Source: Armatimonadetes bacterium UBA1398 (GTDB lineage: Bacteria; Armatimonadota; Zipacnadia; UBA1398). From it: 64,000 nucleotides of DNA. The notes under the pieces were generated by a model. The model saw nothing but the letters and a program-made list of their open reading frames with translations. It did not search any database and had not been told where the DNA came from. The position numbers were made by a program, and so were the translations under genes. Where the stretch lies: contig DBQI01000026.1 of assembly GCA_002305165.1 (NCBI GenBank), positions 5,398-69,397 of the forward strand. The letters run 5' to 3'. Shown piece by piece: positions 1 to 64,000 of the stretch (position 1 is the first letter of the stretch; each line of letters opens with the position of its first letter).

Positions 1-1
1 G

Positions 2-139
2 GCCTCCCTGGGCGGCCGAGGTATCTTCCTGCGCCGGGGGCGCATAGAGGATGCGGGTGAGATGCAGCAGCTCCTGAGTCGAGACGGCGGTTCGGTGGTC
101 GCGCAGTTCCTGAACGGCGAGCTGAGGGAGTCGTCCTAG
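2..139 (+). CDS. ABC transporter ATP-binding protein, C-terminal fragment (FetA/YbbL-like); 5' end is outside the window
   Basis: Frame 2 is open from the window edge to TAG at 137-139, immediately before the ATG of the FetB-like permease (TAGGATG). The translation ...GRIEDAGEMQQLLSRDGGSVVAQFLNGELRESS resembles ABC ATPase C-terminal tails. It is not in the ORF track because it lacks a start. Confidence 0.45.
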   Translation, partial: ASLGGRGIFLRRGRIEDAGEMQQLLSRDGGSVVAQFLNGELRESS

Positions 140-140
140 G

Positions 141-935
141 ATGCCGGACTCGAGCACCTATATTCAGCTTGATTGGGTCTCGATGATGGCGGGCTCCGCC
201 CTCATCCTGTTGACCATCGCCATCAGCTTCTGGCGTGGCCTGGGCGCAGAGAAGGATCTGTTCATCGCCTCGGTGCGGTGCGCCGGCCAGCTTCTCGTCA
301 TGGGGCTCGTGCTACGGTACCTCTTCAGGCTGCGCGAATGGTACCTGGTCATCGGCGTGTTGGTCCTGATGACCGGGTTCGCCGCGTGGGAGTCCTATCG
401 GAGGGTTCGTAAGCCGGTGGCGGGTACGCTTTGGGTGATCTCGGCATGCGTCTTCGTCGCCACGCTGATCTCCGTCTCGTACCTCACCCATGTAGTCGTG
501 CGCGTGCGCGTCTGGTACGACCCTCAGTACCTCATTCCCCTCGCGGGAATGATACTGGGGCAGGCGGTGAACGGCGCCGCGATCGCGGCTGAGCGACTGA
601 CCCAGTCTATCCGTGACAACGTTGGGGACATAGAGACCTACCTAGCCCTCGGTGCGACTCCTCGTCGGGCGTGCCGGAAGCACCTGCGCGACGCTGTTCA
701 CGCCGGTCTCATCCCGACAGTGACAGCGATGATGGTTGCTGGGATCGTGAAGCTGCCCGGGATGATGACGGGCCAGATACTGGCTGGCGCCGATCCTTTC
801 GATGCGACGCTATACCAGATCGTGATCTTCTTCGCCCTGAGCTTCATGGCCGGCATCACGGCGATGATGGTCGTCGAGTTGCTTCATCGTCGCTTCTTCG
901 TTGGTGACGTGCGCCTGAGGCGCGAGGCTGTGTAG
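141..935 (+). CDS. fetB: ABC transporter permease, UPF0014/FetB (YbbM) family
   Basis: 264 aa polytopic membrane protein with the FetB-family conserved stretches LGATP, KLPGMMTGQILAGADP and YQIVIFF, alignable over its whole length with E. coli FetB/YbbM. It is translationally adjacent to the upstream ATPase fragment. Confidence 0.75.
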   Translation: MPDSSTYIQLDWVSMMAGSALILLTIAISFWRGLGAEKDLFIASVRCAGQLLVMGLVLRYLFRLREWYLVIGVLVLMTGFAAWESYRRVRKPVAGTLWVISACVFVATLISVSYLTHVVVRVRVWYDPQYLIPLAGMILGQAVNGAAIAAERLTQSIRDNVGDIETYLALGATPRRACRKHLRDAVHAGLIPTVTAMMVAGIVKLPGMMTGQILAGADPFDATLYQIVIFFALSFMAGITAMMVVELLHRRFFVGDVRLRREAV

Positions 936-958
936 ATCCGAAGGATGAGGAGCCGCGT

Positions 959-1645
959 ATGGACCCAATTGTGCAAGTCTCGATCGACCTCATGACCCTC
1001 GAAGACGCACTGCCCGTGGCGGAGATCGCCGTCGAGGCGGGGGTAGACTGGCTGGAGGTGGGGACTCCACTCATTCTAGGCGAGGGACTCCACGCCGTGC
1101 GCGCGTTCCGGGAGCGTTGGCCCGACCACAAGGTGGTCGCGGACTTGAAGACGATGGACGCGGGCTACCTCGAGGCCGAGATGATGGCCAAGGCGGGCGC
1201 CGATCTTATCGTGGTCATGGCCGCGGCGCACTGGTCGACGGTCCAAGGGGCCTGCCGGGCCGCGAAGGACTACGGTGTGCAGGTCATGGGGGACATCATG
1301 CTCGCCGAGGATAAACCGGCGTGTGCCCGACGGATGCAGGAGTTGGGCGTAGACTACGTGATCGTGCACACCGGCTTCGATGAACGCAACGCGGAGCCCG
1401 GCAAGAGCCCGATCCACGACGTGCCGGGCGTCGTCGAAGCAGTCTCCATCCCCGTCCAGGCCGTTGGAGGGCTCTCTGTGGAGCAGGCGATCGCCATGCC
1501 GAAGATGGGGGCGCCCCTGGTCGTTATCGGCGCGCCACTCGTGATCGATGGGCAGGAGTTCGCGCCCGGTGACACAGCCGATCGGTTGCTGGAACTGCTT
1601 CAGCATATCGTGCGCGAGGTCAAGGCCCAAGGCAGAGAGGACTGA
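959..1645 (+). CDS. hxlA: 3-hexulose-6-phosphate synthase (OMP decarboxylase-like family, HxlA)
   Basis: 228 aa. The N-terminus MDPIVQVSIDLMTLEDALPVAE...LEVGTPLILGEGL...KVVADLKTMDAGYLEAEMMAKAGADLIVV aligns with HPS/KGPDC family proteins, including the conserved DxKxxD and GG(I/L) motifs. Confidence 0.7.
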   Translation: MDPIVQVSIDLMTLEDALPVAEIAVEAGVDWLEVGTPLILGEGLHAVRAFRERWPDHKVVADLKTMDAGYLEAEMMAKAGADLIVVMAAAHWSTVQGACRAAKDYGVQVMGDIMLAEDKPACARRMQELGVDYVIVHTGFDERNAEPGKSPIHDVPGVVEAVSIPVQAVGGLSVEQAIAMPKMGAPLVVIGAPLVIDGQEFAPGDTADRLLELLQHIVREVKAQGRED

Positions 1646-1652
1646 GGTCCAG

Positions 1653-2690
1653 ATGCAGGCGGTTGTGAAGTATGGGCAGTCGGACGGAGAGGTCGAGCTT
1701 CGGGAGGTGCCGGAACCGACGGCGGCCCCGGGCCACGTGCTGTTGGAGGTCGGGGCGGCGGGAGTGTGCGGCTCGGACATCGAGATGTGGCGCCACCACG
1801 TGACCTTCCGTGTGGAGACGCCGGTGATCCAGGGCCATGAGTTCGGCGGCACCATCGCCGCCCTCGGTGAGGGCGCGACCGGCTTCGAGGTGGGCCAGCG
1901 TGTCGTGAGTGAGACGGCGGCCTTCATCTGCGGCGTGTGCCCGCAGTGCCGGTCGGGGGAGTACAACCTGTGCCCTCATCGCCTTGGCTTCGGGTACGGC
2001 ACGAACGGGGCTTTCTGCCGGTACGTGAGCGTTCCGACCCGGTGCCTGCACAGCATTCCTGATGGCGTTCCTTTCGAGCACGCGGCCCTCACGGAGCCCG
2101 CCTGTGTCTCGTACAACGCCATCGTGGTGAAGAGCGAACCGAGACCGGGGGAGATGTGCGTCATCATCGGGCCCGGACCGATAGGGCTCTTCGCCGTTCA
2201 GGTGGCGAGGCTGGTGGGATGTGACCCCATCGTGCTGGTGGGGACCGTGGGTGACGTAGGCAGGCTCAAGGTGGGGGAGAGTCTCGGTGCGACACACGTA
2301 TTCCTTGTGGGCGAGGACGACGTGGCAGCGAGGGTCAGCGAGATGTCGGGCGGTTACGGAGCGCCACTGGTGGTTGACGCCGCAGGCAACTCGGCAACCC
2401 TCAGGCTCTCGATGGAACTCGTCGCGAGGAACGGGCAGATCACGAAGATCGGTTGGGGCCCGAAGCCCGTGGAGTTCAGCCTGGATCCCATCATTCAGAA
2501 GGCGGCTCGGCTCCAGGGGACGTTCAGCCACACCTGGCGAACGTGGGAGGCGGTGCTTTCCCTGATCGCCTCGGGAGGGATCCAGATGGAGCCTATGGTG
2601 ACCCACGTCCTTCCCATCACGGAATGGGAGAAGGCCTACCATCTAGTGGAGGACCGTGAGGCGGTCAAAGTGGTTCTGCGGTCTGAGTAG
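1653..2690 (+). CDS. Zn-dependent alcohol/polyol dehydrogenase (MDR family, sorbitol/threonine dehydrogenase-like)
   Basis: The domain starts at the internal ATG at 1653. It carries the GHEFGG catalytic zinc motif, the CGVCPQC structural zinc Cys cluster, and a GPGPIGL Rossmann motif. Confidence 0.85.
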   Translation: MQAVVKYGQSDGEVELREVPEPTAAPGHVLLEVGAAGVCGSDIEMWRHHVTFRVETPVIQGHEFGGTIAALGEGATGFEVGQRVVSETAAFICGVCPQCRSGEYNLCPHRLGFGYGTNGAFCRYVSVPTRCLHSIPDGVPFEHAALTEPACVSYNAIVVKSEPRPGEMCVIIGPGPIGLFAVQVARLVGCDPIVLVGTVGDVGRLKVGESLGATHVFLVGEDDVAARVSEMSGGYGAPLVVDAAGNSATLRLSMELVARNGQITKIGWGPKPVEFSLDPIIQKAARLQGTFSHTWRTWEAVLSLIASGGIQMEPMVTHVLPITEWEKAYHLVEDREAVKVVLRSE

Positions 2691-2726
2691 GGCCGGTCAA
2701 GGGAGGCCCAGGCGGGAGCGGACAGA

Positions 2727-4079
2727 GTGCGGGTATTCATCGTAGGCGCCGGAAGTATGGGATTCGCCCTCGCTCAGGAACTGGACGAGGAGGGCCATGA
2801 GGTCGTCGTCATGGACAGGGATCCGGCGCGAATAGACCTGGCGCGCACGCAGCTCGACGTGCTGGGGATCGCAGGGTCGGGGCTCAACCTGCGAGGCCTC
2901 CGGGAGGCGGGGCTGGAGTCGGCGGATCTTCTGATTGCCACGACAGGGCTTGATGAGGTCAACCTCGTGGCGTGCCTGCTAGCGCGGGAGATCGGGGTAC
3001 GTCGCCGGATCGCTCGCGTGCACTTTCAGGACCTGATCGAGGACATCGCTGAGGTGGAGCTGTCGGTCCTTGGCGTCGACGAACTCGTGAACCCCGCCGA
3101 GGTGACGGTGAGACAGCTCTTCGACATGGTGAGGACGCCGGGGACCCTGGAGACGGCGGAGTTCGCCGATGGCGCCATGGTGCTTCGGGGGCTGCGGGTG
3201 CTACCCCACTCGCGCTTCCTGAAGGCCCCCCTTCAAGGGCTGCGGGCCATGACGAAGCATCCCTTCGTCATCACGGGGGTGCGCCGCGGCGAGCAGTTCC
3301 TGGTGCCGAAGGGGGACTTCTCTGCAGAAGAGCACGACATCATCTACGTGGTGACTGCTGCCCCGCACCTTCAGGCCTTCCTCCGCGCCTTCGGCTTCCG
3401 CCAACGCCGCGACCAGCGGGTCATCATCTACGGCGCGAGCACTATCGGTCGGCACCTCGCTGCCAGGCTGGAGTTGGTGGAACGCGAGGTTATGCTCATC
3501 GAGCCGTCCCACGAGAAGTGCGCTCGGGCGTCGGAGGAGCTCCGCCATACCTCGGTGATCCATGGAACGCCGCTGGACAGCCATCTCATGGATGCCCTCA
3601 ACGTGGCGGAGGCGGACTACTTCCTGGGAGTGTCTGACAGCGAGGAGACCAACCTCACGGGGGCGCTCTGGGCGAAGCGGCTGGGGGCGCGTCGGGCGAT
3701 CACCCTCACCCAGCTGCCAGAGCATGTGGCGCTGTTCGAGGATCTCCCCGTCGACGCGGTAGTATGCCCCATCGCGCTCACCGTCGGCGCGATCCTCCGG
3801 CGCGTCAGGGAGGGAACGATCCTCTCGCTGTTCCGCCTCGCCGGCGAGAGGGGGGAGGCGATGGAGGTCGTCGCGCAAGAAGGCTCGCCCGCGGCGGGCA
3901 AGGTGATCCGCGACATCGACTTCCCTGCGGGCGTCGTGGCCGCGGCCGTCGTTGGGAGTGGCGCCCCACAGGTCGCTGGCGGCAACACCCTGATCGCGCC
4001 GGGTGACCGCGTGGTGGTCGTAGCGCGGGTGGACGCGCTGGACGACGCGCTCGCGCTGTTCGACGGGGACAACGGGTGA
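2727..4079 (+). CDS. trkA: Trk potassium uptake system protein TrkA (two RCK/NAD-binding domains)
   Basis: 450 aa with two repeats of the RCK_N Rossmann motif (VFIVGAGSMG...; VIIYGASTIG...), each followed by an RCK_C domain. GTG start. Its stop overlaps the trkH start by 4 nt. Confidence 0.85.
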   Translation: MRVFIVGAGSMGFALAQELDEEGHEVVVMDRDPARIDLARTQLDVLGIAGSGLNLRGLREAGLESADLLIATTGLDEVNLVACLLAREIGVRRRIARVHFQDLIEDIAEVELSVLGVDELVNPAEVTVRQLFDMVRTPGTLETAEFADGAMVLRGLRVLPHSRFLKAPLQGLRAMTKHPFVITGVRRGEQFLVPKGDFSAEEHDIIYVVTAAPHLQAFLRAFGFRQRRDQRVIIYGASTIGRHLAARLELVEREVMLIEPSHEKCARASEELRHTSVIHGTPLDSHLMDALNVAEADYFLGVSDSEETNLTGALWAKRLGARRAITLTQLPEHVALFEDLPVDAVVCPIALTVGAILRRVREGTILSLFRLAGERGEAMEVVAQEGSPAAGKVIRDIDFPAGVVAAAVVGSGAPQVAGGNTLIAPGDRVVVVARVDALDDALALFDGDNG

Positions 4080-5671
4080 ACTGGCCGCTGGTTGTCCATA
4101 CCCTCGGACGGCTAGCGGGGATCATGGCCGCGGCTATGGTCCCCTCTCTCGGCATCGCCGTCTTCGGGGGCGACCGGCCGGAGGTAGCGCCTGCAACGAC
4201 GGCCGCCTTCGCGCAGGGCATCGGGCTGAGCGCCCTGGTATCGGCCATCCTGCTGCTCGGCACCCTGGGTCGGACGGGTGGACGCTTCAGCGCCTCGGAC
4301 GGTTTCTCGATCGCCACTCTGGGATGGCTCGTGCTAGCGCTGCTCGCGGCGGTACCGCTTTACCTCTGCAAGGCGGCCGGGGCCGAAGGTGGGGCCAGTC
4401 CAGCCGCTTCCTTCAGCTTCGCCGACGCACTCTTCGAGACCATGAGCGGGCTAACGACGACCGGAGCGACGGTTTTCGGGACCGACGCCTCCGTGGTAGG
4501 TGGACGCGGCGTGATCGAGGCGCTCCCGCCGAGCTTCCTGTTCATGCGTAGCCTGTGCCACTGGTTGGGGGGCATGGGGATCATTGTGCTCTGCTTGGCG
4601 GTGCTGCCAAGCCTCGGCGCGGGCGGATACCAGGCTTTCCAGGCCGAGGTCCCTGGCCCGGTGGCGGAGCGGCTACGGCCGCGGCTTCGTGAGACGGCGG
4701 CCATCCTGTGGGGCGTCTACCTGCTTCTCACCCTGACGGAGATCCTGCTGCTGTGGATCGGTCGGATGCCGCTCTTCGATGCGATCTGCCATGCCTTCGG
4801 GACTATGGCCACGGGGGGGTTCTCGACCAAGGATGCGTCGATCGGTCACTACGCGGCGGTGGGCCACCCGTCGGCGCTCTACTTCGAGGCTGTCATCACC
4901 GTGTTCATGGCGCTGGCGGGCGTGAACTTCCTACTCCACTATCAGGCACTGCGAGGCTCTTTCGAGGGCTTCCGCCGCAACCGAGAGTTGCACTTCTACG
5001 CCCTCGTACTGGTTTTCGCCGCGTTGGTGATTGGTAGCGCCCTGGCCCTGTGGGGGGACGCGGCGTACCACTCGGCGCCCGTCATTGCACGCCACGCGAT
5101 CTTCCAGGTGGTTTCGGTCACCACGACGACGGGCTTCGTCACAACGGACTTCGATGTGTGGCCGACCCTCTGTCGCGCGGTCCTACTGATCCTCATGTTC
5201 TTCGGCGGCTGTGCCGGGTCAACGGCGGGTGGCATGAAGCAGATACGGGTTCTTGTCTTGGGCAAGTACTTCCATCGCGAGCTGATTCGGCTTCTCCGCC
5301 CCAGCATTCTCAAGCCCATCCGCGTGGGCAGCACGGTGCTGGACTCCCGTCGGGTTGCCAACATCGTGGGGCTCGCGGTGCTCTGGGTAGGCTGTGCGGT
5401 GGCGGCCAGCCTCCTGCTGTCCGCACTCCTGTATGGCGCGGCGAACCCGAGCGTTCCAGACCATCCGGATTCCCGGCTCGTAACGGCCGTGAGTGCTGTG
5501 ATCACGACCATCAACAATGTGGGACCGGGCATGTCCGGGGTGGGTGCGCATCAGAACTACGGATGGATGCCTGCGGGGGCGAAGCTTCTGCTCAGCCTCT
5601 GCATGTTGATGGGGCGGCTGGAGATCTACTCTGTGCTGATCGTGTTCCTACCGCGTACCTGGCGCCTCTGA
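4076..5671 (+). CDS. trkH: Trk potassium uptake protein TrkH
   Basis: 531 aa polytopic membrane protein with TrkH signature segments (GGMGIIVLCLAVLPSLGAGGYQAF; TTTGF repeats). It is translationally coupled to trkA. Confidence 0.9.
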   Translation: MNWPLVVHTLGRLAGIMAAAMVPSLGIAVFGGDRPEVAPATTAAFAQGIGLSALVSAILLLGTLGRTGGRFSASDGFSIATLGWLVLALLAAVPLYLCKAAGAEGGASPAASFSFADALFETMSGLTTTGATVFGTDASVVGGRGVIEALPPSFLFMRSLCHWLGGMGIIVLCLAVLPSLGAGGYQAFQAEVPGPVAERLRPRLRETAAILWGVYLLLTLTEILLLWIGRMPLFDAICHAFGTMATGGFSTKDASIGHYAAVGHPSALYFEAVITVFMALAGVNFLLHYQALRGSFEGFRRNRELHFYALVLVFAALVIGSALALWGDAAYHSAPVIARHAIFQVVSVTTTTGFVTTDFDVWPTLCRAVLLILMFFGGCAGSTAGGMKQIRVLVLGKYFHRELIRLLRPSILKPIRVGSTVLDSRRVANIVGLAVLWVGCAVAASLLLSALLYGAANPSVPDHPDSRLVTAVSAVITTINNVGPGMSGVGAHQNYGWMPAGAKLLLSLCMLMGRLEIYSVLIVFLPRTWRL

Positions 5672-5681
5672 GTGCAGAGCG

Positions 5682-5715
5682 GCACTCCCCCGAGGGGTTT
5701 CCCTCGGGGGAGTGC
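5682..5715. terminator. Near-perfect 15-bp GC-rich hairpin (GCACTCCCCCGAGGG-gttt-CCCTCGGGGGAGTGC) between convergent trkH and the GH172 gene; likely bidirectional terminator without U-tract
   Basis: Read directly from the sequence. The inverted repeat sits in the 54-nt gap between two convergent stop codons (5671 and 5726). Confidence 0.55.
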
Positions 5716-5725
5716 TCGAGGTGGC

Positions 5726-7789
5726 TTACCGAGGGACGATCCACACGAAGTCGACGCCGACATCGGAGCCAGCGCCCTCCTCGCCCGGGCCGAGGGCCGT
5801 CACGGTGAGGGTGTGCTCGCCCGCGGCGAGGTCGAGGGTGTCGAAGAAGAAGTTCCGCAGCATCTCCATGTGAGGCGTGAACAGGTCGGGCTGTAAGCCC
5901 ATCGGGTCGGCGCCGTCTAGGGAGACGCTGAAGCGGCCGCTGGTAGGCGAGAGCGCGCAGGTCAGGACGATCTGGTATCTGCGGCCCTCGGGCACGTCTA
6001 TGGCGAACTGAACGCTGTCCCCCTCGCTCGGTCCCGCTAGCAGCACCAACCCGTCGCCGGACCACATCTCGCCCGACACGACCTCTGCGGGTCCGGCATC
6101 CGCGATGATGTCCTCCGCCTGCCAGAAGGTGGCTCCGCTGGCGGCGCCCAGGGCGAGGGGTTCCCACCCGATGGGCAGATCCAGGCCCAGGGTCACGTCG
6201 AGGGTTGTCAGAGGCACGAAGGCGTCGCGCAGTGTGTCATCGGCGTAGACGTAGGCGATGCGGCCGTAGCTGATGCCGGGCGTGTGGGTGTGGCTGAATA
6301 GCTCCATGTAGAAGTCAAGGCGCTCCTGGAACGGCAGGGGATCGAGGATGTGGAACCTGTTGTTCGCCACGAAGCCGCGGTTATCGGGGCCGGTGGTCAG
6401 CGGTTGGCACGCGTAGGCCGTCTGGAAGAGATCCGGGCGACTCCAGGCGTAGTTGTAGTAGTCCTCGGATCCGGTGCCAAAGAGCGAGGGGAAGGCGTCG
6501 TCGTCGACCCAGATCTTCTCGTCCCCCTCGCCCCACCAGTTGCCCCCAGAGGTTGGGACCAGCGAGGAGTTGAGCAACATGCACGCGACTCCGACGAGCA
6601 CCCCGCGGCCGCGGGCAACGATGTAGGGCAGGTCGAAGACGCCTGTCAGGCCCTGTGCTTCGAGGTCATGATTGATCTGCCACTTCGCATAGAGATGGAG
6701 CGATGACTCCGGGTTCCACTCGTAGGAGGCGACATTGATGGCCCCCTCGACGGTCGCCTCAGCGCCAGAGCGGTTCTGGACGACGATCCGAGCAGACCGC
6801 GCGAAGGGCATCACGAAGCGACAGGTCATCGTGCCGTCGGGCCTTACCGTGAACGGCAGGCTGTCGTACGGAGCGAGACCCGGACCGGCGCCGAAGAAGT
6901 CGCCCAGTGGGCTCTCGACCTGGGGTTGCTCGGCCCCGTCGAAGAAGACCTTGAGGATCACGCCTCGCAGGGCTCGCCGCAGGTTCTCCCCCTGCACGGA
7001 CAGGGAGAGCTCGCGAATCACCTGAGACCCCTCAAGAGCGATGAGTTCGCTCGCGCCACCAGCCGGAACCTCAGCACGGAGGTCGTAGGTTGTCCCATCG
7101 GCCTCGGGGTAGGTGGCCTCGGTATCCGCCAGGATGGCGATGGCCCGCTCGATCTCCGCGCTGTATGTGGTCAAATCGCCGGTGGCGAAGGACTGGACTT
7201 GGGTGCCCTCCTCGTACAGACGGGCCTCCATGTGGTAGAAGTGGAGCCGATCGAGCTGCCCAGTCCACTCGATGCGTAGGCTCTCGGCAAAGGGAATGGG
7301 GAAGTAGCAGGCCATGTTCTGGTGGAAGCCGCGCTCCACGTCGGCCTCGATGATGCCCTCGCGCTGGGCGAGTTCGCTGTAGGTCCACATCATGAACCGC
7401 TCGGCAGGGCCCTCGTAGAGGAGGCTCCCGTCGAGGATAACCGTTACGTCGCCGTTGATCGCCGCGGTCCACGTGCGCACCAAGGCGCCTGGGCCACGCC
7501 AATCGGCCATGAGATACCGGCCGACGCCCTCATCGTTCGGCTCCTCGAGTACCTCGAGGTAGCCAGGAATGGGCTCTCCCCCAAAACCGTCACTGTTGGC
7601 GTACCAACCCGGTGCGTAGGGCCTAACACTGCGACGATCGTAGGAGGAGACCTGGACGGTCTTGTAGGCGGGATCCGGGAACTCAGCGAGTTGCGAGAGG
7701 GTCACCATCTCGTGAAGCAGTGACCCAGTAGTCACCGGACCGGCGGCGGTTGTGTTGAGAGCCGTAACAGCAAGCAGAATCGTTGTCAT
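5726..7789 (-). CDS. Secreted GH172/DUF2961-family protein with C-terminal beta-sandwich (CBM-like) extension
   Basis: 687 aa. It has an N-terminal signal peptide (MTTILLAVTALNTTAAGP). The central region has DUF2961-like motifs (WWGEGDEKIWVDDD...FGTGSEDYYNYAWS). The ~150-aa C-terminal extension has a carbohydrate-binding look. Confidence 0.65.
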   Translation of the reverse strand: MTTILLAVTALNTTAAGPVTTGSLLHEMVTLSQLAEFPDPAYKTVQVSSYDRRSVRPYAPGWYANSDGFGGEPIPGYLEVLEEPNDEGVGRYLMADWRGPGALVRTWTAAINGDVTVILDGSLLYEGPAERFMMWTYSELAQREGIIEADVERGFHQNMACYFPIPFAESLRIEWTGQLDRLHFYHMEARLYEEGTQVQSFATGDLTTYSAEIERAIAILADTEATYPEADGTTYDLRAEVPAGGASELIALEGSQVIRELSLSVQGENLRRALRGVILKVFFDGAEQPQVESPLGDFFGAGPGLAPYDSLPFTVRPDGTMTCRFVMPFARSARIVVQNRSGAEATVEGAINVASYEWNPESSLHLYAKWQINHDLEAQGLTGVFDLPYIVARGRGVLVGVACMLLNSSLVPTSGGNWWGEGDEKIWVDDDAFPSLFGTGSEDYYNYAWSRPDLFQTAYACQPLTTGPDNRGFVANNRFHILDPLPFQERLDFYMELFSHTHTPGISYGRIAYVYADDTLRDAFVPLTTLDVTLGLDLPIGWEPLALGAASGATFWQAEDIIADAGPAEVVSGEMWSGDGLVLLAGPSEGDSVQFAIDVPEGRRYQIVLTCALSPTSGRFSVSLDGADPMGLQPDLFTPHMEMLRNFFFDTLDLAAGEHTLTVTALGPGEEGAGSDVGVDFVWIVPR

Positions 7790-7935
7790 GCGTGGAAAGC
7801 CTCCTGAGCATTGAGCTGCAGAGGGCCTATTCCGCGCATAACGGTCGATCCCTGCGCCTCATGCCAGGGGGTACAAAGCGAGAGCGCCCCCACAGGGGGC
7901 GCTCTGTACCTACCGCTCACTCAGGAACGATGGAA

Positions 7936-9711
7936 CTAGAAGTACCAGTTCACCGATCCACGAGCCATGGCGCCTACCTGGCTGGCCCCGCCGACACCAG
8001 AGAACTGGGTCAGACCGAGGTCAACGGTGACATCGAAGTCGCCATGGATGCTGATATCGGTACCCGCAATGGCGGTCCAGCGGCTGTTCACGCCATCGGC
8101 CTCGTTGATGAGGCGGAAGCGCCAGTCGCGACTGCCGGAGTGGTAGACGATGTCAGCCCAGGCGGCGTTCTCGCCGTAGACAGCCGGGATCTTGCTGTTC
8201 GTGCGCTGGAACCAGAAGCCCGGCCTGTAGGCGGTGCCGGGGACGCCGCCCATCGCAAACGGCGCCTCATTGTAGCTGAAGAGGTACGGGGTGGTCAGGT
8301 CGGCATTCCTGCCGCTGCGCGCGCTCGGGTTCGCGCCGAGGGGGAGCTGGGCGTAGGACAGACTGATATCCCAGTCCTCGTCGCGCAGAACATCCGCCGC
8401 CACGTACCAGGCCAGGTTGTTGAGGCCGAGGTTGTTCAGCGGGGTGGTCACCTCAGCGCGGATCCCCTCGCCATCCTGGGCATCCCACATGTACTTGACG
8501 TCGACGCCAAGCCGGCCGAACTGCTCGCCGGCGTCGGTGCCGCCGTACCCATCGAGGTCGTTCCAGATCCACGTCACGCCGCCGCCCCAGAGGTCGTCGT
8601 CGGCATCATCAGGATCGTCATAGTTCGCGAGCCTGGCGACGAAGTGGGGACGGGTGTTCATGCCGCCCGCGAAGTAGAACTCGAGCTCATCGAGAGCGGT
8701 GTCGGTAAACTGGGCACGGATGCCATCGGTCGAGCGCGAGTCGTTGTCGAAGGTGAGCCCCTCGGCATAACCGACATACTGACGGCCGATAGTGAGATCC
8801 ACGTCAGCGCCGAAGACCTCAGTGTCATCCACGCGAACCCATGCCTGATCGGGCACAGTGAACGTCTGGTCGACGGGAAGCGCGTTGTCGTTCTCCCACA
8901 GCACGATGCCAACACTGGTCTTGGAGTTGATGCGCTTGTAGAACTCCAGCCAGATGTCGTAGCTGTTGGCAAGCTCGACAGCGTCCACGAGCCCGGCCGC
9001 GTTCGCGCCAGAGGCAACAGCCACGAAGTCGGTGGCGAGCATGCCAGTGATGACGTCCGGCTCCTCCTCGAGGGCCTTCACGCGGGCCTCGAGAGCCGCA
9101 AGGTCATCGGTCAGGTCGCCGAGGCGGCCATCGATCTCGGCCAGCTCGGGCTCGAGCCAATCGCGCAGCTCAGCGATCTTCTGGTTCAGCGTGGCCTCGT
9201 CGATCAAGCCGCGCTCAGCGATCGCGTCATCCACGAGACCGGCAAGACGGTTGGCATCAACGGTGCCAGCAGGGCCAGCGGGACCAGCCGGACCACGGGG
9301 GCCCGGATCGCCGCGCTCACCCTTGGCGCCAGCGGGACCAGCAGGGCCAGCGGGACCGGCAGGGCCAGCGGGACCAGCAGGACCGGCAACGCCATCCTCA
9401 CCGGGGGTGCCAGGGCCCTCGACGCCCACATTGGCATCGACGTACCACAGCAGGCGAGCCAACGCCATCGCGAACTCGTAACGGGTCAGGAAGTTCTTGC
9501 CCTTGAAGGTCCCGTCGGGGTAACCCTCAAGTAGCCCCGCATCGTAAAGCTCGGCGATCGCGTCATATGCCCAGTGATCCCAGGGAACGTCCGGGGGCAC
9601 GGGGCCGCCGGCGACCATGGTGACACCGGTATCCCAGTCAGCGGACGCCGGAATAACGAGGGCCGCAGCTAGAACTGCCGCTACTACAGATACGAACAGC
9701 GTGCGTCTCAT
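7936..9711 (-). CDS. SLH-domain outer-membrane tether/porin (OmpM/SlpA-like): signal peptide, SLH domain, collagen-like GPA repeats, coiled coil, C-terminal beta-barrel
   Basis: 591 aa. Signal peptide ...PASA/DW. SLH motif [42 protein letters not shown]. About 17 Gly-X-Y triplets ([10 protein letters not shown]...[19 protein letters not shown]). A heptad-like region ([43 protein letters not shown]). A ~370-aa C-terminal region with alternating hydrophobic/aromatic residues ends in ...VNWYF, an OMP beta-barrel C-terminal signature. Confidence 0.8.
9265..9420. repeat. Tandem 9-bp repeats (gggaccagc/agggccagc/gggaccggc variants) encoding the collagen-like GPA triplets of the SLH protein
   Basis: Direct inspection shows at least 7 consecutive near-identical 9-mers in frame with the CDS; this is a potential slipped-strand length-variation site. 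Confidence 0.7.
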
Positions 9712-9943
9712 TGTATGTCGCCCTCCTACGAATGAAGAGCTTCCTTTGACCGACGTGAAGCGAAAGCGCCGTAGGAGGAAGACCCCTCAGGAGTAGGTAG
9801 GTCCGGCAACCATTGCACAAGTGTCCACGTTTCCTTGCGCGGTTGCGTCGCCGCCCGCTTCCGTTGGCAGTCTCCCTTTTGGCTACACCGCTCCTCTCCG
9901 CGCAGACTACGCTCACGTCTGAGGAAGCTCACCAACACTAGCA

Positions 9944-9977
9944 CATGCGCCCGAGCGCATGCAAGATTCCTGCATGC
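9944..9977. promoter_or_regulatory. Two overlapping mutually exclusive hairpins (CATGCGC-ccga-GCGCATG and GCATGCA-agattcc-TGCATGC) spanning the annotated start codon of the first URO-D-like gene
   Basis: Read directly from the sequence. The middle arm GCGCATGC is shared by both stems, and the ATG at 9959 lies inside it. Confidence 0.3.
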
Positions 9978-11116
9978 CCTCGAACTTCATACCGTACCGG
10001 AGGCATTCACCGATACGCACCCGAATACCTCCCTCAGGGAGGGAGCCCGTGGTCGATGGGCCCGACTTCAACCAGTACCTAGACGCTATATACCGTACCA
10101 ACGATCCCCATCGCGTACCGGTTGGGGAATTGTTTGTCGAGGACATCATTGCACGCCAGCTATCTGAGGGACCCATCGACTATGACGATCACGGAATGAC
10201 GCTCCGAGGCATGCGGGTGTTCCTCGAGACTCACCGCGTCCTGGGGTTCGATGCAGTGACGGTCGGGGTAGGCCCTGGCTTCGAGCTTCCAGAGTGGGCG
10301 ATGACGACCGATGTCGCGCCCCTCTCCAAGGGCCAACGCGGGTTCGTGACCGGTGGAGCCAGCCGGATCTGGGATAGGGCGTCCTTTGAGGCTTACCCCT
10401 GGCCGAGTCCAGAGCAGGTAGACTACACACCCCTGGAACGGGCTAGTAAGGCTATGCCGGACGGCATGGCCATCCTTGGGTCTGTGGGCGGCCCCTGCGA
10501 GTGGCTCATGTGGATCATGGGCTACGAGGCCTTGAGCCTGGCTCTGGCGGACGATCCGGAACTCGTCAGCGACGTCGTGGACTGCATCGAGCGACAGATG
10601 CTGGCGGTATTCCGCCACGTGGCCGCGATGGAGCGCGTCGGCGCCATGTGGATCTCGGACGACATGGGGTTCCGCACCGGCACCTTCCTATCGCCCGCCC
10701 ATATGCGAGCCTACGTGCTACCCACGCAGAGGCGCCTAGCGGCAGCGGCCCATGCGGAGGGCATCCCCGTGTTGCTGCACTCCTGCGGCAATCTCACCGC
10801 GATCATGGATGATCTGATCGACGATGTGGGCATCGATGCCAAGCACTCCTTCGAGGACGTCATCACGCCGGTTACCGAGGCGAAGAGGCTCTGGGGACAC
10901 CGGGTCTGCCTCATCGGTGGCGTCGATCTCGACCCCCTCACTCGGCTCTCGCCGGAGGAGGTCTACCGCTACACCCTAGGGATCCTGGAAAAGTGCGCTC
11001 CAGGAGGTGGGTACATCCTCGGCACGGGAAACAGTGTAGCGAACTACGTGCCCATCCCCAACTACCTCTCAATGCTCCAGGCTTGGCGCGACTGGCACAT
11101 AACCTCAGCCACGTGA
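9959..11116 (+). CDS. Uroporphyrinogen decarboxylase (URO-D)-like family protein, paralog 1 (MtaA/CmuA-like fold, function unknown)
   Basis: 385 aa. URO-D-family features: a central beta/alpha-barrel region ...MWISDDMGFRTGTFLSPAHMRAYVLP...IPVLLHSCGN...LGTGNSV. The exact start is uncertain; an alternative ATG lies at 9974. Confidence 0.7.
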   Translation: MQDSCMPSNFIPYRRHSPIRTRIPPSGREPVVDGPDFNQYLDAIYRTNDPHRVPVGELFVEDIIARQLSEGPIDYDDHGMTLRGMRVFLETHRVLGFDAVTVGVGPGFELPEWAMTTDVAPLSKGQRGFVTGGASRIWDRASFEAYPWPSPEQVDYTPLERASKAMPDGMAILGSVGGPCEWLMWIMGYEALSLALADDPELVSDVVDCIERQMLAVFRHVAAMERVGAMWISDDMGFRTGTFLSPAHMRAYVLPTQRRLAAAAHAEGIPVLLHSCGNLTAIMDDLIDDVGIDAKHSFEDVITPVTEAKRLWGHRVCLIGGVDLDPLTRLSPEEVYRYTLGILEKCAPGGGYILGTGNSVANYVPIPNYLSMLQAWRDWHITSAT

Positions 11117-11129
11117 AGGGACCGATCCA

Positions 11130-12293
11130 GTGGGGAACACACCCACGCCCGCCGACGGCGTGCATAGCATGGTGCCCAGGGAAGAGATGTCGGAGAGCGC
11201 CCGCAAGCTGCGGGACACCTACGCGCGCACCCCAGGGGCGCCACTCGTGCAGAGAGAGTTCGGGTTCTACTGCCTGGATCGGTGGCGTCGGGAGGGCATG
11301 CCCACCGATGTGCCCCTCCATGAGCTGTTCCAGTACGACCCGCCTGGCAACTACGGGCTCGGTCAGTTGGGATGGTGTGAGGCCGCATTCCTACCCGCGT
11401 TCGAGGTCGAAGTCATCGAGGACCGTGGGGAGCATGAGGTGGTCCGCGACTACGCCGGCCGCCACGTTCTGTACTTCAAGGGACGCCGCGACGGCTTCAT
11501 GCCGGAGTACCTCGAGCACCCCGTGAGGGACGCTCGAACGTGGGAGGAGGACGTCAAGTGGCGGCTCGACCCCTCGAGTGAGGAGCGGTACAGCGATCTG
11601 GGGCCCAGGATGGAGGCCGCGCGAGAGCAGGCGCGTCGCGGTCAGATGATCAGCCAGGGCCTCATCGGGGGATACATGTACCTGCGCAGCCTCATCGGGC
11701 CCGAGCATGTGCTCTACGCGTTCCACGATCAGCCGGCGCTCATCCACGACTGCATGACGACTTGGTTCACGCTGGCCGATGCCGTCATCTCACGGCATCA
11801 GGAGCATGTAACGATCGACGAACTCTTCTTGGCCGAGGACATCTGCTACAACCACGGGCCGCTGATCTCTCCGGCAATGATAGGCGAGTTCCTGGCGCCC
11901 TACTACGAGCAACTCATCGCGAACGTGAAGGCGCGTCAGATCGATCGTGACCGCCACCTCTATCTGCACATCGACACCGACGGCTATGCCCCGCCCGTCA
12001 TGCCGGTGTACAAAACCCTCGGCATGGACGCCATGAGCCCATTCGAGGTCGCCTCAGGCTGTGACGTGGTGGCTGTGGGGCAGGAGCATCCCGATGTGGC
12101 GCTGTTCGGTGGCATGGACAAGCGTGTGCTGGCACAGGGCAAGGCGGCGATAGACGCGATGGTCGAACGGGTCCTCCCTGCGATGCGCGAGCGCGGGGGG
12201 TACATACCAACATGCGACCACGGGGTGCCCGAGGAGGTCCCCTACGAGGACTATCTGTACTACCGAGCGCGCTGCGTGGAACTGGGGAGTTAG
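11130..12293 (+). CDS. Uroporphyrinogen decarboxylase (URO-D)-like family protein, paralog 2
   Basis: 387 aa with the same fold-level signature (...LAEDICYNHGPLISPAMIGEFLAPYYEQL...LHIDTDGYAPP...CDHGVPEEVPYEDYLYYR). It lies 14 nt downstream of paralog 1 and is only distantly related to it. Confidence 0.7.
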   Translation: MGNTPTPADGVHSMVPREEMSESARKLRDTYARTPGAPLVQREFGFYCLDRWRREGMPTDVPLHELFQYDPPGNYGLGQLGWCEAAFLPAFEVEVIEDRGEHEVVRDYAGRHVLYFKGRRDGFMPEYLEHPVRDARTWEEDVKWRLDPSSEERYSDLGPRMEAAREQARRGQMISQGLIGGYMYLRSLIGPEHVLYAFHDQPALIHDCMTTWFTLADAVISRHQEHVTIDELFLAEDICYNHGPLISPAMIGEFLAPYYEQLIANVKARQIDRDRHLYLHIDTDGYAPPVMPVYKTLGMDAMSPFEVASGCDVVAVGQEHPDVALFGGMDKRVLAQGKAAIDAMVERVLPAMRERGGYIPTCDHGVPEEVPYEDYLYYRARCVELGS

Positions 12294-13057
12294 AGCCGCT
12301 CCACCCTCGAGGCTTTCAGGTAGGGCGCGCCGGCCTCGGTGAGGCCAGGGACGGCGGTGACGCGGACACGGGGCGCCGGGCGCTGAGTCGAGTCCAGGCT
12401 ATCAGGCTCCTCGCCACTCACATAGATCCCGCCCGACTCGTCGGCAACGATCCAGTCGCCTCGGTGCCGGCCGGGCGGCCCCTGGGTTACCGGGCCTTGG
12501 AGCCCCTTGGCCCGCCAGCCCCGGTACTCCCCCTCGACCAGGACGGTGCGTGCCTGGAAGAAGCGCGGGAATTCCGCCAGTTGCGTAACAGTTACGACCC
12601 TGGGCACCCAGTCATACCGGAGTTCGACCGTTCCCTCATGCTCGATGAAGCGCGTCTCGATGGGCAGGATCCTGCGCCAGACGCCGTCGGGGAGGTACAT
12701 GACGCCGGACCGGAGGGGCGGAGGGGAGCCCATCTCCAGATCCTCCTCGTTCACGGTCACGGTCGGCTCGCCCAGCCGGAGGGCGATCTTCGTGTCTGGC
12801 AACGTCGCGGACAGGCTGTCCGTGGAGTCATCCCACGAGACGTGGGCGCCCAGTCGCTCCAGGACCAGACGCACGGGGAGAAGCAGAACGTTGTCCTGGT
12901 AGAGTGGGGGAGGCGGCGCCGGTTGGCCCTGTTCGCGGGTGACCTCGATGGTCTCGATGTACAGCCGTAGCGGCGCGTTCTGAGCGTGAGCGCGCTCGGG
13001 CAGCGCCGCCAGAGCGATGCAGAAGCTGGCTCCCAGGATCAGTAACCGGCGGGTCAT
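12290..13057 (-). CDS. Secreted protein with copper-amine-oxidase N-terminal-like (CuAO-N1 stalk) domain
   Basis: 255 aa. It has a signal peptide (MTRRLLILGASFCIALAALPERAHA). It carries a domain of the ...LLLPVRLVLERLGAHVSWDDSTDSLSA... type. Its 3' end overlaps the convergent URO-D paralog 2 by 4 nt. Confidence 0.5.
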   Translation of the reverse strand: MTRRLLILGASFCIALAALPERAHAQNAPLRLYIETIEVTREQGQPAPPPPLYQDNVLLLPVRLVLERLGAHVSWDDSTDSLSATLPDTKIALRLGEPTVTVNEEDLEMGSPPPLRSGVMYLPDGVWRRILPIETRFIEHEGTVELRYDWVPRVVTVTQLAEFPRFFQARTVLVEGEYRGWRAKGLQGPVTQGPPGRHRGDWIVADESGGIYVSGEEPDSLDSTQRPAPRVRVTAVPGLTEAGAPYLKASRVERL

Positions 13058-13833
13058 GCGTAGATCAACTCCCCGAACAGCTTACCAGCATTCCGCGTCG
13101 TCGTAGCCGCGATCTCGCTCGCATCGACACCCCGAACGCGCCCGATAGCTTCGGCGACTATGGACACGTAGGCGGGTTCATTGGTGCGTCCGCGGTAGGG
13201 TGCCGGGGCGAGGTAGGGGGCGTCCGTCTCAATGAGGAGGCGGTCCAGTGGCACACAGGCCGCGACCTGACGCGCCTCTTCACCCTTGGGGAAGGTGACG
13301 ATGCCCGTCAGCCCGATGTGGAGGCCCATCTCAAGGACCCAATCGACCTGATCGGCGCCGTAGGGGTAGCAGTGCATGACTCCGCCAGCGGCGAGAGGCG
13401 CATAGTCCGACAGGATAGCGCGCGTGTCATCGGCGGCCTCTCGGGAGTGAATGATCACCGGGAGGCCGAGGCGCGCCGCCTCATCGAGCTGGCGCTCGAA
13501 TGTTGCACGTTGAATGGGACGGGGGGAGTGGTCGTAGTGGTAGTCCAGCCCGACCTCGCCGTATGCCACCACTCGGTCCCCTCTGGCGAGTTCGGCGAGC
13601 GCGTCGGCGGCACGTGAATCGTACTGGTCAGCCTCATGGGGGTGGACACCGACGGCAGCGAGGACGCTCGGGTGGGCGTTCGCCAGGGATACGGCCTCAC
13701 GAGAACTGCTCAGGTCGTACCCAACGACGACCATGCGGCTGACACCCGCGAGGCCCGCGCGACAGAGGACATCGTTGAGGTCCGCAGCCAGCTTGGGATG
13801 GTTCAGGTGGCAGTGGGAGTCGACGAGGGACAT
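13054..13833 (-). CDS. tatD: TatD-family metal-dependent DNase/hydrolase
   Basis: 259 aa, starting MSLVDSHCHLN (HxH motif); it has conserved GEVGLDYHY, IIHSREA and the ETDAPYLAP motif. Confidence 0.9.
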   Translation of the reverse strand: MSLVDSHCHLNHPKLAADLNDVLCRAGLAGVSRMVVVGYDLSSSREAVSLANAHPSVLAAVGVHPHEADQYDSRAADALAELARGDRVVAYGEVGLDYHYDHSPRPIQRATFERQLDEAARLGLPVIIHSREAADDTRAILSDYAPLAAGGVMHCYPYGADQVDWVLEMGLHIGLTGIVTFPKGEEARQVAACVPLDRLLIETDAPYLAPAPYRGRTNEPAYVSIVAEAIGRVRGVDASEIAATTTRNAGKLFGELIYA

Positions 13834-13993
13834 GCCACTGGTTTCGGACGGCGAACCACTGCCCCTCCATGAGGACGCTGAACCAAGGGGCTCCGAGCCG
13901 AAGGGACCTGCGGATGATCACGGAATAGCGTGTCTAGGCTGCGAGCCTCTTGAGGGGTCACGCCAGCCGAGGTGACCGCGAGGAGGAACCCGT

Positions 13994-15301
13994 GTGAGTG
14001 CAGCAGGTACCCTAACGGCTTCTGCTCTGACCGATCGGCAAAAGCGGGCCATGTTCTGGGCAAGCAGCATCTCCCTCATAGCCACCGCGATGAGCTTCGC
14101 AATCCGTGGCGATATCCTAGGCGATCTGGAAGGTGTGCACGAGCTCACCAAGACGCAGGCCGGAAGTGTCGGCAACGCGTGGGCGTTGGGGTTCGCGCTG
14201 TCCATCCTGTTCGGTGGCGCCCTCTGCGACTTCATCGGCATGAAGCGAGTCATGTATCTCGCGGTCGTGGGGCATAGCGTAGGCTGCGCCGGGATCATAT
14301 TCGGCCCGTCGCCGAACTTCTCGATCCTGTTCGCCTCCGTCCTCGTGATGGGGATCGGCAACGGGATGGTGGAGGCGGCCGTCAATCCATTGGTGGCCAC
14401 CATCTACCCGAAGGAGAAACTGGCGAAGCTGAATGCGCTCCACGCTTGGTTCCCTGGTGGGATCGTTATCGGCGGCGTGATCAGCTACCTGATGACACAG
14501 ACCATGGGCGGCATGTCTTTCGGGGCGTTCAGCCTGTGGCAGATCAAGATGGCCGTCATCTTCATCCCCATCATCGCCTACGCCGTCATGTTCGCGACGA
14601 TGAAGCTGCCGGCAACGGAGCGCGTCGCCTCTGGAGTGTCAAACCGGGAGATGTGGTTGGAGTCGGTGCGTCCGGCTTTCATCCTGCTCTTCTTCTGCAT
14701 GGCGCTGACAGCGGCCACTGAGCTTGGCCCGAACACGTGGATCCCGAACATCATGACCAAGGCGATCGGCAGCGGCATCCTGGTGCTGGTGACCATCAAC
14801 CTGGTGATGGCCATCTGCCGGTTGTTTGCCGGACCCATCGCGAACGCCGTCAGCCCAGTGGGCATGATCTTCCTCTGCGCCGTAGTCTCCGCCATCGGGC
14901 TCTTGGCTCTAAGCGGCGCCCACGAGGCATGGAGCGCCTACCTCGGCGGCGCGATCTTCGGTCTCGGCGCGTGCTTCCTGTGGCCAACCATGCTCGCGAT
15001 AACCTCCGAGCGCTTCCCGAAGGGGGGCGCTGTGCTGCTGGGCCTCATGGGTAGCATCGGGAACATCGGCGCCTTCCTGGCCGCCCCGATCATGGGGCGG
15101 GTGCAGGACTTCAACCTGGCCAAGGGGCTGGATGAGGTTGAGGCGGGCATGCTGTCGCTGCGTTACGTCATCGTTCTCCCCATCGTCGTGGCGGTCATCT
15201 TCGGAGCGATCTACCTCTGGGACAAGGCGCACGGCGGCTACAAGATCGTGGAGCTCGATGCGGCCGAGGGTCCGACGCCCACGGAGGACGCCGAGGCCTA
15301 G
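13994..15301 (+). CDS. MFS transporter
   Basis: 435 aa with 12 predicted TM segments and an MFS-like loop motif (G-x-x-x-D-x-x-G-x-K-R-V) in loop 2-3. GTG start. Confidence 0.75.
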   Translation: MSAAGTLTASALTDRQKRAMFWASSISLIATAMSFAIRGDILGDLEGVHELTKTQAGSVGNAWALGFALSILFGGALCDFIGMKRVMYLAVVGHSVGCAGIIFGPSPNFSILFASVLVMGIGNGMVEAAVNPLVATIYPKEKLAKLNALHAWFPGGIVIGGVISYLMTQTMGGMSFGAFSLWQIKMAVIFIPIIAYAVMFATMKLPATERVASGVSNREMWLESVRPAFILLFFCMALTAATELGPNTWIPNIMTKAIGSGILVLVTINLVMAICRLFAGPIANAVSPVGMIFLCAVVSAIGLLALSGAHEAWSAYLGGAIFGLGACFLWPTMLAITSERFPKGGAVLLGLMGSIGNIGAFLAAPIMGRVQDFNLAKGLDEVEAGMLSLRYVIVLPIVVAVIFGAIYLWDKAHGGYKIVELDAAEGPTPTEDAEA

Positions 15302-15329
15302 GCCTGTTGCTCGCAGTCTAGAGTCCGTG

Positions 15330-15358
15330 CGCCCGCCGCGCCATCCACGTGGCGGGCG
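15330..15358. terminator. GC-rich hairpin (CGCCCGCC-13 nt-GGCGGGCG) downstream of the MFS gene
   Basis: Inverted repeat read from the sequence, lying between the MFS stop (15301) and the dppA-like start (15383). Confidence 0.35.
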
Positions 15359-15382
15359 TGCGACGTACGGAGGGGCCCCAGT

Positions 15383-16189
15383 ATGCGCGTGTTCATTGCC
15401 GTAGACATCGAGGGCATCAGCTCCATGGTGGACTGGCGTGACCAGTCGGACTTCGAGGCACGGAGGTGGATGACGGAGGACGCCAACGCGGCTGTGCGTG
15501 GCGCCTTCGAGGGTGGAGCGTCGTACGTCTGCGTCCGCGACTGCCACGGCCCGGCCCGAAGCATCATTCCAGAGGCTCTCGACGAACGTGCCGAGCTGTG
15601 TCGTGGCTGGGATAACCTCCACGGCATGGTGGACGGCGTTGAGAGCGGCTTCGACGCCCTCATGCTCGTAGGTTGGCATGCCCGGTATGGAACGGAGTCG
15701 GGTGTCATGGCACACAGTTGGTCGGGCATCATCCGGAACATCTGGGTCAACGGAGTCGAGATGGGGGAGGTCGGGCTGGCCGCCGTGATCGCTGGTGCGG
15801 CAGGCGTGCCGGTCGCGATGGTCTCCGGCGATGACGCGCTGGCGAAGGAGGCGCAGGCGCTGCTCCCCGGTGTGCGCGCCGCCGTTGTGAAATACGGCCT
15901 GAACCGGCTGGCGGGCCGCTGCCTGTCGCCGAGTCGGGCGCGGCGCGTGATCGAGGACACCGCGCGAGCGGCCGTCGCGGAGCAGCGAGCCGCCGCCTAC
16001 GGCACCCAGTGGCCCGCCTCCATCGAGGTCCGCTACCAGCATCGTGGCCAAGCCTCGTGGGCGGCGAGGGTGCCTGGAGTGCGTCGCGAGGGGGACTATG
16101 GAATCGCGACCGAGGTGGCCGATGCGGCCGCGCTGAAGGACATTCTGTTCTGCTGCAACCGGCTTGCCTATGCCTGCGATCTTTACTAG
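15383..16189 (+). CDS. D-aminopeptidase, peptidase family M55 (DppA-like), paralog 1
   Basis: 268 aa, starting MRVFIAVDIEGISS... with the conserved DCHG and GWHA motifs of the M55 family. Confidence 0.8.
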   Translation: MRVFIAVDIEGISSMVDWRDQSDFEARRWMTEDANAAVRGAFEGGASYVCVRDCHGPARSIIPEALDERAELCRGWDNLHGMVDGVESGFDALMLVGWHARYGTESGVMAHSWSGIIRNIWVNGVEMGEVGLAAVIAGAAGVPVAMVSGDDALAKEAQALLPGVRAAVVKYGLNRLAGRCLSPSRARRVIEDTARAAVAEQRAAAYGTQWPASIEVRYQHRGQASWAARVPGVRREGDYGIATEVADAAALKDILFCCNRLAYACDLY

Positions 16190-16202
16190 AGGAGTGGATA
16201 GC

Positions 16203-17006
16203 ATGAAGGTCTACCTCGTGACCGACTTGGAGGGCGTAGGTGGCGTGTGGGACTGGGACCACGGCCAGTGGTCACCAGAGGAGCGCGCGCGGGCACGGTC
16301 GCTCCTCACCGGCGAGGTGAACGCCGCGGTTGAGGGGTTCCTGCTGGGGGGCGCGAGCGAGGTCATCGTCAATGATGGCCACGGCGTGGGGTACAGCATC
16401 GATATCGAGGATGTGCACCCCAGAGCCCGTGTTATCCACGGGCAGGATCGGCCCATCTGGCTACCGCTCTTCGACGGCACGTTCGCCGCCACGGGCCTTG
16501 TGGGCGCTCACGCGAAGGCCAATACGGCTGGCGCGAACCTGTGCCACACCATGTCCTCGCTGAGCATCGACGGTTACTGGGTGAACGACGTCTCCATTGG
16601 CGAGATAGGCCTTCAGGCCATCACGGCAGGGCACTTCGGGGTTCCCTTCGTCTTCCTCTCGGGCGACGAGTACGCCTGTCGCGAGGTATCGGAACTCATA
16701 CCAGGGGTCCGCACGGTCGCGACAAAGCTCGGGCTGTCCACCCGCTCCGCCTGCACGCTGAGCCCCGCCGCATGCCGTGAAGGCATCCGCGAGGGCGCCG
16801 CTGCCAGCATGGAACTCATCGGCACAGTAGAACCTCTAACCCTAGGGTCGCCCCTGGTGTTCCGCGAGCGTCGCCAGAGGCCCGACTTCGATGGGCGGGT
16901 GCCCGGAGAAGGGGAACGGATCCTGAGTCGCTGGGAGCGCGAGATCAGCGCAACGGATCCCATCGACCTCACATGTAAGCTGTACGGCTACAGGCCTCCA
17001 GCGTAG
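16203..17006 (+). CDS. D-aminopeptidase, peptidase family M55 (DppA-like), paralog 2
   Basis: Its start is the internal ATG at 16203 (MKVYLVTDLEGVGGV...), preceded by GGAGTGG. It has the NDGHG motif. It lies 14 nt after paralog 1. Confidence 0.8.
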   Translation: MKVYLVTDLEGVGGVWDWDHGQWSPEERARARSLLTGEVNAAVEGFLLGGASEVIVNDGHGVGYSIDIEDVHPRARVIHGQDRPIWLPLFDGTFAATGLVGAHAKANTAGANLCHTMSSLSIDGYWVNDVSIGEIGLQAITAGHFGVPFVFLSGDEYACREVSELIPGVRTVATKLGLSTRSACTLSPAACREGIREGAAASMELIGTVEPLTLGSPLVFRERRQRPDFDGRVPGEGERILSRWEREISATDPIDLTCKLYGYRPPA

Positions 17007-17080
17007 AGGCCTTCGGCGCGCCGGCACGTAAGTAGTAGGTGTGCGCCGGACCCAGCGCGGGTCCGGGAGGGAGGACCACC

Positions 17081-19249
17081 ATGGTACGGTCAATCCTAGG
17101 CATCCGGGCGTTGGCCGCCCTTGTCCTCGTGGCAAGTCTGGTAGTGGCGCCGGCAGCGTTGGCGCAAGGCCTGCCTGAAGTGGCCATCGAGCAGCCTCGC
17201 GATGGCGCCGATGTGGCCACTCTCGGGATTCCGCTGACGGACATCCCATTGACGGTGAGCTACAAGTCATCGGCCGGGGTCGACAAGATCGAGGTCCTGG
17301 TGGATGGGGCGGTGCAGTTCGTGGACCGCTTCAGCGCTCCCGAGACAGAGGGGCGACGGTCCTACCTCTGGGATGCGACGGCTCACGGCCCCGGCAAGCA
17401 CACCATCAGCGTCATCGTGTTCGCCGGCGCACGATCGGCTGGAGCACAGGCGGTGGTCGAGTACAAGGCGGTTCCGTCGCCAGGAGAGGTCCAGCCCAGG
17501 GCGACTCTGGCGGTCGTCAGCCCAAGCCCCGGCGCGGTCGTGTCTGGTCTCGTTCCCCTGCGAGTCGAGACCACGGGGGCGCGGCCGCACTGGGTGCAGT
17601 TTTTCCTGGATGGGCGTGCGGTGGGCCACAGCCTGAGCGAGCCCTACGCGATCTCCATCGACACCTCGCTCTACGCCGACGGTCGACACGTCGTCTACGC
17701 CGCGATGAAGACAGACCGCGGCACCGTCACAAGTGACACGCTCCACGTCAACTTCATGAACCTGGAGATCCCAGAACCACAGGGCGAAGGGGTTGTAGAG
17801 CCACCCGGTGAGGACCCGGGGATCGAGGGGGCTGGCCCCGAGATCGATGTGGCCCCGGTCGAGGAGCCCGTGAAACCGGACCCCGGACCGGCCATCGCCA
17901 TTCCCGCGGCGCCGATCGAGCCCCTCACGCCGCCAGTGCCGTCCCCCGCGGACCCGCTCAACGTGGGTGTGGACCCCCAGGGGCAGCCACCCCTGGAGGT
18001 CGTGGAGCCTGTTGAGCCGGTCGAGGCCGATCCCGGGACTATGACGGACCTACCGCCCGACATCGCCGGCGCCGGGGAGTGGCAGCCCGTCGGTGTGGGC
18101 GAGGAAGGCCCAGCGATGGTGCTTCCTGTGGAGGTCGCGCCGGATGAGCCGCCGCCCGGAGAGCCTGTCGTTGAGCCTCCGACGCCTGTGGACGCCACTA
18201 TGCGGCCGTTGGACACGGAGTTGGCGGGCCCGGATGGGCTCGGCGTCCAGGCTCCGTCGACCCCGCCGGCCGAGCCGAGTGTCCCGCCGGCGCCGGATGT
18301 CACAGCACCGACCGAGGAGCCTGCGGTGCCGCCGCTGGAGCCGGTTGAGCCCGACGTTCCCGTTCTGCCGGAGCCGCAGAGCCCGACCCCGGAGGAGGTC
18401 CCGCCCCCGCTGACACCGCAGCTGGTAGAGATCGACGAGGCTTCAACAGGCTCCGTGAGTCCGCTGCCGCCTCTTGTGCCGTTGCCAAGTCTCACGGGCC
18501 CCGCTGATGCGGCGTTGCCCGACCTGCCTCGGACCGGTCCTGTTGGGCTGCCGTCACCCGAGAAGGCGCCATCCCCAGAGGAGAGTCCGGCGGCACCTCG
18601 GTCCGAGCAGCCGGTGGAGCCGCTGCCTGCAGCGGTCGAGGAACTCGCTGGTCCGGCGGAGGTCGCCGCGCTCGGCGCGTTGCCGGAGCCCAGAACTCCG
18701 GAGGAGATCCCCGTGGTTGAGGCGCCCACTGAGCCAGCGCTTCCCGGTCCTGCCGCGCCGCCGACTGCCGCTGAGGCTGTGGCCGTCGATCCGTTACCGA
18801 GTTCCAGCGACGATCCTGTGCCGGTCATCGGCCATACCCCCCTGCTCACCAGCCCCACGGGCGGCCCCGCCCCGGATGCGGCTACCGAGGAGACGGGTCT
18901 GGTTGTGTGCCTGGACGGTGCGCCGATGGAGGGAGTGCGGCCAGCGATCATCCAGGATGGCGCTGTCTACTTGGCCCTCCGCGACCTGCTCATTGCCGTT
19001 CGCGGCTCCATGACCTGGGATGCCCCGTCGGGACGCATGTCCGGTCGAGCCGGCACTGCCAGCTTCGCCATCACTGCTGGCGGCGACAAGGCAACGCTAC
19101 GTGGTGGGGAGATGGTCCTTGATGCGCCGGCTCTGGTCATAGACGGCACGCTCATGGTGCCCCTCGGCTTCGTGGAGGAACTCTTGGGCCTGCAGTCTGT
19201 CCAGGATCCTGCCGCTGGTACTCTGGAATTCAAGGGCTCTAGCCAGTAG
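17081..19249 (+). CDS. Large secreted protein: signal peptide, two Ig-like (Big) domains, ~380-aa Pro/Glu/Val-rich low-complexity linker, C-terminal CuAO-N1-like domain
   Basis: The start is taken as the ATG at 17081 (MVRSILGIRALAALVLVASLVVAPAALAQG), preceded by GGGAGGGAGG. The C-terminus (...VYLALRDLLIAVRGSMTWDAPSGRMSG...GTLMVPLGFVEELLG) matches the copper amine oxidase N-domain fold used for cell-wall association. Confidence 0.7.
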   Translation: MVRSILGIRALAALVLVASLVVAPAALAQGLPEVAIEQPRDGADVATLGIPLTDIPLTVSYKSSAGVDKIEVLVDGAVQFVDRFSAPETEGRRSYLWDATAHGPGKHTISVIVFAGARSAGAQAVVEYKAVPSPGEVQPRATLAVVSPSPGAVVSGLVPLRVETTGARPHWVQFFLDGRAVGHSLSEPYAISIDTSLYADGRHVVYAAMKTDRGTVTSDTLHVNFMNLEIPEPQGEGVVEPPGEDPGIEGAGPEIDVAPVEEPVKPDPGPAIAIPAAPIEPLTPPVPSPADPLNVGVDPQGQPPLEVVEPVEPVEADPGTMTDLPPDIAGAGEWQPVGVGEEGPAMVLPVEVAPDEPPPGEPVVEPPTPVDATMRPLDTELAGPDGLGVQAPSTPPAEPSVPPAPDVTAPTEEPAVPPLEPVEPDVPVLPEPQSPTPEEVPPPLTPQLVEIDEASTGSVSPLPPLVPLPSLTGPADAALPDLPRTGPVGLPSPEKAPSPEESPAAPRSEQPVEPLPAAVEELAGPAEVAALGALPEPRTPEEIPVVEAPTEPALPGPAAPPTAAEAVAVDPLPSSSDDPVPVIGHTPLLTSPTGGPAPDAATEETGLVVCLDGAPMEGVRPAIIQDGAVYLALRDLLIAVRGSMTWDAPSGRMSGRAGTASFAITAGGDKATLRGGEMVLDAPALVIDGTLMVPLGFVEELLGLQSVQDPAAGTLEFKGSSQ
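17759..18898. repeat. Low-complexity Pro/Glu/Val/Ala-rich coding region (PEPV-type linker); generates a long Gly/Ser-rich antisense shadow ORF
   Basis: The composition is visible in the translation of 17081..19249. Confidence 0.6.
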
Positions 19250-19261
19250 ACTAGCCGCGGC

Positions 19262-19276
19262 CGGCGATGCCGGCGT
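19262..19276. terminator. Short self-complementary GCCGGC-gat-GCCGGC hairpin after the secreted-protein gene
   Basis: Read from the sequence. Confidence 0.25.
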
Positions 19277-19278
19277 AG

Positions 19279-20697
19279 ATGGGTCAAGGCCAGAAGCGCC
19301 GTCGCGGTCCGACGGACCGGGCGGCGCTTCTGACGTATGGCCATCTGCCGCGCTCTGAGGCGGACGGGGAGGATCGGGCTTTGCTGTTGGGCACACAGCG
19401 GGTACGGGAGGACGGCCACCTGGAGATCGGTGGGATTGCGGCGGTGGAGCTTGCCCAGCGCTTCGGCACCCCCCTCTATGTGATCGACGAGGCGTGCATG
19501 CGCGATCGGTGCCGCCGGTACCGGGAGGCCTTCGGTCGCGCCTATCCGGGCCGGACAGCCATCGCTTACGCGAGCAAGGCGTGCCTCTCAATGGCCATCT
19601 GCCGCATCGTGGAGCAGGAGGGGCTACATCTCGACGTTGCGTCGGGAGGAGAGCTACACGTCGCCCGGCAGGCGAGCTTCCCGGCCCCGAGGGTGGCCAT
19701 GCACGGCAACAACAAGTCCGAGGGCGAGTTAGCGGCCGCGATGGATGCCGGAGTCGGCTACCTGGTGGTCGATTGCCTGGAGGAGATCGAACGCGCCGAG
19801 GCGCTGTTCCGTGCGGGCCACCCGCGTTCCCGGGCCCTACTGCGGATCACGCCAGGCATCGAGGCTCACACCCACGAGTACATCATGACAGGCCGCGAGG
19901 ACTCCAAGTTCGGGCTTGGCCTCTGGGAGGGCGGGGCGATGGAGGCAGTTCAGCGCCTGCTGGCGAGCCCCGCGCTCGACCTCATCGGGTTTCACTGCCA
20001 TATCGGGTCGCAGCTCCTGACCGTGGACTGCTTCGCTGACGCGGCTCGCCTGATGCTTGACTTCTGCCATCAGGCCCACACGGAGATGGGAGTGACAACC
20101 CAAATCCTGAACCTCGGTGGCGGGCTTGGGATCCGGCACACTGCGTCGGAGGACCCGGCGTCCATTGAGGACCTCGCCAGCACTATAGGCGGGACCATCG
20201 CGTCGGGCTGTGCCGAACGCGGGATGGAACTGCCGATGATCATGGTGGAGCCGGGCCGCTCCATCGTTGGTGAGGCGGGAACGGTCCTATACACGGTCGG
20301 GGTGGTGAAGACCATTCCCGGCGTGAGGACCTACCTCGCGGTCGACGGGGGGCTCTCCGATAACCCCCGGCCGGCGCTCTACGGCGCGAAATACGAGGTG
20401 CTGTTTGCGAGCAAGATGGGAGCGCCGCCGACCCAGGTCGTGACGGTTGCGGGCAAGCACTGCGAGACCGACAATCTCTTCATGGATGTGCCGGCGCCTG
20501 ACGTGGAACCCGGTGACGTGATAGCCGTCCCCGCTTGCGGCGCGTACACCTTCGCCATGTCGTCGAACTATAACCGGCTCCCGCGTCCTGCGGTCGTCCA
20601 TGTGCTGGAAGGACAGGCGGACGTGGTCGTCGAGCGCCAGACCTGGGAAGACCTAGTGACCCAGGAGCGTGTGCCCGAGCGCCTGGCTCGGGACTGA
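19279..20697 (+). CDS. lysA: Diaminopimelate decarboxylase LysA
   Basis: PLP fold-III decarboxylase motifs (GTPLYVIDE; AYASKAC PLP-lysine region; HIGSQ; GGGLG; EPGRSIVG; CGAYTFAMSSNYN). Alignment to LysA N-termini suggests the true start may be the TTG at 19381, preceded by GGAGG, rather than the ATG at 19279. Confidence 0.85.
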   Translation: MGQGQKRRRGPTDRAALLTYGHLPRSEADGEDRALLLGTQRVREDGHLEIGGIAAVELAQRFGTPLYVIDEACMRDRCRRYREAFGRAYPGRTAIAYASKACLSMAICRIVEQEGLHLDVASGGELHVARQASFPAPRVAMHGNNKSEGELAAAMDAGVGYLVVDCLEEIERAEALFRAGHPRSRALLRITPGIEAHTHEYIMTGREDSKFGLGLWEGGAMEAVQRLLASPALDLIGFHCHIGSQLLTVDCFADAARLMLDFCHQAHTEMGVTTQILNLGGGLGIRHTASEDPASIEDLASTIGGTIASGCAERGMELPMIMVEPGRSIVGEAGTVLYTVGVVKTIPGVRTYLAVDGGLSDNPRPALYGAKYEVLFASKMGAPPTQVVTVAGKHCETDNLFMDVPAPDVEPGDVIAVPACGAYTFAMSSNYNRLPRPAVVHVLEGQADVVVERQTWEDLVTQERVPERLARD

Positions 20698-20699
20698 GG

Positions 20700-20721
20700 G
20701 GCCCGCTCGACCGTGCGGGCC
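20700..20721. terminator. GGCCCGC-8 nt-GCGGGCC hairpin immediately after lysA stop
   Basis: Read from the sequence. Confidence 0.35.
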
Positions 20722-20732
20722 GAAGTGGTGCA

Positions 20733-23396
20733 ATGGACGTCATCGTTGGTCACTACGGAACCGACTTCGACTGCTTGGCCGCCATGGTGGCCGCCAAGAA
20801 GCTCTACCCGCGTGCCCAGTGTGTACTTCCGGGCAGAGTGGATCGCAACGTTCGGGTGTTCCTCGAGCTCTACGAGGACCAATTCCAGGTAGCCAGGCCG
20901 AAGGATACCCATCTGGATCGCGTCAAGCGAGTGATCCTCGTCGACAACGCGCGGCCGCGACGTCTAGGCGAGGTGATGCAGGAGGTCGTGGAGCGCCCTG
21001 GCGTCTACGTGATCGTCTACGACCACCACCCGCCCTCCCCGGATGACATCGAGGCGGACGAGGCCTATGTGGAGAGGGTTGGCGCGACGACCACGATCCT
21101 CACCCGGATGCTCCTAGACCAGGAGGTGCATCTGACCCCGGTGGAGGCTACGTTGCTCGCCTTGGGCATCTACGAGGACACGGGGAGCCTTTCGTTCTCG
21201 TACACCACCGTCGACGATGTGCTCGCGGTAGCCCACCTCCTGGAGTGTGGAGCTGATCTGGATGTCGTCTCTCGATACATACGATATGACCTGACCCAGG
21301 AACAGCGCGAGGTCTTCAACCAGTTCGTTCTGTCCATCGAGCACACGACTCACGCGGGCGTCACGGTTGCGGTGGCCCAGGCTCGGGTCACCGACTACAT
21401 TGGCGACATCGCCGTGCTGACGAGCCGGCTCTCGGTGGTGGAGAGCGTGGACGCTCTCTTCACCCTAACGGAGACCGACAGCAACATCTACATGGTGGGC
21501 CGAAGTCGGGGCGCCGCCCTGGACGTTTCCGAGGTGCTCGCCTACTTCGGAGGCGCAGGGCACCACGGCGCCGCCTCGGCCGTTGTGAAGAACTCGAATC
21601 TCGAGGAACTGCGTGGCGAGTTGCTCGCGCGCGTGGCGGAGTGTGTGCGCCCAGCCCTCGTCGCACGGGACCTGATGTCCCACCCCGTGCGGGTTGTCGA
21701 GGAGGCAACGAGCGTTGATGAGGCCAAGCGCGTCCTGCTGAGATACGGCTACAGCGGTATCCTCGTGGCCCGGCAGGGCGAGTTAGTTGGGGTCGTGAAC
21801 CGCAAGGATCTGGACCGCGCGATTCACCACGGCCTCGGCCATGCGCCTGTGAAGTCGTGCATGACGACCGGCGTTGTGTTCGCCACGCCAGATACCCCCG
21901 CTCCCGAGATACAGGACCTCCTGGTGAACCATCGCGTCGGCCGGGTGCCCGTTATCGATGAAAGCGGGGCGATCGTCGGGATCGTTACGATGGCGGACCT
22001 GCGGGCAGGCACCCATCGACTGCCGGGCACCGAGCACCACATGTACCACGGCGAGTGGTGTGGCGTTCAGGACGTCTCGGGGGTGCTCAGGCAGCGGACT
22101 CACGATGGGCTGGGTGGTCTACTCGCCGAACTGGGCCGCATCGCTGACGAGATGGGGCTTCCCGCATTCCTCGTGGGCGGTGGCGCGCGGGACCTTCTCC
22201 TGGGGGCGGACTCGGTCGATGTGGACATACTGGTGGAGGGGAACGCCATCGAGTTCGCCACAGTGGCGGCGCGCCGAATGGGAGCGAGGCTGGTCACCCA
22301 CGAGGAGTTCGTCACTGCGGTGATGTTACTGGCTGACGACCAGAAGATCGATGTGGCCAGCGCCCGAACGGAGTTCTACGAGGCCCCTGGAGCCCTGCCC
22401 GAGGTCGAGGTGGAGCACTCCTCCGTGAAGGAGGACCTCTACCGCCGCGATTTCACCATCAACGCCATGGCCATCCGCATCAACGAATCGGACTTCGGGA
22501 GGCTCTACGACTTCTTCGGGGGCCGAGCCGACCTGGAGCGCGGGATCATACGGGTCATGCACAGCCTGAGCTTCGTCGAAGACCCCACCCGCGTGTTCCG
22601 CGCGGTGCGCTTCGAGCAGCGCCTGGGCTTCTCCATGGATGCTCAGACAGAGCAAGCACTAGCGTACGCTCTTGAGAGCGAACTCTTCTCGTCCCTCTCG
22701 AGTGAGCGGATCAGTGATGAGCTGGTTCTGATCCTCTCCGAGAAGGACCCGATCCCTGCCGTGCATCGGATGAGCCGCCTAGGCCTTTTGGAGCACGTGC
22801 ATCCGCGCATTGTGTTCGATCTGCATACGCTTGAGGAGATGCGACGAACTCGGGAGGTGCTGGCGTGGCTAGCGGCTCTGGAGGAGCCCGTGCTTCCAAC
22901 GCCCTGGCTCATGTACATCAGCCCCCTGCTGCGGGCCATGGACTACCAGGAGATCCGGGAGTGGGCTCGGCGCCTGCGGCTAGCGCGGGATGACGTGGAG
23001 GAGCTCGCGATCGCGAGGGAAGTCGTGGATATGACGCTCTCGGCGCTGGAATCTGACGAGAGCCTCCTGCCCAGCCAGATCTTCCGCTTACTAGAGCCCC
23101 AGACGCCCCTCGGCATCGGTCGGGTCCTCGTGATGGCGCAGCCGGGTGGGTTTGCGGAGCATCGCGTCATGTCCTACCTCAACCAGTATCGGCACGTGAG
23201 GCTGCGCGTTGGCGGGGATGATCTCAAGCGACTGGGCTATGCCCCCGGACCGGGCTTCGGACGGGTGCTGCGGACGCTGCTCAACGAGCGCATCGATGGT
23301 ATCATCGGGGAGGCAGAGGAGGCTGCGCGCCTTCGCGCGATCGCCGAGCAGGTCTTCTCCGATGGAGCCGACGACTCCGGCCGAGGAATGGACTGA
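20733..23396 (+). CDS. Multidomain CCA-adding enzyme/poly(A) polymerase family protein with N-terminal DHH-DHHA1 phosphoesterase and tandem CBS domains
   Basis: 887 aa. DHH motifs at the N-terminus (DHH at ~aa 95). CBS pair (~aa 310-430). The nucleotidyltransferase head motif LVGGGARDLLLG...DVDILVEG and RRDFTINAMAI are hallmarks of the tRNA nucleotidyltransferase/poly(A) polymerase family. Confidence 0.85.
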   Translation: MDVIVGHYGTDFDCLAAMVAAKKLYPRAQCVLPGRVDRNVRVFLELYEDQFQVARPKDTHLDRVKRVILVDNARPRRLGEVMQEVVERPGVYVIVYDHHPPSPDDIEADEAYVERVGATTTILTRMLLDQEVHLTPVEATLLALGIYEDTGSLSFSYTTVDDVLAVAHLLECGADLDVVSRYIRYDLTQEQREVFNQFVLSIEHTTHAGVTVAVAQARVTDYIGDIAVLTSRLSVVESVDALFTLTETDSNIYMVGRSRGAALDVSEVLAYFGGAGHHGAASAVVKNSNLEELRGELLARVAECVRPALVARDLMSHPVRVVEEATSVDEAKRVLLRYGYSGILVARQGELVGVVNRKDLDRAIHHGLGHAPVKSCMTTGVVFATPDTPAPEIQDLLVNHRVGRVPVIDESGAIVGIVTMADLRAGTHRLPGTEHHMYHGEWCGVQDVSGVLRQRTHDGLGGLLAELGRIADEMGLPAFLVGGGARDLLLGADSVDVDILVEGNAIEFATVAARRMGARLVTHEEFVTAVMLLADDQKIDVASARTEFYEAPGALPEVEVEHSSVKEDLYRRDFTINAMAIRINESDFGRLYDFFGGRADLERGIIRVMHSLSFVEDPTRVFRAVRFEQRLGFSMDAQTEQALAYALESELFSSLSSERISDELVLILSEKDPIPAVHRMSRLGLLEHVHPRIVFDLHTLEEMRRTREVLAWLAALEEPVLPTPWLMYISPLLRAMDYQEIREWARRLRLARDDVEELAIAREVVDMTLSALESDESLLPSQIFRLLEPQTPLGIGRVLVMAQPGGFAEHRVMSYLNQYRHVRLRVGGDDLKRLGYAPGPGFGRVLRTLLNERIDGIIGEAEEAARLRAIAEQVFSDGADDSGRGMD

Positions 23397-24096
23397 TCCA
23401 TTGCTCCTCAACGCGCTGCAGACGGGCTTCTCGCCCACGGCGGTCAAGGTCCTGCTGGCCTACCTCCTTAGCCTCATCATTGCGATCACGCTTCACGAGG
23501 CCGCGCATGCGTACACGGCCCATTGGTGCGGTGATCCCACTCCGAAGAAGCAGGGACGGCTCTCCCTCAACCCCCTGGACCATCTCGACCCGATGGGCAG
23601 CCTGTTCATCCTCCTCGCGGGCTTCGGGTGGGGTAAAGCGGTCGTGGTGAACCCGTACAACTTCCGCGACCTCCGGCGTGACATGATGCTCACCTCTGCT
23701 GCGGGCCCCGCCACGAACCTGATGCTCGCGGGCATCGGCGTCGGCTCATGGCATGCGGCCCGGTACGCCCTCGGCGTAGCGCCGGACGTGTCTCCTAACT
23801 TCGCGTTCACCCTGCTGCTACTCATCCAGGTATTCGTGACACTCAACCTGACACTCATGCTATTCAACCTGCTGCCTATTGGCCCCCTCGATGGGGTCAA
23901 GGTTGTGCAGTGGTTTCTGCCCCAGCGGCTTGCCGAGGAGTACTACGCCTTCAATGCCCGCTATGGGGGCCTGCTCCTGATCGTTCTGGTGATGCTCATG
24001 TACTCGGTGCCGCAAGTGGGGCAACTGCTGTTCTGGCCGATTGAGCGCATCTGTGACATCGCCCTGGCCCTGGCAGTGCCGGCAGGGATGTGGTAG
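23362..24096 (+). CDS. Site-2 protease family zinc metalloprotease (peptidase M50)
   Basis: HEAAHA (HExxH) in the first TM helix, a downstream LNLLPIGPLDG motif and several TM segments. The start is uncertain: the ATG at 23362 overlaps the upstream gene by 35 nt, and the ORF track begins at 23209. Confidence 0.65.
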   Translation: MEPTTPAEEWTDPLLLNALQTGFSPTAVKVLLAYLLSLIIAITLHEAAHAYTAHWCGDPTPKKQGRLSLNPLDHLDPMGSLFILLAGFGWGKAVVVNPYNFRDLRRDMMLTSAAGPATNLMLAGIGVGSWHAARYALGVAPDVSPNFAFTLLLLIQVFVTLNLTLMLFNLLPIGPLDGVKVVQWFLPQRLAEEYYAFNARYGGLLLIVLVMLMYSVPQVGQLLFWPIERICDIALALAVPAGMW

Positions 24097-24101
24097 GGGC
24101 T

Positions 24102-25100
24102 ATGTGGGGGCCGCCAGCACCAACGCGGGGCCGCGTAGTGAGCGGGATGCGTCCCACGAGCCGGCTGCATCTGGGCAACCTGGAGGGTGCGCTGCGTCTG
24201 TGGGTCGACCTGCAGCGTCGTGATCAGTGCTTCTTCCTGCTCGCGGATCTGCACGCGCTCACCACAGGCTGTGATGCTGGCGGTGATCATCGGACCCTCG
24301 TCCGTGAGATGCTTCTCGATTGGCTCGCCGCGGGTCTGGACCCGAACGAATCCGTCATCTTCGTGCAGTCCGAGGTGCCCGCCCACGCCGAGCTGGCCCT
24401 GCTGCTGGCGATGATCACCCCCGTCCCGTGGCTGGAGCGGTGCACGACATACAAGGACTGGATGGCCACGCCTGATGTGGCCCGTTCGGCGGGGCTGGGC
24501 CTGCTTGCCTACCCAGTGCTCCAGGCTGCCGACATACTCCTGTACCGTGCAACGACAGTGCCCGTGGGCCGTGACCAGGCCCAGCACGTTGAGTTGACCC
24601 GGGACATCGCCAGCCGCTTCAATGCCCTCTTCGGGGAGGTCTTTACCGCACCGGACGCGCTCTACTCGGCTGCGCCGGCGTTGAAGGGGACCGACGGCAG
24701 GAAGATGAGCGCTGTGTACGGCAACGCCATCTACCTAGGCGACACAGCCGGAGTCCTCGAGCGCAAGGTAGCCGCGATGTTCACCGACCCTGCCAGGGTG
24801 TTTCGTGGCGATCCAGGGCATCCGGACCGATGCCCAGTCTATGGCCTGCACGGCTGCTACAACGTGAGCGAGGTTCAGGCGATTGGGCAGGATTGCGGCA
24901 CCGGTCATCTAGGTTGCGTGGATTGCAAGTCTGTCCTCTCAAAGTGCATCAATAGCGCGCTCGGGGGCCTGCGCGAGCGTCGCGCCGCGCTCCAGGCGGA
25001 GCCGGACCTGCTGAGCGACATTCTGCGCGATGGAGCAAGGAAGGCCCGAGCCGCCTCTGAAGAAACGTTAGCGCGTGTTCATGAGGCGATGGGCCTCTGA
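24102..25100 (+). CDS. trpS: Tryptophan--tRNA ligase
   Basis: Class I aaRS with the HIGH-equivalent SGMRPTSRLHLGN and the KMSAV (KMSKS) motif. ATG at 24102; an alternative GTG lies at 24090. Confidence 0.9.
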   Translation: MWGPPAPTRGRVVSGMRPTSRLHLGNLEGALRLWVDLQRRDQCFFLLADLHALTTGCDAGGDHRTLVREMLLDWLAAGLDPNESVIFVQSEVPAHAELALLLAMITPVPWLERCTTYKDWMATPDVARSAGLGLLAYPVLQAADILLYRATTVPVGRDQAQHVELTRDIASRFNALFGEVFTAPDALYSAAPALKGTDGRKMSAVYGNAIYLGDTAGVLERKVAAMFTDPARVFRGDPGHPDRCPVYGLHGCYNVSEVQAIGQDCGTGHLGCVDCKSVLSKCINSALGGLRERRAALQAEPDLLSDILRDGARKARAASEETLARVHEAMGL

Positions 25101-25111
25101 CGTAGGTCCCG

Positions 25112-25984
25112 ATGGGGGGTAGATCGTTGCATTCGGCGCTTGCCGGAGACGAGAGAGAGCCATTGAGCAGCCTGGGGCCGCTCGTCGAGGCCGAGACCCT
25201 CGATGAGCTGAGGCGGGAGGCCGCAAGCCTCCGACCCTACCGGGTCCGCCTCTCCATCTACGAAGGTCCCATGGACCTCCTGCTCTTCCTGGTCGGGCGG
25301 CGCGAGGTGGATGTTTACGATGTGCCCCTCGCTGACATCACGGAGGAGTACTTCGAGTACCTGGTTCTGATGGAGGTGCTCGATATCGAGTTGGCAGGGG
25401 AGTTTCTCGTCATGGCGGCGAGCCTGATGGTGATCAAGGCGCGCACGCTACTGCCCGTCGAGTCCAACGAGGCCATCGATGAGGCCGATGACGACAGCGA
25501 TGGACTCGACCCCCGCGTGGAGCTCCAGCGTCGCCTGGCTGAGTACCAGCGCTTCCGCGAGAGCGCGGAGTATCTGCGGACCCGAATCGCCCACCAGGAC
25601 ATGGTTCATGGTCGAGAGGGGGGCGAGGCCGAGGAGGCGCTACAGGGCTGGGTGCCCCTTGAATCGGTTTCGGTGTTCGACCTGCTGAGCGTATTCAAGC
25701 AGATGCTATTGAGGGCGGTCGAGGACGCCCCGGCGGTGCTTGAGAAGCGGGAGTACACCGTTGCCGGCAAGATGGTCGAGGTGGTCAACACCCTTCGCCT
25801 GAGTTCACACGGGCTGAGCTTCTTCCAGACGGTGTCGGAGCGCCCGACGCGGCTGGAGGTAGTCGTCACGTTCCTGGCGATCCTGGAGCTGATTCGCCGG
25901 CGCGTCGTGACCGTCGAACAGCGGTCTGTAGGGGCCGAGATCCGCATCTACGCTGGACCGGAGATGGATGCCAGTGGAGCTTGA
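25112..25984 (+). CDS. scpA: Segregation and condensation protein A
   Basis: ScpA motifs (YRVRLSIYEGPMDLLLFLV...; C-terminal winged helix). Confidence 0.85.
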   Translation: MGGRSLHSALAGDEREPLSSLGPLVEAETLDELRREAASLRPYRVRLSIYEGPMDLLLFLVGRREVDVYDVPLADITEEYFEYLVLMEVLDIELAGEFLVMAASLMVIKARTLLPVESNEAIDEADDDSDGLDPRVELQRRLAEYQRFRESAEYLRTRIAHQDMVHGREGGEAEEALQGWVPLESVSVFDLLSVFKQMLLRAVEDAPAVLEKREYTVAGKMVEVVNTLRLSSHGLSFFQTVSERPTRLEVVVTFLAILELIRRRVVTVEQRSVGAEIRIYAGPEMDASGA

Positions 25985-26576
25985 GGAAGCCAAACTAGCT
26001 CTGGAGTGTCTGCTCTTCGTTGGCAATGAGCCCCTCCCAGAGAGCCTCCTGATGGATATCATGGAGGTCGACCGGAAGATGCTTCGTAAGGCGATCGACG
26101 CACTCAGCGCGGACCTGGAGGGACGCAGCCTGCAACTCGTAGAAGTGGCAGGAGGGCTGCGGATGATGACGCGGCCGAGGTTCCACCGCTACGTGGAGCG
26201 CCTCTTCGAGCCCCAGCCGACGCGAATCAGCCGCGCGGGGCTCGAATGTCTCGCCATCGTCGCTTACAGGCAGCCTATCACTCGCCCTGAGATCGACGCC
26301 ATCCGCGGCGTGAACTCCTCGGGCTCCATGGAGAGCCTCCTGCGCAAGGGGCTCATCAAGGAGGTCGGCCGAAAGGACGTGCCGGGCCGACCGATCATGT
26401 ACGCCACCACCCAGACCTTCCTGGAGGTCGCGGGGCTGAGCGACCTGAAGCAGCTGCCTGCGGCGGATTCGGGCATCGGGTCGCACCTCTTGGAGGGGTT
26501 CCCCGTGGAGCCCGATCCCAACGTTGAACTGCCCTTCGACCAGGAGGACTCGGAAACGGAGGACGACCCGCAGTGA
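25968..26576 (+). CDS. scpB: Segregation and condensation protein B
   Basis: ScpB tandem winged-helix motifs (EAKLALECLLFVGNEPL...; ITRPEIDAIRGVNS). It overlaps scpA by 17 nt. Confidence 0.85.
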   Translation: MPVELEEAKLALECLLFVGNEPLPESLLMDIMEVDRKMLRKAIDALSADLEGRSLQLVEVAGGLRMMTRPRFHRYVERLFEPQPTRISRAGLECLAIVAYRQPITRPEIDAIRGVNSSGSMESLLRKGLIKEVGRKDVPGRPIMYATTQTFLEVAGLSDLKQLPAADSGIGSHLLEGFPVEPDPNVELPFDQEDSETEDDPQ

Positions 26577-27793
26577 GGACCTTCATTGGCGTGCTCGCTT
26601 GCTGTCTCGCCGCGAGCGCGACCTATGCGGCGCCGCCGCCTGAGGTATCGGCGAAGTCCGTCGTGGTCATGGACGCGTGGTCGGGGCAGGTGCTGATGGA
26701 GAAGGACGCCCACACGCCCCGGGCCATCGCGAGCGTCACCAAGGTCATGACGGCGATGGTAATCCTCGACCGGTGTCCCCTCGACCAAATGGTCATCGTC
26801 TCCAAAGAGGCCGCAGAGACAGGCGAGTCGAGTTGCCTGCTCAAAGAGGGCGAGCAGCTGTCCGTACATGACCTGCTCGAAATGGCGCTCATGCGGTCGG
26901 GGAACGACGCCGCAGTCGCCCTGGCTGTACATGCTGCAGGCTCTGTGCCGGCCTTCGCCAGCATGATGAACCAGAAGGCGGCGGAGCTTGGGCTCAAGGC
27001 TAGCCACTTCACCAACCCCCACGGGCTGGACGAGGAGGGCCATCACCAGTGCGCGATGGATGTCGCCCTGCTATGCCACCGTGCCATGCAGAACGAGACG
27101 TTCTCCCGGATCGTAGCTCAGCGGGAGCGAATGATGCAGAGGCCGGCCTTCCCCGAGGGCTATAAGGTGGTCAACACGAATCAGCTCCTGCGCACGCGCA
27201 ATGACTGCATCGGGATCAAGACCGGATGGACGGGGCAGGCGGGATACTGCCTTGCCGCCGCCGCTCAGCGCGGCGCCCGGCGGTTCATCGTGGTCGTGCT
27301 GAACTCCGAGCGCCGGTTCGAGGAGACGGGGCTACTCCTCGACTGGGCGTTCGACACCTACGTGGAGCGCGTCGTGGTGGCTGGTGGCCTGCCCATCGGG
27401 GACGCTGATATTGAGCGAGGAGCGGCCGACTCGGTGCCTGTCGCGGCGGCTGAGACCCTGGTCGTCGTGGACTCGATAGATCGGATCATGCCAGAGGTGC
27501 AGTTCCGGCAGACTGTCTTCAGGGCGCCCATTGAGGCGGGGCAAGAGATAGGCTACCTGGAGTTCGAGGTGGGCGGCGAGCACATGGCGGTTCCGGCCGT
27601 TGCCACGCGGTCGGTCAATCGTTCATTCCTAGCTACGCTCTTCGATTGGCCCAACGCCATCCTGCTGCTCGGATGCCTGGGCTCCGGCATGCTGATGGTG
27701 GGAGCGGTCTCCGGCACTGCGGCCCAAGCCGCTCAGGCGAGAGGCCGCGCTAAAACTCGAACATACCCATCGCACCGGCGTTCAGCAGGCTGA
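26573..27793 (+). CDS. D-alanyl-D-alanine carboxypeptidase (peptidase S11, PBP5/DacB-like)
   Basis: Signal peptide. SxxK (SVTKVMTA), SGN and KTG motifs. C-terminal membrane anchor. Confidence 0.8.
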   Translation: MRTFIGVLACCLAASATYAAPPPEVSAKSVVVMDAWSGQVLMEKDAHTPRAIASVTKVMTAMVILDRCPLDQMVIVSKEAAETGESSCLLKEGEQLSVHDLLEMALMRSGNDAAVALAVHAAGSVPAFASMMNQKAAELGLKASHFTNPHGLDEEGHHQCAMDVALLCHRAMQNETFSRIVAQRERMMQRPAFPEGYKVVNTNQLLRTRNDCIGIKTGWTGQAGYCLAAAAQRGARRFIVVVLNSERRFEETGLLLDWAFDTYVERVVVAGGLPIGDADIERGAADSVPVAAAETLVVVDSIDRIMPEVQFRQTVFRAPIEAGQEIGYLEFEVGGEHMAVPAVATRSVNRSFLATLFDWPNAILLLGCLGSGMLMVGAVSGTAAQAAQARGRAKTRTYPSHRRSAG

Positions 27794-29201
27794 GCCCCTG
27801 AGGGGGCGCCTCTGGCTGGATCCGGACGACGGTAATCTGCCCCCTTCGCAGCACCGTCAGCTCAATGACTGCATCGCCACGGGCCTGCCCTCTGAGCGTC
27901 TCGGCTGTGGCGACTTCGCCGTCCACGAGGGTAATGACGTCCCCTGGCCGCAGACCAGCCACCTCAGCGGGGGATCCCGACATGACGGCCGCAACGCTGA
28001 GCGCCTCGGCCTGGAGCCCCAACTGCTGCGTGAGGGACTCGGATACAGGCGTCACCGACACGCCAACCCACATAGGCGGCGCCTCTTGTCCGGGCATCCC
28101 CGGCAGTGGCACCGTAGCGGCGCCCAGAATCATGGTTGTCGCGCCGCGCACCCCTTGGCGGAGGTACTCGAGCTCCAGCGCCTCGCCCGGGCGGGACAGG
28201 ACACGGCGCATCAGGGCCGCACCACTTGAAAGAGCCACGCCATCGACCGACAGCAGCACATCGCCGGGCCTCAGTCCCGCCGCCTCGGCGGGACCGCCCT
28301 CGGCGAGGCTCAGCACCACGGCGCCGGCTGCGTCCTCCAGGCCGTAGTGGTCCACGAGATCCGTAGGAGTCGGGCCTACAGACAGGCCGACCCTTCCCCA
28401 ACGCACCTCGTTCGAGGCCAGAAGCTGGTCGCTCACGTACCGGAGAGTCTCGCCCTCGGCGCAGAGCACCAAGGGGTTCGCAACAACGACGGGAGGGCCA
28501 CTGCGGCGCTCGGCGGGCAGGGACTCGGGGAGCAGGAGGTTGTACGCGACAAGCCCTCCGCCATCGAGTGGCGAATGGGTGGTCCCTGGCTCCGGAAGCG
28601 TGGAGATGAGCACAACCCCCAGCAGTGCGCCATCATCTGCGAACACGGGAGCGCCGCTCATGCCCGGCCCTGCATCCGCGGACACCTCGAAGGCGGCGGA
28701 CATGGCTGGCAAGCCCTCATCCATGAGGGTGCGGTCCAGGCCCGAGACGATTCCAGGCGACAGCTTACCGGAGAAGCCGTAAGCGGTGCCCACGACTGCT
28801 ATCGGCTCACCCAGTGCGGGGTTGCGGCACGCCGTCAGGTCGAGGACGGGGCCCACGTCGTCGGAGGTGCGTAGCAACGCTAGCCGGGCTAGGCCATCCC
28901 CGCCGACGAGAGCGGCCTGGAAGCGGCGGCCATCGCGGGCCTCCACGTAGAGGTCATCGGCATCAGCAAGCACGTAGCTGGAGGTGAGGACGCGGCCGGG
29001 TGCTACCACAAGGCCCGTCCCGACGTGGCGTCTCCATACCCCAGGGTCAGCGGTTCCGATGAGGGCGGTTACGGTGACCACGGACTCGCCGTGCCGCTTG
29101 AGGACTTCGGCCCACTGGGCACTACAAGCAGTCGCCAGCAGCACCATGGCCGCCAAGCAGCCGATACCTCGTGACAAGAGTGAACACGTGCGCCGTGCCA
29201 T
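27750..29201 (-). CDS. HtrA/DegP-like trypsin-fold serine protease with two PDZ domains
   Basis: Signal peptide. The catalytic region has H, D and a GMSGAPVF (GxSGxP-like) serine motif. Two PDZ domains. Its 3' end overlaps the convergent dacB-like gene by 44 nt. Confidence 0.7.
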   Translation of the reverse strand: MARRTCSLLSRGIGCLAAMVLLATACSAQWAEVLKRHGESVVTVTALIGTADPGVWRRHVGTGLVVAPGRVLTSSYVLADADDLYVEARDGRRFQAALVGGDGLARLALLRTSDDVGPVLDLTACRNPALGEPIAVVGTAYGFSGKLSPGIVSGLDRTLMDEGLPAMSAAFEVSADAGPGMSGAPVFADDGALLGVVLISTLPEPGTTHSPLDGGGLVAYNLLLPESLPAERRSGPPVVVANPLVLCAEGETLRYVSDQLLASNEVRWGRVGLSVGPTPTDLVDHYGLEDAAGAVVLSLAEGGPAEAAGLRPGDVLLSVDGVALSSGAALMRRVLSRPGEALELEYLRQGVRGATTMILGAATVPLPGMPGQEAPPMWVGVSVTPVSESLTQQLGLQAEALSVAAVMSGSPAEVAGLRPGDVITLVDGEVATAETLRGQARGDAVIELTVLRRGQITVVRIQPEAPPQGLSLLNAGAMGMFEF

Positions 29202-29285
29202 TGCCGCGATCCCCCGTGATGTCGCTCCGTCTAGTGAAGACGTAAGGGGGGCACGCGATGGCTCAGTGGATTCGCGGACAAGGCG

Positions 29286-31232
29286 CTAGCGGACCTTCTC
29301 ACCGTTCTCGACCGGTCGGTCGAGGGTCACGAGGGCCACGGGATCCTTGCCGCCTGCGGCCAGGATCATCCCCTGGCTCTGCACGCCGCGGATCTTCGCC
29401 GGCTCCAGGTTCGCAACGATGACGAGCTGTTTGCCCACGAGCTCTGCCGCAGGGAACGCTTGCGCTACGCCAGCAACTACTTGGCGCACTTCACTGCCGA
29501 GATCCACCATGAGCCGGTAGAGCTTGTCTGCGCCCTCCACGGGCTCCGCGCTCAGGCATGTGCCCGCGCGGAGCTCCAGCTTGGCGAAGTCCTCGTAACT
29601 CACCGTAGCCGCCTGCTTCTCTGACTTCGCGGCCGGCTGCGTCGGTGGCGCGCTGGTCTCGGGTTTGACCTTGGGGACCTTGATCCGAGGGAAGATCGGC
29701 TTGCCCCACGCGATCTTGACACCAGCCATGCGCGCATCCCCTGCGAGCTCCTCCGAGATGCTACCCGACACGACCGGATCGAGGCCGAGCTGGCTTCGGA
29801 TCTCCATGGCGGCGTGGGGGATGAATGATATGAGGAGGACGCTCAACCGGCGGATCGCCTCACACGTCGTCAGGAGGCAGTCCTTGGCGGGCTGTAGGTC
29901 CGCCTCCCGCACGAGGTTCCACGGCGCGCGGGTGTCAAGATACTTGTTCAGCTTGCCGATCGACTCCCAGATCGCTTCCAGGGTGCCTCTGAAGTCGAAA
30001 GCATCGACTCGCTCAGTGGAGAGTCGGGCAGCTGCCTGTACCGACGCGGCGATGTCGGGATCCAGCACGCCATCGGGGATCACGCCCCCGAAAGAGCGCT
30101 CGATGAGGGGGAGCGAGCGGTTGAGCACGTTCCCCAGATCGTTGGCGAGGTCGGCGTTGAACCGCCCCCATAGGGCCTCCCGCGAGAACTCCGCATCCTG
30201 GCCGAAGACCATCTCCCTCAGGGCGAAGTAGCGGACGGCATCGTACGCCACATCGCGCTCTACCTCCACCATCGATGTAAGCTCCTCGGCGAGCTCATCG
30301 ACGGAGACCAGGCCCCCCTGGGACTTGCTGATCTTGCGGTCCTTGCTGAGCCAGAAGCCATGGGCGGCTATCGTCCTCGGCAGTGGCACGCCGAGGGCCA
30401 TCAGCATGGCCGGCCAGAGGGTGGCGTGGAAGCGAGGCAGGATGTCCTTGCCGACGAGGTGCACATCGCACGGCCAGAGGCGCTCGTAGTTAGCCTCGTC
30501 GTCGGGCCAACCGGTAACGGTCAGGTAGTTGATGAGGGCGTCGAACCAGACGTAAGCCTGCTGGCTATCGTCGCCGGGGAACGGCACTCCCCAACCGTTG
30601 CTTGAGCGCGAGATGCAGCAGTCGCGCAGCCCTGACTGGATGAACGAGAGGACCTCGCTCTTCCGGAACTCGGGCCTGACGAAGTCAGGGTGGCGCTCGA
30701 AGTGCTCAAGCAGCCGATCGCCGTAGGCGGAGAGGCGGAAGAAGTAGGCTGGCTCCTTGCGCCGCTCCAGTGGCTTGCGGCACTCGTCGTTGAGGCAGGT
30801 GGGTGTCTCTCCCTCGACATCAGGGAAGAATGTTGCGCACGAGACACAGTACCAGCCCTCGTACTCGCCCCGGTACACGTCACCCGTCTCCATCATGCGC
30901 CGGATAACCTCGGTCGTCGCCCGATGGTGGCGTGGTTCCGACGTTCGGATGAAGTCGTCGTAGGTGATGTCGAGGCGGGCCCAGGCGGCGCGGAAACCGT
31001 CGGCCAGGCGATCCGCGAAGTCGAGGATTGGTACGCCCTCACGGCCGGCCGCCTCTAGAACCTTCTCGGCATGCTCATCGGTGCCGGTCGCGAAGACAAC
31101 CTCGCGCCCACGGGCACGGTGGTGGCGCGCCAAGGTGTCCGCCACGATGGTGGTGTATGCGTTCCCGATGTGAGGTAAGGCATTGATGTAGTAGATAGGT
31201 GTCGTGATGTAGTACACCTTGCTGTCGCTCAC
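29286..31232 (-). CDS. metG: Methionine--tRNA ligase with C-terminal tRNA-binding (EMAP/Trbp111-like) domain
   Basis: HIGH (PHIGNAYT), KMSKS (KISKS), zinc knuckle CxxC...CxxC, and a C-terminal OB-fold. Confidence 0.9.
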   Translation of the reverse strand: MSDSKVYYITTPIYYINALPHIGNAYTTIVADTLARHHRARGREVVFATGTDEHAEKVLEAAGREGVPILDFADRLADGFRAAWARLDITYDDFIRTSEPRHHRATTEVIRRMMETGDVYRGEYEGWYCVSCATFFPDVEGETPTCLNDECRKPLERRKEPAYFFRLSAYGDRLLEHFERHPDFVRPEFRKSEVLSFIQSGLRDCCISRSSNGWGVPFPGDDSQQAYVWFDALINYLTVTGWPDDEANYERLWPCDVHLVGKDILPRFHATLWPAMLMALGVPLPRTIAAHGFWLSKDRKISKSQGGLVSVDELAEELTSMVEVERDVAYDAVRYFALREMVFGQDAEFSREALWGRFNADLANDLGNVLNRSLPLIERSFGGVIPDGVLDPDIAASVQAAARLSTERVDAFDFRGTLEAIWESIGKLNKYLDTRAPWNLVREADLQPAKDCLLTTCEAIRRLSVLLISFIPHAAMEIRSQLGLDPVVSGSISEELAGDARMAGVKIAWGKPIFPRIKVPKVKPETSAPPTQPAAKSEKQAATVSYEDFAKLELRAGTCLSAEPVEGADKLYRLMVDLGSEVRQVVAGVAQAFPAAELVGKQLVIVANLEPAKIRGVQSQGMILAAGGKDPVALVTLDRPVENGEKVR

Positions 31233-31411
31233 GCTGGGAGCCGCCCTCTCGCGCCTTGGGGTGTCGCCCCAGGCCTGAACGAGGGGAAGGTAAGGGCGCT
31301 ATAGGCAATTGTCAAGTAACAGCAGTGCGAGCATAGCGTCGGGCCACAATGCGGAGTACAATGGGCATGCAGGACGTCTGATCTATTGAAGCCCCGAACC
31401 GGAGGTGCCAC

Positions 31412-31726
31412 ATGCCGAGGGTGCTCGCGGTAACTCTGTTTGCATTGGCCGCCCTAGGTCTGAACCTCTCGGGCTGCGTGTGGGGGTTCGAGGCATACGA
31501 CGGCGGCTACTGGGACGGCAGAGACACGGGTGGCTGGTGGGACGACAACGATGACCACAGCAACTGGTGGTCCCCGTCGAGGCCGCCTTCCTCCGATGAT
31601 GGCAAGGACTCCTACGATCCGTGGGACGGGGACCAGGACACCTGGCAGCCGCCGAATGACGATCCCTTCGATGACGACGGCGGCGGATCCAACGTGCCCC
31701 TCTCTACCGGCGTATCGACCAGCTAA
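31412..31726 (+). CDS. Small acidic Trp/Asp-rich putative lipoprotein
   Basis: 104 aa. Signal peptide with lipobox-like LNLSGC. The mature part is extremely W/D/G-rich (GGWWDDNDDHSNWW...DPWDGDQDTWQPPNDDPFDDDGGG). High GC3 codon usage. RBS GGAGGT 7 nt upstream. Confidence 0.45.
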   Translation: MPRVLAVTLFALAALGLNLSGCVWGFEAYDGGYWDGRDTGGWWDDNDDHSNWWSPSRPPSSDDGKDSYDPWDGDQDTWQPPNDDPFDDDGGGSNVPLSTGVSTS

Positions 31727-33030
31727 GCATCTCTCGCTGCCGCCAGAGCGGCCTCGTAGACCTCCCTCAGGGGAACGCCGCGCTCTGCGGCGATCTGAGC
31801 ACAGTCCTCGTACTCCGGGGTGACCCGGTGTGAACCGTCCGGCAACAGGATCAGCTTGACGCGCAGCGGACCGAACGGTGTGCTTACCGTGCTGGCCTCT
31901 CGCGACAGGCAGAAGCGGGAACACTCGTGGACCCGAACGCCGATGGTCGAGGTCTCGGCCATCAAGATCAGCGCTAGCTCGTGCGCGCGGCTCGGAGGCG
32001 CGATGACGGTGACCGAGGTGCCGGGGCGCCCCTTCTTCATGGTGACAGGCGATAGGTACACGTCCAAGGCGCCAGCATCCATGAGCCTCTGCGCGGCGTA
32101 CGCGAGTACCTCGGGCGTGCAGTCGTCAACCTGGGTGCACACCTCGGTCACCCGAGGAAGGGAGCCCAGCGCATCGACCTCGCCGATGAAGAGCCGCAGG
32201 AGGTTGGGGTAGGGGTCGAAGTCCTTGCTCCCGGCGCCATAGCCGACTCGCTCTACGCGCATCGCCGGCATCGGGCCGATGCTCTGGGCCAGTCCCTTGA
32301 TGATGGCTGCCCCCGTGGGTGTGACGGTCTCCCCTGAGATGTCCACCGCTACCGTCGGCAGCCCCTCCACGAGCTTGGCCACAGCGGGCGGCGGCACGGG
32401 CATAGTGCCATGGGCGCACTGAACCCAGCCATGGGCCAGGGGGATGGGCCCGGCGGACACGCTCTCGACCCCCAGCATTTCCAGCCCGACGGCGACACCG
32501 CAGATGTCAATCAGTGTGTCCACACCGCCCAGCTCATGGAAGTGGACGGCCTCCAGGTCTGCGCCATGGACCGATGCCTCAGCTTCACCGACACAGCGAA
32601 GGATCGCGAGAGAACGCTCTGTAGCTAGGTCAGAGAGACCGGCATCGAGGATCGCCGCGCGGCAGTCGCTGTAGGAGAGCCCATGGTGGTGATGGTGAGC
32701 GGGCTCATGCGGATGATCGTGCGGATGGTGGTGACCGTGGTCGTGACCGTGACCGTGACCGTGATCGTGGCTGTGGTCGTGATGCCCGTGCTCATGATCG
32801 TGGAAGCCATGGGGGGCATGGTCGCTGTGCGCGTCGTCGTCCGCCGTGACGACCACTCCCGTGCCCTCTATACCAGACCGCACGACGCGTTGCGGGGCGA
32901 TACCGATGTGGTGTCGCAGGCCACTGAGCGCTTCTACAAGCGCTACAGGATCGACGCCCAGGTCGATCAGCGCGGCCAGGGTCATGTCACCTGAGATACC
33001 AACGAAGCAGTCAATATGCAGATGCCTCAA
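31723..33030 (-). CDS. larC: Nickel-pincer cofactor biosynthesis protein LarC (nickel insertase, DUF111) with His-rich insert
   Basis: N-terminus MRHLHIDCFVGISGDM... (LarC signature), CTP-binding C-terminal domain, and a 50-aa His/Asp/Gly-rich segment. Confidence 0.85.
   Translation of the reverse strand: MRHLHIDCFVGISGDMTLAALIDLGVDPVALVEALSGLRHHIGIAPQRVVRSGIEGTGVVVTADDDAHSDHAPHGFHDHEHGHHDHSHDHGHGHGHDHGHHHPHDHPHEPAHHHHHGLSYSDCRAAILDAGLSDLATERSLAILRCVGEAEASVHGADLEAVHFHELGGVDTLIDICGVAVGLEMLGVESVSAGPIPLAHGWVQCAHGTMPVPPPAVAKLVEGLPTVAVDISGETVTPTGAAIIKGLAQSIGPMPAMRVERVGYGAGSKDFDPYPNLLRLFIGEVDALGSLPRVTEVCTQVDDCTPEVLAYAAQRLMDAGALDVYLSPVTMKKGRPGTSVTVIAPPSRAHELALILMAETSTIGVRVHECSRFCLSREASTVSTPFGPLRVKLILLPDGSHRVTPEYEDCAQIAAERGVPLREVYEAALAAARDA
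32683..32835. repeat. GTGACC/GTGATC hexanucleotide tandem repeats (antisense of CAC/CAT His codons) encoding the His-rich region of LarC
   Basis: Read directly from the sequence. Confidence 0.6.
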
Positions 33031-33033
33031 CGT

Positions 33034-33804
33034 CTATGAGTCCCCTCGTCCATTCACCAGGCTGGCGAATACTGCGGCGCCAAACCCGTTGTCGATGTTC
33101 ACGACGGCCACGCCACTAGCGCAGGTGTTCAGCATCCCCAGCAACGAGGCTAAGCCACCGAAGGCCGCCCCGTACCCTACGCTCGTCGGCACGGCGACAA
33201 CAGGGCATCCCACCAGCCCGCCGACCACGCTGGGCAAGGCCCCCTCCATGCCAGCCACTACCACCAGGCAACGGGCCGCCATGAGCAGGTCGAGACTGCC
33301 GAGAAGCCGGTGGAGGCCAGCGACGCCCACGTCGTAGAGCCGTTCGACACGGTCGCCGAGGTAGGTGAGCGTCACAGCGGCCTCGTCAGCCACAGGTAGA
33401 TCAGCGGTTCCCGCGCTGACAACGGCGACGTAGCTCCCGTCGTAGTTCGGCTTCCTGACCAGCCGCTCGGGACCGGCTACGAGGATCCGAGCGGAGTCAA
33501 AGTAAACGGTGTCCTGAACGGCTTCGCGCACGACGTCCAGCATCTCCGGCTCAGCACGAGTAGCCAACACGGGTGCGTCGCCCTGCTCATAGAGGCGAGC
33601 CACGATGTCCCTGACCTGAGTTCGGGTCTTCCCGGAGCAGTAGACGACCTCAGGCACACCCGTGCGGACGCCGCGGTGGTGGTCGAGGCGAGCGAACCCC
33701 AGGTCCTCGAAGGGCAGACGCCGCAGCTTCTCCACGGCTTGGTCAACGTCCAGCGTGCCGTTACGCACGGACTCCAGGATCTGACGGGCGGCGTCAGCAG
33801 TCAC
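33034..33804 (-). CDS. larB: LarB (PurE-like pyridinium-3,5-biscarboxylic acid mononucleotide synthase)
   Basis: The PurE-like domain (...GTADLPVADEAAVTL...VVVAGMEGALPSVVGGLVGCPVVAVPTSVGYG...) is preceded by the LarB N-terminal helix ...ILESVRNGTLDVDQAVEKLR. The start is placed at the GTG at 33804; the ORF track extends upstream to 34182, but that would collide with the divergent lipoprotein gene. Confidence 0.7.
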   Translation of the reverse strand: MTADAARQILESVRNGTLDVDQAVEKLRRLPFEDLGFARLDHHRGVRTGVPEVVYCSGKTRTQVRDIVARLYEQGDAPVLATRAEPEMLDVVREAVQDTVYFDSARILVAGPERLVRKPNYDGSYVAVVSAGTADLPVADEAAVTLTYLGDRVERLYDVGVAGLHRLLGSLDLLMAARCLVVVAGMEGALPSVVGGLVGCPVVAVPTSVGYGAAFGGLASLLGMLNTCASGVAVVNIDNGFGAAVFASLVNGRGDS

Positions 33805-33915
33805 GCGGCGGTTCCCTCTCGCTCCGATTGATGTCCTGCGCGCGCGGCAGGGCCAGGCGCTCCTAGAGGGTATCATAGATGGAAGCGGAATCCCCCCAGG
33901 GAAGGGATCACGCCA

Positions 33916-34545
33916 ATGTGCCGTCGCCATCTGACATGCCGCCTGAGCGCAGCTGCCCTCGTAGCCCTCGGTATCTCGCTTGCCGCCGGCTGCTCGCAGT
34001 CCACCGCGCCCACGGCCGGGGCTGGGCCCGTTGAGCCGACCCCCGCCGCCTCCGAGTCGGAGGTCATCCGCGTCGAGCCTATGGTGGCCCTGGGCGAGCC
34101 TGGTCCGGCCAACCTGGTGGTGACACCGACAGACGAGGACTCCTCGGAGTTTGTGATCAAGGAAGAGTCGGGGCAGGTTCATAGTGGGGAAGTGACCGTC
34201 GACAATGACGTCACCGCTGAGGATCTGGACCTGCCTGTCCCAGAGGGCGCGGTCCGGCTCGCAGGCGCTGAGGTCGAGAATCTCGAGTCAACGAATCCGG
34301 TAGTGGATCCGAGCCTTTCGGGCAGCTTAGCTGTTGTGTATGAGAGCAGCAAGCCCGTCGACGAGGTCGTCGCGTTCTACGCGGACCACGAGTCAGGCCG
34401 ATTCACGGAAGTAGAAGCCGATCTCCTGGGCCAGGCAGGCTGGCGTATGCTGTTCGATGGTGAGTCCGATAGGGTCATCGGGGTGACTAAGTCCCCGTCG
34501 GGAATGACCCAGATCACGCTCCTCGATATTCCAGCCGGACCCTGA
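33916..34545 (+). CDS. Hypothetical lipoprotein
   Basis: Lipobox LAAGC; acidic, Pro/Glu-rich mature protein; no recognisable domain. Confidence 0.45.
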   Translation: MCRRHLTCRLSAAALVALGISLAAGCSQSTAPTAGAGPVEPTPAASESEVIRVEPMVALGEPGPANLVVTPTDEDSSEFVIKEESGQVHSGEVTVDNDVTAEDLDLPVPEGAVRLAGAEVENLESTNPVVDPSLSGSLAVVYESSKPVDEVVAFYADHESGRFTEVEADLLGQAGWRMLFDGESDRVIGVTKSPSGMTQITLLDIPAGP

Positions 34546-34583
34546 CGCGCCGGCATGGCGACGGACAGGCGGATGGGGGTTTC

Positions 34584-35501
34584 TTGAGGCTGACTGCCGG
34601 TGTAGTGCTGCTCGTGGTCGCGTTCCCTGCCATTCTGGGGGGAACGGGGTGTCGACGCTCGGCTGGTGCAGGGGTATCATCCGCCGCCCCAAGCCCGACG
34701 CTGGGCACATCCGCCCAGCCTGTACCTGCCGTGACCAGGGGCTCATCGGAGTCTGAGCCCGAATCGGCAATGGCGCCCCCCTCGCACAAACTCGACAAGG
34801 CCCAACTGGACGCCAGGGTGGAGGAGTGGCGGCGGCTTCATCCTGAGGAGGCCGAGGAGGCAGATCGTGAGGACGCGCTGCGCGATGGCGATGGCCCAGA
34901 GGGCGGCGCTGCAGGGTCTGACCTCGGTCTCTTCGGGCCCGGAGGTCCATCCGGGGTTTACAGCATCCTAGGCCTGATAACCGGAGGCAGCGATTCCCAG
35001 ATACATGGCGACGACGAGAGAGGCGTCATCACGACGAGCTACCAGGGTACGACAGTGGACTACACCTACTTCGCGGCGACGGGCGACACGCCTGGGCCGC
35101 GGATGTCGCTGCCGTATGCGTTTCCGGAGCGTACGCGCTTCGCGATAGAGGGGACTATGCCTGAGTCCGTTCTGCGTCGCATTATCGCGGCAGGCGGCGG
35201 GTTGCCTCCCTCGAACATACCCGAGTCACGACGGGCGGTTGTGATTGATGCCGAGGGGGTTTCCCTTCGGGGCTCCCTGGCCGATGTGCGTAGCAGCATC
35301 GAGGAAACCAGTGGTTCCTTCCTGAACCTGGTCCCGCAGGACGAACGGGGCACGCTCGTGTACCAGGACGCGTCAGACCATCGCCATCTCCTGTGGTTGC
35401 AGGATGGGCCCGGTTCCGGGAGGGTCCAGGCAACCCTCGTCACCGTGAGCGCGCTTCCGGAGCCTCTCGAGAAGGCGCTCGCGATCCTGGCCGTTGAGTA
35501 G
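34584..35501 (+). CDS. Hypothetical lipoprotein
   Basis: Lipobox LGGTGC; no recognisable domain. Confidence 0.45.
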   Translation: MRLTAGVVLLVVAFPAILGGTGCRRSAGAGVSSAAPSPTLGTSAQPVPAVTRGSSESEPESAMAPPSHKLDKAQLDARVEEWRRLHPEEAEEADREDALRDGDGPEGGAAGSDLGLFGPGGPSGVYSILGLITGGSDSQIHGDDERGVITTSYQGTTVDYTYFAATGDTPGPRMSLPYAFPERTRFAIEGTMPESVLRRIIAAGGGLPPSNIPESRRAVVIDAEGVSLRGSLADVRSSIEETSGSFLNLVPQDERGTLVYQDASDHRHLLWLQDGPGSGRVQATLVTVSALPEPLEKALAILAVE

Positions 35502-35537
35502 CCGCCCTTCGCCCGAGGCGGCAGCTATGGAGGAGAT

Positions 35538-36377
35538 ATGCCCGCAGCACTCGTTTCGAGCGTCTCAAGCGAGGAACTGGCCCAGTTCTGCCGCGAGTTC
35601 GCAGTGATGCTGGCCTCGGACGTCAAGCTCATGCCTGCTGTTGTGACGCTCAGGCAGCAGACCGAGAACCCGTACTTCCGCGAGGTGCTGCTGGAGGCTC
35701 AGGGTGACCTGGAGAACGGCCAAACGCTTGCGGCGGCCTTCTCGCGGCATCCCGACGTGTTCTCTCCCTTCCTGATCCAGCTCGTGCGGCAGGGCGAACT
35801 TGAGGGTGCGCTGCCCGAGGTGTTCCGCAAGCTCGCGGAGCACTACTCGGGGGGGATGGACAACGAGGCATTCGGCGCCGGCAATCCAGTGGTTGTGAAC
35901 CTCGACATCAGCACCATTGTCGAGGTTCTGCGACCGCTTCTGGTCATGCTGCCCACGGCCCTCGCCTTCGTGGGCTTCGCAATCGCAGGGATCTGGGTGG
36001 CGATGGAGAAGAACTGGCTCCCGAGCGAGCAGGCCGGGCCGACGATCCTAGCCACTGCCGCCCTATCCTTCCTCCTGGTCGGGGCCGCCTTCAGCCGGTT
36101 CCGCCCCCGTCGGGTGTCTACGTGCGCCTTCTGCGGCAAACTGGATACCCAGGTCGACGAGATCGTCACATCCAGGGGGGTCTCTATCTGCAACGAGTGC
36201 GTCGAGACGATGGTGCAGCAGATGCGCCGTAGCAAGGACGTGGTTGCGCCCCCGCCTCCGCCCGCGGCCGCGCCACCGCCGCCGAGCGAGAAGCCCGAGA
36301 GGACTCTGAGACCCGATGTCGCGTATCTGTTGCGCGACCCGGCCGAGCCGGTGGACCTGGATCAGGAGTTCGAGTAA
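35538..36377 (+). CDS. Membrane protein combining a single T2SS-F (GspF/PilC-type) cytoplasmic domain, two TM helices and a C-terminal ClpX-type C4 zinc finger
   Basis: aa 10-95 match the T2SSF repeat (ELAQF...REVLLEAQGDLENGQTLAAAFSRHPDVFSPFLIQLVRQGELEGALPEVFRKLAEHY). Two hydrophobic helices (~aa 125-185). CAFCGKLDTQVDEIVTSRGVSICNECVETMVQQMRR aligns with the ClpX N-terminal zinc-binding domain (CSFCGK...YICDECV...). Pro-rich tail. Confidence 0.65.
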   Translation: MPAALVSSVSSEELAQFCREFAVMLASDVKLMPAVVTLRQQTENPYFREVLLEAQGDLENGQTLAAAFSRHPDVFSPFLIQLVRQGELEGALPEVFRKLAEHYSGGMDNEAFGAGNPVVVNLDISTIVEVLRPLLVMLPTALAFVGFAIAGIWVAMEKNWLPSEQAGPTILATAALSFLLVGAAFSRFRPRRVSTCAFCGKLDTQVDEIVTSRGVSICNECVETMVQQMRRSKDVVAPPPPPAAAPPPPSEKPERTLRPDVAYLLRDPAEPVDLDQEFE

Positions 36378-36389
36378 CGCTTTGAACGC

Positions 36390-38180
36390 TTACTCCTCTT
36401 TGAGAAGTCCGTGGTAGCGGGCCATCCAGTAGGGGAGCAGGTACGCGGCGCCGTCATCCTCGGCGTACCCACCGCCGCCCCGCCTGAGTTGATACGGGTT
36501 CCCGTTCCACTTGAGCATGCCGTTCTCGCTGTACGGCAGCACCGGTATGCCTTCCACGTTGCCTCCGCGGTCAGATGTAGATGAAACTGCCACATCGTGG
36601 CGATCGCTGTTGTCCACGTCGTACTGAATGCGGTCAGTTGGCATCTCGCAAAGCGTACGGACGGCGTCTGAGATCCCTTGGTCGCGACCCAGGGCCAGGC
36701 TGCCGATGAGGTTCCAGAGGGGGTTCCTCTCAGGCCGCTCCTCCGCCATGGTCCGCTCCATACTGAGCCGGTAGACCGCGAGCAGGTCGGGGTCGCGCTC
36801 GTAGAGGAACAGAGGGTAGTAGGCCAGGAACGAGAGTTCGTCGTCGGAGTGGTTCACCTCCGCAGGCATGCGGATCTTCTGGTCGATGGTATTCAGGGCG
36901 AACTGATGGTCACGGCAGAGGCTCTCGTAGGCTTGCTGGTAGCGATCCACGCCGGTCATCGCGTGGGCGACGCGGAGGAAACTGAGCATGCTGAGACTGT
37001 TGAGACCGCGTTCCAGGATCCATTCACTGGTTTCGTTCAACAGATGGGGGGTGAAGACCGCCCAGCGCGTCTGCTCACCATCCGTGTCGATGAGGCGGAA
37101 GTCGTTGTCCAGCAGGTGGTCTGTCACGCGCCGAATCGTGTCACGAATCAGCGCACGCTCAGCCTCATCGGCCACAAGCTCGTAGTAAACGGGAAGCGCG
37201 AAGTAGTGGCCGTTCAGCTCGTCTGAGCTCGTGTCACCCTTCCAGAACCACTTGCCACAGGGACTGGGGTGCCATTCGCCCTCGGAGCGAACGACCTCCG
37301 GCTCATCCACATGGACCACCGCCCGCGCGGGGAAGCCTGGGATACCGGTGACTTGCTCCAGGCGTACCAGAGCCTCCATGGACTCTCTCGCGCGGTCACG
37401 GGCGGCTGACTCCCCGGTACAGGCGTACCGGAAGCACTCCGCCGCCAGATAGATCGCGGTCCAGAGCCCGTCGTTGTCGGACGCGACGTAGGTCCACTCC
37501 GATGTGTCGCCCGGCCGCGTCAGGTTGCAGTCACTCACATAGCCGTGCCGCCGATGGCGCTCATCGATCGCGGCCTCGATGGCTTCCGCCTTGGCCGCCA
37601 GCGTCGTCTCCACGGCCCGTATGCCCCCTACGGACCCGTCGGCACAGAGCACCGCCACGGTGGCCTCATCGATGGCGACCAGGTCGACGACGTCGTCGCT
37701 CGGGAGCCATCGCTGGCCACGGAACAGGCTCCACTGGCCGCCACGGAGGCGAACCAGCCCCCGAGCCGTCGCGAACCAACGATCGCCGTTGGGCGCCAGA
37801 AGGATCCGGCGCACATCGATCGACGGCATGCCGGCATCGGCGCCGAGATGGACCCAGCCCGCGGGCGGAGTGTGCAGGCACACGCCACGGTCGGAGGCGA
37901 TCCAGAGGGTCCCCTGGGCATCCTGCATGACGTCCCTGATCTGGCGGCCGGCCAGGGGGCTATTCGCGTGAGTCAGGAGGGCCACAGCGTTACCAGTCTG
38001 CCGGACCAGAGCCGCGCCGTCCTCGGAGATGCTCCACGCGGTCCCCGCCCGGTCTAGCAGGGGCCAGTCCCTCCGGCTGCAGACGTGGACGCCTGCAAGC
38101 TCATCCGACCTGAGCTTCTCATCCATGGAGAACGCCGGCACCGAGATGCTCGGTAGTTTGGCGCGGGTCGGCCAGATCAT
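36390..38180 (-). CDS. Hypothetical protein: N-terminal beta-propeller-like repeats plus C-terminal alpha-helical (six-hairpin glycosidase-like) domain
   Basis: The start is taken as the ATG at 38180, preceded by AAGGAG 8 nt upstream. Repeats WIASDRGV / WFATARGL resemble two-component-regulator propeller repeats. The C-terminal 350 aa are helical with GH-like aromatic clusters. Confidence 0.5.
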   Translation of the reverse strand: MIWPTRAKLPSISVPAFSMDEKLRSDELAGVHVCSRRDWPLLDRAGTAWSISEDGAALVRQTGNAVALLTHANSPLAGRQIRDVMQDAQGTLWIASDRGVCLHTPPAGWVHLGADAGMPSIDVRRILLAPNGDRWFATARGLVRLRGGQWSLFRGQRWLPSDDVVDLVAIDEATVAVLCADGSVGGIRAVETTLAAKAEAIEAAIDERHRRHGYVSDCNLTRPGDTSEWTYVASDNDGLWTAIYLAAECFRYACTGESAARDRARESMEALVRLEQVTGIPGFPARAVVHVDEPEVVRSEGEWHPSPCGKWFWKGDTSSDELNGHYFALPVYYELVADEAERALIRDTIRRVTDHLLDNDFRLIDTDGEQTRWAVFTPHLLNETSEWILERGLNSLSMLSFLRVAHAMTGVDRYQQAYESLCRDHQFALNTIDQKIRMPAEVNHSDDELSFLAYYPLFLYERDPDLLAVYRLSMERTMAEERPERNPLWNLIGSLALGRDQGISDAVRTLCEMPTDRIQYDVDNSDRHDVAVSSTSDRGGNVEGIPVLPYSENGMLKWNGNPYQLRRGGGGYAEDDGAAYLLPYWMARYHGLLKEE

Positions 38181-38371
38181 GTCATCAGCTCCTTTGGGCT
38201 GAGATCGGTTTCCCTCGGGGCCGTGGGGAGACCTCCGGGACAGCTTCTCTGCGGCGCGATCACGTGATTCGGGCAGAGGAAGGCGTGGGTTGCAGGGGGA
38301 ACCCACGTCTTCATGGTCGAGGCGGGGCGATTCCGCACCTCGGATCCATCCAGGAAAGAGAGCGGTGACAG

Positions 38372-39211
38372 ATGGCGCGACACCCCTCGGACAAGAAGGT
38401 CAGACGTGCGATCGAACGCCACAACGAGAGGGTGGCGGAGGCTGCGGCAGAGAGATTCGCTGAACTCCCTCGCGGCGAACTGGCGCATCACGCTAGCTCC
38501 CTGCTGGCGCCCTTGGGGTGGGTTGAGACGCACGAGACCGCCGCAGTGTCTGACGGCCTGTCGATGCGAGGGCGGGTGACCATAGGGGTCACCTCTCTTC
38601 CGGCGGCCGCCCTTATTCTGACGACTGGGGCAGAGCTGACCGGCGCGCGGCTCGATGCTTTCCTGGCGACCGTTGCCCCCGAAGTACATCTGGCGCACGT
38701 ACTCTGCCTCGGGTCCATCTCCCACCCGGCCCGGGAGGCAGCGACAGCGTCGTGGCCGCTGGTGCTCATCCACGACCGCTCAAGCATCCTCCGGCTGATG
38801 CTGGAGGCTCGGACTCTGATGCACGAGGTGGCGATGCCGCAAGCGCTTGCGCTACAAGAGGCCAAGAAGCCTGCCGTCCGACCTCGCACCACCAGTAGTG
38901 GGCGTGCGGACCGTCGCGGACGCGCGGCCCGCCTGTTCCGCTGGCGTATGGAGCCTCGCGAGGGCAACCGCTATGCCCTGCACGGTGACTACATACCGGA
39001 CCCGAGCCAGAGTTTCATGATCGAACGCGAGCTAGTACCGCCCGACGGCGACTTCGTCCCGGCACGACGCGAGCTGCACCAGGCTGTGTGCAGGTGCCTA
39101 TCGACGATCTTCCCCGAGCTTCCGGCGAGCCGGATCCGCACCAAAGCGTGGGCCGGAGTGCACAAGGTCTACCGAGCCAAGACCTACGGCCGCCAGCAGG
39201 TCAAGGACTAG
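38372..39211 (+). CDS. Hypothetical protein
   Basis: 279 aa with high GC3; no recognisable domain. Confidence 0.35.
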   Translation: MARHPSDKKVRRAIERHNERVAEAAAERFAELPRGELAHHASSLLAPLGWVETHETAAVSDGLSMRGRVTIGVTSLPAAALILTTGAELTGARLDAFLATVAPEVHLAHVLCLGSISHPAREAATASWPLVLIHDRSSILRLMLEARTLMHEVAMPQALALQEAKKPAVRPRTTSSGRADRRGRAARLFRWRMEPREGNRYALHGDYIPDPSQSFMIERELVPPDGDFVPARRELHQAVCRCLSTIFPELPASRIRTKAWAGVHKVYRAKTYGRQQVKD

Positions 39212-41454
39212 CCGCGCACCACCGCGGAGACGGCGACCTCGGGCCCGATACCCTCGGGCACCTGCCATACCAATGGTTCGCCCTGGCCCGTGACCGCCTC
39301 TTGGCGCAGCGACTGACCCGTGACGGGGTCGAACCATAGCAGGTCGCAGGGACGATCGCAGAACCCGGCGACACCCAGGCGGCTGCCGTTACGCGTGTAT
39401 GCCGCGCAGCGAACGCCTGGCTCAGCCAGAACCCACTCCGCGTCAGCCAGGGCCAGCTCATCGTGGGGCGACATGCCACTGAACTGAGCGGCTTCCATGA
39501 ACTCGATGATGCGTCCGCAGTCCTGCATATCGGAAACGGCAGTACCCGCGATATCCATCGAGAGGATCATCACGTGCGCCCCCGCCATGGCGCAGGCCCA
39601 ACTCATGTGGCGGGCGTGCTCGCCGGTCCCATGGCCACTGCATTCGGACATGTTGAGACCGTAGCGACCTCGGGCGCGTCGCCATGCCTCTACCATCCCG
39701 GAGTGCAGATCCTCCGGCGTCGGCACGTTGTACTGAACCGCGAACTGGTCGATGTTGGGGTCATCCGCGTAGGGAGTGAAGTCGATACCGTGGTTGAGGT
39801 GAACCGCCACGGGATGGCCCGAGCGATCCCATCGCTTGATCTCGGCCGCGACGCGGCGGATTCGTTCCGGGCTCAGTGCCTCTTCGGCCTCCTCGGCCAC
39901 GCACCAGACCAAGTGGTGATGATGCTGAAAACGCTCAACCACGCCTCGGATGTAGGCTAGCTCCTGCTCTCCGACCTCGTCACCTGTGTCCCATATCCGA
40001 ACGCCGTCGTCGTACAGGAAGAAGTAGATCACGATCCCAGCATCATCCATGGCCTGGAACCAGGTATGCCACTGGTCCAAGACGGCCTCGTTCAGTGGCA
40101 TAGAGGGATCGTGATCGACGAAGGGGTTGTGGGTTGCCTCACCATCCCCGCCGTGGCTGCGAATCCCCATGAGGTAGATGCAGTTCGCCCCGGTCGCCGC
40201 CAGGGTGTTGATGAGTTCCATCTGGTCACCGTCGCGCGTGCCGTCGGGCCGCAGATCGCCGCGATAGAGGAACCCTTCAGGGTCGCCCGGACCGCACATG
40301 AAGAGCGGCTCTCCGTTGGGGTGCCGAAGCCACAGAGGGGGCTGAGCCACCGCAGTGTCAGACGCGGACACATCGGCTGCGGCAGCAAGCAGCGCGAGGG
40401 CCTGGTTCTCCTCCTCCGGAGTGTCGATGGCGGCGTCATTCCAGCTGACGACCATGTCGAGGCCGGGGAGTACTACCATGGCGCGCGGCCCACCGTGGCC
40501 GAAGGCGCCGAAAGCGTCCCTTGGAGCGTCGGGCCAGTGACGTCGACCGTCGCGGTCCACCCCGTTGATCCACCAGAGCCAGCTGTAGCTTCCCAGGTGG
40601 TCGCACTGGTTGTCTGGGATCTGCCGTGAGCCGTGGGACCGCTGCCCCTCGATCATCTCCGCCTCGGCCCCGGTCGACTGGGGTACCTCGGGCGGCACGG
40701 GTTCCGCACGCACCATCAGCGCGTGCTCGCGCGAGATCACCTGGTGGTCTCTCCAGAGGCCCTCGCGAAGGTACAAGAGGCCGAAGCGCGCGAAGTCCCG
40801 GGGGGAGATCGCCAGGCGACCGGGGCGGTCCTCGGGACCAAAGGCGAGTAGGGTAGGGGAGTCCTGACACTGCAGCACGTCCGTGAGCAGCGGCTGCAGC
40901 ACGGCCTGGTCTACGCTGTCCAGGCCGACGCCGTAGGCCCCATTGAAGAGCGTGTCCACGAGGAGCGCCATGTGGTAGTCGTTGTAGTTGAAGGCCTCTC
41001 CCGGCCTCTCGGCCACGCCGTAGCAGGAGGTCTGGTGGGCCATATGGCGCCAAGTGATCTCCCGGTCCTTATGCCCGAGGTCACTGTTGAGAGCCGCCAG
41101 GCGAGGCTCCAATGCCTGGACCGGGGCATCGAAGCTCTCGATAAGCCCCTGCTCCACGGCGTTGATGATGAAGTGCGCGTAGACGGGCTTGGCGGCTGAG
41201 GCTACATCGCCTCGGCGGGAGATGTCGCCCCACGCGTACGCCATCCGCCCGTGCCTGACGACGCACCCACGCCCCCCCACAAGCTCCGCGAACTGCCGGA
41301 GGAGGTCCGCATCCAGGCCGACCTCATGTGGCGCCACGATGCTCCATTCTTCAGCAGGGTAGGCTGGCTGGCGCCCATCGCCTTCCTGCTGGCCTTGGAT
41401 CATCGCACCCGCGCATAGAACACACACAACAAGGCGCCACATCTGCTCAATCAT
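39208..41454 (-). CDS. Secreted fusion protein: N-terminal beta-lactamase/transpeptidase-like serine hydrolase domain plus C-terminal DUF4038-like (GH140-type TIM-barrel) domain
   Basis: Signal peptide. SxxK motif (VASAAKPVY) and beta-lactamase fold in the first ~380 aa. The C-terminal ~350 aa resemble a DUF4038/apiosidase-like glycoside hydrolase. Confidence 0.6.
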
Positions 41455-41642
41455 CCTTTCGCTGTACCACCGGCCCGAGACTGGACATACCAGGCTTGAG
41501 ACACGCAGCCGATTCGTTTGTGGCGGCCATCGGAGGTGAGAATTCAGTGTTCGCGCCGATCGCGGCGCTCCCTTGGCCTGGCGGGTCTATGCGTATGATA
41601 CAATGTCGCGGACCCAAACGCCCTGACAAGAGGGGACCGCCC

Positions 41643-42656
41643 ATGGACGCTGTTACCGCACGGATTGTGGAGCTCGCCAAAGCGCTACACAGGCGCATCG
41701 TGCTGCCCGAGGGACTGGACGAGCGCACCCTGGAGGCCGCGCAGTTGCTGACTCAGCGGGGTATCGGAGAGGCCGTGCTGTTGGGGCCCCCCGACGCGAT
41801 CGCGAGCCTGGCGAAGGAGCGCGGCGTTGACCTTAGCGGTATCGACGTCATCGATCCCGCCGTCTCGCCCGATGCTGAGCGCTACGCGGTGCAGCTCTAC
41901 GAGCGTCGCAAGGCCAAGGGCATGACCATGGAGCAGGCGGTGGAGACTGTTCGGAAGGACGCTCTCTACTTCGGAGCGTGCATGCTCTCCACGGGGGACG
42001 TGGATGTCAACGTCGCCGGCGCAGTAAACGCAACGAGCGACGTCGTGCGGGCCCTTATCTTCTGCTGTGGGACGGCGCCCGGTCTAAAGACGGTCTCGAG
42101 CAACTTCATCATGGTCAGCCCACACACGGAGTTCGGCGAGCAGGGCGGGCTGCTCTTCGCTGATGCTGGCGTAGTGCCCAACCCCACCGCTGAACAACTG
42201 GCGGATATCGCTATCACGACTGCGGACAACGCCCCCCTCTATCTTGGCGCCGAGGCGCGTGTCGCCATGCTGAGCTTCTCCACGAAGGGGAGCGCCAGCC
42301 ATCCTGACATTGACAAGGTACTCGCCGCGCTGGCTATGGTGCGTGAGCGTCGCCCGGACATCCTGATTGACGGTGAGCTGCAGGGCGACGCCGCTCTCGT
42401 GCCGTCTGTGGGCGAGCGTAAGGCCCCGGGCTCACCCGTTGCCGGGCACGCCAACGTTCTCGTCTTCCCCGACCTCGACGCGGGCAACATCGCCTACAAG
42501 CTGGTGCAGAGACTGGGCAAGGCCGAAGCATACGGCCCGCTCGTGCAGGGGCTTGCCTATCCCGGCTTCGATCTGTCTCGGGGTGCGACGACCGAGGACA
42601 TCATTAGGGTCTGCGCCTGCGGCGCGCTCAACGCGAAGCCCAAGGACTCCGTCTAG
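41643..42656 (+). CDS. pta: Phosphate acetyltransferase (or closely related phosphate acyltransferase)
   Basis: The start is the internal ATG at 41643. PTA_PTB-family motifs (...SNFIMVSP..., [32 protein letters not shown]). The last 4 nt overlap the convergent nuoN stop. Confidence 0.85.
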
Positions 42657-44188
42657 GGCGGCGGCAGCAGCGACTGCCCGATCGCGTCCGCCGCGTTGAG
42701 GATGACGGCGGGCAAGAGAGCCAACCCTAGGACTCCGATCCCCGCCGCAGCCATCACCCAACTGCCGCTCTGGGTCGGTATCCAGGTCTCCCCGCTCTCT
42801 CCCGCCTCGGGCTCCCACATGTAGCTGTAGGCCACCGGCCGGAGGTAGTAGTAGGCCGAGATGGCGCTATTGATCGCGGCTATGATCACGATAGCCCATA
42901 CCCAGCCCGCCCCGCTGCTGAGGGCCGCTGAAAACACACTCAGCTTGCCCCAGAAGCCGGCGGTAATGGGAATTCCTGTCAGGGAGATCATGAACAGCGT
43001 CAGGCCGGCTGCAGCGAAGGGTCGATGGACGTGCAGGCCCTTCAGGCGATCGAGGTCGACGTCTCCGAGGTCGCTGGGGCCCAGCTGCGAGATGGCCGCG
43101 AATGCGCCGAGGTTCATGAAGGAGTAGGACAAGCCGTAGAAGACGATGGCGACGGACGCCGCGGCCCAGTCGTCGGAGCCCTTCGCATACAGGACGCCAG
43201 CGCCGATGACCGCCAGCAGCATGTACCCCGCATGGGCGATGCCCGAGTAGGCGAGCATGCGCTTGCCCTGTGGCTGGAGCAGCGCGCCCAGGTTGCCAAC
43301 CGTCATCGTAAGGACCGCCACAACCCCGAGCACCGGCGCCCACCACTCCGCCAGTCCGCCGAACCCGACCAGCAGCACCCGGTAGAGCAGGCCGACCGTG
43401 GCGACCTTCGGCCCAACTGAGAAGAACGTCGTAACCGGCGTGGGGGCGCCCTGGTAGACGTCGGGGCACCACATGTGGAAGGGGACCAGGGCCGCTTTGA
43501 AGCCGAGGCCAACGATGATCAGCCCCAGGCCGACGAGCGCCGTTACCGACGTGAAGGGGCTCTCGGCCAGAGCGGCCCCCGCCGCGAGGCGACCATCGGC
43601 CATGGCGATGATGTTCGTTGTGCCTAGAGCGGCGTAGGACAGGGCGATCCCGAACACCAGGATCGCGCTCGAGACGCTACCGATCATGAGGTACTTGAGG
43701 CCCGCCTCGTTTGAGAGCCGGTCGCGACGGGAGTAAGCGGCCATGATGTACAGCGGCACCGATAGCAGCTCGACGCCGAAGAAGCCCACGACGAGATCCT
43801 GGGCTCCGGCCATCACGGCCATGCCGGCCGTAGCCAGGGCCATCAGGCCGCAGAACTCGCCGGCGCCATGCTTCAGAGACTGCAGGTAGCGTAATGACAG
43901 CAGGATCGACAGCAGGCCAGCGACGGCGCACGGGAGCACGAGCCCGTAGGTGAGGTCATCGAGCACATAGCCGGAGGCGAAGCCCTCGGCCCGTTCGCCC
44001 CGCCCAAGGGATATCGCGCAAACCGTTCCGGTCAGGATGAACCCCACCGCTGAGATCCATGCCGACATCCCCGTGCCTTGGCGGAACAGGCTGCCGACGA
44101 GCAAGGAAGCAAGGCCGAAGAGGACCATGATCAGGATGAGCAGCACGGCTCCGAGGTCTGAAGGTTGTACGATCTCGAAGCCGCTCAT
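42653..44188 (-). CDS. nuoN: NADH-quinone oxidoreductase subunit N
   Basis: 511 aa, 14 TM helices, NuoN/ND2 antiporter-like motifs. Confidence 0.9.
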
Positions 44189-45798
44189 TGCTCATCGTCC
44201 TCCGAAAAAACCGCAGGCAGTTCGGTTCCGCCAAGAGGCGCCACATCCGGGGCCAGGTCGGCGAAGGGCTTAGTCCGCGGTACGTTACCCCGGCTGACCT
44301 CAAAGCGGTTGACTACCGCCACGGCGGCTGGCTTGATGCTCCGAAGTACCGGGGCCGGGTAGACTCCAAGCCAGACGATGCCCGCCAGGAGCATGACGGC
44401 GGCCGTCGCCTCGATCGTGTTGATGTCCTTCATCGGGCCATCCCTGTGAGGTTTGGGCTCGCCGTAGAAGACGCGTTTGTACATCCAGAGCAGGTAGCAT
44501 GCGGAGATGATCACGCCGAGGCATCCCAGGATGGCCCACAGCTGCGCCTGGACCCAGGCCGAAGTGAACGTGCCCATGAGGGTCAGCAACTCACCTACGA
44601 AGCCGTTCAGACCCGGCAGGCCGATGGAGGAAAGGGCCACCACGAGGAAGATCCGGGAGTAGACGGGCACCTCCTCCCACAGACCGCCGTAGTCCGCGAT
44701 CATCCGGCTGTGCCGGCGCTCGTAGATCATCCCCACGAGCAGGAAGAGCGCGCCTGTGGATAGGCCGTGGTTGACCATCTGGAGCACGGCGCCCTGGATG
44801 CCCATGGGGTTGAGGGCGAAGAGGCCCAGCATCACGAAGCCTAGGTGAGAGACGCTTGAGTAGGCGATGAGCCGCTTCATGTCCGTCTGCCACATCGCCG
44901 CAGCGCCGCCGTAGATGATGCCGATCACCGCGAGCCACATCAGGACCGGCCCGAAGACCTCCGTGCCCACAGGGAAGAAGCCGATGCAGAGGCGCAGGAA
45001 ACCGTAGGCGCCCATCTTCAGGAGGACGCCGGCGAGGATGATGCTTCCCGACGTCGGCGCCTCCACGTGAGCATCGGGCAGCCATGTGTGGAAGGGGAAG
45101 AGCGGCACCTTGATGGCGAACCCCAGGCCGAACAACACGAACAGCGTGAGCTGGAGTGACCCGTCTAGCTGGGGCGCCCTCGCGAGCAGTTCAGGGATCG
45201 AGAACGTGCGGTCGGGCTCGGGCAGGGCGAAGTACAGAATGATGATGCCGGCGAGCATCAGGACTCCACCGACGAAGGTGTAAAGGAAGAACTTGATCGC
45301 CGCGTAGAGGCGTCGCGCGCCACCCCAGACACCGATGATGAGGTACATCGGTATCAGCATCGCCTCCCAGAAGACGTAGAAGAGCACGAGATCGATGGCG
45401 GCGAAGACCCCGAGCATCGCCGTCTCGAGCAGCAGGAGGCAGATGAAGAAGGCTGAATCGTGCTTGGTGATACTTGTCCAGGAGCCGAGAACGGCGATCA
45501 CCGAGAGGAATGTGGTCAGGAGGAACAGCCATAGGCTGATGCCATCCAGAGCGACGTGGAAGTTGATACCCAGGGCTGGGACCCACGGCACCTTGGGGTC
45601 CTCGAGTTGGTAGTCGGGAGAGGCCCCATTGAACCCTATGGCGAGAGCCACCGAGAGCACCGCGGTGAGGATGGTGAACGCTAGGCTGATAACCCGAGCG
45701 CCCTGGCCGCCGGACCTGCGAAGGACCGTGAGGAGCGCCGCTCCCACAGTCGGCAGGAAGATCGTGATGGTCAACCATGGCATGTGCTCGAGTCCCAT
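44185..45798 (-). CDS. nuoM: NADH-quinone oxidoreductase subunit M
   Basis: 537 aa with NuoM/ND4 motifs (WLPDAHVEAPT). Confidence 0.9.
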   Translation of the reverse strand: MGLEHMPWLTITIFLPTVGAALLTVLRRSGGQGARVISLAFTILTAVLSVALAIGFNGASPDYQLEDPKVPWVPALGINFHVALDGISLWLFLLTTFLSVIAVLGSWTSITKHDSAFFICLLLLETAMLGVFAAIDLVLFYVFWEAMLIPMYLIIGVWGGARRLYAAIKFFLYTFVGGVLMLAGIIILYFALPEPDRTFSIPELLARAPQLDGSLQLTLFVLFGLGFAIKVPLFPFHTWLPDAHVEAPTSGSIILAGVLLKMGAYGFLRLCIGFFPVGTEVFGPVLMWLAVIGIIYGGAAAMWQTDMKRLIAYSSVSHLGFVMLGLFALNPMGIQGAVLQMVNHGLSTGALFLLVGMIYERRHSRMIADYGGLWEEVPVYSRIFLVVALSSIGLPGLNGFVGELLTLMGTFTSAWVQAQLWAILGCLGVIISACYLLWMYKRVFYGEPKPHRDGPMKDINTIEATAAVMLLAGIVWLGVYPAPVLRSIKPAAVAVVNRFEVSRGNVPRTKPFADLAPDVAPLGGTELPAVFSEDDEQ

Positions 45799-45828
45799 GG
45801 CGTGCTGTATATCCCCCGATTCTCTCTG

Positions 45829-47736
45829 TTACCGCCCCAGGGCGATAAGACCAAGCACGAGCAGGAATGCGCCGGTGAGTATAACCAACACATAGTCGCG
45901 AATACGGCCCGTCTGCGTGCGGGTCTGCCTCTCCGATCCCCAACCCACTGCCGCCGCCACTCCGTTCACGAGTCCGTCGACAACACGGGGGTCGAATCGG
46001 TCGCTCACCGCCTGTGCCAATCTCGACAGGGGCGACACGACAACGGCGGCGTAGACCTCGTCCACGTACCACTTGTTGGCCAGCAGCGTGTGGACTCCGC
46101 CGAGGGCCTTCCGCAGTCGCTCCTCGCCCTGTGCCCCTCGCACCCTGAACAGGCTGGCCGCCGCGAACAAGCCTCCGATAGCCAAGGCGAGAGAGATGCC
46201 CATCAGTGCCAGTTCGAGCCTAGCGGGCATGTGGGCCGCGCCGTGGGCGTCCGGAAGAAGCGGCGCGAGGTATCCCGCTAGGAAGTGGGGCAGGCCGAGG
46301 CCAGCCGGCAGGCCGAGCAGCCCTCCGAACACCGCCAGCACCGCAAGCACGACCAGCGCGAAGGTCATGCTCGGTGGCGACTCATGGACCTTCTCCCAGG
46401 CCTGGTCCCGCATGCGGCGTCCGCTGTAGAACGTGAGGAACAGCACGCGCCCCATGTAGAAGGCAGTTAGGAGGGCGCAGGCGATCCCTATCACATAGAG
46501 CCCACGGTTCGCCTGGAAGGCATGGGCAAGGATCTCGTCTTTCGAGAAGAACCCGGCCAGTGGGAATACCCCTGCGATGGCCAAGGTCGCGGCGAGAAAG
46601 GTCCAATGGGTGGTGCGCATCTTGTCCTTCAGGCCACCCATATTCATGATGTCCTGCTCCTCGTGGCAGGCATGGATCACGCTGCCGGAGCCGAGGAACA
46701 GGCAAGCCTTGAAGAAGGCATGGGTGACCAGGTGGAAGATGGCCGCGACGTACGCGCCGATCCCCGCCGCGAGGAACATGTATCCGAGTTGACTGACGGT
46801 CGAGTAGGCCAGCACACGCTTGATGTCCCGTTGGCCAACAGCGATAGTGGCCGCGAAGATGGCCGTCAAGGCTCCAACCCACGCGACAAGCACACCCGCC
46901 GACTCGGGGTGGTGAAAGAGAGGATGCATGCGCACGACCAAGTAGACGCCGGCGGTCACCATGGTCGCGGCGTGAATCAGAGCGGAAACCGGGGTCGGGC
47001 CCTCCATGGCGTCGGGCAACCAGACGTAGAGGGGCAACTGCGCGGACTTACCCGTAGCGCCCACGAAGAGCAACAGGGTGATCCACCGGACATCGACCGC
47101 CGTGGCGAGCTCCAGGCGCTCGAAGATCTCGTGGAATTCAAGGGTCGCGAACACCTTCCAGCACCAGAACATCGCGACAAGGAAGCCCGCATCACCGATG
47201 CGGTTCACGGCAAAGGCCTTGAAGCCCGCTCGTGAGGCGCTCTCCCGACGATGCCAGAAGCCGATGAGCAAGTAGGAGCACAGCCCCACGCCCTCCCAAC
47301 CCACGAACATGAGTGGGAGATTCGACGCGGTCACGAGGATGAGCATCGCGGTAAGAAACAGGTTCATGTTGGTGAAGAACCGCACGTAGTCCCGGTCGTG
47401 GGCCATGTACCCGAGACTGTAGACGTGGATCAGGAACCCGACGCCGGTAACAGTCAGGCACATGACACTGGAGAGCGGATCCAGACGCAGGGCGAAATCC
47501 ACCGTTAGGTTACCGGCTTGGATCCAGGTGAAGTAGGACGCCCGGACGATCTCCTGGCCGCTGGCACCGAGTGCGATGTGCTGCAGTATGGCAACCACAA
47601 AGGCGAAACCGGCGGCCACGCAGGCGATCACGCCGTGAGTCACCCGGCCACGGAGCCGCTGAGGCCAGAGCCCGTTGATGAGCGCGCCCAGGGCCGGGCC
47701 CAGCAGCACAAGCCAGAGGGTATCCAGGGGAGACAA
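45829..47736 (-). CDS. nuoL: NADH-quinone oxidoreductase subunit L
   Basis: 635 aa with NuoL/ND5 motifs (WLPDAMEGPTPVSALIHAATMV) and a long C-terminal amphipathic helix region. Confidence 0.9.
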   Translation of the reverse strand: MSPLDTLWLVLLGPALGALINGLWPQRLRGRVTHGVIACVAAGFAFVVAILQHIALGASGQEIVRASYFTWIQAGNLTVDFALRLDPLSSVMCLTVTGVGFLIHVYSLGYMAHDRDYVRFFTNMNLFLTAMLILVTASNLPLMFVGWEGVGLCSYLLIGFWHRRESASRAGFKAFAVNRIGDAGFLVAMFWCWKVFATLEFHEIFERLELATAVDVRWITLLLFVGATGKSAQLPLYVWLPDAMEGPTPVSALIHAATMVTAGVYLVVRMHPLFHHPESAGVLVAWVGALTAIFAATIAVGQRDIKRVLAYSTVSQLGYMFLAAGIGAYVAAIFHLVTHAFFKACLFLGSGSVIHACHEEQDIMNMGGLKDKMRTTHWTFLAATLAIAGVFPLAGFFSKDEILAHAFQANRGLYVIGIACALLTAFYMGRVLFLTFYSGRRMRDQAWEKVHESPPSMTFALVVLAVLAVFGGLLGLPAGLGLPHFLAGYLAPLLPDAHGAAHMPARLELALMGISLALAIGGLFAAASLFRVRGAQGEERLRKALGGVHTLLANKWYVDEVYAAVVVSPLSRLAQAVSDRFDPRVVDGLVNGVAAAVGWGSERQTRTQTGRIRDYVLVILTGAFLLVLGLIALGR

Positions 47737-47743
47737 AGCCCGC

Positions 47744-48052
47744 CTATCCCTTCAGATCGGACATAGTGTCGACGTCTACGGACCGTCGGTTATGGAACAC
47801 CGCAACAACCAGAGCCAGCCCAACGGCTACCTCAACGGCGGCGAGGGCTATCAGGAAGAGCGCGATCACCTGGCCGTTCACATCGGTGTGAGCCCGGGCG
47901 GCGGCGACGAACACCAGCGACGCCGAGGTCAGCATGAGTTCAACGCACATGAGCATCACGAGCACATTGCGGCGGGTGCAGAAGCCTGCGGCGCCGATGG
48001 TGAAGAGAAGAGCGGCTACGAGGATATACACCTGCAGGGGCACGAACTGCAT
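47744..48052 (-). CDS. nuoK: NADH-quinone oxidoreductase subunit K
   Basis: NuoK/ND4L-like three-TM protein. The start is taken as the ATG at 48052; the ORF track extends to a GTG at 48064. Confidence 0.85.
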   Translation of the reverse strand: MQFVPLQVYILVAALLFTIGAAGFCTRRNVLVMLMCVELMLTSASLVFVAAARAHTDVNGQVIALFLIALAAVEVAVGLALVVAVFHNRRSVDVDTMSDLKG

Positions 48053-48053
48053 C

Positions 48054-48683
48054 CTACGCCTCACGCTCCCCTTCCGTGTCCCCGGCCTGGCTATCGTATC
48101 GGAGGCCCTTAGCCAAAACCATCACTCCGACCATCGCGGCGATCAACAGTATGGATATGACCTCCAGGGTTAGCACGTTCTCGGCAGAGAAGAGCGCTTG
48201 GCCCACGTTCGCGGGGCTGCCAAAGGGGTGGGCCGACGCGATCACATCGCCCTGGGTCGGCGAGGGTCTTGCTGGCGGAGGCGCGGTAGGTGCTTGCCCC
48301 CATTGGAGCTGGGGAAGATCGCCCGAGAAACCCGCCGCGACGAATAGACAGAGGAGGCCGAAGGCCACTGCCACGCTCGCCCATCTGCCAGGACCGGCGT
48401 TCCTGAGGGAGGCAGGCTCCTTACCAGCGGCGAGCAGCATGATGACGAAAAGGAAGAGCACTACCACGGCGCCGACGTAGACGAGCACCTGGACGACGGC
48501 GATCAGGTCGGCCGCCAAGGTGACAAACAGCACCGCGACCGCGATCAGTGTCATAACCAGCCACAGCGCCCCACGGACCACGTCCCGTCGCGTGACCATC
48601 ATCATCGCGCTCACAACAGCCAGCAGCGAGGCGATAGTGACGATGACGAATTGGGGGGCTGACGCCCACTCAACTAGACTCAT
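48054..48683 (-). CDS. nuoJ: NADH-quinone oxidoreductase subunit J
   Basis: The start is taken as the ATG at 48683 (MSLVEWASAPQFV...) with GGAGG upstream. It resembles NuoJ/ND6. Confidence 0.8.
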   Translation of the reverse strand: MSLVEWASAPQFVIVTIASLLAVVSAMMMVTRRDVVRGALWLVMTLIAVAVLFVTLAADLIAVVQVLVYVGAVVVLFLFVIMLLAAGKEPASLRNAGPGRWASVAVAFGLLCLFVAAGFSGDLPQLQWGQAPTAPPPARPSPTQGDVIASAHPFGSPANVGQALFSAENVLTLEVISILLIAAMVGVMVLAKGLRYDSQAGDTEGEREA

Positions 48684-48714
48684 GAACGCGCCGCTCCTCC
48701 GATGTCCTTCCGGC

Positions 48715-49254
48715 TTAGTGGCTCCTGGGGTTCGCGAAGTCCTCGGCCTCGCGGTTCTCGATGGGGCCCCACTTGTGGTTGCAGTCATACATCCAGGCGG
48801 ACGGATCCTGGGCCGCCCCGTAGGCGTTCTCGAGCAGCATCTCCTTGGTGAACACCATGCCCGTCCGGGAGTAAAGCGCCAGATCGTAGTTCCGGGTCAT
48901 GCGGATAGCGTCCTCCGGACAGGCGAGGACGCAGAATCCGCAGTAGATGCACCGGTACATGTCGATGTCATAGACCGCAGCGTGCCGCTCTGTCGTGTTC
49001 ACCGGGTTCGCCTCGGTGGTCTCCTCTGGGATGACCGTGATGGCGCCGCTTGGGCACGCGGCGGCACAGAGGGAACAGCCCACGCACAGCTCCTTGCCAT
49101 CCGTGCCTCGCGCGAGGTAGTGGATGCCACGGACGCGAGACCCGTGAACCGGCCGCTCCTCGGGGTACTGGATCGTCGTGGGCTTACGCAACGCGTACTT
49201 CAGCGTTGTGGCAAAGCCGCCAGCGACAGCCCAGACATCCTGCAAGATACCCAT
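48715..49254 (-). CDS. nuoI: NADH-quinone oxidoreductase subunit I (2x[4Fe-4S] ferredoxin)
   Basis: Two CxxCxxCxxxCP motifs (CVGCSLCAAACP; CIYCGFCVLACP). Confidence 0.9.
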   Translation of the reverse strand: MGILQDVWAVAGGFATTLKYALRKPTTIQYPEERPVHGSRVRGIHYLARGTDGKELCVGCSLCAAACPSGAITVIPEETTEANPVNTTERHAAVYDIDMYRCIYCGFCVLACPEDAIRMTRNYDLALYSRTGMVFTKEMLLENAYGAAQDPSAWMYDCNHKWGPIENREAEDFANPRSH

Positions 49255-49299
49255 CAGTGCAACGTCCTCTGTCCTAGTCCCAGCGAATCCGCCGGGCTG

Positions 49300-50325
49300 C
49301 TACCGCAGGAAGGTCTTGAGCGCGCCCATCAGGAGGGTCACGCCCAGTGCCGCCGGCAGTAGGCCTTTCCAGCCGAAGCTCATGAGTTGATCGTACCGCA
49401 GCCTGGGCAGAGTGCCCCTGACCCATACGAAGAAGACCATGAACGCGGCTGTCTTTATTAGGAAGTAGGCGCAACCCAGTATGAACCCCAGGACTGGGCT
49501 GCTGCTATAGAGATCCTCGACTCCGGGGCCTCCCCAGCCGCCTAGGTAGAGCGCCACCGTGAGCGCCGCGATGTTCCACATGGCGGCATACTCCGCCATG
49601 AAGAACGTCGCGAACTTCATGCTCGAGTACTCGGTGTGGTAGCCGCCCACCAGCTCCGACTCGGCCTCCGGCAGGTCGAACGGGCTCCGGTTCGTCTCCG
49701 CGTGGGCGATGATCACCATCATGACGAAGGGCAGGAGCCCCAGAGGGAAGTAGTGCATGGCGTGCCAGTTCAGTACGCCGCCCCTCTGGTTGTTCACGAT
49801 CTCAACCATATCGAGTGAGCCGGCAAGCAGCGCTGGGATCAGGGCCACGGTGGCCAGAGAAAGCTCGTAGCTGACCATCTGCGCCGCCGACCGGAGCGAT
49901 CCCATCACTGGGTACTTCGAGTTCGATGACCAGCCGCTGAGGAATAGACCATACACTTGAACGCTGGAGATGGCCAGAACCAGCAATAGCCCCACGGAGA
50001 GCCGGGTCACGTAGCCATGCGGGCCGATAGAATACGGGATGAGCAGCATCCCCATGAAGGCCGGCACCGCCATGAGGGCCGGCGCGAGCAGATAGAGCCC
50101 GCGGTCGGCACTCAGCGGCGCGATGGTCTCCTTCATCGCGAGCTTGATGGCATCGGCAAAAGGCTGGAAGAGCCCGAGAGGCCCGCAGCGGTTCGGCCCG
50201 TAGCGCTGCTGGAGTCTGGCAACCACTCGCCGTTCGGCCCAGATCATCACTGGGACGACGCCCGCGACCACGAACAGGGTGGCCACGATTACCTTCGCAA
50301 GCATGATGAGGATCTCGATCAACAC
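49300..50325 (-). CDS. nuoH: NADH-quinone oxidoreductase subunit H
   Basis: NuoH/ND1 motifs (RRVVARLQQRYGPN; the PFDLPEAESELV quinone-site loop). Confidence 0.9.
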   Translation of the reverse strand: MLIEILIMLAKVIVATLFVVAGVVPVMIWAERRVVARLQQRYGPNRCGPLGLFQPFADAIKLAMKETIAPLSADRGLYLLAPALMAVPAFMGMLLIPYSIGPHGYVTRLSVGLLLVLAISSVQVYGLFLSGWSSNSKYPVMGSLRSAAQMVSYELSLATVALIPALLAGSLDMVEIVNNQRGGVLNWHAMHYFPLGLLPFVMMVIIAHAETNRSPFDLPEAESELVGGYHTEYSSMKFATFFMAEYAAMWNIAALTVALYLGGWGGPGVEDLYSSSPVLGFILGCAYFLIKTAAFMVFFVWVRGTLPRLRYDQLMSFGWKGLLPAALGVTLLMGALKTFLR

Positions 50326-50391
50326 ATTGGCACCTTTTCGGCCAACATTCGATCAATGCTCACAATCCGTCGGGGCCCGCGTTAGATGGCC

Positions 50392-52468
50392 CTACGAGGC
50401 TATCATCTCTCCCTGCTCCCCGATGGGAGCTGCCCATGGTCGCAGCGTCTCCGCCGTCTCGGCCATAGACCGTCGGACTGCGTCTGCGGTGAGTTCGCCG
50501 TGCCACAGCCCAAGGGCCGCACACAGCCGCCCAACTACTCGCAGACCCGGCATCGTGCATTCAATAGGTTCGTTTGTGGGGATCGACTGCTGGAGTCGTC
50601 CCTCGAAGTTCACGAAGGTGAACGGCTCCTCAGCGAAAGATGCCGAGGCGAGCTTCACCGTGGCGAGCTCGGATGTGGCATTGCGGTTGGTTCCCAGGTA
50701 CACAAGGCTGGAGAGTCCGCGAACGGCCTCCACGAGTTCAGGCGAGGCGTCGCATAGGGGATCGCCGCCAACCACGATCAGAGCGTTGAGGTCTCCCGCA
50801 AGCAGAGCCTGCCGCCAGGGCCGTGTCTCACCCGAACCGCGTGCGTCTGCGCGCGGGGAGCAGCCGACGAGACGCAGCCCCCTAGAGTTGGCCCCGCCCA
50901 CCAGAATGCCAGCCTTCACGGGCATCTTCCGGTCTGCCTGGAGTGACCGGGTGAGCCTGTCCAGCGCGCTTCGCGCAGGAGCGTACTCACCTGTGGGCAA
51001 GGCCCCCACGATCAGCGCCGGCCGCTTGGCGGCACTGATGCGCTCCACCAGCCCTCGCAACCACTCGGCTGGGATGCCGGTCTCGGTGGATACCCGCGTG
51101 AGTGTGCTCGCGTCCGCGGAGGCCACCAGATCGGCCATACCGTTCAGGAACGCCACCGCCTGCCCTGGCTGGAGATCCGCATGGTCCGTCGCGAGGCGCT
51201 TGAGGTCCGGCGCCCAATCGGGAGCCCCGATGGCAACCATACTCAGTTTGCCCTCCAAGGCCCGGCGGTTCAGGCGGAGCCACAGGATCGGCTGATCCTC
51301 GAGGATGTTGGCCGAGACCAGTATCACCGGGTCGGAGTACATGAGGTCCATGATGGTCCCAGGGAAGGGCCCCGCGAGATCGAAGTCGTCCTCCACGTAG
51401 ATGCTCGAGGCCTTCAGGCCATCACTCATGAACCGTTGGAGCAGGAAGCCCGTCTCGCAGGGCGTTGCCGGGTCGACCACCGCGGCGATGCTCTCGATGT
51501 CGGCGAGGGCCGACACGGTCCGCTCGACCGCCGTCTCCCATGGCACCCGGACACCGTCCACCTCGGGCGCAACCAGACGGTCATCCTGCACCCAGGCGTA
51601 GTCATACCGACCGCGATCACAGATCCAGTTGTCGTTGACGTAGTAGTTCGTGCGAGGCTGCACGCGGCAGAGGGTTCCGAGCCGTCCCCCTAGGGTCAGG
51701 CTGCATCCCACCGCGCAGTGCGGGCACACCCCGGGGGTGTCCGCCAGTTCCCACGGGCGCGCAGAGAATCGGAAGTACTCACTGGTCAGCGCGCCGACGG
51801 GGCAGAGGTCGATCGTGTTGCCCGCGAAGCGCGCCTTCCCTATAGGCTCCTTCAGGGCGGGCTCGATGACGCTGTGCCCACCGCGTTCATGGAACTCGAA
51901 GACCTGTTCGGAGGCCCACTCCGAGAGGAAGCGAGTACAACGGTAGCAGACGATGCAGCGCTCCTGATCGAGCACGATGGAGGCGCCGATGCGCCGTGCT
52001 TTGTCCTGGTTCAGGCGAGACTCCGTGAAGAGCTGGCGACCGGGGCCGCACAGCATCGTCATTTCCTGGAGTTCGCACTCGCCGCCCTTGTCGCAGATGG
52101 GGCAGTTGAGCGGGTGATTGGCGAGGATGAACTCAATAATGTTCGCTCGCCCCTGGAGCACCTTCTCGGAATCGGTGACGATCTTCATGCCCTCGGTGCA
52201 TTCCAGGGTGCAGGAGGTTTGCAGGGTCGGCATCTCTCGGTAGACGGGCTCGCCCGTCTCGTCGTCCTTCACCGGCTCGCCTGTCGCGCGATCGATAACG
52301 GGGTTGAATGCTTGGACCAGGCATACGCGGCAGGCGCCGAGCACGGATAGCGATCCGTGGTAGCAGAAGCGGGGAATGTGGATACCGATAGAGTCGGCGG
52401 CGGGCATCACGCGGGTGCCCTTGGGGACGGTGAGCTCCTGCCCATCGATCGTCAGCTTCACCATGCTG

Positions 52469-52479
<11 letters not shown>
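50392..52479 (-). CDS. nuoG: NADH-quinone oxidoreductase subunit G (75-kDa Fe-S subunit)
   Basis: N-terminal 2Fe-2S and 4Fe-4S cysteine clusters (CYHGSLSVLGACRVC; CPICDKGGECELQ; CIVCYRCTRF) plus a molybdopterin-oxidoreductase-like domain. The start is taken as the ATG at 52479 with AAGGAG 7 nt upstream; an alternative ATG lies at 52464. Confidence 0.9.
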
Positions 52480-53812
<1,333 letters not shown>

Positions 53813-53944
53813 ACGCGTCGACCTAACTTCCATGGGTGGAGAGCAGGTGCCCGTTCCCGTGCCTCGCAGGCACATGCACCTACCGAAAACCAGAGGCACC
53901 TATTCTGCCCTGACGGGTACCGTCCTCCCCTGCTTCGAACTTCG

Positions 53945-53958
53945 GCGGGCGTGCACGC
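53945..53958. promoter_or_regulatory. Perfect 14-bp palindrome GGGCGTGCACGCCC in the nuoF/prs divergent intergenic region (candidate operator)
   Basis: Read from the sequence; it lies 11 nt upstream of the candidate prs -35 element. Confidence 0.3.
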
Positions 53959-53968
53959 CCTCAGCCGA

Positions 53969-53998
53969 GCTTGTCCGGCCCGGCGGCGCCGTGCTATC
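53969..53998 (+). promoter_or_regulatory. Candidate sigma70-type promoter for prs: -35 TTGTCC, 18-nt spacer, extended -10 TGcTATCAT
   Basis: Hexamer matches read from the sequence (4/6 and 5/6 to consensus, plus a TG extension), 26 nt upstream of the prs ATG. Confidence 0.4.
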
Positions 53999-54023
53999 AT
54001 GCGGGGCCTGGAGCGATCCCCTG

Positions 54024-54962
54024 ATGAAGCTGTTCACGGGCAACGCCAACCGTAAACTAGCCGGAGACATCGCGGACTGCCTGGGCATTCCTCTGGGCGA
54101 CGCGGATGTTCGCCGTTTCTCCGATGGCGAGTGCAGAATCACTATCAAGGAGTCGGTGAGGGGCCGCGATGTGTTCATCGTGCAGCCCACGTGCTCTCCG
54201 ACGAACGATCATCTCGTCGAGCTGCTGATTATGCTGGACGCCTGTCGGAGAGCCTCGGCGTCGCGGATCACCTGCGTTATCCCTTACTACGGTTATGGGC
54301 GGCAGGACCGCAAATGCGGGCCGCGCGAGCCGATCGCGGCGAAACTCATCGCCGATATGCTCGTAACCGCGGGGGCGTCCAGGATCCTGTCGGTCGAGCT
54401 CCACGCCGATCAAATCATGGGTTTCTTCAACATTCCGGTGGATCAGCTGAGCGTGGGAGGCTTGTTCGCCGACTATGCACGCACCCATGTGTTCACGAAC
54501 GGGGGCACCGACGCCGTCGTCGTGAGTCCCGACGTCGGCGGCGTAGCAGCGGCCCGTCAGTTCGCGGATCGTCTGGGCACCCAACTCGTGATCGTGGCGA
54601 AGCGGAGGAAGCAGGCCAACGTCTCTGAGGCGATGGAAGTCATCGGCGATGTTGAAGGCAAGCTTTGCATTTTCCGCGACGATATGATAGATACCGGTGG
54701 TTCGATGGTCGAGGGAGCGTCCGCGCTCATGAAGCGTGGCGCTGGGCGCGTCATGGCCTTCGGCACCCATGCGGTGCTCTCTGGCCACGCGTCCAAGCGC
54801 CTGGCAGCCTCGTCTTTCGAGAAAGTGGTTGTCTCGGATACCATTCCGGTGCCGGCAGAGAAGCGCTTCCCGCAGCTTGACGTGCTGTCGGTAGCGCCTC
54901 TCTTGGCGTCGGGGATCCGATGCATCCACGAGGGCCGCTCCGTGAGTGGCCTCATACGCTAG
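54024..54962 (+). CDS. prs: Ribose-phosphate pyrophosphokinase
   Basis: The start is the internal ATG at 54024 (MKLFTGNANRKLA...). PRPP-binding motif (DMIDTGGSM). The ORF track extends upstream to 53832. Confidence 0.9.
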   Translation: MKLFTGNANRKLAGDIADCLGIPLGDADVRRFSDGECRITIKESVRGRDVFIVQPTCSPTNDHLVELLIMLDACRRASASRITCVIPYYGYGRQDRKCGPREPIAAKLIADMLVTAGASRILSVELHADQIMGFFNIPVDQLSVGGLFADYARTHVFTNGGTDAVVVSPDVGGVAAARQFADRLGTQLVIVAKRRKQANVSEAMEVIGDVEGKLCIFRDDMIDTGGSMVEGASALMKRGAGRVMAFGTHAVLSGHASKRLAASSFEKVVVSDTIPVPAEKRFPQLDVLSVAPLLASGIRCIHEGRSVSGLIR

Positions 54963-55012
54963 CGAGCAACCGAGGAAAACGGCGGCCGAATGCCGCGGAG
55001 GTCGAGGCTGAC

Positions 55013-55672
55013 ATGGCGAGACTGGAGCTGGAAGCGAAGGTACGGGACGAGTCTGAGCTGGGGAGCGGCCCGGCGGGCAGAATGCGCAAGGCTGGGGAGT
55101 TGCCGGCTATCGTCTACGGGCTTCACCGCGACTCGGTGGCCGTCAAGGTGGGGGAGCGTGACTTCGACGGTCTGCAGCGGCAGATGCGCGGAACCGCCGT
55201 GATCTACCTCCAGGTGGGCGGCATCGAGGAGCCGGTGCTGCTGAAGGAGATTCACAGGCATCCTATCAGCTTACAGCCCTACAACATCGACTTTCTCCGC
55301 GTTGACATGACGAAGCCGATTCAGGTTTCCGTCCAAGTTGTCATCACGGCTCGGCCCGCCGAGTTAGGGCCCGAAGAGGCCTTCACGCAGCCGACGGTCG
55401 AGGTGCAGGTAGAGAGTATGCCGGGGGACATTCCCCCCGTGATCGAGGTAGACGCAAGCGGGGTAACCTACGAGAAGTCCCTGTACGTGTCCGACTTGGA
55501 GGTCCCGAAAGGCGTCACGATCCTGACCGATCCAGAGACAGCGGTTGCCACGGTCGTTCGGGCCGCCCAGGTGCTCGTCGAAGAGCCCTCCGAGGAGGAG
55601 GCTGAGGGTGAGGGTCTTGGCGAGGTGGGCGAGGAGACCGAAGGCGGCGAGGCGCAGGAGGAGAGCGAGTAG
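55013..55672 (+). CDS. rplY: 50S ribosomal protein L25 / general stress protein Ctc, with acidic C-terminal tail
   Basis: The start is the internal ATG at 55013 (MARLELEAKVRDESELGSGPAGRMRKAGELPAIVYG...). L25/Ctc two-domain fold. E-rich tail. Confidence 0.85.
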   Translation: MARLELEAKVRDESELGSGPAGRMRKAGELPAIVYGLHRDSVAVKVGERDFDGLQRQMRGTAVIYLQVGGIEEPVLLKEIHRHPISLQPYNIDFLRVDMTKPIQVSVQVVITARPAELGPEEAFTQPTVEVQVESMPGDIPPVIEVDASGVTYEKSLYVSDLEVPKGVTILTDPETAVATVVRAAQVLVEEPSEEEAEGEGLGEVGEETEGGEAQEESE

Positions 55673-55772
55673 TAGCCCCAGCCACAGGGCGTGGCCTCAG
55701 GGTGGAGTTGCTTCCCTGAGGCCACCCACCAGTCCCGCCCATACCCATGAACCTCCGGAGGGGTGATTGGAC

Positions 55773-56240
55773 ATGTCCGGGCGGTCCCACACCCCGACCA
55801 TCCAGAACCGTCGCGCACGTCACGAGTACCACATTGACGACACCATCGAAGCGGGCCTGGTGCTACGCGGGTGTGAAGTCAAGTCAATACGCGCAGGCAA
55901 TGCTAGCCTCTCTGAGGCCTACGCGAAGATCGACGCGGGCGAGGTCTGGCTCGTGGGGATGTACGTGCAACCCTACCCTCAGGCAGGGGACAGCAACCCG
56001 GCCCCCACCCGCGACCGCAAGCTCCTGGTGAAGCGATCCGAGATCCGACGACTGCGCAGGGCCACGGAGCAGCGCGGGTACACCCTCGTCCCCCTGAAGC
56101 TCTACTTCCGCCGCGGACTAGCTAAGGTCGAGGTCGGGTTGTGCCGAGGGAAACGGCTACACGACAAGCGTGACGCCATCCGGGAGCGAGACCTGGACCG
56201 CCAGGCCCAGAGGGATCTAGTTGGGCGCGGCGACCAGTGA
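55773..56240 (+). CDS. smpB: SsrA-binding protein SmpB
   Basis: Conserved IQNRRARHEY...EAGLVLRGCEVKSIR...KLYFRRGLAKVEVGLCRGKRLHDKR. ATG at 55773 with GGAGGGG 9 nt upstream; the ORF track begins at a TTG at 55767. No tmRNA gene is detectable in the adjacent 278-bp spacer. Confidence 0.9.
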   Translation: MSGRSHTPTIQNRRARHEYHIDDTIEAGLVLRGCEVKSIRAGNASLSEAYAKIDAGEVWLVGMYVQPYPQAGDSNPAPTRDRKLLVKRSEIRRLRRATEQRGYTLVPLKLYFRRGLAKVEVGLCRGKRLHDKRDAIRERDLDRQAQRDLVGRGDQ

Positions 56241-56389
56241 CCCCGGCGGATGGCGGATAAGCCTCGGCGGCCAGCCAGCCCCTCTGACACTTGCTCCCTA
56301 CACTGGTGACGAGGCCCTACCGGCGGTTTGGACCTGCCAGCCGTCTCGGCGCCGGATGCGCGCCCGCCGCAGAGCGCGACTCACGCTGC

Positions 56390-56418
56390 TTGCCGCCGAC
56401 CGGCGGATAGTGTACAAA
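56390..56418 (+). promoter_or_regulatory. Candidate pstS promoter (-35 TTGCCG, 17-nt spacer, -10 TACAAA) followed by two GC-rich stem-loops (56435-56450 GCGCCC-ctgt-GGGCGC; 56472-56489 GCCGCC-cccaca-GGCGGC) in the 5' leader
   Basis: Hexamer and inverted-repeat matches read from the sequence; weak. Confidence 0.25.
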
Positions 56419-56517
56419 TGCATATCCCGGTGGATGCGCCCCTGTGGGCGCGTACCACGCTAACGCGCCCCGCCGCCCCCACAGGCGGCAACGCGGCAAT
56501 CCGTTAGGAGAAGGCGG

Positions 56518-57618
56518 ATGGCAATGAAGCACAGCGGGTCGTTTGTGTTGTGTACGACAGTGGTCCTCCTGGGTCTTGCGCTGGCACTCACGGTAGGCTG
56601 CTCGTCCAAGTCGGGCGACGGCGGCGGCGCGAACCTCCCCACATCTGCGGCGGGCGGCGGAGAGACGTCGGCAGCGGGCGCGGGAGGGGCCGTCAGTGGC
56701 GAGGTGCGCGTAGACGGTTCCAGCACCGTGTTCCCCATCACCGAGGCGGTCGCGGAGGAGTTCGGCATCGAGCACCCCGAAGTCCATGTGGCTGTGGCGT
56801 TCTCGGGCACTGGCGGGGGCATGAAGAAGCTCATCGCGAAGGAGATAGGGCTGGCCGGAGCCTCGCGCCCCATCAAGGCCGAGGAACTGGAGGCGACCAA
56901 GGCGGCTGGCGTGGAGTTCATCGAGTTGCCCGTGGCCTATGACGCACTCGCTGTTGTGGTTCATCCGGAGAACACATGGGCTGAGTCCCTAACCATCGAC
57001 GAACTGCGTATCGCATGGGAACCCGGAGCTCAGAATGTCGTGAAGAGCTGGTCGCAGATCCGCCCCGGCTTCCCCGATGAGCCCCTGGGCCTCTACGGTC
57101 CCGGCGTCGATTCGGGAACCTACGACTACTTCACGGAGGCAGTCTGCGGCGAGGAGGGCGCTAGCAGAGGCGACTTCCAGGCCAGCGAGGATGACAACGT
57201 GCTGGTTCAAGGCGTATCGAACGATCCCGCCGCTCTAGGGTTCTTCGGAATGGCCTACCTGACCCAGAATGAGGGCCTGGTCAAAGCGGTAGCCATAGAC
57301 GACGGCAACCCAGACAACGGCGACGGTCCACAAGCGCCCACCAAGGACAACGTGATCAATGGCGTGTACCGGCCGCTGTCACGTCCCCTGTTCATCTACG
57401 TGAACGTGGAAGCGGCGGCCGATCCGGCCGTGGACGCTTTCGTCCGCTTCTACCTCGACAACGCGGCGGAACTGGCGACGGAGGTCGGCTACGTGCCCCT
57501 TCCTGACAGTGTGTACGATCTCGTCAGGGCCCGCTATGCTGACAGAGTCGTCGGTTCCATGTTCGAGGGGCGGGGCTCCGTCACGGATGCCTCCCTCGAG
57601 GAGATGCTGGGCCAGTAG
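56518..57618 (+). CDS. pstS: Phosphate ABC transporter substrate-binding lipoprotein PstS
   Basis: Lipobox LTVGC. PstS/PBP-like motifs (DGSSTVFPI; GTGGG). Strong RBS AGGAGAAGG. Confidence 0.85.
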   Translation: MAMKHSGSFVLCTTVVLLGLALALTVGCSSKSGDGGGANLPTSAAGGGETSAAGAGGAVSGEVRVDGSSTVFPITEAVAEEFGIEHPEVHVAVAFSGTGGGMKKLIAKEIGLAGASRPIKAEELEATKAAGVEFIELPVAYDALAVVVHPENTWAESLTIDELRIAWEPGAQNVVKSWSQIRPGFPDEPLGLYGPGVDSGTYDYFTEAVCGEEGASRGDFQASEDDNVLVQGVSNDPAALGFFGMAYLTQNEGLVKAVAIDDGNPDNGDGPQAPTKDNVINGVYRPLSRPLFIYVNVEAAADPAVDAFVRFYLDNAAELATEVGYVPLPDSVYDLVRARYADRVVGSMFEGRGSVTDASLEEMLGQ

Positions 57619-58535
57619 TGGACCAACCCATTGAGAAGCGACGGGCGGGGCGCACCCTCCGAGGCGTCTTCGAGTGGCTGATCGAGCGTGGTCTCCAGGT
57701 GTGCGCCCTGCTCTCCGTCGCGACAACCATTGGCATCATTCTGGCGCTGCTGTTGCAGAGCGTTCCGTTCTTCCGCGAGGTATCGGTCAAGGACTTCCTC
57801 ACGGACAGGGAGTGGACGCCGCTCTTCGCCCAGAAGCACTTCGGCATCCTGCCCCTGGTCGCGGGCACGATGCTCGTCACGGCCATCGCCATGGCCGTGG
57901 CGTTGCCTGCGGGACTGATGATCGCGGTATACCTCAGCGAGTTCGCTCGACCACGCATTCGGCGGATGGTGAAGCCCGTTCTCGAGGTCCTGGCCGGGGT
58001 CCCCACCGTTGTCTACGGGTACTTCGCGCTCAGCTTCGTGACGCCGGCCCTGCAGACGTTTATCCCTGGCCTCAAGGGCTTCAACGCCCTCGGGGCCGGA
58101 CTCGTCATGGGGGTGATGGTGCTGCCGCTCGTCGCCTCACTGTCGGAGGATGCGCTGTACGCCGTGCCGCAGAGGTTGCGAGAGGCCTCCTACGCCCTGG
58201 GCTCGACGCGTCTGCAGATGGTGTTCAGGACCCTGATCCCCGCCGCGCTTTCAGGGATCGCCGCTTCCTTCATCCTCGGGGTATCCCGAGCGGTTGGCGA
58301 GACGATGATCGTCGCGATTGCGGCGGGGTCACAACCCACGCTGTCTCTGGACCCGCGAGTCCCCATACAGACCATGACCGGCTACATCGTGCAGATCAGC
58401 ATGGGGGACACCCCCCATGGCACCTTGGAGTACCACACGATCTTCGCTGTCGGACTGACGCTGTTCATCATGACTTTCACGCTGAACTGGGTGAGCATGG
58501 CGCTGCGGAACCGATATGAAAGGGCCTACCGATGA
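57618..58535 (+). CDS. pstC: Phosphate ABC transporter permease PstC
   Basis: GTG start overlapping the pstS stop (TAGTG). EAA-loop permease with PstC motifs. Confidence 0.9.
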   Translation: MDQPIEKRRAGRTLRGVFEWLIERGLQVCALLSVATTIGIILALLLQSVPFFREVSVKDFLTDREWTPLFAQKHFGILPLVAGTMLVTAIAMAVALPAGLMIAVYLSEFARPRIRRMVKPVLEVLAGVPTVVYGYFALSFVTPALQTFIPGLKGFNALGAGLVMGVMVLPLVASLSEDALYAVPQRLREASYALGSTRLQMVFRTLIPAALSGIAASFILGVSRAVGETMIVAIAAGSQPTLSLDPRVPIQTMTGYIVQISMGDTPHGTLEYHTIFAVGLTLFIMTFTLNWVSMALRNRYERAYR

Positions 58536-59461
58536 GTGAACCGTCGATAGGGCCGCAGGTCGGCGCCCCGCCGGCCACGGATATTCAGGGCAACGCGCGA
58601 GGCCGCGGATGGATCAAGGAACTGGGCTTCGAGGCCATCGCTCTCGCGACGGTCTGTGCGGCACTGCTGATGCTCGGCGTGCTGCTCGTGGACATCGTGC
58701 TCGACGGCTGGCCACGGCTCGGCATGGACTTCCTGAAGAGCCTACCGTCACGGAAGGCCGAGCAGGCTGGCATCTGGCCCGCCTTCGTGGGAAGCCTCTA
58801 CTTGATGGTTATCACAGCCTGTGTGAGCTTCCCCCTAGGGGTAGCGGCCGCGATCTATCTGGAGGAGTACGCTCCTCGTGGATGGCTTTCACGCTTCATC
58901 GAGCTGAACATCTCGAATCTCGCGGGCGTGCCGTCCATCGTCTACGGCCTCCTCGGCCTGGCTGTGTTCGTGCGAGCCTTCCAACTGGAGCGAAGCCTGA
59001 TCGCAGGCGGCCTGACTCTGTCCCTGCTGGTGTTGCCCGTTGTCATCATGTCGAGCAGAGAAGCGTTGAGGGCCGTGCCGCCGTACGTCCGCGATGCGTC
59101 CCTGGCGCTGGGTGCTACGAAGTGGCAGACGGTGCGTCGTCAGGTGCTGCCCCTCAGCCTTCCTGGGATCATGACCGGCACGATACTCGCCCTGAGCCGC
59201 GCCATCGGCGAGACGGCGCCCATCGTGATGATCGGCGCCTTTGGGTATATCAGCACTGTCCCCACTGGCCTCAAGTCGCCCTTCACGGCCCTGCCGATCC
59301 AGATCTACAACTGGGTCTCGAGACCCCATCGAGCGGCTGATACCGGCATCACCTTCCAGACAAACGCGGCGGCGGGCATTCTCGTGCTCCTCGCCATGCT
59401 CCTCACCCTGAACGCTGTAGCCATCTGGCTGAGGAACCGAGCCCAGAGGAGACTGAAGTGA
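58532..59461 (+). CDS. pstA: Phosphate ABC transporter permease PstA
   Basis: 4-nt overlap with pstC; PstA-type permease motifs. Confidence 0.9.
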
Positions 59462-60321
59462 CCGCACCATACCAAGAGCCCATAGCGGACTACCTGAGCG
59501 CCACGACCCAGCGTCCCGTGGACGATGGCCTCAATGGCGCTGGCGCCGAGGTGGCTGGCCCACCTACGGGGTGTAGGGTCCGCAGTGAGGACCTACACGT
59601 CTACTACGGCCCCGTTCACGCCCTGAAGGGCGTCACGATGGCGATCCCAGACAGGGACATCACCGCCCTGATCGGGCCGTCCGGCTGCGGCAAGTCGACC
59701 TTCTTGCGCTGCTTCAACCGGATGAATGATGTGATCCCCGATGTACGCGTCGAGGGGCGAGCGCTGCTCGGGGAGACGGACATCAACGGCCCCCGGATCG
59801 ATGTAGTGGCGCTGCGGAAGCGCGTGGGGATGGTCTTCCAGCAGCCGAACCCCTTCCCGATGTCCATCTATGACAACGTGGCCTACGGCCCTCGGATACA
59901 TGGCATCAGGAGGCGATCACGGCTCAACGAGATCGTGGAGGTCTCCCTACGCCGCGCGGCGCTGTGGGAGGAGGTCAAGGACAAGCTCCGAAAGTCAGCA
60001 TTCGACCTCTCGGGAGGGCAGCAGCAGCGCCTGTGCATTGCGCGGACACTCGCGGTCAAGCCGGAGGTCATCCTGATGGATGAGCCGTGTTCAGCGCTGG
60101 ATCCGCAGTCGACCTTCCGCATCGAGGACCTGATGGGCGAGTTGAAGGAGAGCTACACGGTCATCATCGTCACGCACAACATGCAGCAGGCCGCCCGAGT
60201 CTCCAGCATGACGGGGTTCTTCCTAATGGGCGAGCTGGTCGAGTTCGATGCGACTCGAAAGGTGTTCCAGAGCCCCGCGGACGAGCGCACAGAGAAGTAC
60301 GTGAGCGGCCGATTCGGCTAG
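59458..60321 (+). CDS. pstB: Phosphate import ATP-binding protein PstB
   Basis: Walker [10 protein letters not shown], signature LSGGQQQRL, Walker B ILMDEP. Confidence 0.9.
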
Positions 60322-60328
60322 AGGGCGG

Positions 60329-61006
60329 GTGAGGTCAATGGCTGCCAACAGCAGATCCCTCTTCAGCGCCGACCTGGCGCAACTCAAAGTGACCCTGCGG
60401 CAACTCGGTGAATGCGCGATCGAGATGCTCGAAGGGGCAACGGAGGCGCTCGTCAATCAGGACTACGACCTTGCGGAGCAGGTTCGCAAGCGGGATAACC
60501 TAGCCGACGCCCTCGACGAGAAGGTGGACGAGGACTGCGTTACGCTGCTCGCGCTCCAGGCGCCAGTCGCAAGAGACCTCCGCATCATTATGGGGTCAGC
60601 ACGCATCGCGACGGATCTCGAACGAATCGCCGACTACGCCAAAGACATCGCCAAGGTCGCTCGCAAGCTCAGCAGCGAGGACTACTTCTGGCCCCTCGAG
60701 GACATTCCGTCCATGGCCCACAGCTGTGCCGCCATGGGTCGGATGTCCTTGGCCGCTCTCGATGACGTGGATGAGGACATGGCGCGCAAGTGCGCGGGCA
60801 TGGATCACGAGGTCGATGCGCGATGGAAACTGGTGCGCGAGCAACTGATTCAGCACATGGAAGCGGACCCCAGCAGGGTACGCCAGGCCGCTCAGCTTCT
60901 GCTCGTCGCGCGCTACTTGGAGCGCATCGGTGATCATATCGTGAACGTCGCCGAGCGCGTCCACTACATGGCGACTGGTGAACTCCGTCGGCTCGACGTC
61001 GAGTGA
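60329..61006 (+). CDS. phoU: Phosphate signalling complex protein PhoU
   Basis: Two PhoU repeats (DxxxD motifs: ...ARIATDLERIADYA...; ...RYLERIGDHIVNVAE). The start may be the ATG at 60338. Confidence 0.85.
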   Translation: MRSMAANSRSLFSADLAQLKVTLRQLGECAIEMLEGATEALVNQDYDLAEQVRKRDNLADALDEKVDEDCVTLLALQAPVARDLRIIMGSARIATDLERIADYAKDIAKVARKLSSEDYFWPLEDIPSMAHSCAAMGRMSLAALDDVDEDMARKCAGMDHEVDARWKLVREQLIQHMEADPSRVRQAAQLLLVARYLERIGDHIVNVAERVHYMATGELRRLDVE

Positions 61007-61099
61007 CTCGAGGGCGGCATCGGGCGCCCCCACCCCTGCAGGACGGGCCACCGAACGCGCGAAACCATGGGCAGACCAAGCAGCCCATGGAGGTTGACT

Positions 61100-63859
61100 G
61101 TGACGACCCATCGCCGCGCCGTGTCATGGCCCCTGCTCGTAGCGATCCTGGCAGCCCTCGCATCCACATCGGAGGCTGAGCCGGTGCTGACCGACGTCGC
61201 ACTGACGCGGCTGGGCGCGTCAGCGACCGCAGAGTCGCAGTGCAGCGACCTCTACGGCGGCCCCAAGGCGATTGACGGAACCGTTGGGTACGGCTCCGTG
61301 GGCTGGTTCGCCGCTGACTCCGTCGCGCTGCCTTGCTCCCTGAACATCGACCTGGGTGCCACCCGCATCGTTCACAGCATCGTGCTCTACCAGGCAAGCT
61401 GGGGTGGCAGCATGTACCACAGCCGTGAAGTGCGCGTAGAGGGCCGCCTTGAGGGAGAGTGGGTGGGGGTGGGGGAGGCCGTCCTGCCCGACGTGAGCGA
61501 GCACAGGACGGAAGTGCGTCTCGGCTCGCCGATGGAACTTGACGCGGTGCGCATCGTAGTCCTGAGCGGGTACATCGAGCCGCAGATCTGCGGGCTCGCC
61601 GAGGTCGAGGTGCTGGCGTCCGGGGTACCCACCTGGGGCGAACCAAGGCTCCTGCTCGATGGAGAGCCCGCTCCCGACCTGGTGCATGGCACGTGTGGCC
61701 TGGCCATGGCGGCGCGCGCGAACGGCCCCCAGGTGCTTCTGTCCTCCGAGCCTCCGGCAGTGGCGGCCGTCCTCGACGGTGACGAGAGTGCGGCCATCGG
61801 TCTGGATCTTGCCAGCATTCCCGATGGAGCCGCCATCGAGTTCTCTGCCAGGAGGGTGTGGGGAGGGCCGGGCCGTGTGATCGTCAGCGGCTCGTGCGGT
61901 GGGGCCGTGGAGTCGGTCACCGACACCGCCTGGGTGATCCGCGTGCCTATCGGCGCCGGGGACGCGGTGCCCGTGACGATCGAGTTGCATGCCGACGGGC
62001 GGGCTACGGCCGTTGAACTACGCTCGCTTGCGCTGGTGCTCCCCGGCCTGCCGCCGCTCGCGATGTCCCCGACGCCATCTGGCCCTTCGCCCCTTGTGCT
62101 CCCTCCGCCCGCGGCTCCGGTCCTCCGGGAAGGCATGGAGCGGCTGCTTATCGAGTGGGATTGGCGGATGCAGGATGGCATTGCCACCCCACGCTTGCCA
62201 GTCAGCTACGAGCAGGCCTGTGACCGCTTGGTAGAGGGGGGCAACCGGCTCGCGAAGGGCCTACGGGGTGGATCGGATGCCCCGAAGGCCGCGCTCGCGG
62301 ACTGGCGTGAGGCAGTGGACGCCTGGAGGGGACTCCCGGAGAGCAGCCGCGGTGGAGCACTCGCCGAGCGTGCTTGGCTCGATCTCCACTGGACGCGGCG
62401 GTCGCTCATGTTGGCGCACCCACTCATGCCCCGTGAGCCCATCCTATTTGCGAAGCGGGTCCCTTCCGCGTTCAGTCACCAGCTCACCCAGTACTACGGC
62501 CGCTATGCTCGCCCTGGGGGAGGGATCTTCGTTCTGCCCGAGCCGGGCCGCTCCATGGCATGCCGCGACCTAACGGGCGGCCATATGCCTCTGGGAAGCT
62601 ACCTGCATCCCGAGGTCTCCTACGACGCTGATCGAGTCCTGTTCGCCTTCTGCGAGACCGACTCGGCGCCGACGGATAGCTTCGCCGGTAGCCCGGGCCA
62701 CTACTATCACCTGTATGAGATGCCACTGTCGGGAGGCGTGCCGAGCAGGCTGACCGAGGGCGCATTCGATGACTTCGCCCCACGGTACCTGCCCGGCGGG
62801 GACCTCATGTTCATCTCCACGAGGCGGCTCGGATGGCACCGCTGCGGCACCCCCGGCTGCGAGAACTACACCCTGACACGGTCAGGTCCCGACGGGAGCA
62901 TGGCACGCCCCGTGTCCTTCCACGAGACGCAGGAGTGGGATCCGGTCGTCCTTCACGACGGGCGGATCGCGTACACCCGCTGGGACTACGTCGACCGGCA
63001 CGCGGTCTACTACGAGCAGCTATGGTGGACCCATCCAGACGGCGGCAACCCCAGCGCCCTGTACGGCAATAACACTTTCAACCCCGTCGGAATCTGGGAG
63101 CCCCGGCCGGTACCGGGCTCCGACCTCATCATGGCCACGGCTGCGGCGCACCATGCTATGACGGCAGGATCCATCATCCTCGTAGACCCACGTCGGGGCG
63201 TGGACGGGCCCGAGCCCATCGTGCGCCTAACGCCGGACACCCCCTTCCCCGAGAGTGAGTCCGTGGTCTCCGGCACGTGGGTGGCTACCGCGGTGGGATG
63301 CGGCATCAGGACATCGGAGGAGCAGGAAAGGTGGCCGGGGCATTGCTACCGCTCGCCGTACCCGCTGTCCGAGGATCTCTTCCTCGCGTCCTACAGCTTC
63401 GAGCCCCTTGTTGGTGAACCGCACGCGAACTCACCGACGATGTTCGGCCTGTATCTCGTGGATACCAATGGAAACCGGGAGTTGCTCTATCGCGACCTGG
63501 CGATATCGAGCCTCTGGCCCATCCCCATTCAGTCACGTCTGCGGCCACCGCCGGTGGGTGCGGAGTTCGTGCCATCAGTATCTGGCGGTGACACGGGGAC
63601 CTTCCTGGTGCAGAACATCAACCGGAGCTCGGTGGCACTGCCCGATGAGCGGATCGCGGCGCTAAGGGTCGTCCAGCTAGTGCCGAAGTCCACGTCCGGG
63701 GCCAACAACCCCATGGTGGGGCTGGCAAACGCCTCGCCGGGCAAGCAGGTGCTGGGCACGGTACCCGTCTCGGACGATGGCTCCGCCTACTTCGAAGCGC
63801 CTGCCGGGATTCCCCTGGCGTTCCAGGCCTTGGACAGCCGGGGCTTGGCGGTTCAGGTG
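61100..63859 (+). CDS. Large secreted protein (919 aa) with N-terminal F5/8 type C (discoidin) domain and a ~650-aa beta-rich region; absent from the supplied ORF track
   Basis: Frame 2 is continuously open from the GTG at 61100 to the TGA at 63857-59, checked codon by codon; an alternative ATG lies at 61067. GGAGG sits 6 nt upstream of the GTG. Signal peptide MTTHRRAVSWPLLVAILAALASTSEA/EP. aa ~30-170 show discoidin hallmarks (AIDG, W...W, NIDLG..RIVHSIVLY, AVRIVVL). The remainder is rich in W/Y/G beta-strand motifs (DGRIAYTRWDYVD; FGLYLVDTNGNRELLY; DDGSAYFEAPAGIPLAFQALDSR). It is the same frame as phoU, separated from it by one stop. Confidence 0.6.
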
Positions 63860-64000
63860 ATGCGGAGCGTGACGTACCTTCAGCCCGGGCAGAACCTGGG
63901 CTGTATCGGGTGCCACGAGGACAGGACCGAGGCGCCCCCCAACCTCGGTCTCGCCGCCACAGGGCGCGAGCCCGCCAAGCTGCGCCCCGCCCCCGATGGC
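63859..64000 (+). pseudogene. +1-frame continuation of the discoidin-domain gene (or overlapping downstream ORF) containing a CxxCH haem-binding motif; runs off the window end
   Basis: The TGA of the upstream ORF overlaps an ATG (gTGATGcgg). Frame 1 is open from 63649 to the window end. It translates to ...GLAVQVMRSVTYLQPGQNLGCIGCHEDRTEAPPNLGLAAT..., which reads as a natural continuation of ...LAFQALDSR if one G is added or deleted in the CCGGGC run at ~63838-63843. Confidence 0.4.

What the first reader, a model, noticed from the sequence alone, without database searches (positions are those of the whole stretch)
7936..9711. OmpM/SlpA-like outer-membrane tether with an inserted collagen-like (GPA)n triple-helix module encoded by tandem 9-bp repeats
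Signal peptide, one SLH domain, ~17 Gly-X-Y triplets, a coiled coil and a C-terminal beta-barrel ending in the aromatic W-Y-F match the architecture of SLH-porin tethers that link the outer membrane to pyruvylated cell-wall polymers in atypical diderms. The collagen-like spacer between SLH and coiled coil is unusual; all three modules (SLH, collagen, coiled coil) are trimer-forming, consistent with a trimeric periplasmic stalk. The DNA encoding it is a perfect 9-bp tandem array (9265-9420), prone to slipped-strand expansion or contraction that would change periplasm-spanning length.
Basis: partly seen in the sequence, partly recalled or inferred. Interest (0 to 1): 0.6.

Follow-up and report, generated by a model that had tools for sequence, protein, structure and literature searches.

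The report
Collagen-stalked outer-membrane tether porin
This gene encodes an outer-membrane pore protein whose cell-wall-binding foot is held on a stalk made partly of bacterial collagen. The same design turns out to be the rule across a large, undescribed protein family of the phylum Armatimonadota, which would make it the first collagen rod predicted to work inside the periplasm.

Summary
The ORF is real: 7936-9711, minus strand, 591 aa. It has a signal peptide, one SLH domain and 17 uninterrupted Gly-X-Y triplets. A heptad coiled coil follows, then a confidently modelled 18-strand porin-fold β-barrel ending in W-Y-F. The OmpM/SlpA-like reading is supported.

Two points need correcting.

- **The DNA is not a perfect 9-bp array.** Only 9 of the 17 units encode GPA, and they use mixed synonymous codons. 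Three full alleles and one partial allele at about 99% identity show no length change in the block.
- **The collagen module is not an oddity of this gene.** At least 114 related proteins of 500 aa or more have SLH, 7-68 Gly-X-Y triplets and an aromatic last residue. Every one that carries a source name is from Armatimonadota.

Several features argue for a real triple helix rather than a floppy linker. Gly periodicity is strictly conserved, X is 56% Pro, and 83% of Y-position Lys residues sit in KGD/KGE motifs.

The window is syntenic with an Armatimonadia MAG. A closely related strain carries the gene as a tandem duplicate. No paper in the searchable library links collagen with OmpM or SLH porins. 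I rate it a new variant of a known kind. All evidence is computational.

The parts
7936..9711 (-). Complete gene, 591 aa: signal peptide, SLH, collagen-like region, coiled coil, beta-barrel
   Evidence: ORF list; GC3 0.79. Substitutions between alleles are almost all synonymous: 13-20 nt differences give 0-2 aa changes.
9721..9727 (-). Shine-Dalgarno-like AGGAGGG, 10 nt upstream of the ATG
   Evidence: Read directly from the sequence.
9640..9711 (-). Signal peptide, residues 1-24, with an A-S-A|D signal peptidase I-type site. It is followed by a conserved ADWDxG motif.
   Evidence: Sequence inspection. A24, D25 and the ADWD motif are nearly invariant in alignment A1.
9442..9591 (-). Single SLH domain, residues ~41-90, with conserved W47-A-Y and T76-R-Y-E motifs
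   Evidence: Pfam PF00395, E 2.7e-10. Best PDB sequence matches are V. parvula OmpM1 (8bz2, 8bys, 8bym; E ~1e-12) and D. radiodurans SlpA (7zgx; E 3.7e-11).
9259..9411 (-). Collagen-like block: 17 uninterrupted Gly-X-Y triplets, residues 101-151. Nine are GPA; it also contains KGE and GDPGPRG.
   Evidence: Pfam PF01391, 30.9 bits against a cutoff of 27.2. Triplet-by-triplet read-out. Gly columns are >=90% conserved across homologues. TRF shows imperfect 9- and 18-bp periodicity.
9067..9255 (-). Alpha-helical stalk, residues 153-215. The heptad coiled coil has its core at 175-214 with one stutter.
   Evidence: AF2 helices 153-166 and 172-215. Core positions are 100% L/I/V/M/F with 3.5-3.6 periodicity.
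7939..9054 (-). 18-strand outer-membrane beta-barrel, residues 220-591, with a long partly helical loop at ~457-513
   Evidence: AF2 barrel-only model: pLDDT 84.8, pTM 0.83, 18 strands. Foldseek against the PDB returns porins only (MOMP, AlgE, OprD/Occ, PorB, OmpM1) at probability 1.0 and TM 0.45-0.57.
7939..7965 (-). C-terminal beta-signal-like strand end, ARGSVNWYF, with terminal Phe and alternating hydrophobic residues
   Evidence: Sequence. W-x-F or a terminal Phe is conserved across the family and superfamily.
7881..7905 (-). 11-bp GC-rich hairpin (AGAGCGCCCCC-UGU-GGGGGCGCUCU) starting 31 nt after the stop codon, followed by CGCUUUGU. Probable transcription terminator.
   Evidence: RNA fold -35.3 kcal/mol, z = -2.7. 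The simple consensus scan did not call it, because the U tract is weak.
5726..7789 (-). Downstream GH172 (DUF2961) gene, a conserved neighbour of this porin subfamily. It is context, not part of the protein.
   Evidence: Pfam DUF2961, E 1.7e-60. The same porin-then-GH172 order is found in L011, L006 and L013, where the porin is only 50% and the GH172 only 56% identical.

Best explanation
The gene encodes a member of the OmpM/SlpA class of outer-membrane tether-porins from an Armatimonadia bacterium. Part of the usual coiled-coil stalk is built from a bacterial collagen triple helix.

Proposed mechanism:
1. The precursor is exported by Sec and cleaved after Ala24.
2. The C-terminal 18-strand barrel is inserted into the outer membrane by BAM, using its terminal W-Y-F beta-signal. 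Both barrel ends face the periplasm.
3. Three chains associate through the barrels and the heptad coiled coil (residues ~172-215).
4. The coiled coil sets the register and nucleates zipper-like folding of the 17 Gly-X-Y triplets (residues 101-151) into a triple helix.
5. The three N-terminal SLH domains then come together and bind the peptidoglycan layer. The ligand would be a pyruvylated secondary cell-wall polymer or polyamine-modified peptidoglycan.

The stalk would be roughly 23 nm long. The collagen part contributes 51 x 0.286 = 14.6 nm. The helical part contributes 58 residues x 0.148 = about 8.6 nm. The collagen part therefore gives twice the reach per residue of a coiled coil. The barrel probably also serves as a diffusion channel.

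Shown computationally: domain identities, the barrel fold, conservation of the Gly-X-Y register and KGD/KGE motifs, and lineage. Inferred: trimer formation, triple-helix folding in the periplasm, the SLH ligand, and the porin and tether functions.
For: Modules and fold:
- SLH and Collagen Pfam hits both pass their thresholds.
- The SLH domain is most similar to the solved tethers OmpM1 and SlpA.
- The barrel model (pLDDT 84.8, 18 strands) matches porins including OmpM1 at probability 1.0.
- The helix runs straight into strand 1, as in OmpM. The heptad core is fully conserved.

Evidence that the collagen block is a real triple helix:
- All full-length homologues keep an uninterrupted, or once-interrupted, Gly-X-Y run. 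Its length changes only in whole triplets, while X and Y vary.
- In 114 superfamily proteins, X is 56% Pro and Y is mostly Ala, Pro, Gln or Lys.
- Of 182 Y-position Lys residues, 83% are followed by Gly-Asp/Glu, against a 14% background. From my own knowledge of the host-guest peptide work of Persikov and Brodsky, KGD and KGE are strongly stabilising interchain ion pairs.

Lineage and selection:
- The window is syntenic with an Armatimonadia MAG.
- OmpM homologues have been reported in Armatimonadetes.
- Substitutions between alleles are nearly all synonymous, so the gene is under purifying selection.
- Long trimeric periplasmic stalks have precedent: about 28 nm in SlpA and 45 nm predicted for Omp-alpha.
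Against: - Nothing is experimental.
- AF2 was run on a monomer, so it cannot model the collagen or the trimer. pLDDT is below 50 for residues 1-151.
- The barrel has no sequence-level match to any Pfam, NCBIfam or PDB porin family. Kinship with OmpM barrels therefore rests on fold and architecture only.
- No csaB, BamA or LPS genes lie in the 64-kb window, so neither the SLH ligand nor the outer membrane of this particular organism is confirmed directly.
- No bacterial collagen is known to fold in the periplasm.
- Superfamily stalk lengths of 7 to 68 triplets are hard to reconcile with a single fixed periplasm width.
Confidence: 0.72

Rival explanations
1. The Gly-X-Y stretch is only a flexible, Pro/Ala-rich spacer between the SLH domain and the coiled coil. 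It never forms a triple helix. The protein would then be an ordinary OmpM with a floppy linker.
For: AF2 gives the segment very low confidence and no structure. Bacteria lack hydroxyproline. No periplasmic collagen has been described in the literature searched.
Against: - A disordered linker does not need Gly at every third position. Here the register is unbroken for 12-21 triplets in most of 114 proteins, and up to 48 in a long class, while X and Y drift.
- Indels come in whole triplets.
- The composition is that of stable Hyp-free collagens: X is 56% Pro, and 83% of Y-position Lys residues sit in KGD/KGE.
- The block lies directly N-terminal to a trimeric coiled coil, which is the classic nucleation arrangement.
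- Monomer AF2 cannot model collagen in any case.
Confidence: 0.15
2. The N-terminal SLH-collagen-coiled-coil part is displayed outside the cell. It would act as a collagen-like adhesin or surface fibre anchored by the barrel, like trimeric autotransporters or Bucl8, and not as a periplasmic tether.
For: All characterised bacterial collagen-like proteins are surface or exosporium structures. Collagen-bearing trimeric autotransporters appeared among the weak hits (Glaesserella parasuis proteins with PF05662). Bucl8 is an outer-membrane protein with an extracellular collagen-like region.
Against: - An even-numbered, 18-strand barrel puts the N-terminus in the periplasm.
- The barrel is of monomeric porin size, not the 4-strands-per-chain autotransporter type.
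- The SLH domain is closest to the periplasmic SLH domains of OmpM1 and SlpA.
- The module order SLH, stalk, barrel is exactly that of OmpM and SlpA.
Confidence: 0.05
3. The 9-bp repeat is a contingency locus. Slipped-strand mispairing would frequently change the number of triplets, and with it the stalk length, within populations.
For: There is a near-perfect 18-bp unit x 3 (94% matches). The six consecutive GPA triplets here are more homogenised than in the Bin_177 orthologue. Triplet number differs between orthologues (17 vs 18) and across the family (15-21).
Against: - The repeat is imperfect, with 5 codon combinations among the 9 GPA units.
- The window allele, both tandem copies in LSQX01292687.1 and the partial Logan allele differ by 13-20 substitutions elsewhere. 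All have the same block length and only one synonymous change inside it.
- Any change would be in frame, so there is no on/off switching.
Confidence: 0.08
4. Besides tethering, or instead of it, this subfamily is a substrate-specific channel that works with the adjacent GH172 glycosidase to take up a particular sugar. This does not exclude the best explanation.
For: The porin-then-GH172 gene order is kept in the window, in L011, in Bin_177 (L006) and in a contig where the porin is only 50% identical (L013). Genomes carry several divergent paralogues, four in Bin_177, as expected for specialised channels. There is a long partly helical loop at 457-513 that could constrict the pore. OmpM1 itself doubles as a nutrient channel.
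Against: A terminator-like hairpin separates the two genes. Other paralogues have no GH172 neighbour. The GH172 protein has no clear signal peptide. Conserved order could simply be inherited synteny.
Confidence: 0.25

Closest known systems
OmpM (Veillonella parvula OmpM1; Selenomonas ruminantium Mep45)
   Same: Signal peptide, a single N-terminal SLH domain, a trimeric stalk and a C-terminal porin barrel. The SLH domain is the best sequence match in the PDB (E ~1e-12). The barrel fold matches 8bym. OmpM1 has a dual tether and porin role.
   Different: The OmpM1 stalk is coiled coil only and its barrel has 16 strands. Here there are 18 strands, a 51-residue collagen block in the stalk, and no detectable sequence similarity in the barrel.
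SlpA of Deinococcus radiodurans / Thermus thermophilus
   Same: SLH domain, long homotrimeric stalk and OM beta-barrel, acting as an OM-PG connector or spacer. The stalk length is of the same order, about 28 nm. The SLH match has E 3.7e-11.
   Different: SlpA has a 28-30-strand barrel and an all-alpha coiled coil with beta-layers. It has no Gly-X-Y region.
Thermotogae Omp-alpha / Omp-beta
   Same: An SLH domain plus a long rod-shaped periplasmic spacer that sets the OM-wall distance.
   Different: The system is split into two proteins. The spacer is a coiled coil ending in a transmembrane helix, with no collagen.
Cyanobacterial SLH-porins (NCBIfam por_somb)
   Same: An N-terminal SLH domain fused to an OM porin. 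The NCBIfam model matches the SLH part.
   Different: The match covers only model positions 9-56 of 485 and scores 36 bits against a cutoff of 100. The barrel belongs to a different family and there is no collagen.
Bacterial collagen-like proteins (Scl1/Scl2, BclA, Lcl) and Bucl8
   Same: Hyp-free Gly-X-Y triple-helix repeats next to a trimerising domain. These give weak NCBIfam and PDB matches over residues 101-151. Bucl8 shows that a collagen-like region can be part of an outer-membrane protein.
   Different: All of these are extracellular: surface, exosporium or adhesin structures. Here the topology puts the collagen in the periplasm as a structural spacer.
Collectins (SP-D, MBL) and class A scavenger receptors. 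This is a working analogy, not homology; it rests on my own knowledge.
   Same: A collagen triple helix sits directly N-terminal to an alpha-helical trimeric coiled-coil 'neck', which nucleates and registers it. Together they form a rigid rod carrying three ligand-binding heads.
   Different: These are eukaryotic, hydroxylated and secreted. There is no relationship in sequence or context.

Membership tests
OmpM/SlpA-type SLH tether-porins | N-terminal Sec signal peptide | tested here: met
   Hydrophobic core plus an ASA|D cleavage motif, conserved in the family. This is by inspection; no predictor tool was available.
OmpM/SlpA-type SLH tether-porins | One N-terminal SLH domain per chain | tested here: met
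   Pfam SLH, E 2.7e-10, one stretch. The best PDB hits are OmpM1 and SlpA. There is no second SLH domain in the window.
OmpM/SlpA-type SLH tether-porins | Extended trimeric stalk, a coiled coil, between the SLH domain and the barrel | tested here: met
   Helix 172-215 has a fully conserved a/d core and 3.5-3.6 periodicity. The trimeric state was not modelled. An extra collagen block is present.
OmpM/SlpA-type SLH tether-porins | C-terminal outer-membrane beta-barrel of porin fold | tested here: met
   18 strands, pLDDT 84.8. Foldseek hits are porins including 8bym and 8bys. The chain ends in Phe.
OmpM/SlpA-type SLH tether-porins | Sequence homology of the barrel to known OmpM, SlpA or OprB barrels | tested here: not met
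   No Pfam, NCBIfam or PDB profile hit for the barrel. The similarity is structural only.
OmpM/SlpA-type SLH tether-porins | Host is a diderm member of the Terrabacteria | tested here: met
   Synteny and 76-88% amino-acid identity with an Armatimonadia MAG. OmpM homologues are reported in Armatimonadetes. The outer membrane of this particular organism was not shown.
OmpM/SlpA-type SLH tether-porins | SLH binds pyruvylated SCWP or polyaminated peptidoglycan; csaB is present in the genome | not testable with these tools
   The TRYE and WAY motifs are present. There is no csaB in the 64-kb window, and the rest of the genome is not available.
OmpM/SlpA-type SLH tether-porins | Homotrimer that tethers the OM; loss causes OM detachment | not testable with these tools
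   This needs multimer modelling, biochemistry or genetics.
Collagen triple-helix repeat proteins (Pfam PF01391) | Uninterrupted Gly-X-Y repeats scoring above the Pfam gathering score | tested here: met
   30.9 bits against a cutoff of 27.2. There are 17 triplets.
Collagen triple-helix repeat proteins (Pfam PF01391) | Composition compatible with a stable Hyp-free triple helix, with an adjacent trimerisation domain | tested here: met
   In the window protein X is Pro in 10 of 17 triplets. Across the superfamily X is 56% Pro, and 83% of Y-position Lys residues are in KGD/KGE. A coiled coil lies directly C-terminal.
Collagen triple-helix repeat proteins (Pfam PF01391) | Actual triple-helix formation | not testable with these tools
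   This needs CD, DSC, EM or multimer modelling.
Trimeric autotransporter adhesins | 12-strand barrel made of 4 strands per chain, with the passenger exported through it | tested here: not met
   The barrel has 18 strands per chain. The only similarity to TAAs is in the collagen repeats.

The most novel reading that the evidence does not exclude
Armatimonadota as a phylum have rebuilt the ancestral OmpM tether so that a collagen triple helix, nucleated by a short coiled coil, acts as the periplasmic rod between the peptidoglycan and the outer membrane. That would be the first collagen working inside a bacterial periplasm. The number of triplets falls into length classes: about 12-21, mode 14-15; and 33-48, with a tight cluster of 9 proteins at 44-48. 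The long forms share a conserved GPRGERGPVGPTGPKGD core. On this reading, triplet number acts as a molecular ruler for envelope spacing, and paralogues with different barrels serve as specialised channels.
Probability: 0.5. Interest if true: 0.78.

Novelty: new variant of a known kind. Interest (0 to 1): 0.62.

Why it matters
OmpM-type tethers are thought to be the ancestral way of attaching the outer membrane to the wall in Terrabacteria. They are central to current ideas on diderm-to-monoderm transitions. Every characterised example uses an alpha-helical coiled-coil stalk.

A phylum-wide switch to a collagen rod would matter in four ways:
- It would show that the stalk is a modular, exchangeable spacer.
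- It would extend bacterial collagens from surface adhesins and spore fibres to an internal, load-bearing envelope role.
- It would give a natural series of stalk lengths (7 to 68 triplets) with which to test whether tether length sets periplasm width, an open question so far addressed mainly with Lpp in E. coli.
- It would offer short, Hyp-free, KGD/KGE-stabilised collagen modules with a built-in coiled-coil nucleator for protein engineering.

Tried and rejected
- **Barrel-only searches.** A word-index search and a full HMMER profile search of 1.84 billion representatives found only 15 and 14 proteins. That first suggested a tiny family. The full-length search and hhalign showed it is one branch of a large superfamily.
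- **SLH-only query.** It returned only 19 short fragments and told me nothing about architecture.
- **Sequence searches on the barrel.** Pfam, NCBIfam and a PDB profile search on the barrel found no family.
- **Cluster look-up for organism names.** It gave no names. Taxonomy rests on the genome-contig titles and on names in the search tables.
- **Window scan for envelope genes.** I looked for csaB, a second SLH protein, and BamA or LPS genes. None turned up among the 40 largest ORFs or by tblastn.
- **RNA searches.** Rfam on the locus and tRNA scanning of the window found nothing. The promoter and terminator consensus scan was uninformative.
- **The 583-aa plus-strand ORF at 7783-9534.** It is a high-GC shadow of the real gene and was rejected.
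- **Neighbour comparison in the P0003 contigs.** A 687-aa gene lies upstream of that paralogue. It is not GH172-like, and apart from GH172 in the orthologous loci no neighbourhood is conserved across paralogues.
Full report
**1. What is in the sequence**

The minus-strand ORF 7936..9711 encodes 591 aa. It is the coding frame, with GC3 of 0.79. An AGGAGGG ribosome-binding site lies 10 nt upstream of the ATG. A strong GC-rich hairpin begins 31 nt after the stop codon. The long ORF on the opposite strand is a high-GC shadow of this gene.

The protein starts with a typical signal peptide...VIPASA|DWD. Pfam finds one SLH domain (residues 46-81, E 2.7e-10). It also finds a Collagen repeat match above its gathering score (residues 101-150; 30.9 vs 27.2 bits). 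Against PDB sequences, the SLH domain is closest to V. parvula OmpM1 (8bz2, 8bys, 8bym; E ~1e-12) and D. radiodurans SlpA (7zgx; E 3.7e-11).

Residues 101-151 (window 9259-9411) are 17 uninterrupted Gly-X-Y triplets: GTP GED GVA (GPA)x6 [12 protein letters not shown] (GPA)x3 GTV.

**2. The DNA repeat claim**

The block is not a perfect 9-bp array and it is not at 9265-9420.
- The nine GPA units use five different codon combinations.
- TRF reports 76-85% matches at period 9.
- The best array is an 18-bp unit x 3 at 94%.

A closely related record, LSQX01292687.1 (assembly GCA_001577815.1), is about 99% identical to the window. It carries the gene twice in tandem. A Logan contig gives a further partial allele. 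The full alleles differ from each other by 13-20 substitutions, which cause only 0-2 amino-acid changes. All have the same 17-triplet block, with a single synonymous change inside it.

This shows purifying selection on a real gene. In this small sample it gives no sign of slipped-strand length variation. Over longer evolutionary distances, whole triplets are gained and lost. The Bin_177 orthologue has 18 triplets, with one triplet missing and one added relative to the window.

**3. Stalk and barrel**

A full-length AF2 model places helices at 153-166 and 172-215. These run directly into 18 beta-strands. Across homologues, positions 175, 179, 182, 186, 190, 193, 197, 200, 204, 207, 211 and 214 are 100% L/I/V/M/F. 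Their periodicity is 3.5-3.6, which makes a heptad coiled coil with one stutter.

A barrel-only model built with a 21-sequence alignment is confident: pLDDT 84.8, pTM 0.83, 18 strands. It has a long, partly helical loop at about residues 457-513.

Foldseek against the PDB returns only outer-membrane porins at probability 1.0, with TM 0.45-0.57. The hits are C. jejuni MOMP, AlgE, OprD/Occ, PorB and V. parvula OmpM1.

The chain ends ...VNWYF, and the terminal Phe is conserved across relatives. An even number of strands puts the N-terminal SLH-collagen-coiled-coil part in the periplasm.

The barrel has no sequence-level family. Pfam, NCBIfam and a PDB profile search found nothing.

**4. Relatives and lineage**

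Searching with the barrel alone found only about 15 proteins. It found 14 of 1.84 billion cluster representatives. Every full-length one carries SLH plus Gly-X-Y.

A genome-contig scan placed the family in Armatimonadia MAGs, with four paralogues in Bin_177. The window is syntenic with contig WJIW01000044 of that MAG over about 6 kb of flanking genes: two URO-D-like genes, a Cu_amine_oxidN1 protein, TatD, MFS and an M55 peptidase. Armatimonadetes have been reported to possess OmpM homologues.

A full-length search changed the picture. It gave 951 hits, and the 120 listed are almost all 550-700 aa proteins with SLH plus Collagen. Every one that carries a source name is Armatimonadota.

Of the proteins fetched, 114 are at least 500 aa long and have an SLH motif, a Gly-X-Y run and an aromatic last residue. 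Triplet numbers fall in two ranges:

| Triplets | Detail |
|---|---|
| 7-21 | mode 14-15 |
| 33-48 | mostly 44-48 |
| 68 | a single protein |

A profile-profile comparison covered the region after the collagen block, setting the window's family against the broader group. It gives probability 99.9%, E 4.8e-32, over 299 columns. So this is one superfamily.

Two relatives, P0136 and P0143, have an all-alpha stalk and no Gly-X-Y. That suggests the collagen module replaced or extended part of a helical stalk.

**5. Is the Gly-X-Y block a real triple helix?**

Four observations argue that it is.
- Gly columns are at least 90% conserved, while X and Y drift.
- Length changes come in whole triplets.
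- X is 56% Pro. Y is Ala, Pro, Gln or Lys.
- Of 182 Lys residues at Y, 83% are followed by Gly-Asp/Glu, against a 14% background for Asp/Glu at X.

From my own knowledge of collagen host-guest peptide work, KGD and KGE are among the most stabilising motifs for Hyp-free triple helices. The block also sits immediately N-terminal to a trimeric coiled coil. That is the arrangement which nucleates collagen folding in collectins and in engineered bacterial collagens (again my own knowledge).

A disordered linker would not need any of these features. Triple-helix formation itself remains inferred.

**6. Mechanism**

The steps are Sec export, BAM insertion of the barrel, and trimerisation through barrels and coiled coil. 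Zipper-like folding of the collagen then brings the three SLH domains together on the wall polymer.

Using textbook rises per residue, the stalk is about 23 nm.
- The collagen part is 51 x 0.286 = 14.6 nm.
- The helices add about 8.6 nm.

This is the same order as the ~28 nm of SlpA. OmpM1 is both a tether and a porin, so a channel role is likely here too.

**7. Literature**

The OmpM and SlpA papers never mention collagen, nor does the recent trimeric-autotransporter survey. No paper in the held library combines SLH, collagen-like repeats and outer-membrane barrels, or Armatimonadetes and bacterial collagen. The nearest case is Bucl8, an outer-membrane efflux protein with an extracellular collagen-like tail. 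Within the limits of that library, the collagen-stalked tether is undescribed.

**8. Verdict**

The exception is the 'perfect repeat'.
- The OmpM-like interpretation is supported.
- The slippage idea is not supported.
- The 'unusual insertion' is in fact a lineage-wide design.

I rate it a new variant of a known kind, of moderate-to-high interest. All the evidence is computational.

Noticed in passing
window 7867-9977, compared with L011 (LSQX01292687.1) 232-2344 and 2735-4847: A ~99% identical strain record carries the whole gene plus its 5' region as a tandem duplication. The 2.1-kb units are 97.8% identical and are separated by a 390-bp spacer. The window has a single copy. This is either real copy-number variation or an assembly collapse. 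Bin_177 also has two adjacent copies here, but they are divergent.
   Followed up: partly
window 5726-7789 (-); L006 1579-3585; L013 11974-13992: A GH172 (DUF2961) glycosidase lies directly downstream of the porin gene. This holds in the window, in the near-identical strain, in Bin_177, and in a contig where the porin is only 50% and the GH172 only 56% identical. The pairing is absent next to other paralogues. It may hint at a sugar-specific channel.
   Followed up: partly
Superfamily proteins P0056, P0060, P0062, P0067, P0068, P0074, P0076, P0085, P0094, P0138: A long-stalk class has 44-48 Gly-X-Y triplets, and one protein has 68. That is roughly three times the common 14-15. All eight members printed share a conserved central motif, G(P)RGERGPVGPTG(P/S)KGD. 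It could be a partner-binding site or a register-setting element.
   Followed up: partly
P0136 and P0143 (NCBI/ENA, 1.6-Mb contig): These are clear relatives, with the same SLH domain, coiled coil and G(K/R)QY..GYGL.FDND barrel motif. In place of the Gly-X-Y block they have an alpha-helical, Ala-rich segment. Both look truncated or frameshifted at the C-terminus.
   Followed up: no
window 9625-9639 (-), residues 25-29: An ADWDxG motif directly after the signal-peptide cleavage site is nearly invariant in the close family. It is unexplained.
   Followed up: no
window 35538-36377 (+): A 279-aa ORF combines a T2SS/T4P platform-protein F domain fragment (residues 17-103) with a ClpX-type C4 zinc finger (residues 195-225). 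This is an unusual pairing.
   Followed up: no
window 12290-13057 (-) and 17039-19249 (+): Two proteins carry a copper amine oxidase N-terminal-like domain, one of them with Big_7 Ig repeats. This domain is usually seen in cell-envelope proteins of Firmicutes. The first is conserved in synteny with the Armatimonadia MAG.
   Followed up: no
window 9959-12293 (+) and 15383-17006 (+): There are two tandem paralogue pairs: two URO-D-like (uroporphyrinogen decarboxylase/methyltransferase family) genes and two M55 D-aminopeptidase genes. The rest of the window is ordinary chromosome: Trk, Nuo, Pst, and tRNA synthetases for Trp, Tyr or Met.
   Followed up: no
window 19279-20697 (+): An Orn/DAP/Arg decarboxylase-family gene lies 10 kb from the porin. 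In Negativicutes OmpM binds polyamine-modified peptidoglycan, so a polyamine-pathway enzyme might be relevant. It could equally be LysA.
   Followed up: no
window 34584-35501 (+), 36390-38306 (-), 38372-39211 (+): Three sizeable ORFs (305, 638 and 279 aa) with coding-like GC3 have no Pfam match at E <= 1e-5.
   Followed up: no

Follow-up and report, generated by a model that had tools for sequence, protein, structure and literature searches.

The gene analysed here is best explained as a half-size paralogue or orthologue of PilC/GspF, the inner-membrane platform protein, in which a zinc-binding domain (ZBD) of the ClpX type and an acidic C-terminal peptide stand in place of the second half, Cyto2-TMS3, and from which the platform N-domain is missing. 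This half-PilC/ZBD membrane protein is previously undescribed, its family is Armatimonadota-specific, and all of its modules are under purifying selection. The studied DNA, referred to as the window, comprises 64,000 nt of Armatimonadetes bacterium UBA1398 (GCA_002305165.1, contig DBQI01000026.1, positions 5,398-69,397 of the forward strand). A protein in the public protein collection (P0001) is 100% identical to the window protein. The gene and the parts of its product are:

35529..35535, + strand: Shine-Dalgarno-like GGAGGAG, ending 2 nt 5' of the ATG; read from the sequence
35538..36377, + strand: half-PilC/ZBD gene, whole; ATG start, 279 aa plus stop codon
35565..35852, + strand: Cyto1-type T2SSF six-helix bundle, aa 10-105; Pfam, PDB sequence and fold matches, model
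35853..35906, + strand: disordered Gly/Ala-rich linker, aa 106-123; pLDDT <50 at aa 108-122
35934..36005, + strand: TMS1, aa ~133-156; hydropathy, model, alignment to full-length PilC/GspF
36006..36035, + strand: short periplasmic loop, aa 157-166, MEKNWLPSEQ; hydropathy, model; low conservation
36036..36101, + strand: TMS2, aa 167-188, with G167-P168 at its start; hydropathy, model, alignment
36096..36113, + strand: positive-inside patch RFRPRR, aa 187-192; hydropathy/charge
36120..36239, + strand: ClpX-type C4 zinc-binding domain, aa 195-234; Pfam, PDB sequence matches, Foldseek
36240..36323, + strand: Pro/Ala-rich low-complexity linker, aa 235-262, with PPPPP and PPPP runs; pLDDT 50-55 at aa 241-260
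36324..36374, + strand: acidic C-terminal peptide, aa 263-279, DVAYLLRDPAEPVDLDQEFE region; kept in relatives, pLDDT ~70

The initial annotation had read one T2SSF domain, two transmembrane helices and a ClpX-type finger in that order, and Pfam, hydropathy and AF2/Foldseek agree on this layout. Hydropathy gives two hydrophobic helices (aa ~133-156 and 167-188) joined by a loop of 10 residues, and the AF2 model, built from a 24-sequence alignment, has helices at 124-157 and 163-187. Mean pLDDT of the model is 81, with values above 94 for aa 11-100 and of 80-89 for the finger. As RFRPRR follows the second helix, the positive-inside rule leads to a predicted N-in/C-in topology with the C4 finger in the cytoplasm and not in the periplasm, where, according to the annotation, a Cys4 site would be unlikely to fold. 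The G167-P168 pair that opens TMS2 is nearly invariant in the family and an R-x-[RK]-P motif after TMS2 is kept in the long forms. Promoter and terminator scans of 33500-36700 returned signals at chance level only.

The relation to the platform protein is seen in the Cyto1 domain. Pfam finds a single T2SSF stretch in the window protein (PF00482, aa 17-103, E 8e-18, 65 bits, gathering 25.2), which NCBIfam places on GspF 58-154 and PilC 75-169, that is on Cyto1, and a full-length PilC/GspF HMM covers the protein at positions 59-157 of 406 only. PDB sequence matches are to PilC (3jc8, 2whn) and EpsF (2vmb), while Foldseek against the PDB pairs the domain with EpsF, OutF and PilC at an rmsd of 1.0-1.1 Å over 97-102 columns (probability 1.00); with the PilC proteins of Thermus and Myxococcus it shares ~35% identity at an rmsd of ~1.0 Å. 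The TMS1-loop-TMS2 hairpin aligns in register with that of full-length GspF/PilC, the N-in topology is common to both, and in one relative (P0029) the T2SSF match runs on through TMS1, to cover profile positions 1-121 of 125. The Cyto1-TMS1-TMS2 layout as defined for GspF (PMC10790770) equals the architecture of the window protein, which is precisely that half of PilC. Residues invariant across PilC/GspF (G61, P72, F75, G86 and E87) are kept in Cyto1, and together with the ~35% identity this argues that the ancestral interaction has been retained. In PilC and GspF, Cyto1 is the docking domain for N2 of the PilB/GspE ATPase, and each Cyto domain of GspF has been modelled in this way.

The protein differs from PilC/GspF in having one T2SSF repeat and neither the beta-beta-alpha-beta N-domain nor Cyto2 nor TMS3, as well as in a disordered linker of ~20 residues between Cyto1 and TMS1. 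Its scores against the platform equivalogs (64.3, 61.9 and 60.7 bits) lie below the cut-offs of 424 for GspF (TIGR02120) and 700 for PilC (NF052606/NF052607). A further difference lies in residues that reportedly line the ion channel, a Y-P pair in TMS1 and an E-P pair in TMS3, both reported as conserved in all GspF/PilC (PMC10790770) and not kept in this family: the Y-P position is R132-P133 in the window protein, K/W/T-P in other members and Q-W, R-W or R-Y in the short forms, and TMS3, home of the E-P pair, is absent. The possibility that the other half, or a full pilC, is encoded nearby after a gene fission was rejected, as a full-length PilC/GspF HMM run against the six-frame ORFs of 30 sources (the window and 29 Armatimonadota loci) matched the Cyto1 of the family gene alone, with no full-length pilC or separate Cyto2-TMS3 gene within 10 kb.

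The second recognisable module is the finger, matched by Pfam zf-C4_ClpX (PF06689) at aa 195-225 (E 3.3e-9, 36.9 bits, gathering 27) and made up of C196, C199, C218 and C221, a hairpin at 209-218 and a helix at 219-234. The finger and E. coli ClpX have the four Cys, the CxFCGK start and a spacer of 18 residues in common, and Foldseek aligns the finger with the E. coli ClpX ZBD structures 2DS5/6/7/8 over 37-41 columns (rmsd 0.8-1.3 Å, TM 0.79-0.85, probability 1.00), whose crystal sequences are 32-38% identical to it. The near-canonical ClpX ZBD that had been proposed is therefore supported in cysteines, spacing and fold, and for both domains the HMM match (T2SSF at 8e-18, zf-C4_ClpX at 3.3e-9) is accompanied by a Foldseek match; the Pro-rich stretch noted after the finger, APPPPPAAAPPPPS, is likewise present. 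With ClpX (PDB 1OVX, 2DS5-2DS8) the finger shares a C4 treble-clef-like fold and the pattern CxFCGK...IC(D/N)EC; it differs in its position, at aa 195-234 and ~7 residues past the transmembrane hairpin instead of N-terminal, and in that a low-complexity linker and then an acidic tail come after it, with no AAA+ module. Neither Pfam nor NCBIfam gave an AAA domain match in the window protein, and with the ClpX equivalogs the protein reaches 26 bits where 359-371 are required. An anti-sigma factor, also considered in the initial annotation, was rejected: the gene has no neighbouring sigma gene in the window, no anti-sigma motif or family match was found, and the cysteine pattern is the CxxC...CxxC of ClpX as opposed to the ZAS motif HxxxCxxC of anti-sigma domains.

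The tail has the consensus Y-L-x-R-[DE]-P-x-x-P-[VI]-[DN]-L-D ... F-E-COOH and is kept in relatives that are devoid of the ZBD (P0007-9, P0020, L010), with analogous acidic phi-x-phi tails across the family; that of the window protein carries AYLLR plus PVDLDQEFE. Finger and tail could together belong to a membrane module linked to ClpXP, in line with the adaptor-recruiting or ClpX-mimicking role that the initial annotation had suggested, either with the ZBD as a decoy or anti-adaptor that captures ClpX-docking peptides or with the tail docking on the ZBD of ClpX itself. In both versions ClpXP would be tethered at the membrane, where it would degrade or remodel a partner held by Cyto1, for example the pilus ATPase. 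We consider this unlikely. The XB tail of SspB docks on the ClpX ZBD, reportedly through the motif LRVVK (attributed to Park et al. 2007), and cores of the form phi-x-phi-phi-[RK] (AYLLR, IQIIR, FQIVR, FEIIK) occur in 7 of 41 family tails compared to a shuffle mean of 0.5, a motif that was, however, defined post hoc and whose carriers are phylogenetically clustered, with four of the seven in the window's clade. An SspB substrate-binding domain was not matched in the window protein by Pfam or NCBIfam. The closeness of the finger to the ClpX ZBD in sequence and fold, which extends to a ZBD-XB complex (2DS8), favours such a link, as does the strong constraint on the tail, whose persistence where the protein's own ZBD has been lost would fit a partner in trans such as ClpX. 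In addition, the ClpX ZBD has nM affinity for short peptides, whatever their position in the chain (PMC12373786). On the other hand, no clpX, clpP, sspB or other protease gene neighbours the family gene in 70 loci or in the window, and the short forms keep a conserved core with neither ZBD nor tail, so that the core function needs no link to ClpX. The domain itself is not diagnostic of Clp function either, since cyanobacterial sigma factors also carry zf-C4_ClpX as an accessory domain (PMC11119718). These sigma-70 proteins, with a terminal zf-C4_ClpX, resemble the window protein in joining a ClpX-type finger to a protein other than Clp, and differ from it in that the host is an unrelated soluble sigma factor and not a membrane protein.

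The initial annotation had treated the protein as an isolated chimera; it is instead a member of an Armatimonadota-wide family, for which 70 distinct loci were collected and in which all members with taxonomy are Armatimonadota. Three forms can be distinguished: full forms with ZBD and tail, ZBD-less forms with a tail, and short forms that end after TM2. The ZBD is the common state and probably the ancestral one. Proteins of 270-460 aa that appear as ‘T2SSF only’ were first candidates for sister architectures and were rejected as such, as their fingers score 13-24.5 bits, just under the Pfam cut-off, which makes them a divergent branch inside the same family. Among GTDB species genomes, 15 had a family match, with one locus each. 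That this is not a described family, as had been suspected, is confirmed: no curated Pfam, NCBIfam or PADLOC family covers the architecture, and no description of it was found in the literature on T2SSF with ClpX, on zf-C4_ClpX/PF06689 and on Armatimonadota pili.

Purifying selection is seen in dN/dS, which is 0.11 for the whole gene in comparison with L008; by module, it is 0.08 for Cyto1, ~0 for TMS1, 0.01 for TMS2, 0.10 for the ZBD and 0.04 for the tail. The transmembrane helices are the most constrained part of the protein. The linker at aa 106-125 has a dN/dS of 0.22 and a mean pairwise identity of 18%, and the Pro/Ala-rich linker at aa 235-262 is the fastest-evolving segment. A pseudogene or truncated pilC was rejected on the basis of dN/dS values of 0.01-0.10 on all modules and of the conservation in ~70 loci.

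In the window the gene is the last of a three-gene module that begins with two lipoprotein genes:

33916..34545, + strand: lipoprotein A gene, 209 aa, signal peptide ending ...SLAAGC; first of the three-gene module
34584..35501, + strand: lipoprotein B gene, 305 aa, TTG start, ...LGGTGC; second of the three-gene module

The spacing is 39 bp from lipoprotein A to B and 37 bp from lipoprotein B to the half-PilC gene, and neither lipoprotein has a Pfam, NCBIfam or PADLOC match. In L002, L003, L007 and L010 the family gene is preceded by homologues of both, that of lipoprotein B being directly upstream, and in L006 and L008 a lipoprotein B homologue is directly upstream, where the contig ends. The two upstream lipoprotein genes had been recognised at the outset, and both their signal peptides ending in Cys and their conservation within the window's clade bear this out. 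The accompanying idea of a secretion-platform module is supported by pilB adjoining short-form relatives. The lipoprotein genes are partners in the window's clade only, other clades having efp or a TPR gene upstream. A role in anti-phage defence was rejected, as PADLOC matched neither the gene nor the two lipoproteins nor the flanking genes. An ECF sigma gene lies ~4.5 kb downstream in L003 and L006 only.

The long forms directly follow efp in ~15 of 22 informative loci, in at least five clades and down to 27% identity. Downstream of the family gene are dnaE (L043, L045, L047, L066, L067, L069), rsmH directly (L050, L052, L053), ftsK (L001) or ileS-lspA-lgt-ddl (L004), and mraZ-rsmH follows short forms within ~0.7 kb (L012, L013, L095, L097) or at ~3 kb (L080, L083). 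Such surroundings would suit a housekeeping membrane scaffold, in which the PilC-derived domain and the zinc ribbon are re-used in an envelope, division or translation-linked process, with no tie to pili or ClpX and with the pilB adjacency of some short forms as inherited synteny. This explanation appears decidedly improbable. The neighbours have no common function, and the tight spacing to efp may reflect an old operon only; moreover, Cyto1 keeps all five invariant platform residues at ~35% identity to PilC, and the pairing with pilB survives in L090 and L092 as a unit of just two genes, pilB and half-PilC being the sole pilus genes found in the flanks examined.

The pairing with pilB is a feature of the short forms. 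Short-form loci were taken as informative if their upstream DNA extended over at least 1.5 kb, and pilB (MshEN+T2SSE) is the divergently oriented neighbour in 7 of these 22 (L012, L013, L079, L081, L090, L092, L095); in L012 and L013 at least two, probably three, PilT-like genes stand beside pilB and half-PilC. The c15 protein encoded between the PilT-like genes and pilB in these two loci is a Cys-rich membrane protein with no similarity to T2SSF. The adjacency implies that the half-PilC protein most likely works with the PilB motor; at about one third of the informative short-form loci, it may also be inherited from a few lineages. No long form, the window gene included, adjoins pilB, pilT or another pilus gene, and no pilus, secretion or Clp gene was found in the 64-kb window. 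Most short forms have a small TPR gene directly upstream, which is never the case for ZBD-bearing forms.

An accessory regulator or decoy of the pilus motor would draw on the same homology and pilB adjacency. Here, Cyto1 would compete with or join canonical PilC at the N2 domains of PilB/PilT, and the ZBD-tail or the TPR partner would take a regulatory input that gates pilus extension or retraction. This also strikes us as unlikely. In its favour, the channel-lining Y-P/E-P signature has been lost, which argues against a working platform channel, and the partner modules (ZBD and tail, TPR, lipoproteins) differ by clade, as is typical of regulatory add-ons. T2SS-type systems need a canonical platform protein. 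As such systems were detected in cultured Armatimonadetes (PMC6668835), the half-PilC family need not be the platform, which is a further point for a regulator. By contrast, no canonical pilC lies beside pilB in the screened family loci, transmembrane helices as the most constrained part would be unexpected in a simple anchor, and a single family match per genome across the phylum rather suggests a core component. The canonical PilC genes closest to the family in the metagenome scan, L100 and similar (43-47% Cyto1 identity), were rejected as the Armatimonadota canonical PilC because they belong to Solirubrobacteraceae (Actinomycetota).

The explanation we favour, though with rather less than even confidence, is a half-size, PilB-coupled platform subunit in which the ZBD pairs two halves. 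In this model, half-PilC would be an inner-membrane protein whose two ends lie in the cytoplasm, and its Cyto1 would dock on N2 of a hexameric ATPase of the PilB type. The ZBDs on a ClpX ring take up a 6-into-3 arrangement, and the ClpX ZBD is reported to be a constitutive dimer (Donaldson et al. 2003). It is also described as dimeric in a more recent account (PMC12373786). A ZBD dimer would thus pair two half-subunits to mimic one PilC protomer with two repeats, and three ZBD dimers would serve six Cyto1 domains below one ATPase hexamer. The acidic phi-x-phi tail may be a docking peptide for a further partner, ZBD or other. For the short forms, without ZBD and tail, the small TPR protein of the same operon could supply the pairing or recruiting function, and in the window's clade two lipoproteins would join it from the periplasm. 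For half-PilC, dimerisation through the ZBD, contact with the ATPase and docking of the tail are all inferred. The half-size platform subunit is favoured by the homology and fold of Cyto1, the pairing of short forms with pilB, the constraint on the modules, the single locus per genome, the complementary distribution of the TPR gene and the ZBD, the single-T2SSF precedent, and the ZBD as a dimeric module that docks peptides (PMC12373786; fold match to 2DS8). The absence of long forms beside pilus genes, the loss of the Y-P/E-P pairs, the limited extent of the pilB adjacency and the T2SS-type systems of cultured Armatimonadetes count against it. An extension of this model, in which the Armatimonadota pilus platform is a homo-oligomer of half-PilC, with six units under a PilB hexamer forming three ZBD- or TPR-paired pseudo-PilC protomers, and in which ZBD and tail also act as a switch that engages ClpX-type adaptor tails, is quite doubtful.

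Platforms built from single T2SSF domains have precedents. TadB and TadC arose by gene fission (PMC6668835), so that a single T2SSF domain, where the initial annotation had noted that two are normal, is not without precedent. Together with archaeal Epd, which likewise has one T2SSF domain, they illustrate that a working platform can be made of half-size subunits (PMC6668835). TadB and TadC are, however, a tandem pair of two distinct halves in tad/cpa loci with CpaF and belong to an archaeal-derived branch, whereas the window protein belongs to the PilC/GspF branch, stands alone as a Cyto1-type half and carries a ZBD. This is consistent with the neighbourhoods, in which neither the window nor the 29 Armatimonadota loci show another T2SSF ORF within 10 kb and the neighbouring genes are not tad genes, and with the ten NCBIfam matches of the window protein up to E = 1, among which are GspF, PilC, HofC, XpsF, ComGB, ClpX and two weak unrelated families but no TadB/TadC model. 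Another small membrane protein with a single GspF-Cyto-like helical domain is SpoIIIAB of the SpoIIIA-SpoIIQ channel of Bacillus sporulation (PDB 6BS9), which Foldseek retrieved for the window protein with a probability of 0.96, an rmsd of 3.8 Å and 12% identity. SpoIIIAB works with the GspE-like ATPase SpoIIIAA. It differs from the window protein in its distant structure, its other transmembrane arrangement and the lack of a zinc finger, and it belongs to another phylum and process.

Whether PilC/GspF is a dimer or a trimer, whether it forms an ion channel, and how it is coupled to the hexameric ATPase are matters of debate (PMC10790770). A conserved half-size subunit with a separable, lineage-variable pairing device, ZBD or TPR, offers a simple test system for the number of Cyto domains that the motor needs and for the contribution of the second repeat. 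If the homo-oligomer were true, it would be a natural ‘un-duplicated’ platform and the first case in which the ClpX ZBD serves assembly outside Clp proteases. The ClpX ZBD, usually the hallmark of one protease, is re-used on a membrane protein across a phylum, which widens the known roles of the domain and may open a route for communication between proteolysis adaptors and the pilus machinery. For the Armatimonadota, a gene now labelled ‘hypothetical’ in their genomes gains an annotation.

The gene studied here closes a compact unit of three genes, in which it follows two lipoprotein genes, as the initial annotation had it, with gaps of 39 and 37 bp; its reading frame was recovered exactly as first described.

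Genes of the three-gene unit
33916-34545, + strand, lipoprotein A
34584-35501, + strand, lipoprotein B
35538-36377, + strand, target protein, 279 aa, ATG start with GGAGGAG in front

The target is 100% identical to P0001 of a public protein collection and has two Pfam matches above the gathering threshold, T2SSF at aa 17-103 (E 8e-18, 65 bits) and zf-C4_ClpX at aa 195-225 (E 3.3e-9, 36.9 bits). With NCBIfam models, the N-terminal part aligns with residues 58-154 of GspF and 75-169 of Myxococcus PilC, which is Cyto1, the first cytoplasmic domain, and the finger with ClpX residues 5-48, all scores being far under the full-length equivalog cut-offs. Membership tests placed the target in none of PilC/GspF, TadB/C or ClpX.

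Hydropathy gives two TM helices at about aa 133-156 and 167-188, separated by a loop of 10 residues. With four Arg behind TM2 of this hairpin and no signal peptide, the protein is predicted to have an N-in/C-in topology with a cytoplasmic finger. Of two AF2 models, the first, built from ten sequences, was confident for Cyto1 only; the second, from 24 family sequences, reached a mean pLDDT of 81, with values above 94 at aa 11-100, 83-89 in the TM hairpin, 80-89 in the finger and ~70 over the last 19 residues, and folded the finger as a beta-hairpin (209-218) and a helix (219-234). In Foldseek searches of the PDB, Cyto1 matched EpsF, OutF and Cyto1 of PilC (rmsd 1.0-1.1 A over 97-102 columns), and the finger matched the E. 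coli ClpX ZBD crystals 2DS5/6/7/8 (rmsd 0.8-1.3 A over 37-41 columns, TM 0.79-0.85, identity 32-38%, probability 1.00); as in E. coli ClpX, the finger opens with CxFCGK, closes with IC(N/D)EC and has a spacer of 18 residues. Neither a lack of domain matches nor a periplasmic finger, both of which would speak against the initial annotation, was encountered, and its observation of a T2SSF domain joined to a ClpX ZBD stands.

GspF/PilC proteins are built in the order N-domain, Cyto1, TMS1, short loop, TMS2, Cyto2, TMS3, and each of their Cyto domains has been modelled onto one N2 domain of the hexameric ATPase (PulF study, PMC10790770). Full-length alignment and the Pfam T2SSF match of the relative P0029, which extends across TMS1, show that the target and its relatives correspond to Cyto1-TMS1-loop-TMS2, and by this core the target is assigned to the GspF/PilC superfamily. 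It is closer to Cyto1 than to Cyto2 of Myxococcus PilC (47.6 vs 24.8 bits in a PDB sequence search). In contrast to GspF/PilC, the family lacks the N-domain and has the ZBD in place of Cyto2-TMS3. Of the conserved pairs lining the GspF/PilC channel, Y-P in TMS1 and E-P in TMS3 (PMC10790770), the former is not kept, being R-P in the window protein and Q-W, R-W or R-Y in short forms, which end after TM2. A full-length PilC/GspF HMM, run against the ORFs in all six frames of the window and of 29 Armatimonadota loci, matched nothing but the family gene, through Cyto1 only; therefore neither a separate second half nor a canonical pilC lies within 10 kb. The single T2SSF domain is unusual, as first noted, but not unprecedented, since TadB/TadC are single-T2SSF platform subunits that arose by fission (PMC6668835). 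Cys18 (35589-35591), in the first Cyto1 helix (motif F-C-R-[QE]-F), is near-invariant across the three forms of the family, fingerless ones among them; canonical PilC/GspF sequences aligned or compared have Thr, Ser or Ala there.

The target is no one-off but one member of a family. When 1.84 billion representative proteins were searched exhaustively with a profile, relatives of 135-298 aa emerged in about 20 clusters (50% identity), most scoring 156-484 bits; canonical GspF/PilC (~400 aa) reached at most 142 bits, and two of the relatives, P0127 and P0132 (~123 bits), ranked amid them. Among GTDB species genomes, family-level matches are confined to Armatimonadota (Armatimonadia, 'Ca. Zipacnadia'), one per genome; the sole named cluster member is also from this phylum, and 70 distinct loci were gathered, metagenome scan included. 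The full form carries ZBD, linker and acidic tail; a second form keeps the tail without the ZBD (P0007-9, P0020, L010); and the short form of ~190 aa stops a few basic residues past TM2. In most full-length members the finger directly follows R-x-[RK]-P-x-x-V. In a second, deeper branch of the same architecture (P0187-P0207, ~25% identity), the finger scores just below the Pfam threshold, the low-complexity linker is long, and the proteins end in, for instance, EEDFE, EEEYE or KRFEL. Because the finger occupies the same position in both deep branches, it is most simply taken as ancestral and lost at least twice. Ranked just under the family, P0037 (454 aa) has four T2SSF-Cyto-like stretches in a row, shows no clear TM segment and may be a soluble multi-Cyto protein.

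Constraint was estimated against L008, the closest relative with DNA (78% amino acid identity).

dN/dS of the parts of the target against L008
Cyto1, 0.08
First linker, 0.22
TM1, ~0
Periplasmic loop, 0.47
TM2, 0.01
ZBD, 0.10
Pro-rich linker, not calculable (synonymous sites saturated); dN 0.52, the highest
Tail, last 17 residues, 0.04

The TM helices are thus the most constrained part and, judging from the sequences, every structured module is functional. The window protein ends in ...DVAYLLRDPAEPVDLDQEFE, and the motif Y-L-x-R-[DE]-P-x-x-P-[VI]-[DN]-L-D is kept even where the finger is lost. Across the family, tails vary (ERIKILPKPEDEE, ERIQIIRSEED, FQIVREEED, FEIIKGEED, KVVEL, KRIEL, KRFEL, EEDFE) around a short hydrophobic phi-x-phi patch and an acidic C-terminus. 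An SspB-XB-like core, phi-x-[ILV]-[ILV]-[RK], occurs in 7 of 41 non-redundant tails (shuffle mean 0.5) but is only a lead, as the motif was picked post hoc and the window clade contributes four of the seven. That the protein is a tether or decoy linked to ClpXP is unlikely; the 64-kb window holds no Clp gene, nor any pilus or secretion gene.

The window is otherwise ordinary chromosome (Trk, MetRS, TrpRS, ScpAB, a PBP5-type carboxypeptidase, LarB/LarC, the Nuo operon, PRPP synthetase, L25, SmpB, Pst/PhoU). Transcription of the three-gene unit diverges from that of larB and converges with that of a 638-aa gene; conservation of the lipoproteins is limited to the clade of the window (the window locus, L002, L003, L006, L007, L010). 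The mechanical LarB ORF overlaps lipoprotein A; since its AIRC domain is confined to aa 252-376 and LarB measures 255-256 aa in L002/L003, the true start probably lies well downstream of the first start codon, so that a divergent intergenic region would remain before lipoprotein A.

Other features of the window
7936-9711, - strand, 591-aa protein with an S-layer homology (SLH) domain and collagen-like triple-helix repeats
12290-13057 and 17039-19249, two proteins with Cu_amine_oxidN1 'stalk' domains
31723-33030, - strand, LarC (nickel insertion protein), in which an extended His-rich insertion, HDHEHGHHDHSHDHGHGHGHDHGHHHPHDHPHEPAHHHHH, presumably forms a loop for storing or delivering metal
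33034-34182, - strand, mechanical LarB ORF, 382 aa
36390-38306, - strand, 638-aa protein with one marginal Reg_prop (two-component regulator propeller) repeat and a faint PorZ-like match, not conserved beside the family gene elsewhere

Directly upstream of most short forms lies a small cytoplasmic TPR gene (~160-190 aa), never found upstream of ZBD-bearing forms among the family loci.

TPR gene upstream of short forms
L012, 9480-9965
L016, 9438-9926
L004, 2243-2728
Also most other short-form loci

This complementary distribution suggests that the TPR partner and the ZBD-tail module are functionally interchangeable, and agrees with both serving in pairing or recruitment. Of the 22 short-form loci whose upstream DNA extends 1.5 kb or more, 7 (L012, L013, L079, L081, L090, L092, L095) have the gene of a PilB-type ATPase (MshEN+T2SSE) as their immediate divergent neighbour. 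L012/L013 add at least two, probably three, PilT-like genes; the flanks examined in L090/L092 yielded no pilus genes besides pilB and the half-PilC. In canonical pilC loci of other phyla (L023-L038), pilB mostly precedes pilC and is usually separated from it by pilT. L012 (5752-7137) and L013 (6021-7313) encode, in the interval from the PilT-like genes to pilB, an unannotated membrane protein of 430-461 aa with a Cys-rich central segment (CWQLPYCHDSLLAVCPAYEARRSCWRLNRGCNC...) and no Pfam match.

We rank first a role as a PilB-coupled half-platform subunit, because the PilC-type Cyto1 keeps its invariant residues and the core is repeatedly paired with pilB. The ZBD of ClpX was reportedly found by Donaldson et al. 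in 2003 to be a constitutive dimer. In ClpX it serves as a dimeric peptide-docking module (PMC12373786). In the target it lies ~7 residues from the membrane, exactly at the would-be start of Cyto2. Most simply, it would pair two half-subunits, each dimer resembling one PilC protomer, and three such dimers might serve one ATPase hexamer, like the three ZBD dimers on a ClpX ring; ZBD and tail, or the TPR partner instead, would serve a common pairing or recruiting function. Against this half-platform stand the lost Y-P channel motif, the fact that no long (ZBD-bearing) form adjoins a pilus gene in the loci gathered, and the T2SS-like systems with canonical platforms reported in cultured Armatimonadetes (PMC6668835). 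A regulatory decoy of the pilus motor is the less probable reading of the same core.

Long forms keep other company: of 22 informative loci, ~15 have efp directly upstream, in at least five clades that include the 27%-identical branch (L043-45, L047, L049, L055-71), typically with a gap under ~40 bp, and dnaE is often downstream.

efp upstream of long forms
L043, 9416-9985
L045, 8928-9491
L047, 6405-6971
L049, 9339-9926
Also L055-L071

In L050, L052 and L053, rsmH comes directly after the long form. Short forms in L012 (11210-12642), L013, L095 and L097 are followed by mraZ-rsmH, with which the division/cell-wall (dcw) cluster begins, so that this neighbourhood, too, recurs alongside those with efp and pilB. 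The efp, dnaE and dcw settings point to a housekeeping scaffold unrelated to pilus motor or ClpXP, which we hold a shade more doubtful than either decoy. Polyproline runs are the classic EF-P-dependent stalling motif; the window protein has PPPPP and PPPP runs (36240-36323) though efp is not adjacent, and most efp-linked relatives lack them. In one lineage (L045, 9538-9984) a 148-aa ORF with a weak, sub-threshold C-terminal zinc-ribbon signature (CSL/Trm112-like) separates efp from the family gene.

The suspicion that no described family covers this architecture was borne out: Pfam, NCBIfam and PADLOC contain none, and full-text literature searches found no paper on T2SSF with a ClpX finger or on half-size PilC proteins in Armatimonadota. 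The target is assembled from known parts in a new combination. Should the proposed function hold, a half-sized platform that occurs in nature and has its pairing module as a separable part would bear on the debated stoichiometry and mechanism of PilC/GspF, and the family may for this reason interest pilus, secretion and Clp specialists.

Follow-up and report, generated by a model that had tools for sequence, protein, structure and literature searches.

The long gene at the 3' end of the window, by which we mean the whole 64,000-nucleotide stretch of DNA analysed here, raises two connected questions: whether its reading frame breaks at a run of G residues, and what kind of protein it encodes. 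An earlier note, made from the letters alone, had described a secreted discoidin-domain protein of ~919 aa, open from 61100 to 63859, that stops at the G-run while the +1 frame carries on through a CxxCH haem-binding motif. We consider it highly probable that the locus instead holds a single intact gene for an exported two-haem protein resembling hydrazine synthase alpha (HzsA). The features on which the argument draws are as follows.

56518..61006, + strand: pstS-pstC-pstA-pstB-phoU, upstream of the gene on the same strand (Pfam on five ORFs)
61089..61093, + strand: Shine-Dalgarno-like GGAGG, 6 nt ahead of the GTG start (read directly)
61100..64000, + strand: coding sequence, 5' part, in one intact frame, cut at the window end
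61100..61177, + strand: predicted Sec signal peptide of 26 aa, cleavage after SEA (by eye)
61223..61594, + strand: F5/8 type C (discoidin, CBM32) domain, Pfam PF00754
61637..62044, + strand: all-beta, sandwich-like domain, residues ~180-315 (strands only in the AF2 model, pLDDT ~90)
62129..62413, + strand: four-helix segment, residues ~344-438 (AF2 secondary structure)
62441..63649, + strand: six-bladed TolB-type beta-propeller, residues ~448-850, which holds most of the invariant motifs
63662..63919, + strand: HZS_alpha (hydrazine synthase alpha middle) domain, Pfam PF18582
63840..63843, + strand: GGGG run, of equal length in independently assembled contigs
63858..63860, + strand: TGA misread as a stop (position mod 3 = 0; the gene frame is 2)
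63902..63916, + strand: first c-type haem attachment motif, CIGCH (family consensus C-x-G-C-H-E-x-R)

The gene is indeed missing from the ORF list, because it continues past the 3' edge of the window and the ORF tool drops ORFs of this kind. Frame translation showed that the frame is open from 61067 or 61100 to the window end with no in-frame stop between 61007 and 64000, and that the sole stop after 60900 in that frame (position mod 3 = 2) lies at 61004, upstream of the gene. The open frame reported earlier therefore stands as far as it went, whereas the reported length does not: codons 1-967 fall within the window, and the whole gene comprises ~1106 codons when the orthologue P0001 is taken as a guide. 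As for the start, GTG 61100 is the counterpart of the P0001 N-terminus MTTHR, and reading of the sequence found no Shine-Dalgarno-like motif upstream of the alternative start, ATG 61067.

The TGA at 63858 is out of frame. The gene frame, to which the ATG at 63860 belongs, reads across this point as GTG ATG, encoding Val-Met. The peptide that had been given as flanking the shift, AFQALDSR followed by GLAVQVMRSV, is the exact translation of a single frame, and the two supposed frames are one. The alleged frameshift is a counting error.

Comparison with near-identical contigs led to the same result. The window aligned without gaps to contig L001 at 99.16% identity across 12,901 nt, and in the G-run region substitutions only, with no gaps, separate it from both L001 and L002. 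Within the gene, 51 nucleotide differences from L001 were counted (34 synonymous and 17 non-synonymous), and third codon positions hold 34 of the 51. Gene callers on four independent contigs (L001-L004) each returned one product of 1106 aa; homologues of 950-1120 aa aligned end to end, and the 55 other sequences in the alignment all run collinear across the alleged shift site. P0001, of 1106 aa, is 98% identical to the window protein, and from it we infer the C-terminal 139 residues, which fall beyond the window and include a second CxxCH. About 420 nt more are expected beyond 64000, encoding ARPLSYPILVQPVLDRNCVSCHG within that stretch and then a stop, followed by a convergent lexA.

These data leave next to no probability for either of the two readings that would break the gene. 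An indel in the G-run, whether a sequencing error or pseudogenisation, would place the haem motif in the +1 frame; its only ground was a count made by hand, although a TGA does exist at 63858 inside the string GGTGATG. Against it stand the different frame of that TGA, the continuous translation, one Pfam match that runs across the site, the GGGG run that is equal in two independent contigs, and the gapless, collinear alignments described above. Two translationally coupled ORFs, that is, a 919-aa discoidin/propeller protein and a separate small cytochrome, are just as improbable: the TGATG string is all that speaks for them, and its TGA is out of frame in a region that four contigs render as a single 1106-aa product. 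Frame arithmetic and the gapless alignments rule out both the frameshift and the coupled ORFs. Taken together, 61100-64000 is one intact, selectively maintained gene, without a frameshift, a pseudogene or a second coupled ORF.

Sequence matches together with an AF2 model of the full-length orthologue (P0001, 98% identical; pLDDT 84.7, pTM 0.83) show the predicted order of parts: signal peptide, CBM32, beta-sandwich, four helices, propeller, HZS_alpha domain with the CxGCHExR motif, and a C-terminal CxxCH domain. Secretion with a clean signal peptide, as claimed earlier, is in accordance with a Sec-like N-terminus that we read by eye, with an n-region HRR, a core PLLVAILAALA, small residues at -3 and -1, and predicted cleavage between MTTHRRAVSWPLLVAILAALASTSEA and EPV; the model has a helix at residues 10-22 in this region, at low pLDDT. 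The earlier note had proposed HMM searches, and these recovered the discoidin and HzsA middle domains that it had named. For the N-terminal discoidin domain, PF00754 scored 29.0 bits against a gathering threshold of 28.2, a marginal match in a family whose relatives reach 132 bits, and the CBM32 region has the beta-sandwich fold. For the part likened to the HzsA middle domain, PF18582 gave 73.9 bits (cut-off 26.6; E 1.6e-20) in a single stretch that takes in model positions 6-98 of 98, spans residues 866-951 (numbered from ATG 61067) and so crosses the alleged shift site.

Between these two domains, the ~650 aa described as beta-propeller repeats proved to be only partly so. The propeller itself is real, with six blades of the TolB / PD40 fold over ~400 aa, whereas the remainder is a beta-sandwich of ~135 aa and a helical bundle of ~95 aa. 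We found no Pfam match for the all-beta domain at residues ~180-315, which is also present in relatives without CBM32 (for example P0051). The conserved sequence LIEWDWRMQDGI opens the four-helix segment, and within it D354, W355, D359 and G360 are invariant.

The CxxCH site noticed earlier is CIGCH at 63902-63916. In the six frames of the window no second CxxCH occurs in any open stretch of 100 aa or longer, and all 56 aligned sequences share C935, G937, C938, H939, E940 and R942. The second motif, CVSCH, occupies residues 985-989 of P0001, past the window end, and is found in all 55 full-length sequences; haem 2 may have H1059 or M1076 as its distal ligand. Although overall identity across phyla is ~50%, the two CxxCH motifs and seven motifs of the propeller show little or no variation, and the invariance is dense among polar and charged propeller residues (His, Glu, Asp, Arg and Cys).

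From the propeller onward, structure prediction and sequence comparison show a full-length but distant homologue of HzsA (Kuenenia stuttgartiensis kuste2861; PDB 5C2V/5C2W chain A). Searched against the PDB with Foldseek, the P0001 model gave HzsA (5c2v_A) as its top match, with an E value of 6e-24 over 803 columns and a TM score of 0.59 normalised to HzsA, and the runner-up was TolB at E ~1e-9. A family profile searched against the PDB likewise matched HzsA (E 1.7e-14), with collinear propeller, CxxCH-bearing middle and CxxCH-bearing C-terminal segments. The HzsA motif aligned with CIGCH is CSGCH of haem alpha-I, and the one aligned with CVSCH is CAMCH at the haem alpha-II position. For the HzsA segment around chain residue 276, the region of the Cys303 zinc site, no sequence alignment was obtained; Cys303, near haem alpha-I, is not conserved in other HzsA homologues (Hagglund et al. 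2025, PMC12758564).

The differences from HzsA are as instructive as the likeness. In HzsA the iron of haem alpha-I is ligated by Tyr591, which follows the CxxCH His at a distance of four residues. No equivalent is present here: at position +4 the window protein has Thr and the family Thr, Leu, Ser or Val, and haem 1 therefore most likely retains the normal His ligand. Compared with HzsA, the protein also carries ~440 extra N-terminal residues (CBM32, beta-sandwich and helical segment), its gene is not accompanied by HzsB or HzsC partner genes, and its host is not an anammox bacterium.

By sequence, the gene belongs to a family of 'HZS_alpha domain-containing' proteins that is very large, uncharacterised and already catalogued in Pfam. 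The architecture had been called uncommon, which does not fit the numbers: at least 598 species-level genomes have relatives at confirmed loci, and profile matches at E<=1e-30 form 2,307 clusters at 50% identity, ranging over Armatimonadota, Planctomycetota, Verrucomicrobiota, Kiritimatiellia, Lentisphaerota and Hydrogenedentota. Relatives replace or supplement CBM32 with NPCBM, Laminin_G_3, PA14/PKD or CBM_AftD, or with alpha/beta-hydrolase/esterase, gluconolactonase-like or FGE-sulfatase domains, a pattern that favours a link to glycans. In the wider superfamily, alpha-like cores fused to CCP_MauG-type modules were also seen (P0242, P0207).

The earlier statement that such proteins have no assigned function is borne out for the whole family. 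More than 600 structural relatives of HzsA carry the annotation 'HZS_alpha domain-containing protein', with no experimentally confirmed function and without conservation of the key HzsA residues (Hagglund et al. 2025, PMC12758564), and in the literature on PF18582, HZS_alpha and hydrazine synthase homologues outside anammox we found no functional study, that work being the only relevant one. The homologues that it places in clades I-IV, from Aquisphaera, Thermogutta, Novipirellula, Syntrophobacter and Opitutus, are likewise distant from HzsA, with a canonical haem-1 site and without Tyr591, and some retain the second haem site. However, those clades were chosen for co-location with a fused HzsBC-like gene (propeller plus a CCP/MauG-type dihaem part), whereas the gene described here is solitary, lies between phoU and a convergent lexA, and encodes a CBM32.

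Other known systems resemble the protein in single parts. TolB / PD40 propellers share 12-15% sequence identity with it, but they lack haem and CBM and have a different N-terminal domain. The CBM32 modules of C. perfringens NanJ, NagH and NagJ sit on glycoside hydrolases, whereas here the module, known from a marginal Pfam score, sits on a haem protein. The combination of a PQQ sGDH/AA12 domain, a cytochrome and a CBM in Coprinopsis cinerea pyranose dehydrogenase offers a generic propeller likeness only, an analogy and not membership; unlike in the PQQ sugar dehydrogenases, the haems here are predicted to be c-type in an HzsA-like arrangement, and there is no evidence for PQQ.

The phoU end lies 93 nt ahead of the gene. 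Scans for a promoter and a terminator between phoU and the gene found nothing, including no terminator-like site in 60300-61400, and tRNA and Rfam scans of the window gave no matches. The order pst-phoU-gene is repeated in L001-L004, and a PhoU gene also precedes a 63% identical Armatimonadia homologue in L005; downstream, the related contigs carry the convergent lexA and then MoxR, DUF58 and transglutaminase genes. Across the family, all-against-all BLAST of six-frame ORFs at 82 loci and Pfam annotation of 112 immediate neighbours revealed no conserved operon partner. Alpha/beta-hydrolases, the commonest family of immediate neighbours, account for 7 of the 112, and no HzsB/HzsC-type family is among the 25 most frequent. 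Within 8 kb, Gfo/Idh/MocA-like genes, recognised by eye, occur at 13 loci and sulfatase-like genes at 8; this proximity could be due to chance, because both families are so abundant in these phyla. No conserved operon points to any particular substrate.

The protein is likely to serve as a haem oxidoreductase of the periplasm or the surface that is tethered to glycans. It would be exported unfolded via Sec, and two covalent haems would then be attached in the periplasm. Haem 1, ligated by His in the canonical way unlike in HzsA, would probably lie between the middle domain and the propeller face that bears the invariant His, Glu, Asp and Cys motifs, and this would form the catalytic site. Haem 2 would probably serve as a relay for electrons exchanged with a separate soluble carrier. 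CBM32 probably anchors the enzyme on a galactose-type glycan, which may be the substrate polymer or the cell's own envelope. On balance we favour a redox enzyme with haem 1 as its active site. That the substrate itself is a carbohydrate or a glycan-borne group is a good deal more doubtful; exported proteins of these phyla often carry CBM-type modules, which may only anchor the protein.

Two other functional readings have to be weighed against this redox enzyme. It is extremely improbable that the protein is a genuine hydrazine synthase alpha, by which a bacterium outside the Brocadiia would carry out cryptic nitrogen chemistry of the anammox type, even though HzsA is the best and sole strong PDB match and both haem motifs are present as in HzsA. 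Identity to HzsA is 17%; the NCBIfam equivalog NF052339 (hydrazine_alpha), whose cut-off is 800 bits, gave 28.2; the counterpart of Tyr591 is missing, with a Tyr anywhere in the 11 residues after the CxxCH His in only 1 of 56 sequences; neither the 64-kb window nor the surroundings of the gene in related contigs contain an HzsB/HzsC-like gene or another CxxCH ORF; and the closest genomes are Armatimonadia. Hagglund et al. reached the same verdict on other HzsA homologues (PMC12758564). Judged from its sequence, the protein does not make hydrazine. A non-catalytic role carries more weight, and we still regard it as rather unlikely: the propeller would be a TolB-like binding or scaffold module at the cell surface, and the haems would serve only electron transfer, for instance in an extracellular or periplasmic conduit, or sensing. 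The closest folds of the propeller are indeed binding proteins, TolB and YWTD receptors, the lectin-type N-terminal modules suit surface binding, and no conserved enzymatic partner or operon was found. However, polar and charged propeller residues that stay invariant across phyla at ~50% overall identity look more like an active site than a binding surface, the haem of HzsA that is homologous to haem 1 has a catalytic role (Dietl et al. 2015, as summarised in PMC12758564), and two haems are few for a conduit.

At the level of the window, the interest of the finding is small, as the apparent frameshift into a haem motif is absent, the gene is intact and ordinary for its family, and that family has already been discussed in the literature on anammox evolution. 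The family itself is notable: it is huge, keeps ~50% identity across phyla with dozens of invariant polar residues, and has two c-type haems. No closer relative of hydrazine synthase alpha is known, and fusions to modules that bind carbohydrates or process glycans recur in the family. As a speculation to which we give a low probability, the stand-alone, CBM-bearing HzsA-like branch, with this gene and thousands of relatives in PVC bacteria, Armatimonadota and Hydrogenedentota, may represent an unrecognised class of exported c-type-haem redox enzymes. They would make up a haem-c 'auxiliary activity' family acting on glycans or glycan-borne groups, with an active site built from the invariant propeller motifs and the canonically His-ligated haem 1, and with haem 2 as the electron relay. 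If this were true, the branch would show what kind of ancestral enzyme gave rise, by recruitment, to hydrazine synthase alpha. A functional assignment would close a sizeable annotation gap in polysaccharide-degrading phyla, and the function of the family would also inform the evolution of hydrazine synthase.

The region 60800-64000 was read, and its three forward frames were each translated starting at 61067. The long unlisted gene that the earlier note placed at the 3' end proved real: its frame (position mod 3 = 2, containing ATG 61067 and GTG 61100) is stop-free for 978 codons, right up to the window's final base, the only stop in this frame after 60900 being TGA 61004, upstream of the gene, while the remaining two forward frames carry 25 and 23 stops. 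The gene is absent from the ORF list because that list leaves out ORFs running off a window end. An in-frame stop and a frameshift had been suspected at a TGATG string, with a G-run indel, a pseudogene or two translationally coupled ORFs as explanations. The string is present (GGTGATG, 63856-63862); TGA 63858 is out of the gene frame because its start position mod 3 is 0, and the gene frame reads GTG ATG (Val-Met) straight through the site, as a single ORF. The peptide quoted as flanking the shift (...AFQALDSR then GLAVQVMRSVTYLQPGQNLGCIGCHEDRTEAPPN...) is an exact single-frame translation, and the "frameshift" is therefore a one-base miscount. The run GGGG 63840-63843 is equally long in L001 and L002, two metagenome contigs with the orthologous locus. 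L001 aligned to window 51100-64000 at 99.16% identity with zero gaps, and its 51 substitutions in the gene (34 at third codon positions) comprise 34 synonymous and 17 non-synonymous changes, a pattern that indicates purifying selection on the coding sequence and argues against a decaying pseudogene. Given the single open frame and the gapless alignment to L001, we rejected the frameshift, pseudogene and coupling interpretation.

The protein search returned more than 452 relatives among the matches listed, the best being P0001, a 98% identical orthologue of 1106 aa whose gene is present on several metagenome contigs from independent assemblies. Its N-terminus, MTTHR, corresponds to GTG 61100, and GGAGG (61089-93) lies 6 nt upstream of this codon. 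From this start and length, the window holds codons 1-967 of ~1106, and the 139 residues beyond it include, as read from P0001, the second haem motif, CVSCH. The first, CIGCH, is the sole CxxCH in open stretches of at least 100 aa across the 64-kb window. On the opposite strand, the 5' region of the gene is also overlapped by long ORFs of 256-325 aa:

60669-61646, minus strand, antisense ORF
61220-61990, minus strand, antisense ORF
61387-62187, minus strand, antisense ORF

Comparable antisense and off-frame ORFs also grouped together at many loci when neighbours were compared, which is expected because the gene is conserved and high-GC; most likely they are not genes.

The HMM searches suggested in the earlier note matched both F5_F8_type_C (29.0 bits, slightly over the cut-off of 28.2) and HZS_alpha (PF18582, the hydrazine synthase alpha middle domain; E 1.6e-20), the latter in one unbroken match spanning the alleged shift site. 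We used an alignment of 56 family members to model P0001 with AlphaFold2; the model was confident (mean pLDDT 84.7, pTM 0.83) and revealed the following parts:

residues 10-22, signal-peptide helix
residues ~40-175, beta-sandwich (discoidin)
residues ~180-315, second all-beta domain
residues 344-438, four helices
residues ~448-850, propeller of about 24 strands
residues 855-940, middle domain
residues 940-1106, C-terminal domain, mostly helical

In a Foldseek search against the PDB, the top match by far was 5c2v_A, the hydrazine synthase alpha subunit HzsA (E 6e-24, 803 aligned columns, 17% identity, TM 0.59 normalised to HzsA), followed by TolB at about 1e-9. The family profile likewise matched HzsA among PDB sequences (E 1.7e-14), with propeller, middle-domain and C-terminal segments collinear and both CxxCH motifs aligned with those of HzsA. 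These Pfam, fold and profile matches therefore bear out the guessed architecture of discoidin domain, propeller and HzsA-like haem site; of the "650 aa of propeller repeats" the propeller stands, but its extent does not, as three different domains occupy that stretch. Taken together, the gene encodes an intact, exported multidomain protein (signal peptide judged by eye) with a CBM32 module, a core homologous to HzsA and two c-type haem attachment sites.

The protein is nevertheless not hydrazine synthase. It scored 28.2 bits with the NCBIfam HzsA equivalog model, against a cut-off of 800. According to Dietl et al. 2015, as cited in PMC12758564, the iron ligand of haem alpha-I in HzsA is Tyr591, 4 residues past the CxxCH His, and this His binds zinc together with Cys303. 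In contrast, Tyr591 is replaced in the present family by Thr, Leu, Ser or Val at +4; the haem 1 motif is an invariant C-x-G-C-H-E-x-R in the 56 sequences, and only one of them has any Tyr within the next 11 residues. Judging from this alignment, haem 1 is likely canonical His-ligated. No HzsB- or HzsC-like gene was found upstream in the window or downstream in the orthologous contigs, and the nearest genomes among the matches listed were Armatimonadia MAGs (best 63% identity), not Brocadiia. Separately, querying a 5.8-billion-protein collection with 61 aa of Kuenenia HzsA gave a single match, a 94-aa fragment.

To the flanks, the gene lies between two identifiable units, the second as read from the orthologous contigs:

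56518-61006, plus strand, pstS-pstC-pstA-pstB-phoU, a complete phosphate-uptake operon by Pfam, ending 93 nt before the gene
L001:13311-13937, minus strand, lexA (LexA_DNA_bind + Peptidase_S24), convergent, its 3' end overlapping the 3' end of the gene by 11 nt

No terminator-like site was found between the phoU operon and the gene, and the gene might be co-regulated with the Pho regulon. Linkage to phoU was seen in the window's own lineage and otherwise in a single Armatimonadia MAG, where a PhoU gene (L005:2786-3463) also precedes the 63% identical homologue; it was not seen in other phyla. Past lexA, the orthologous contigs carry a MoxR-AAA, DUF58 and transglutaminase trio. On L001, an smpB gene precedes the HzsA-like gene by about 4.9 kb, which places it near 55.8 kb in window coordinates. 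Searches of all 64 kb for tRNA and tmRNA genes and for Rfam families at gathering threshold gave no hits. For 82 loci we further compared the ORFs lying up to 8 kb from the homologue, with Pfam on 112 immediate neighbours, and no conserved partner gene emerged. The commonest immediate-neighbour families were alpha/beta-hydrolases (7/112); near the homologue, 13 loci had Gfo/Idh/MocA-like genes (identified by eye) and 8 had sulfatase-like genes. Since these families are so abundant in those phyla, such recurrences point to glycan metabolism only weakly at best.

Scanning a single genome for each GTDB species gave at least 598 confirmed loci, nearly all in MAGs among the matches listed; the loci listed fall in Armatimonadota, Planctomycetota, Verrucomicrobiota, Kiritimatiellia, Lentisphaerota and Hydrogenedentota. 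When the profile was run exhaustively against 1.84 billion 50%-identity representatives, 2,307 proteins passed E<=1e-30 and 6,586 passed E<=1e-10. The core, at ~50% identity, is unusually conserved for such spread, with dozens of invariant polar residues in the propeller. Its motifs are SHQLTQYYGRYARPGGG, STRRxGWHRCGxPGCENY, HETQEWD, TRWDYVDR, GNNTFNPVG, ATAAAHHAMTAGS, FPESE and RWPGHCYRSPYPLSE, and the two haem motifs are likewise invariant. The N-terminal module differs among relatives, being CBM32 as here, NPCBM, an alpha/beta-hydrolase/esterase or none, and more distant members carry Laminin_G_3, PA14/PKD or CBM_AftD, a gluconolactonase-like domain or an FGE-sulfatase domain. In place of the CBM, L075:227-3778 (plus strand) and P0126 have an N-terminal alpha/beta-hydrolase (S9/esterase/BD-FAE-like), P0156 a C-terminal FGE-sulfatase domain and P0128 an SMP-30/gluconolactonase-like region.

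We consider it probable that the protein is a redox enzyme. After Sec export, haem would be attached in the periplasm. By analogy with catalytic haem alpha-I of HzsA, haem 1 would sit at the middle domain/propeller interface and might form the active site together with the invariant propeller residues, while haem 2 may exchange electrons with a separate carrier. CBM32 could tether the enzyme to a galactose-type glycan; that the substrate itself is glycan-related is a tentative suggestion. The main alternative, a non-catalytic binding or electron-transfer protein, seems unlikely.

The literature knows such proteins as "HZS_alpha domain-containing proteins", of a function without experimental confirmation (Hagglund et al. 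2025, PMC12758564), and further literature searches found no functional study of the HZS_alpha family, in agreement with the earlier note's "no assigned function". The gene adds a new member to a family that is known and catalogued but functionally uncharacterised, and the remaining interest lies in the family rather than in features particular to this locus. In two distant members, P0242 and P0207, Pfam revealed the HzsA-like core fused to a propeller and a CCP_MauG/RoxA-like dihaem cytochrome module, N-terminal in P0242 and C-terminal, along with PKD and PA14, in P0207. Both are single-chain "alpha plus betagamma-like" architectures, and such fusions bear on the origin of the hydrazine synthase complex.
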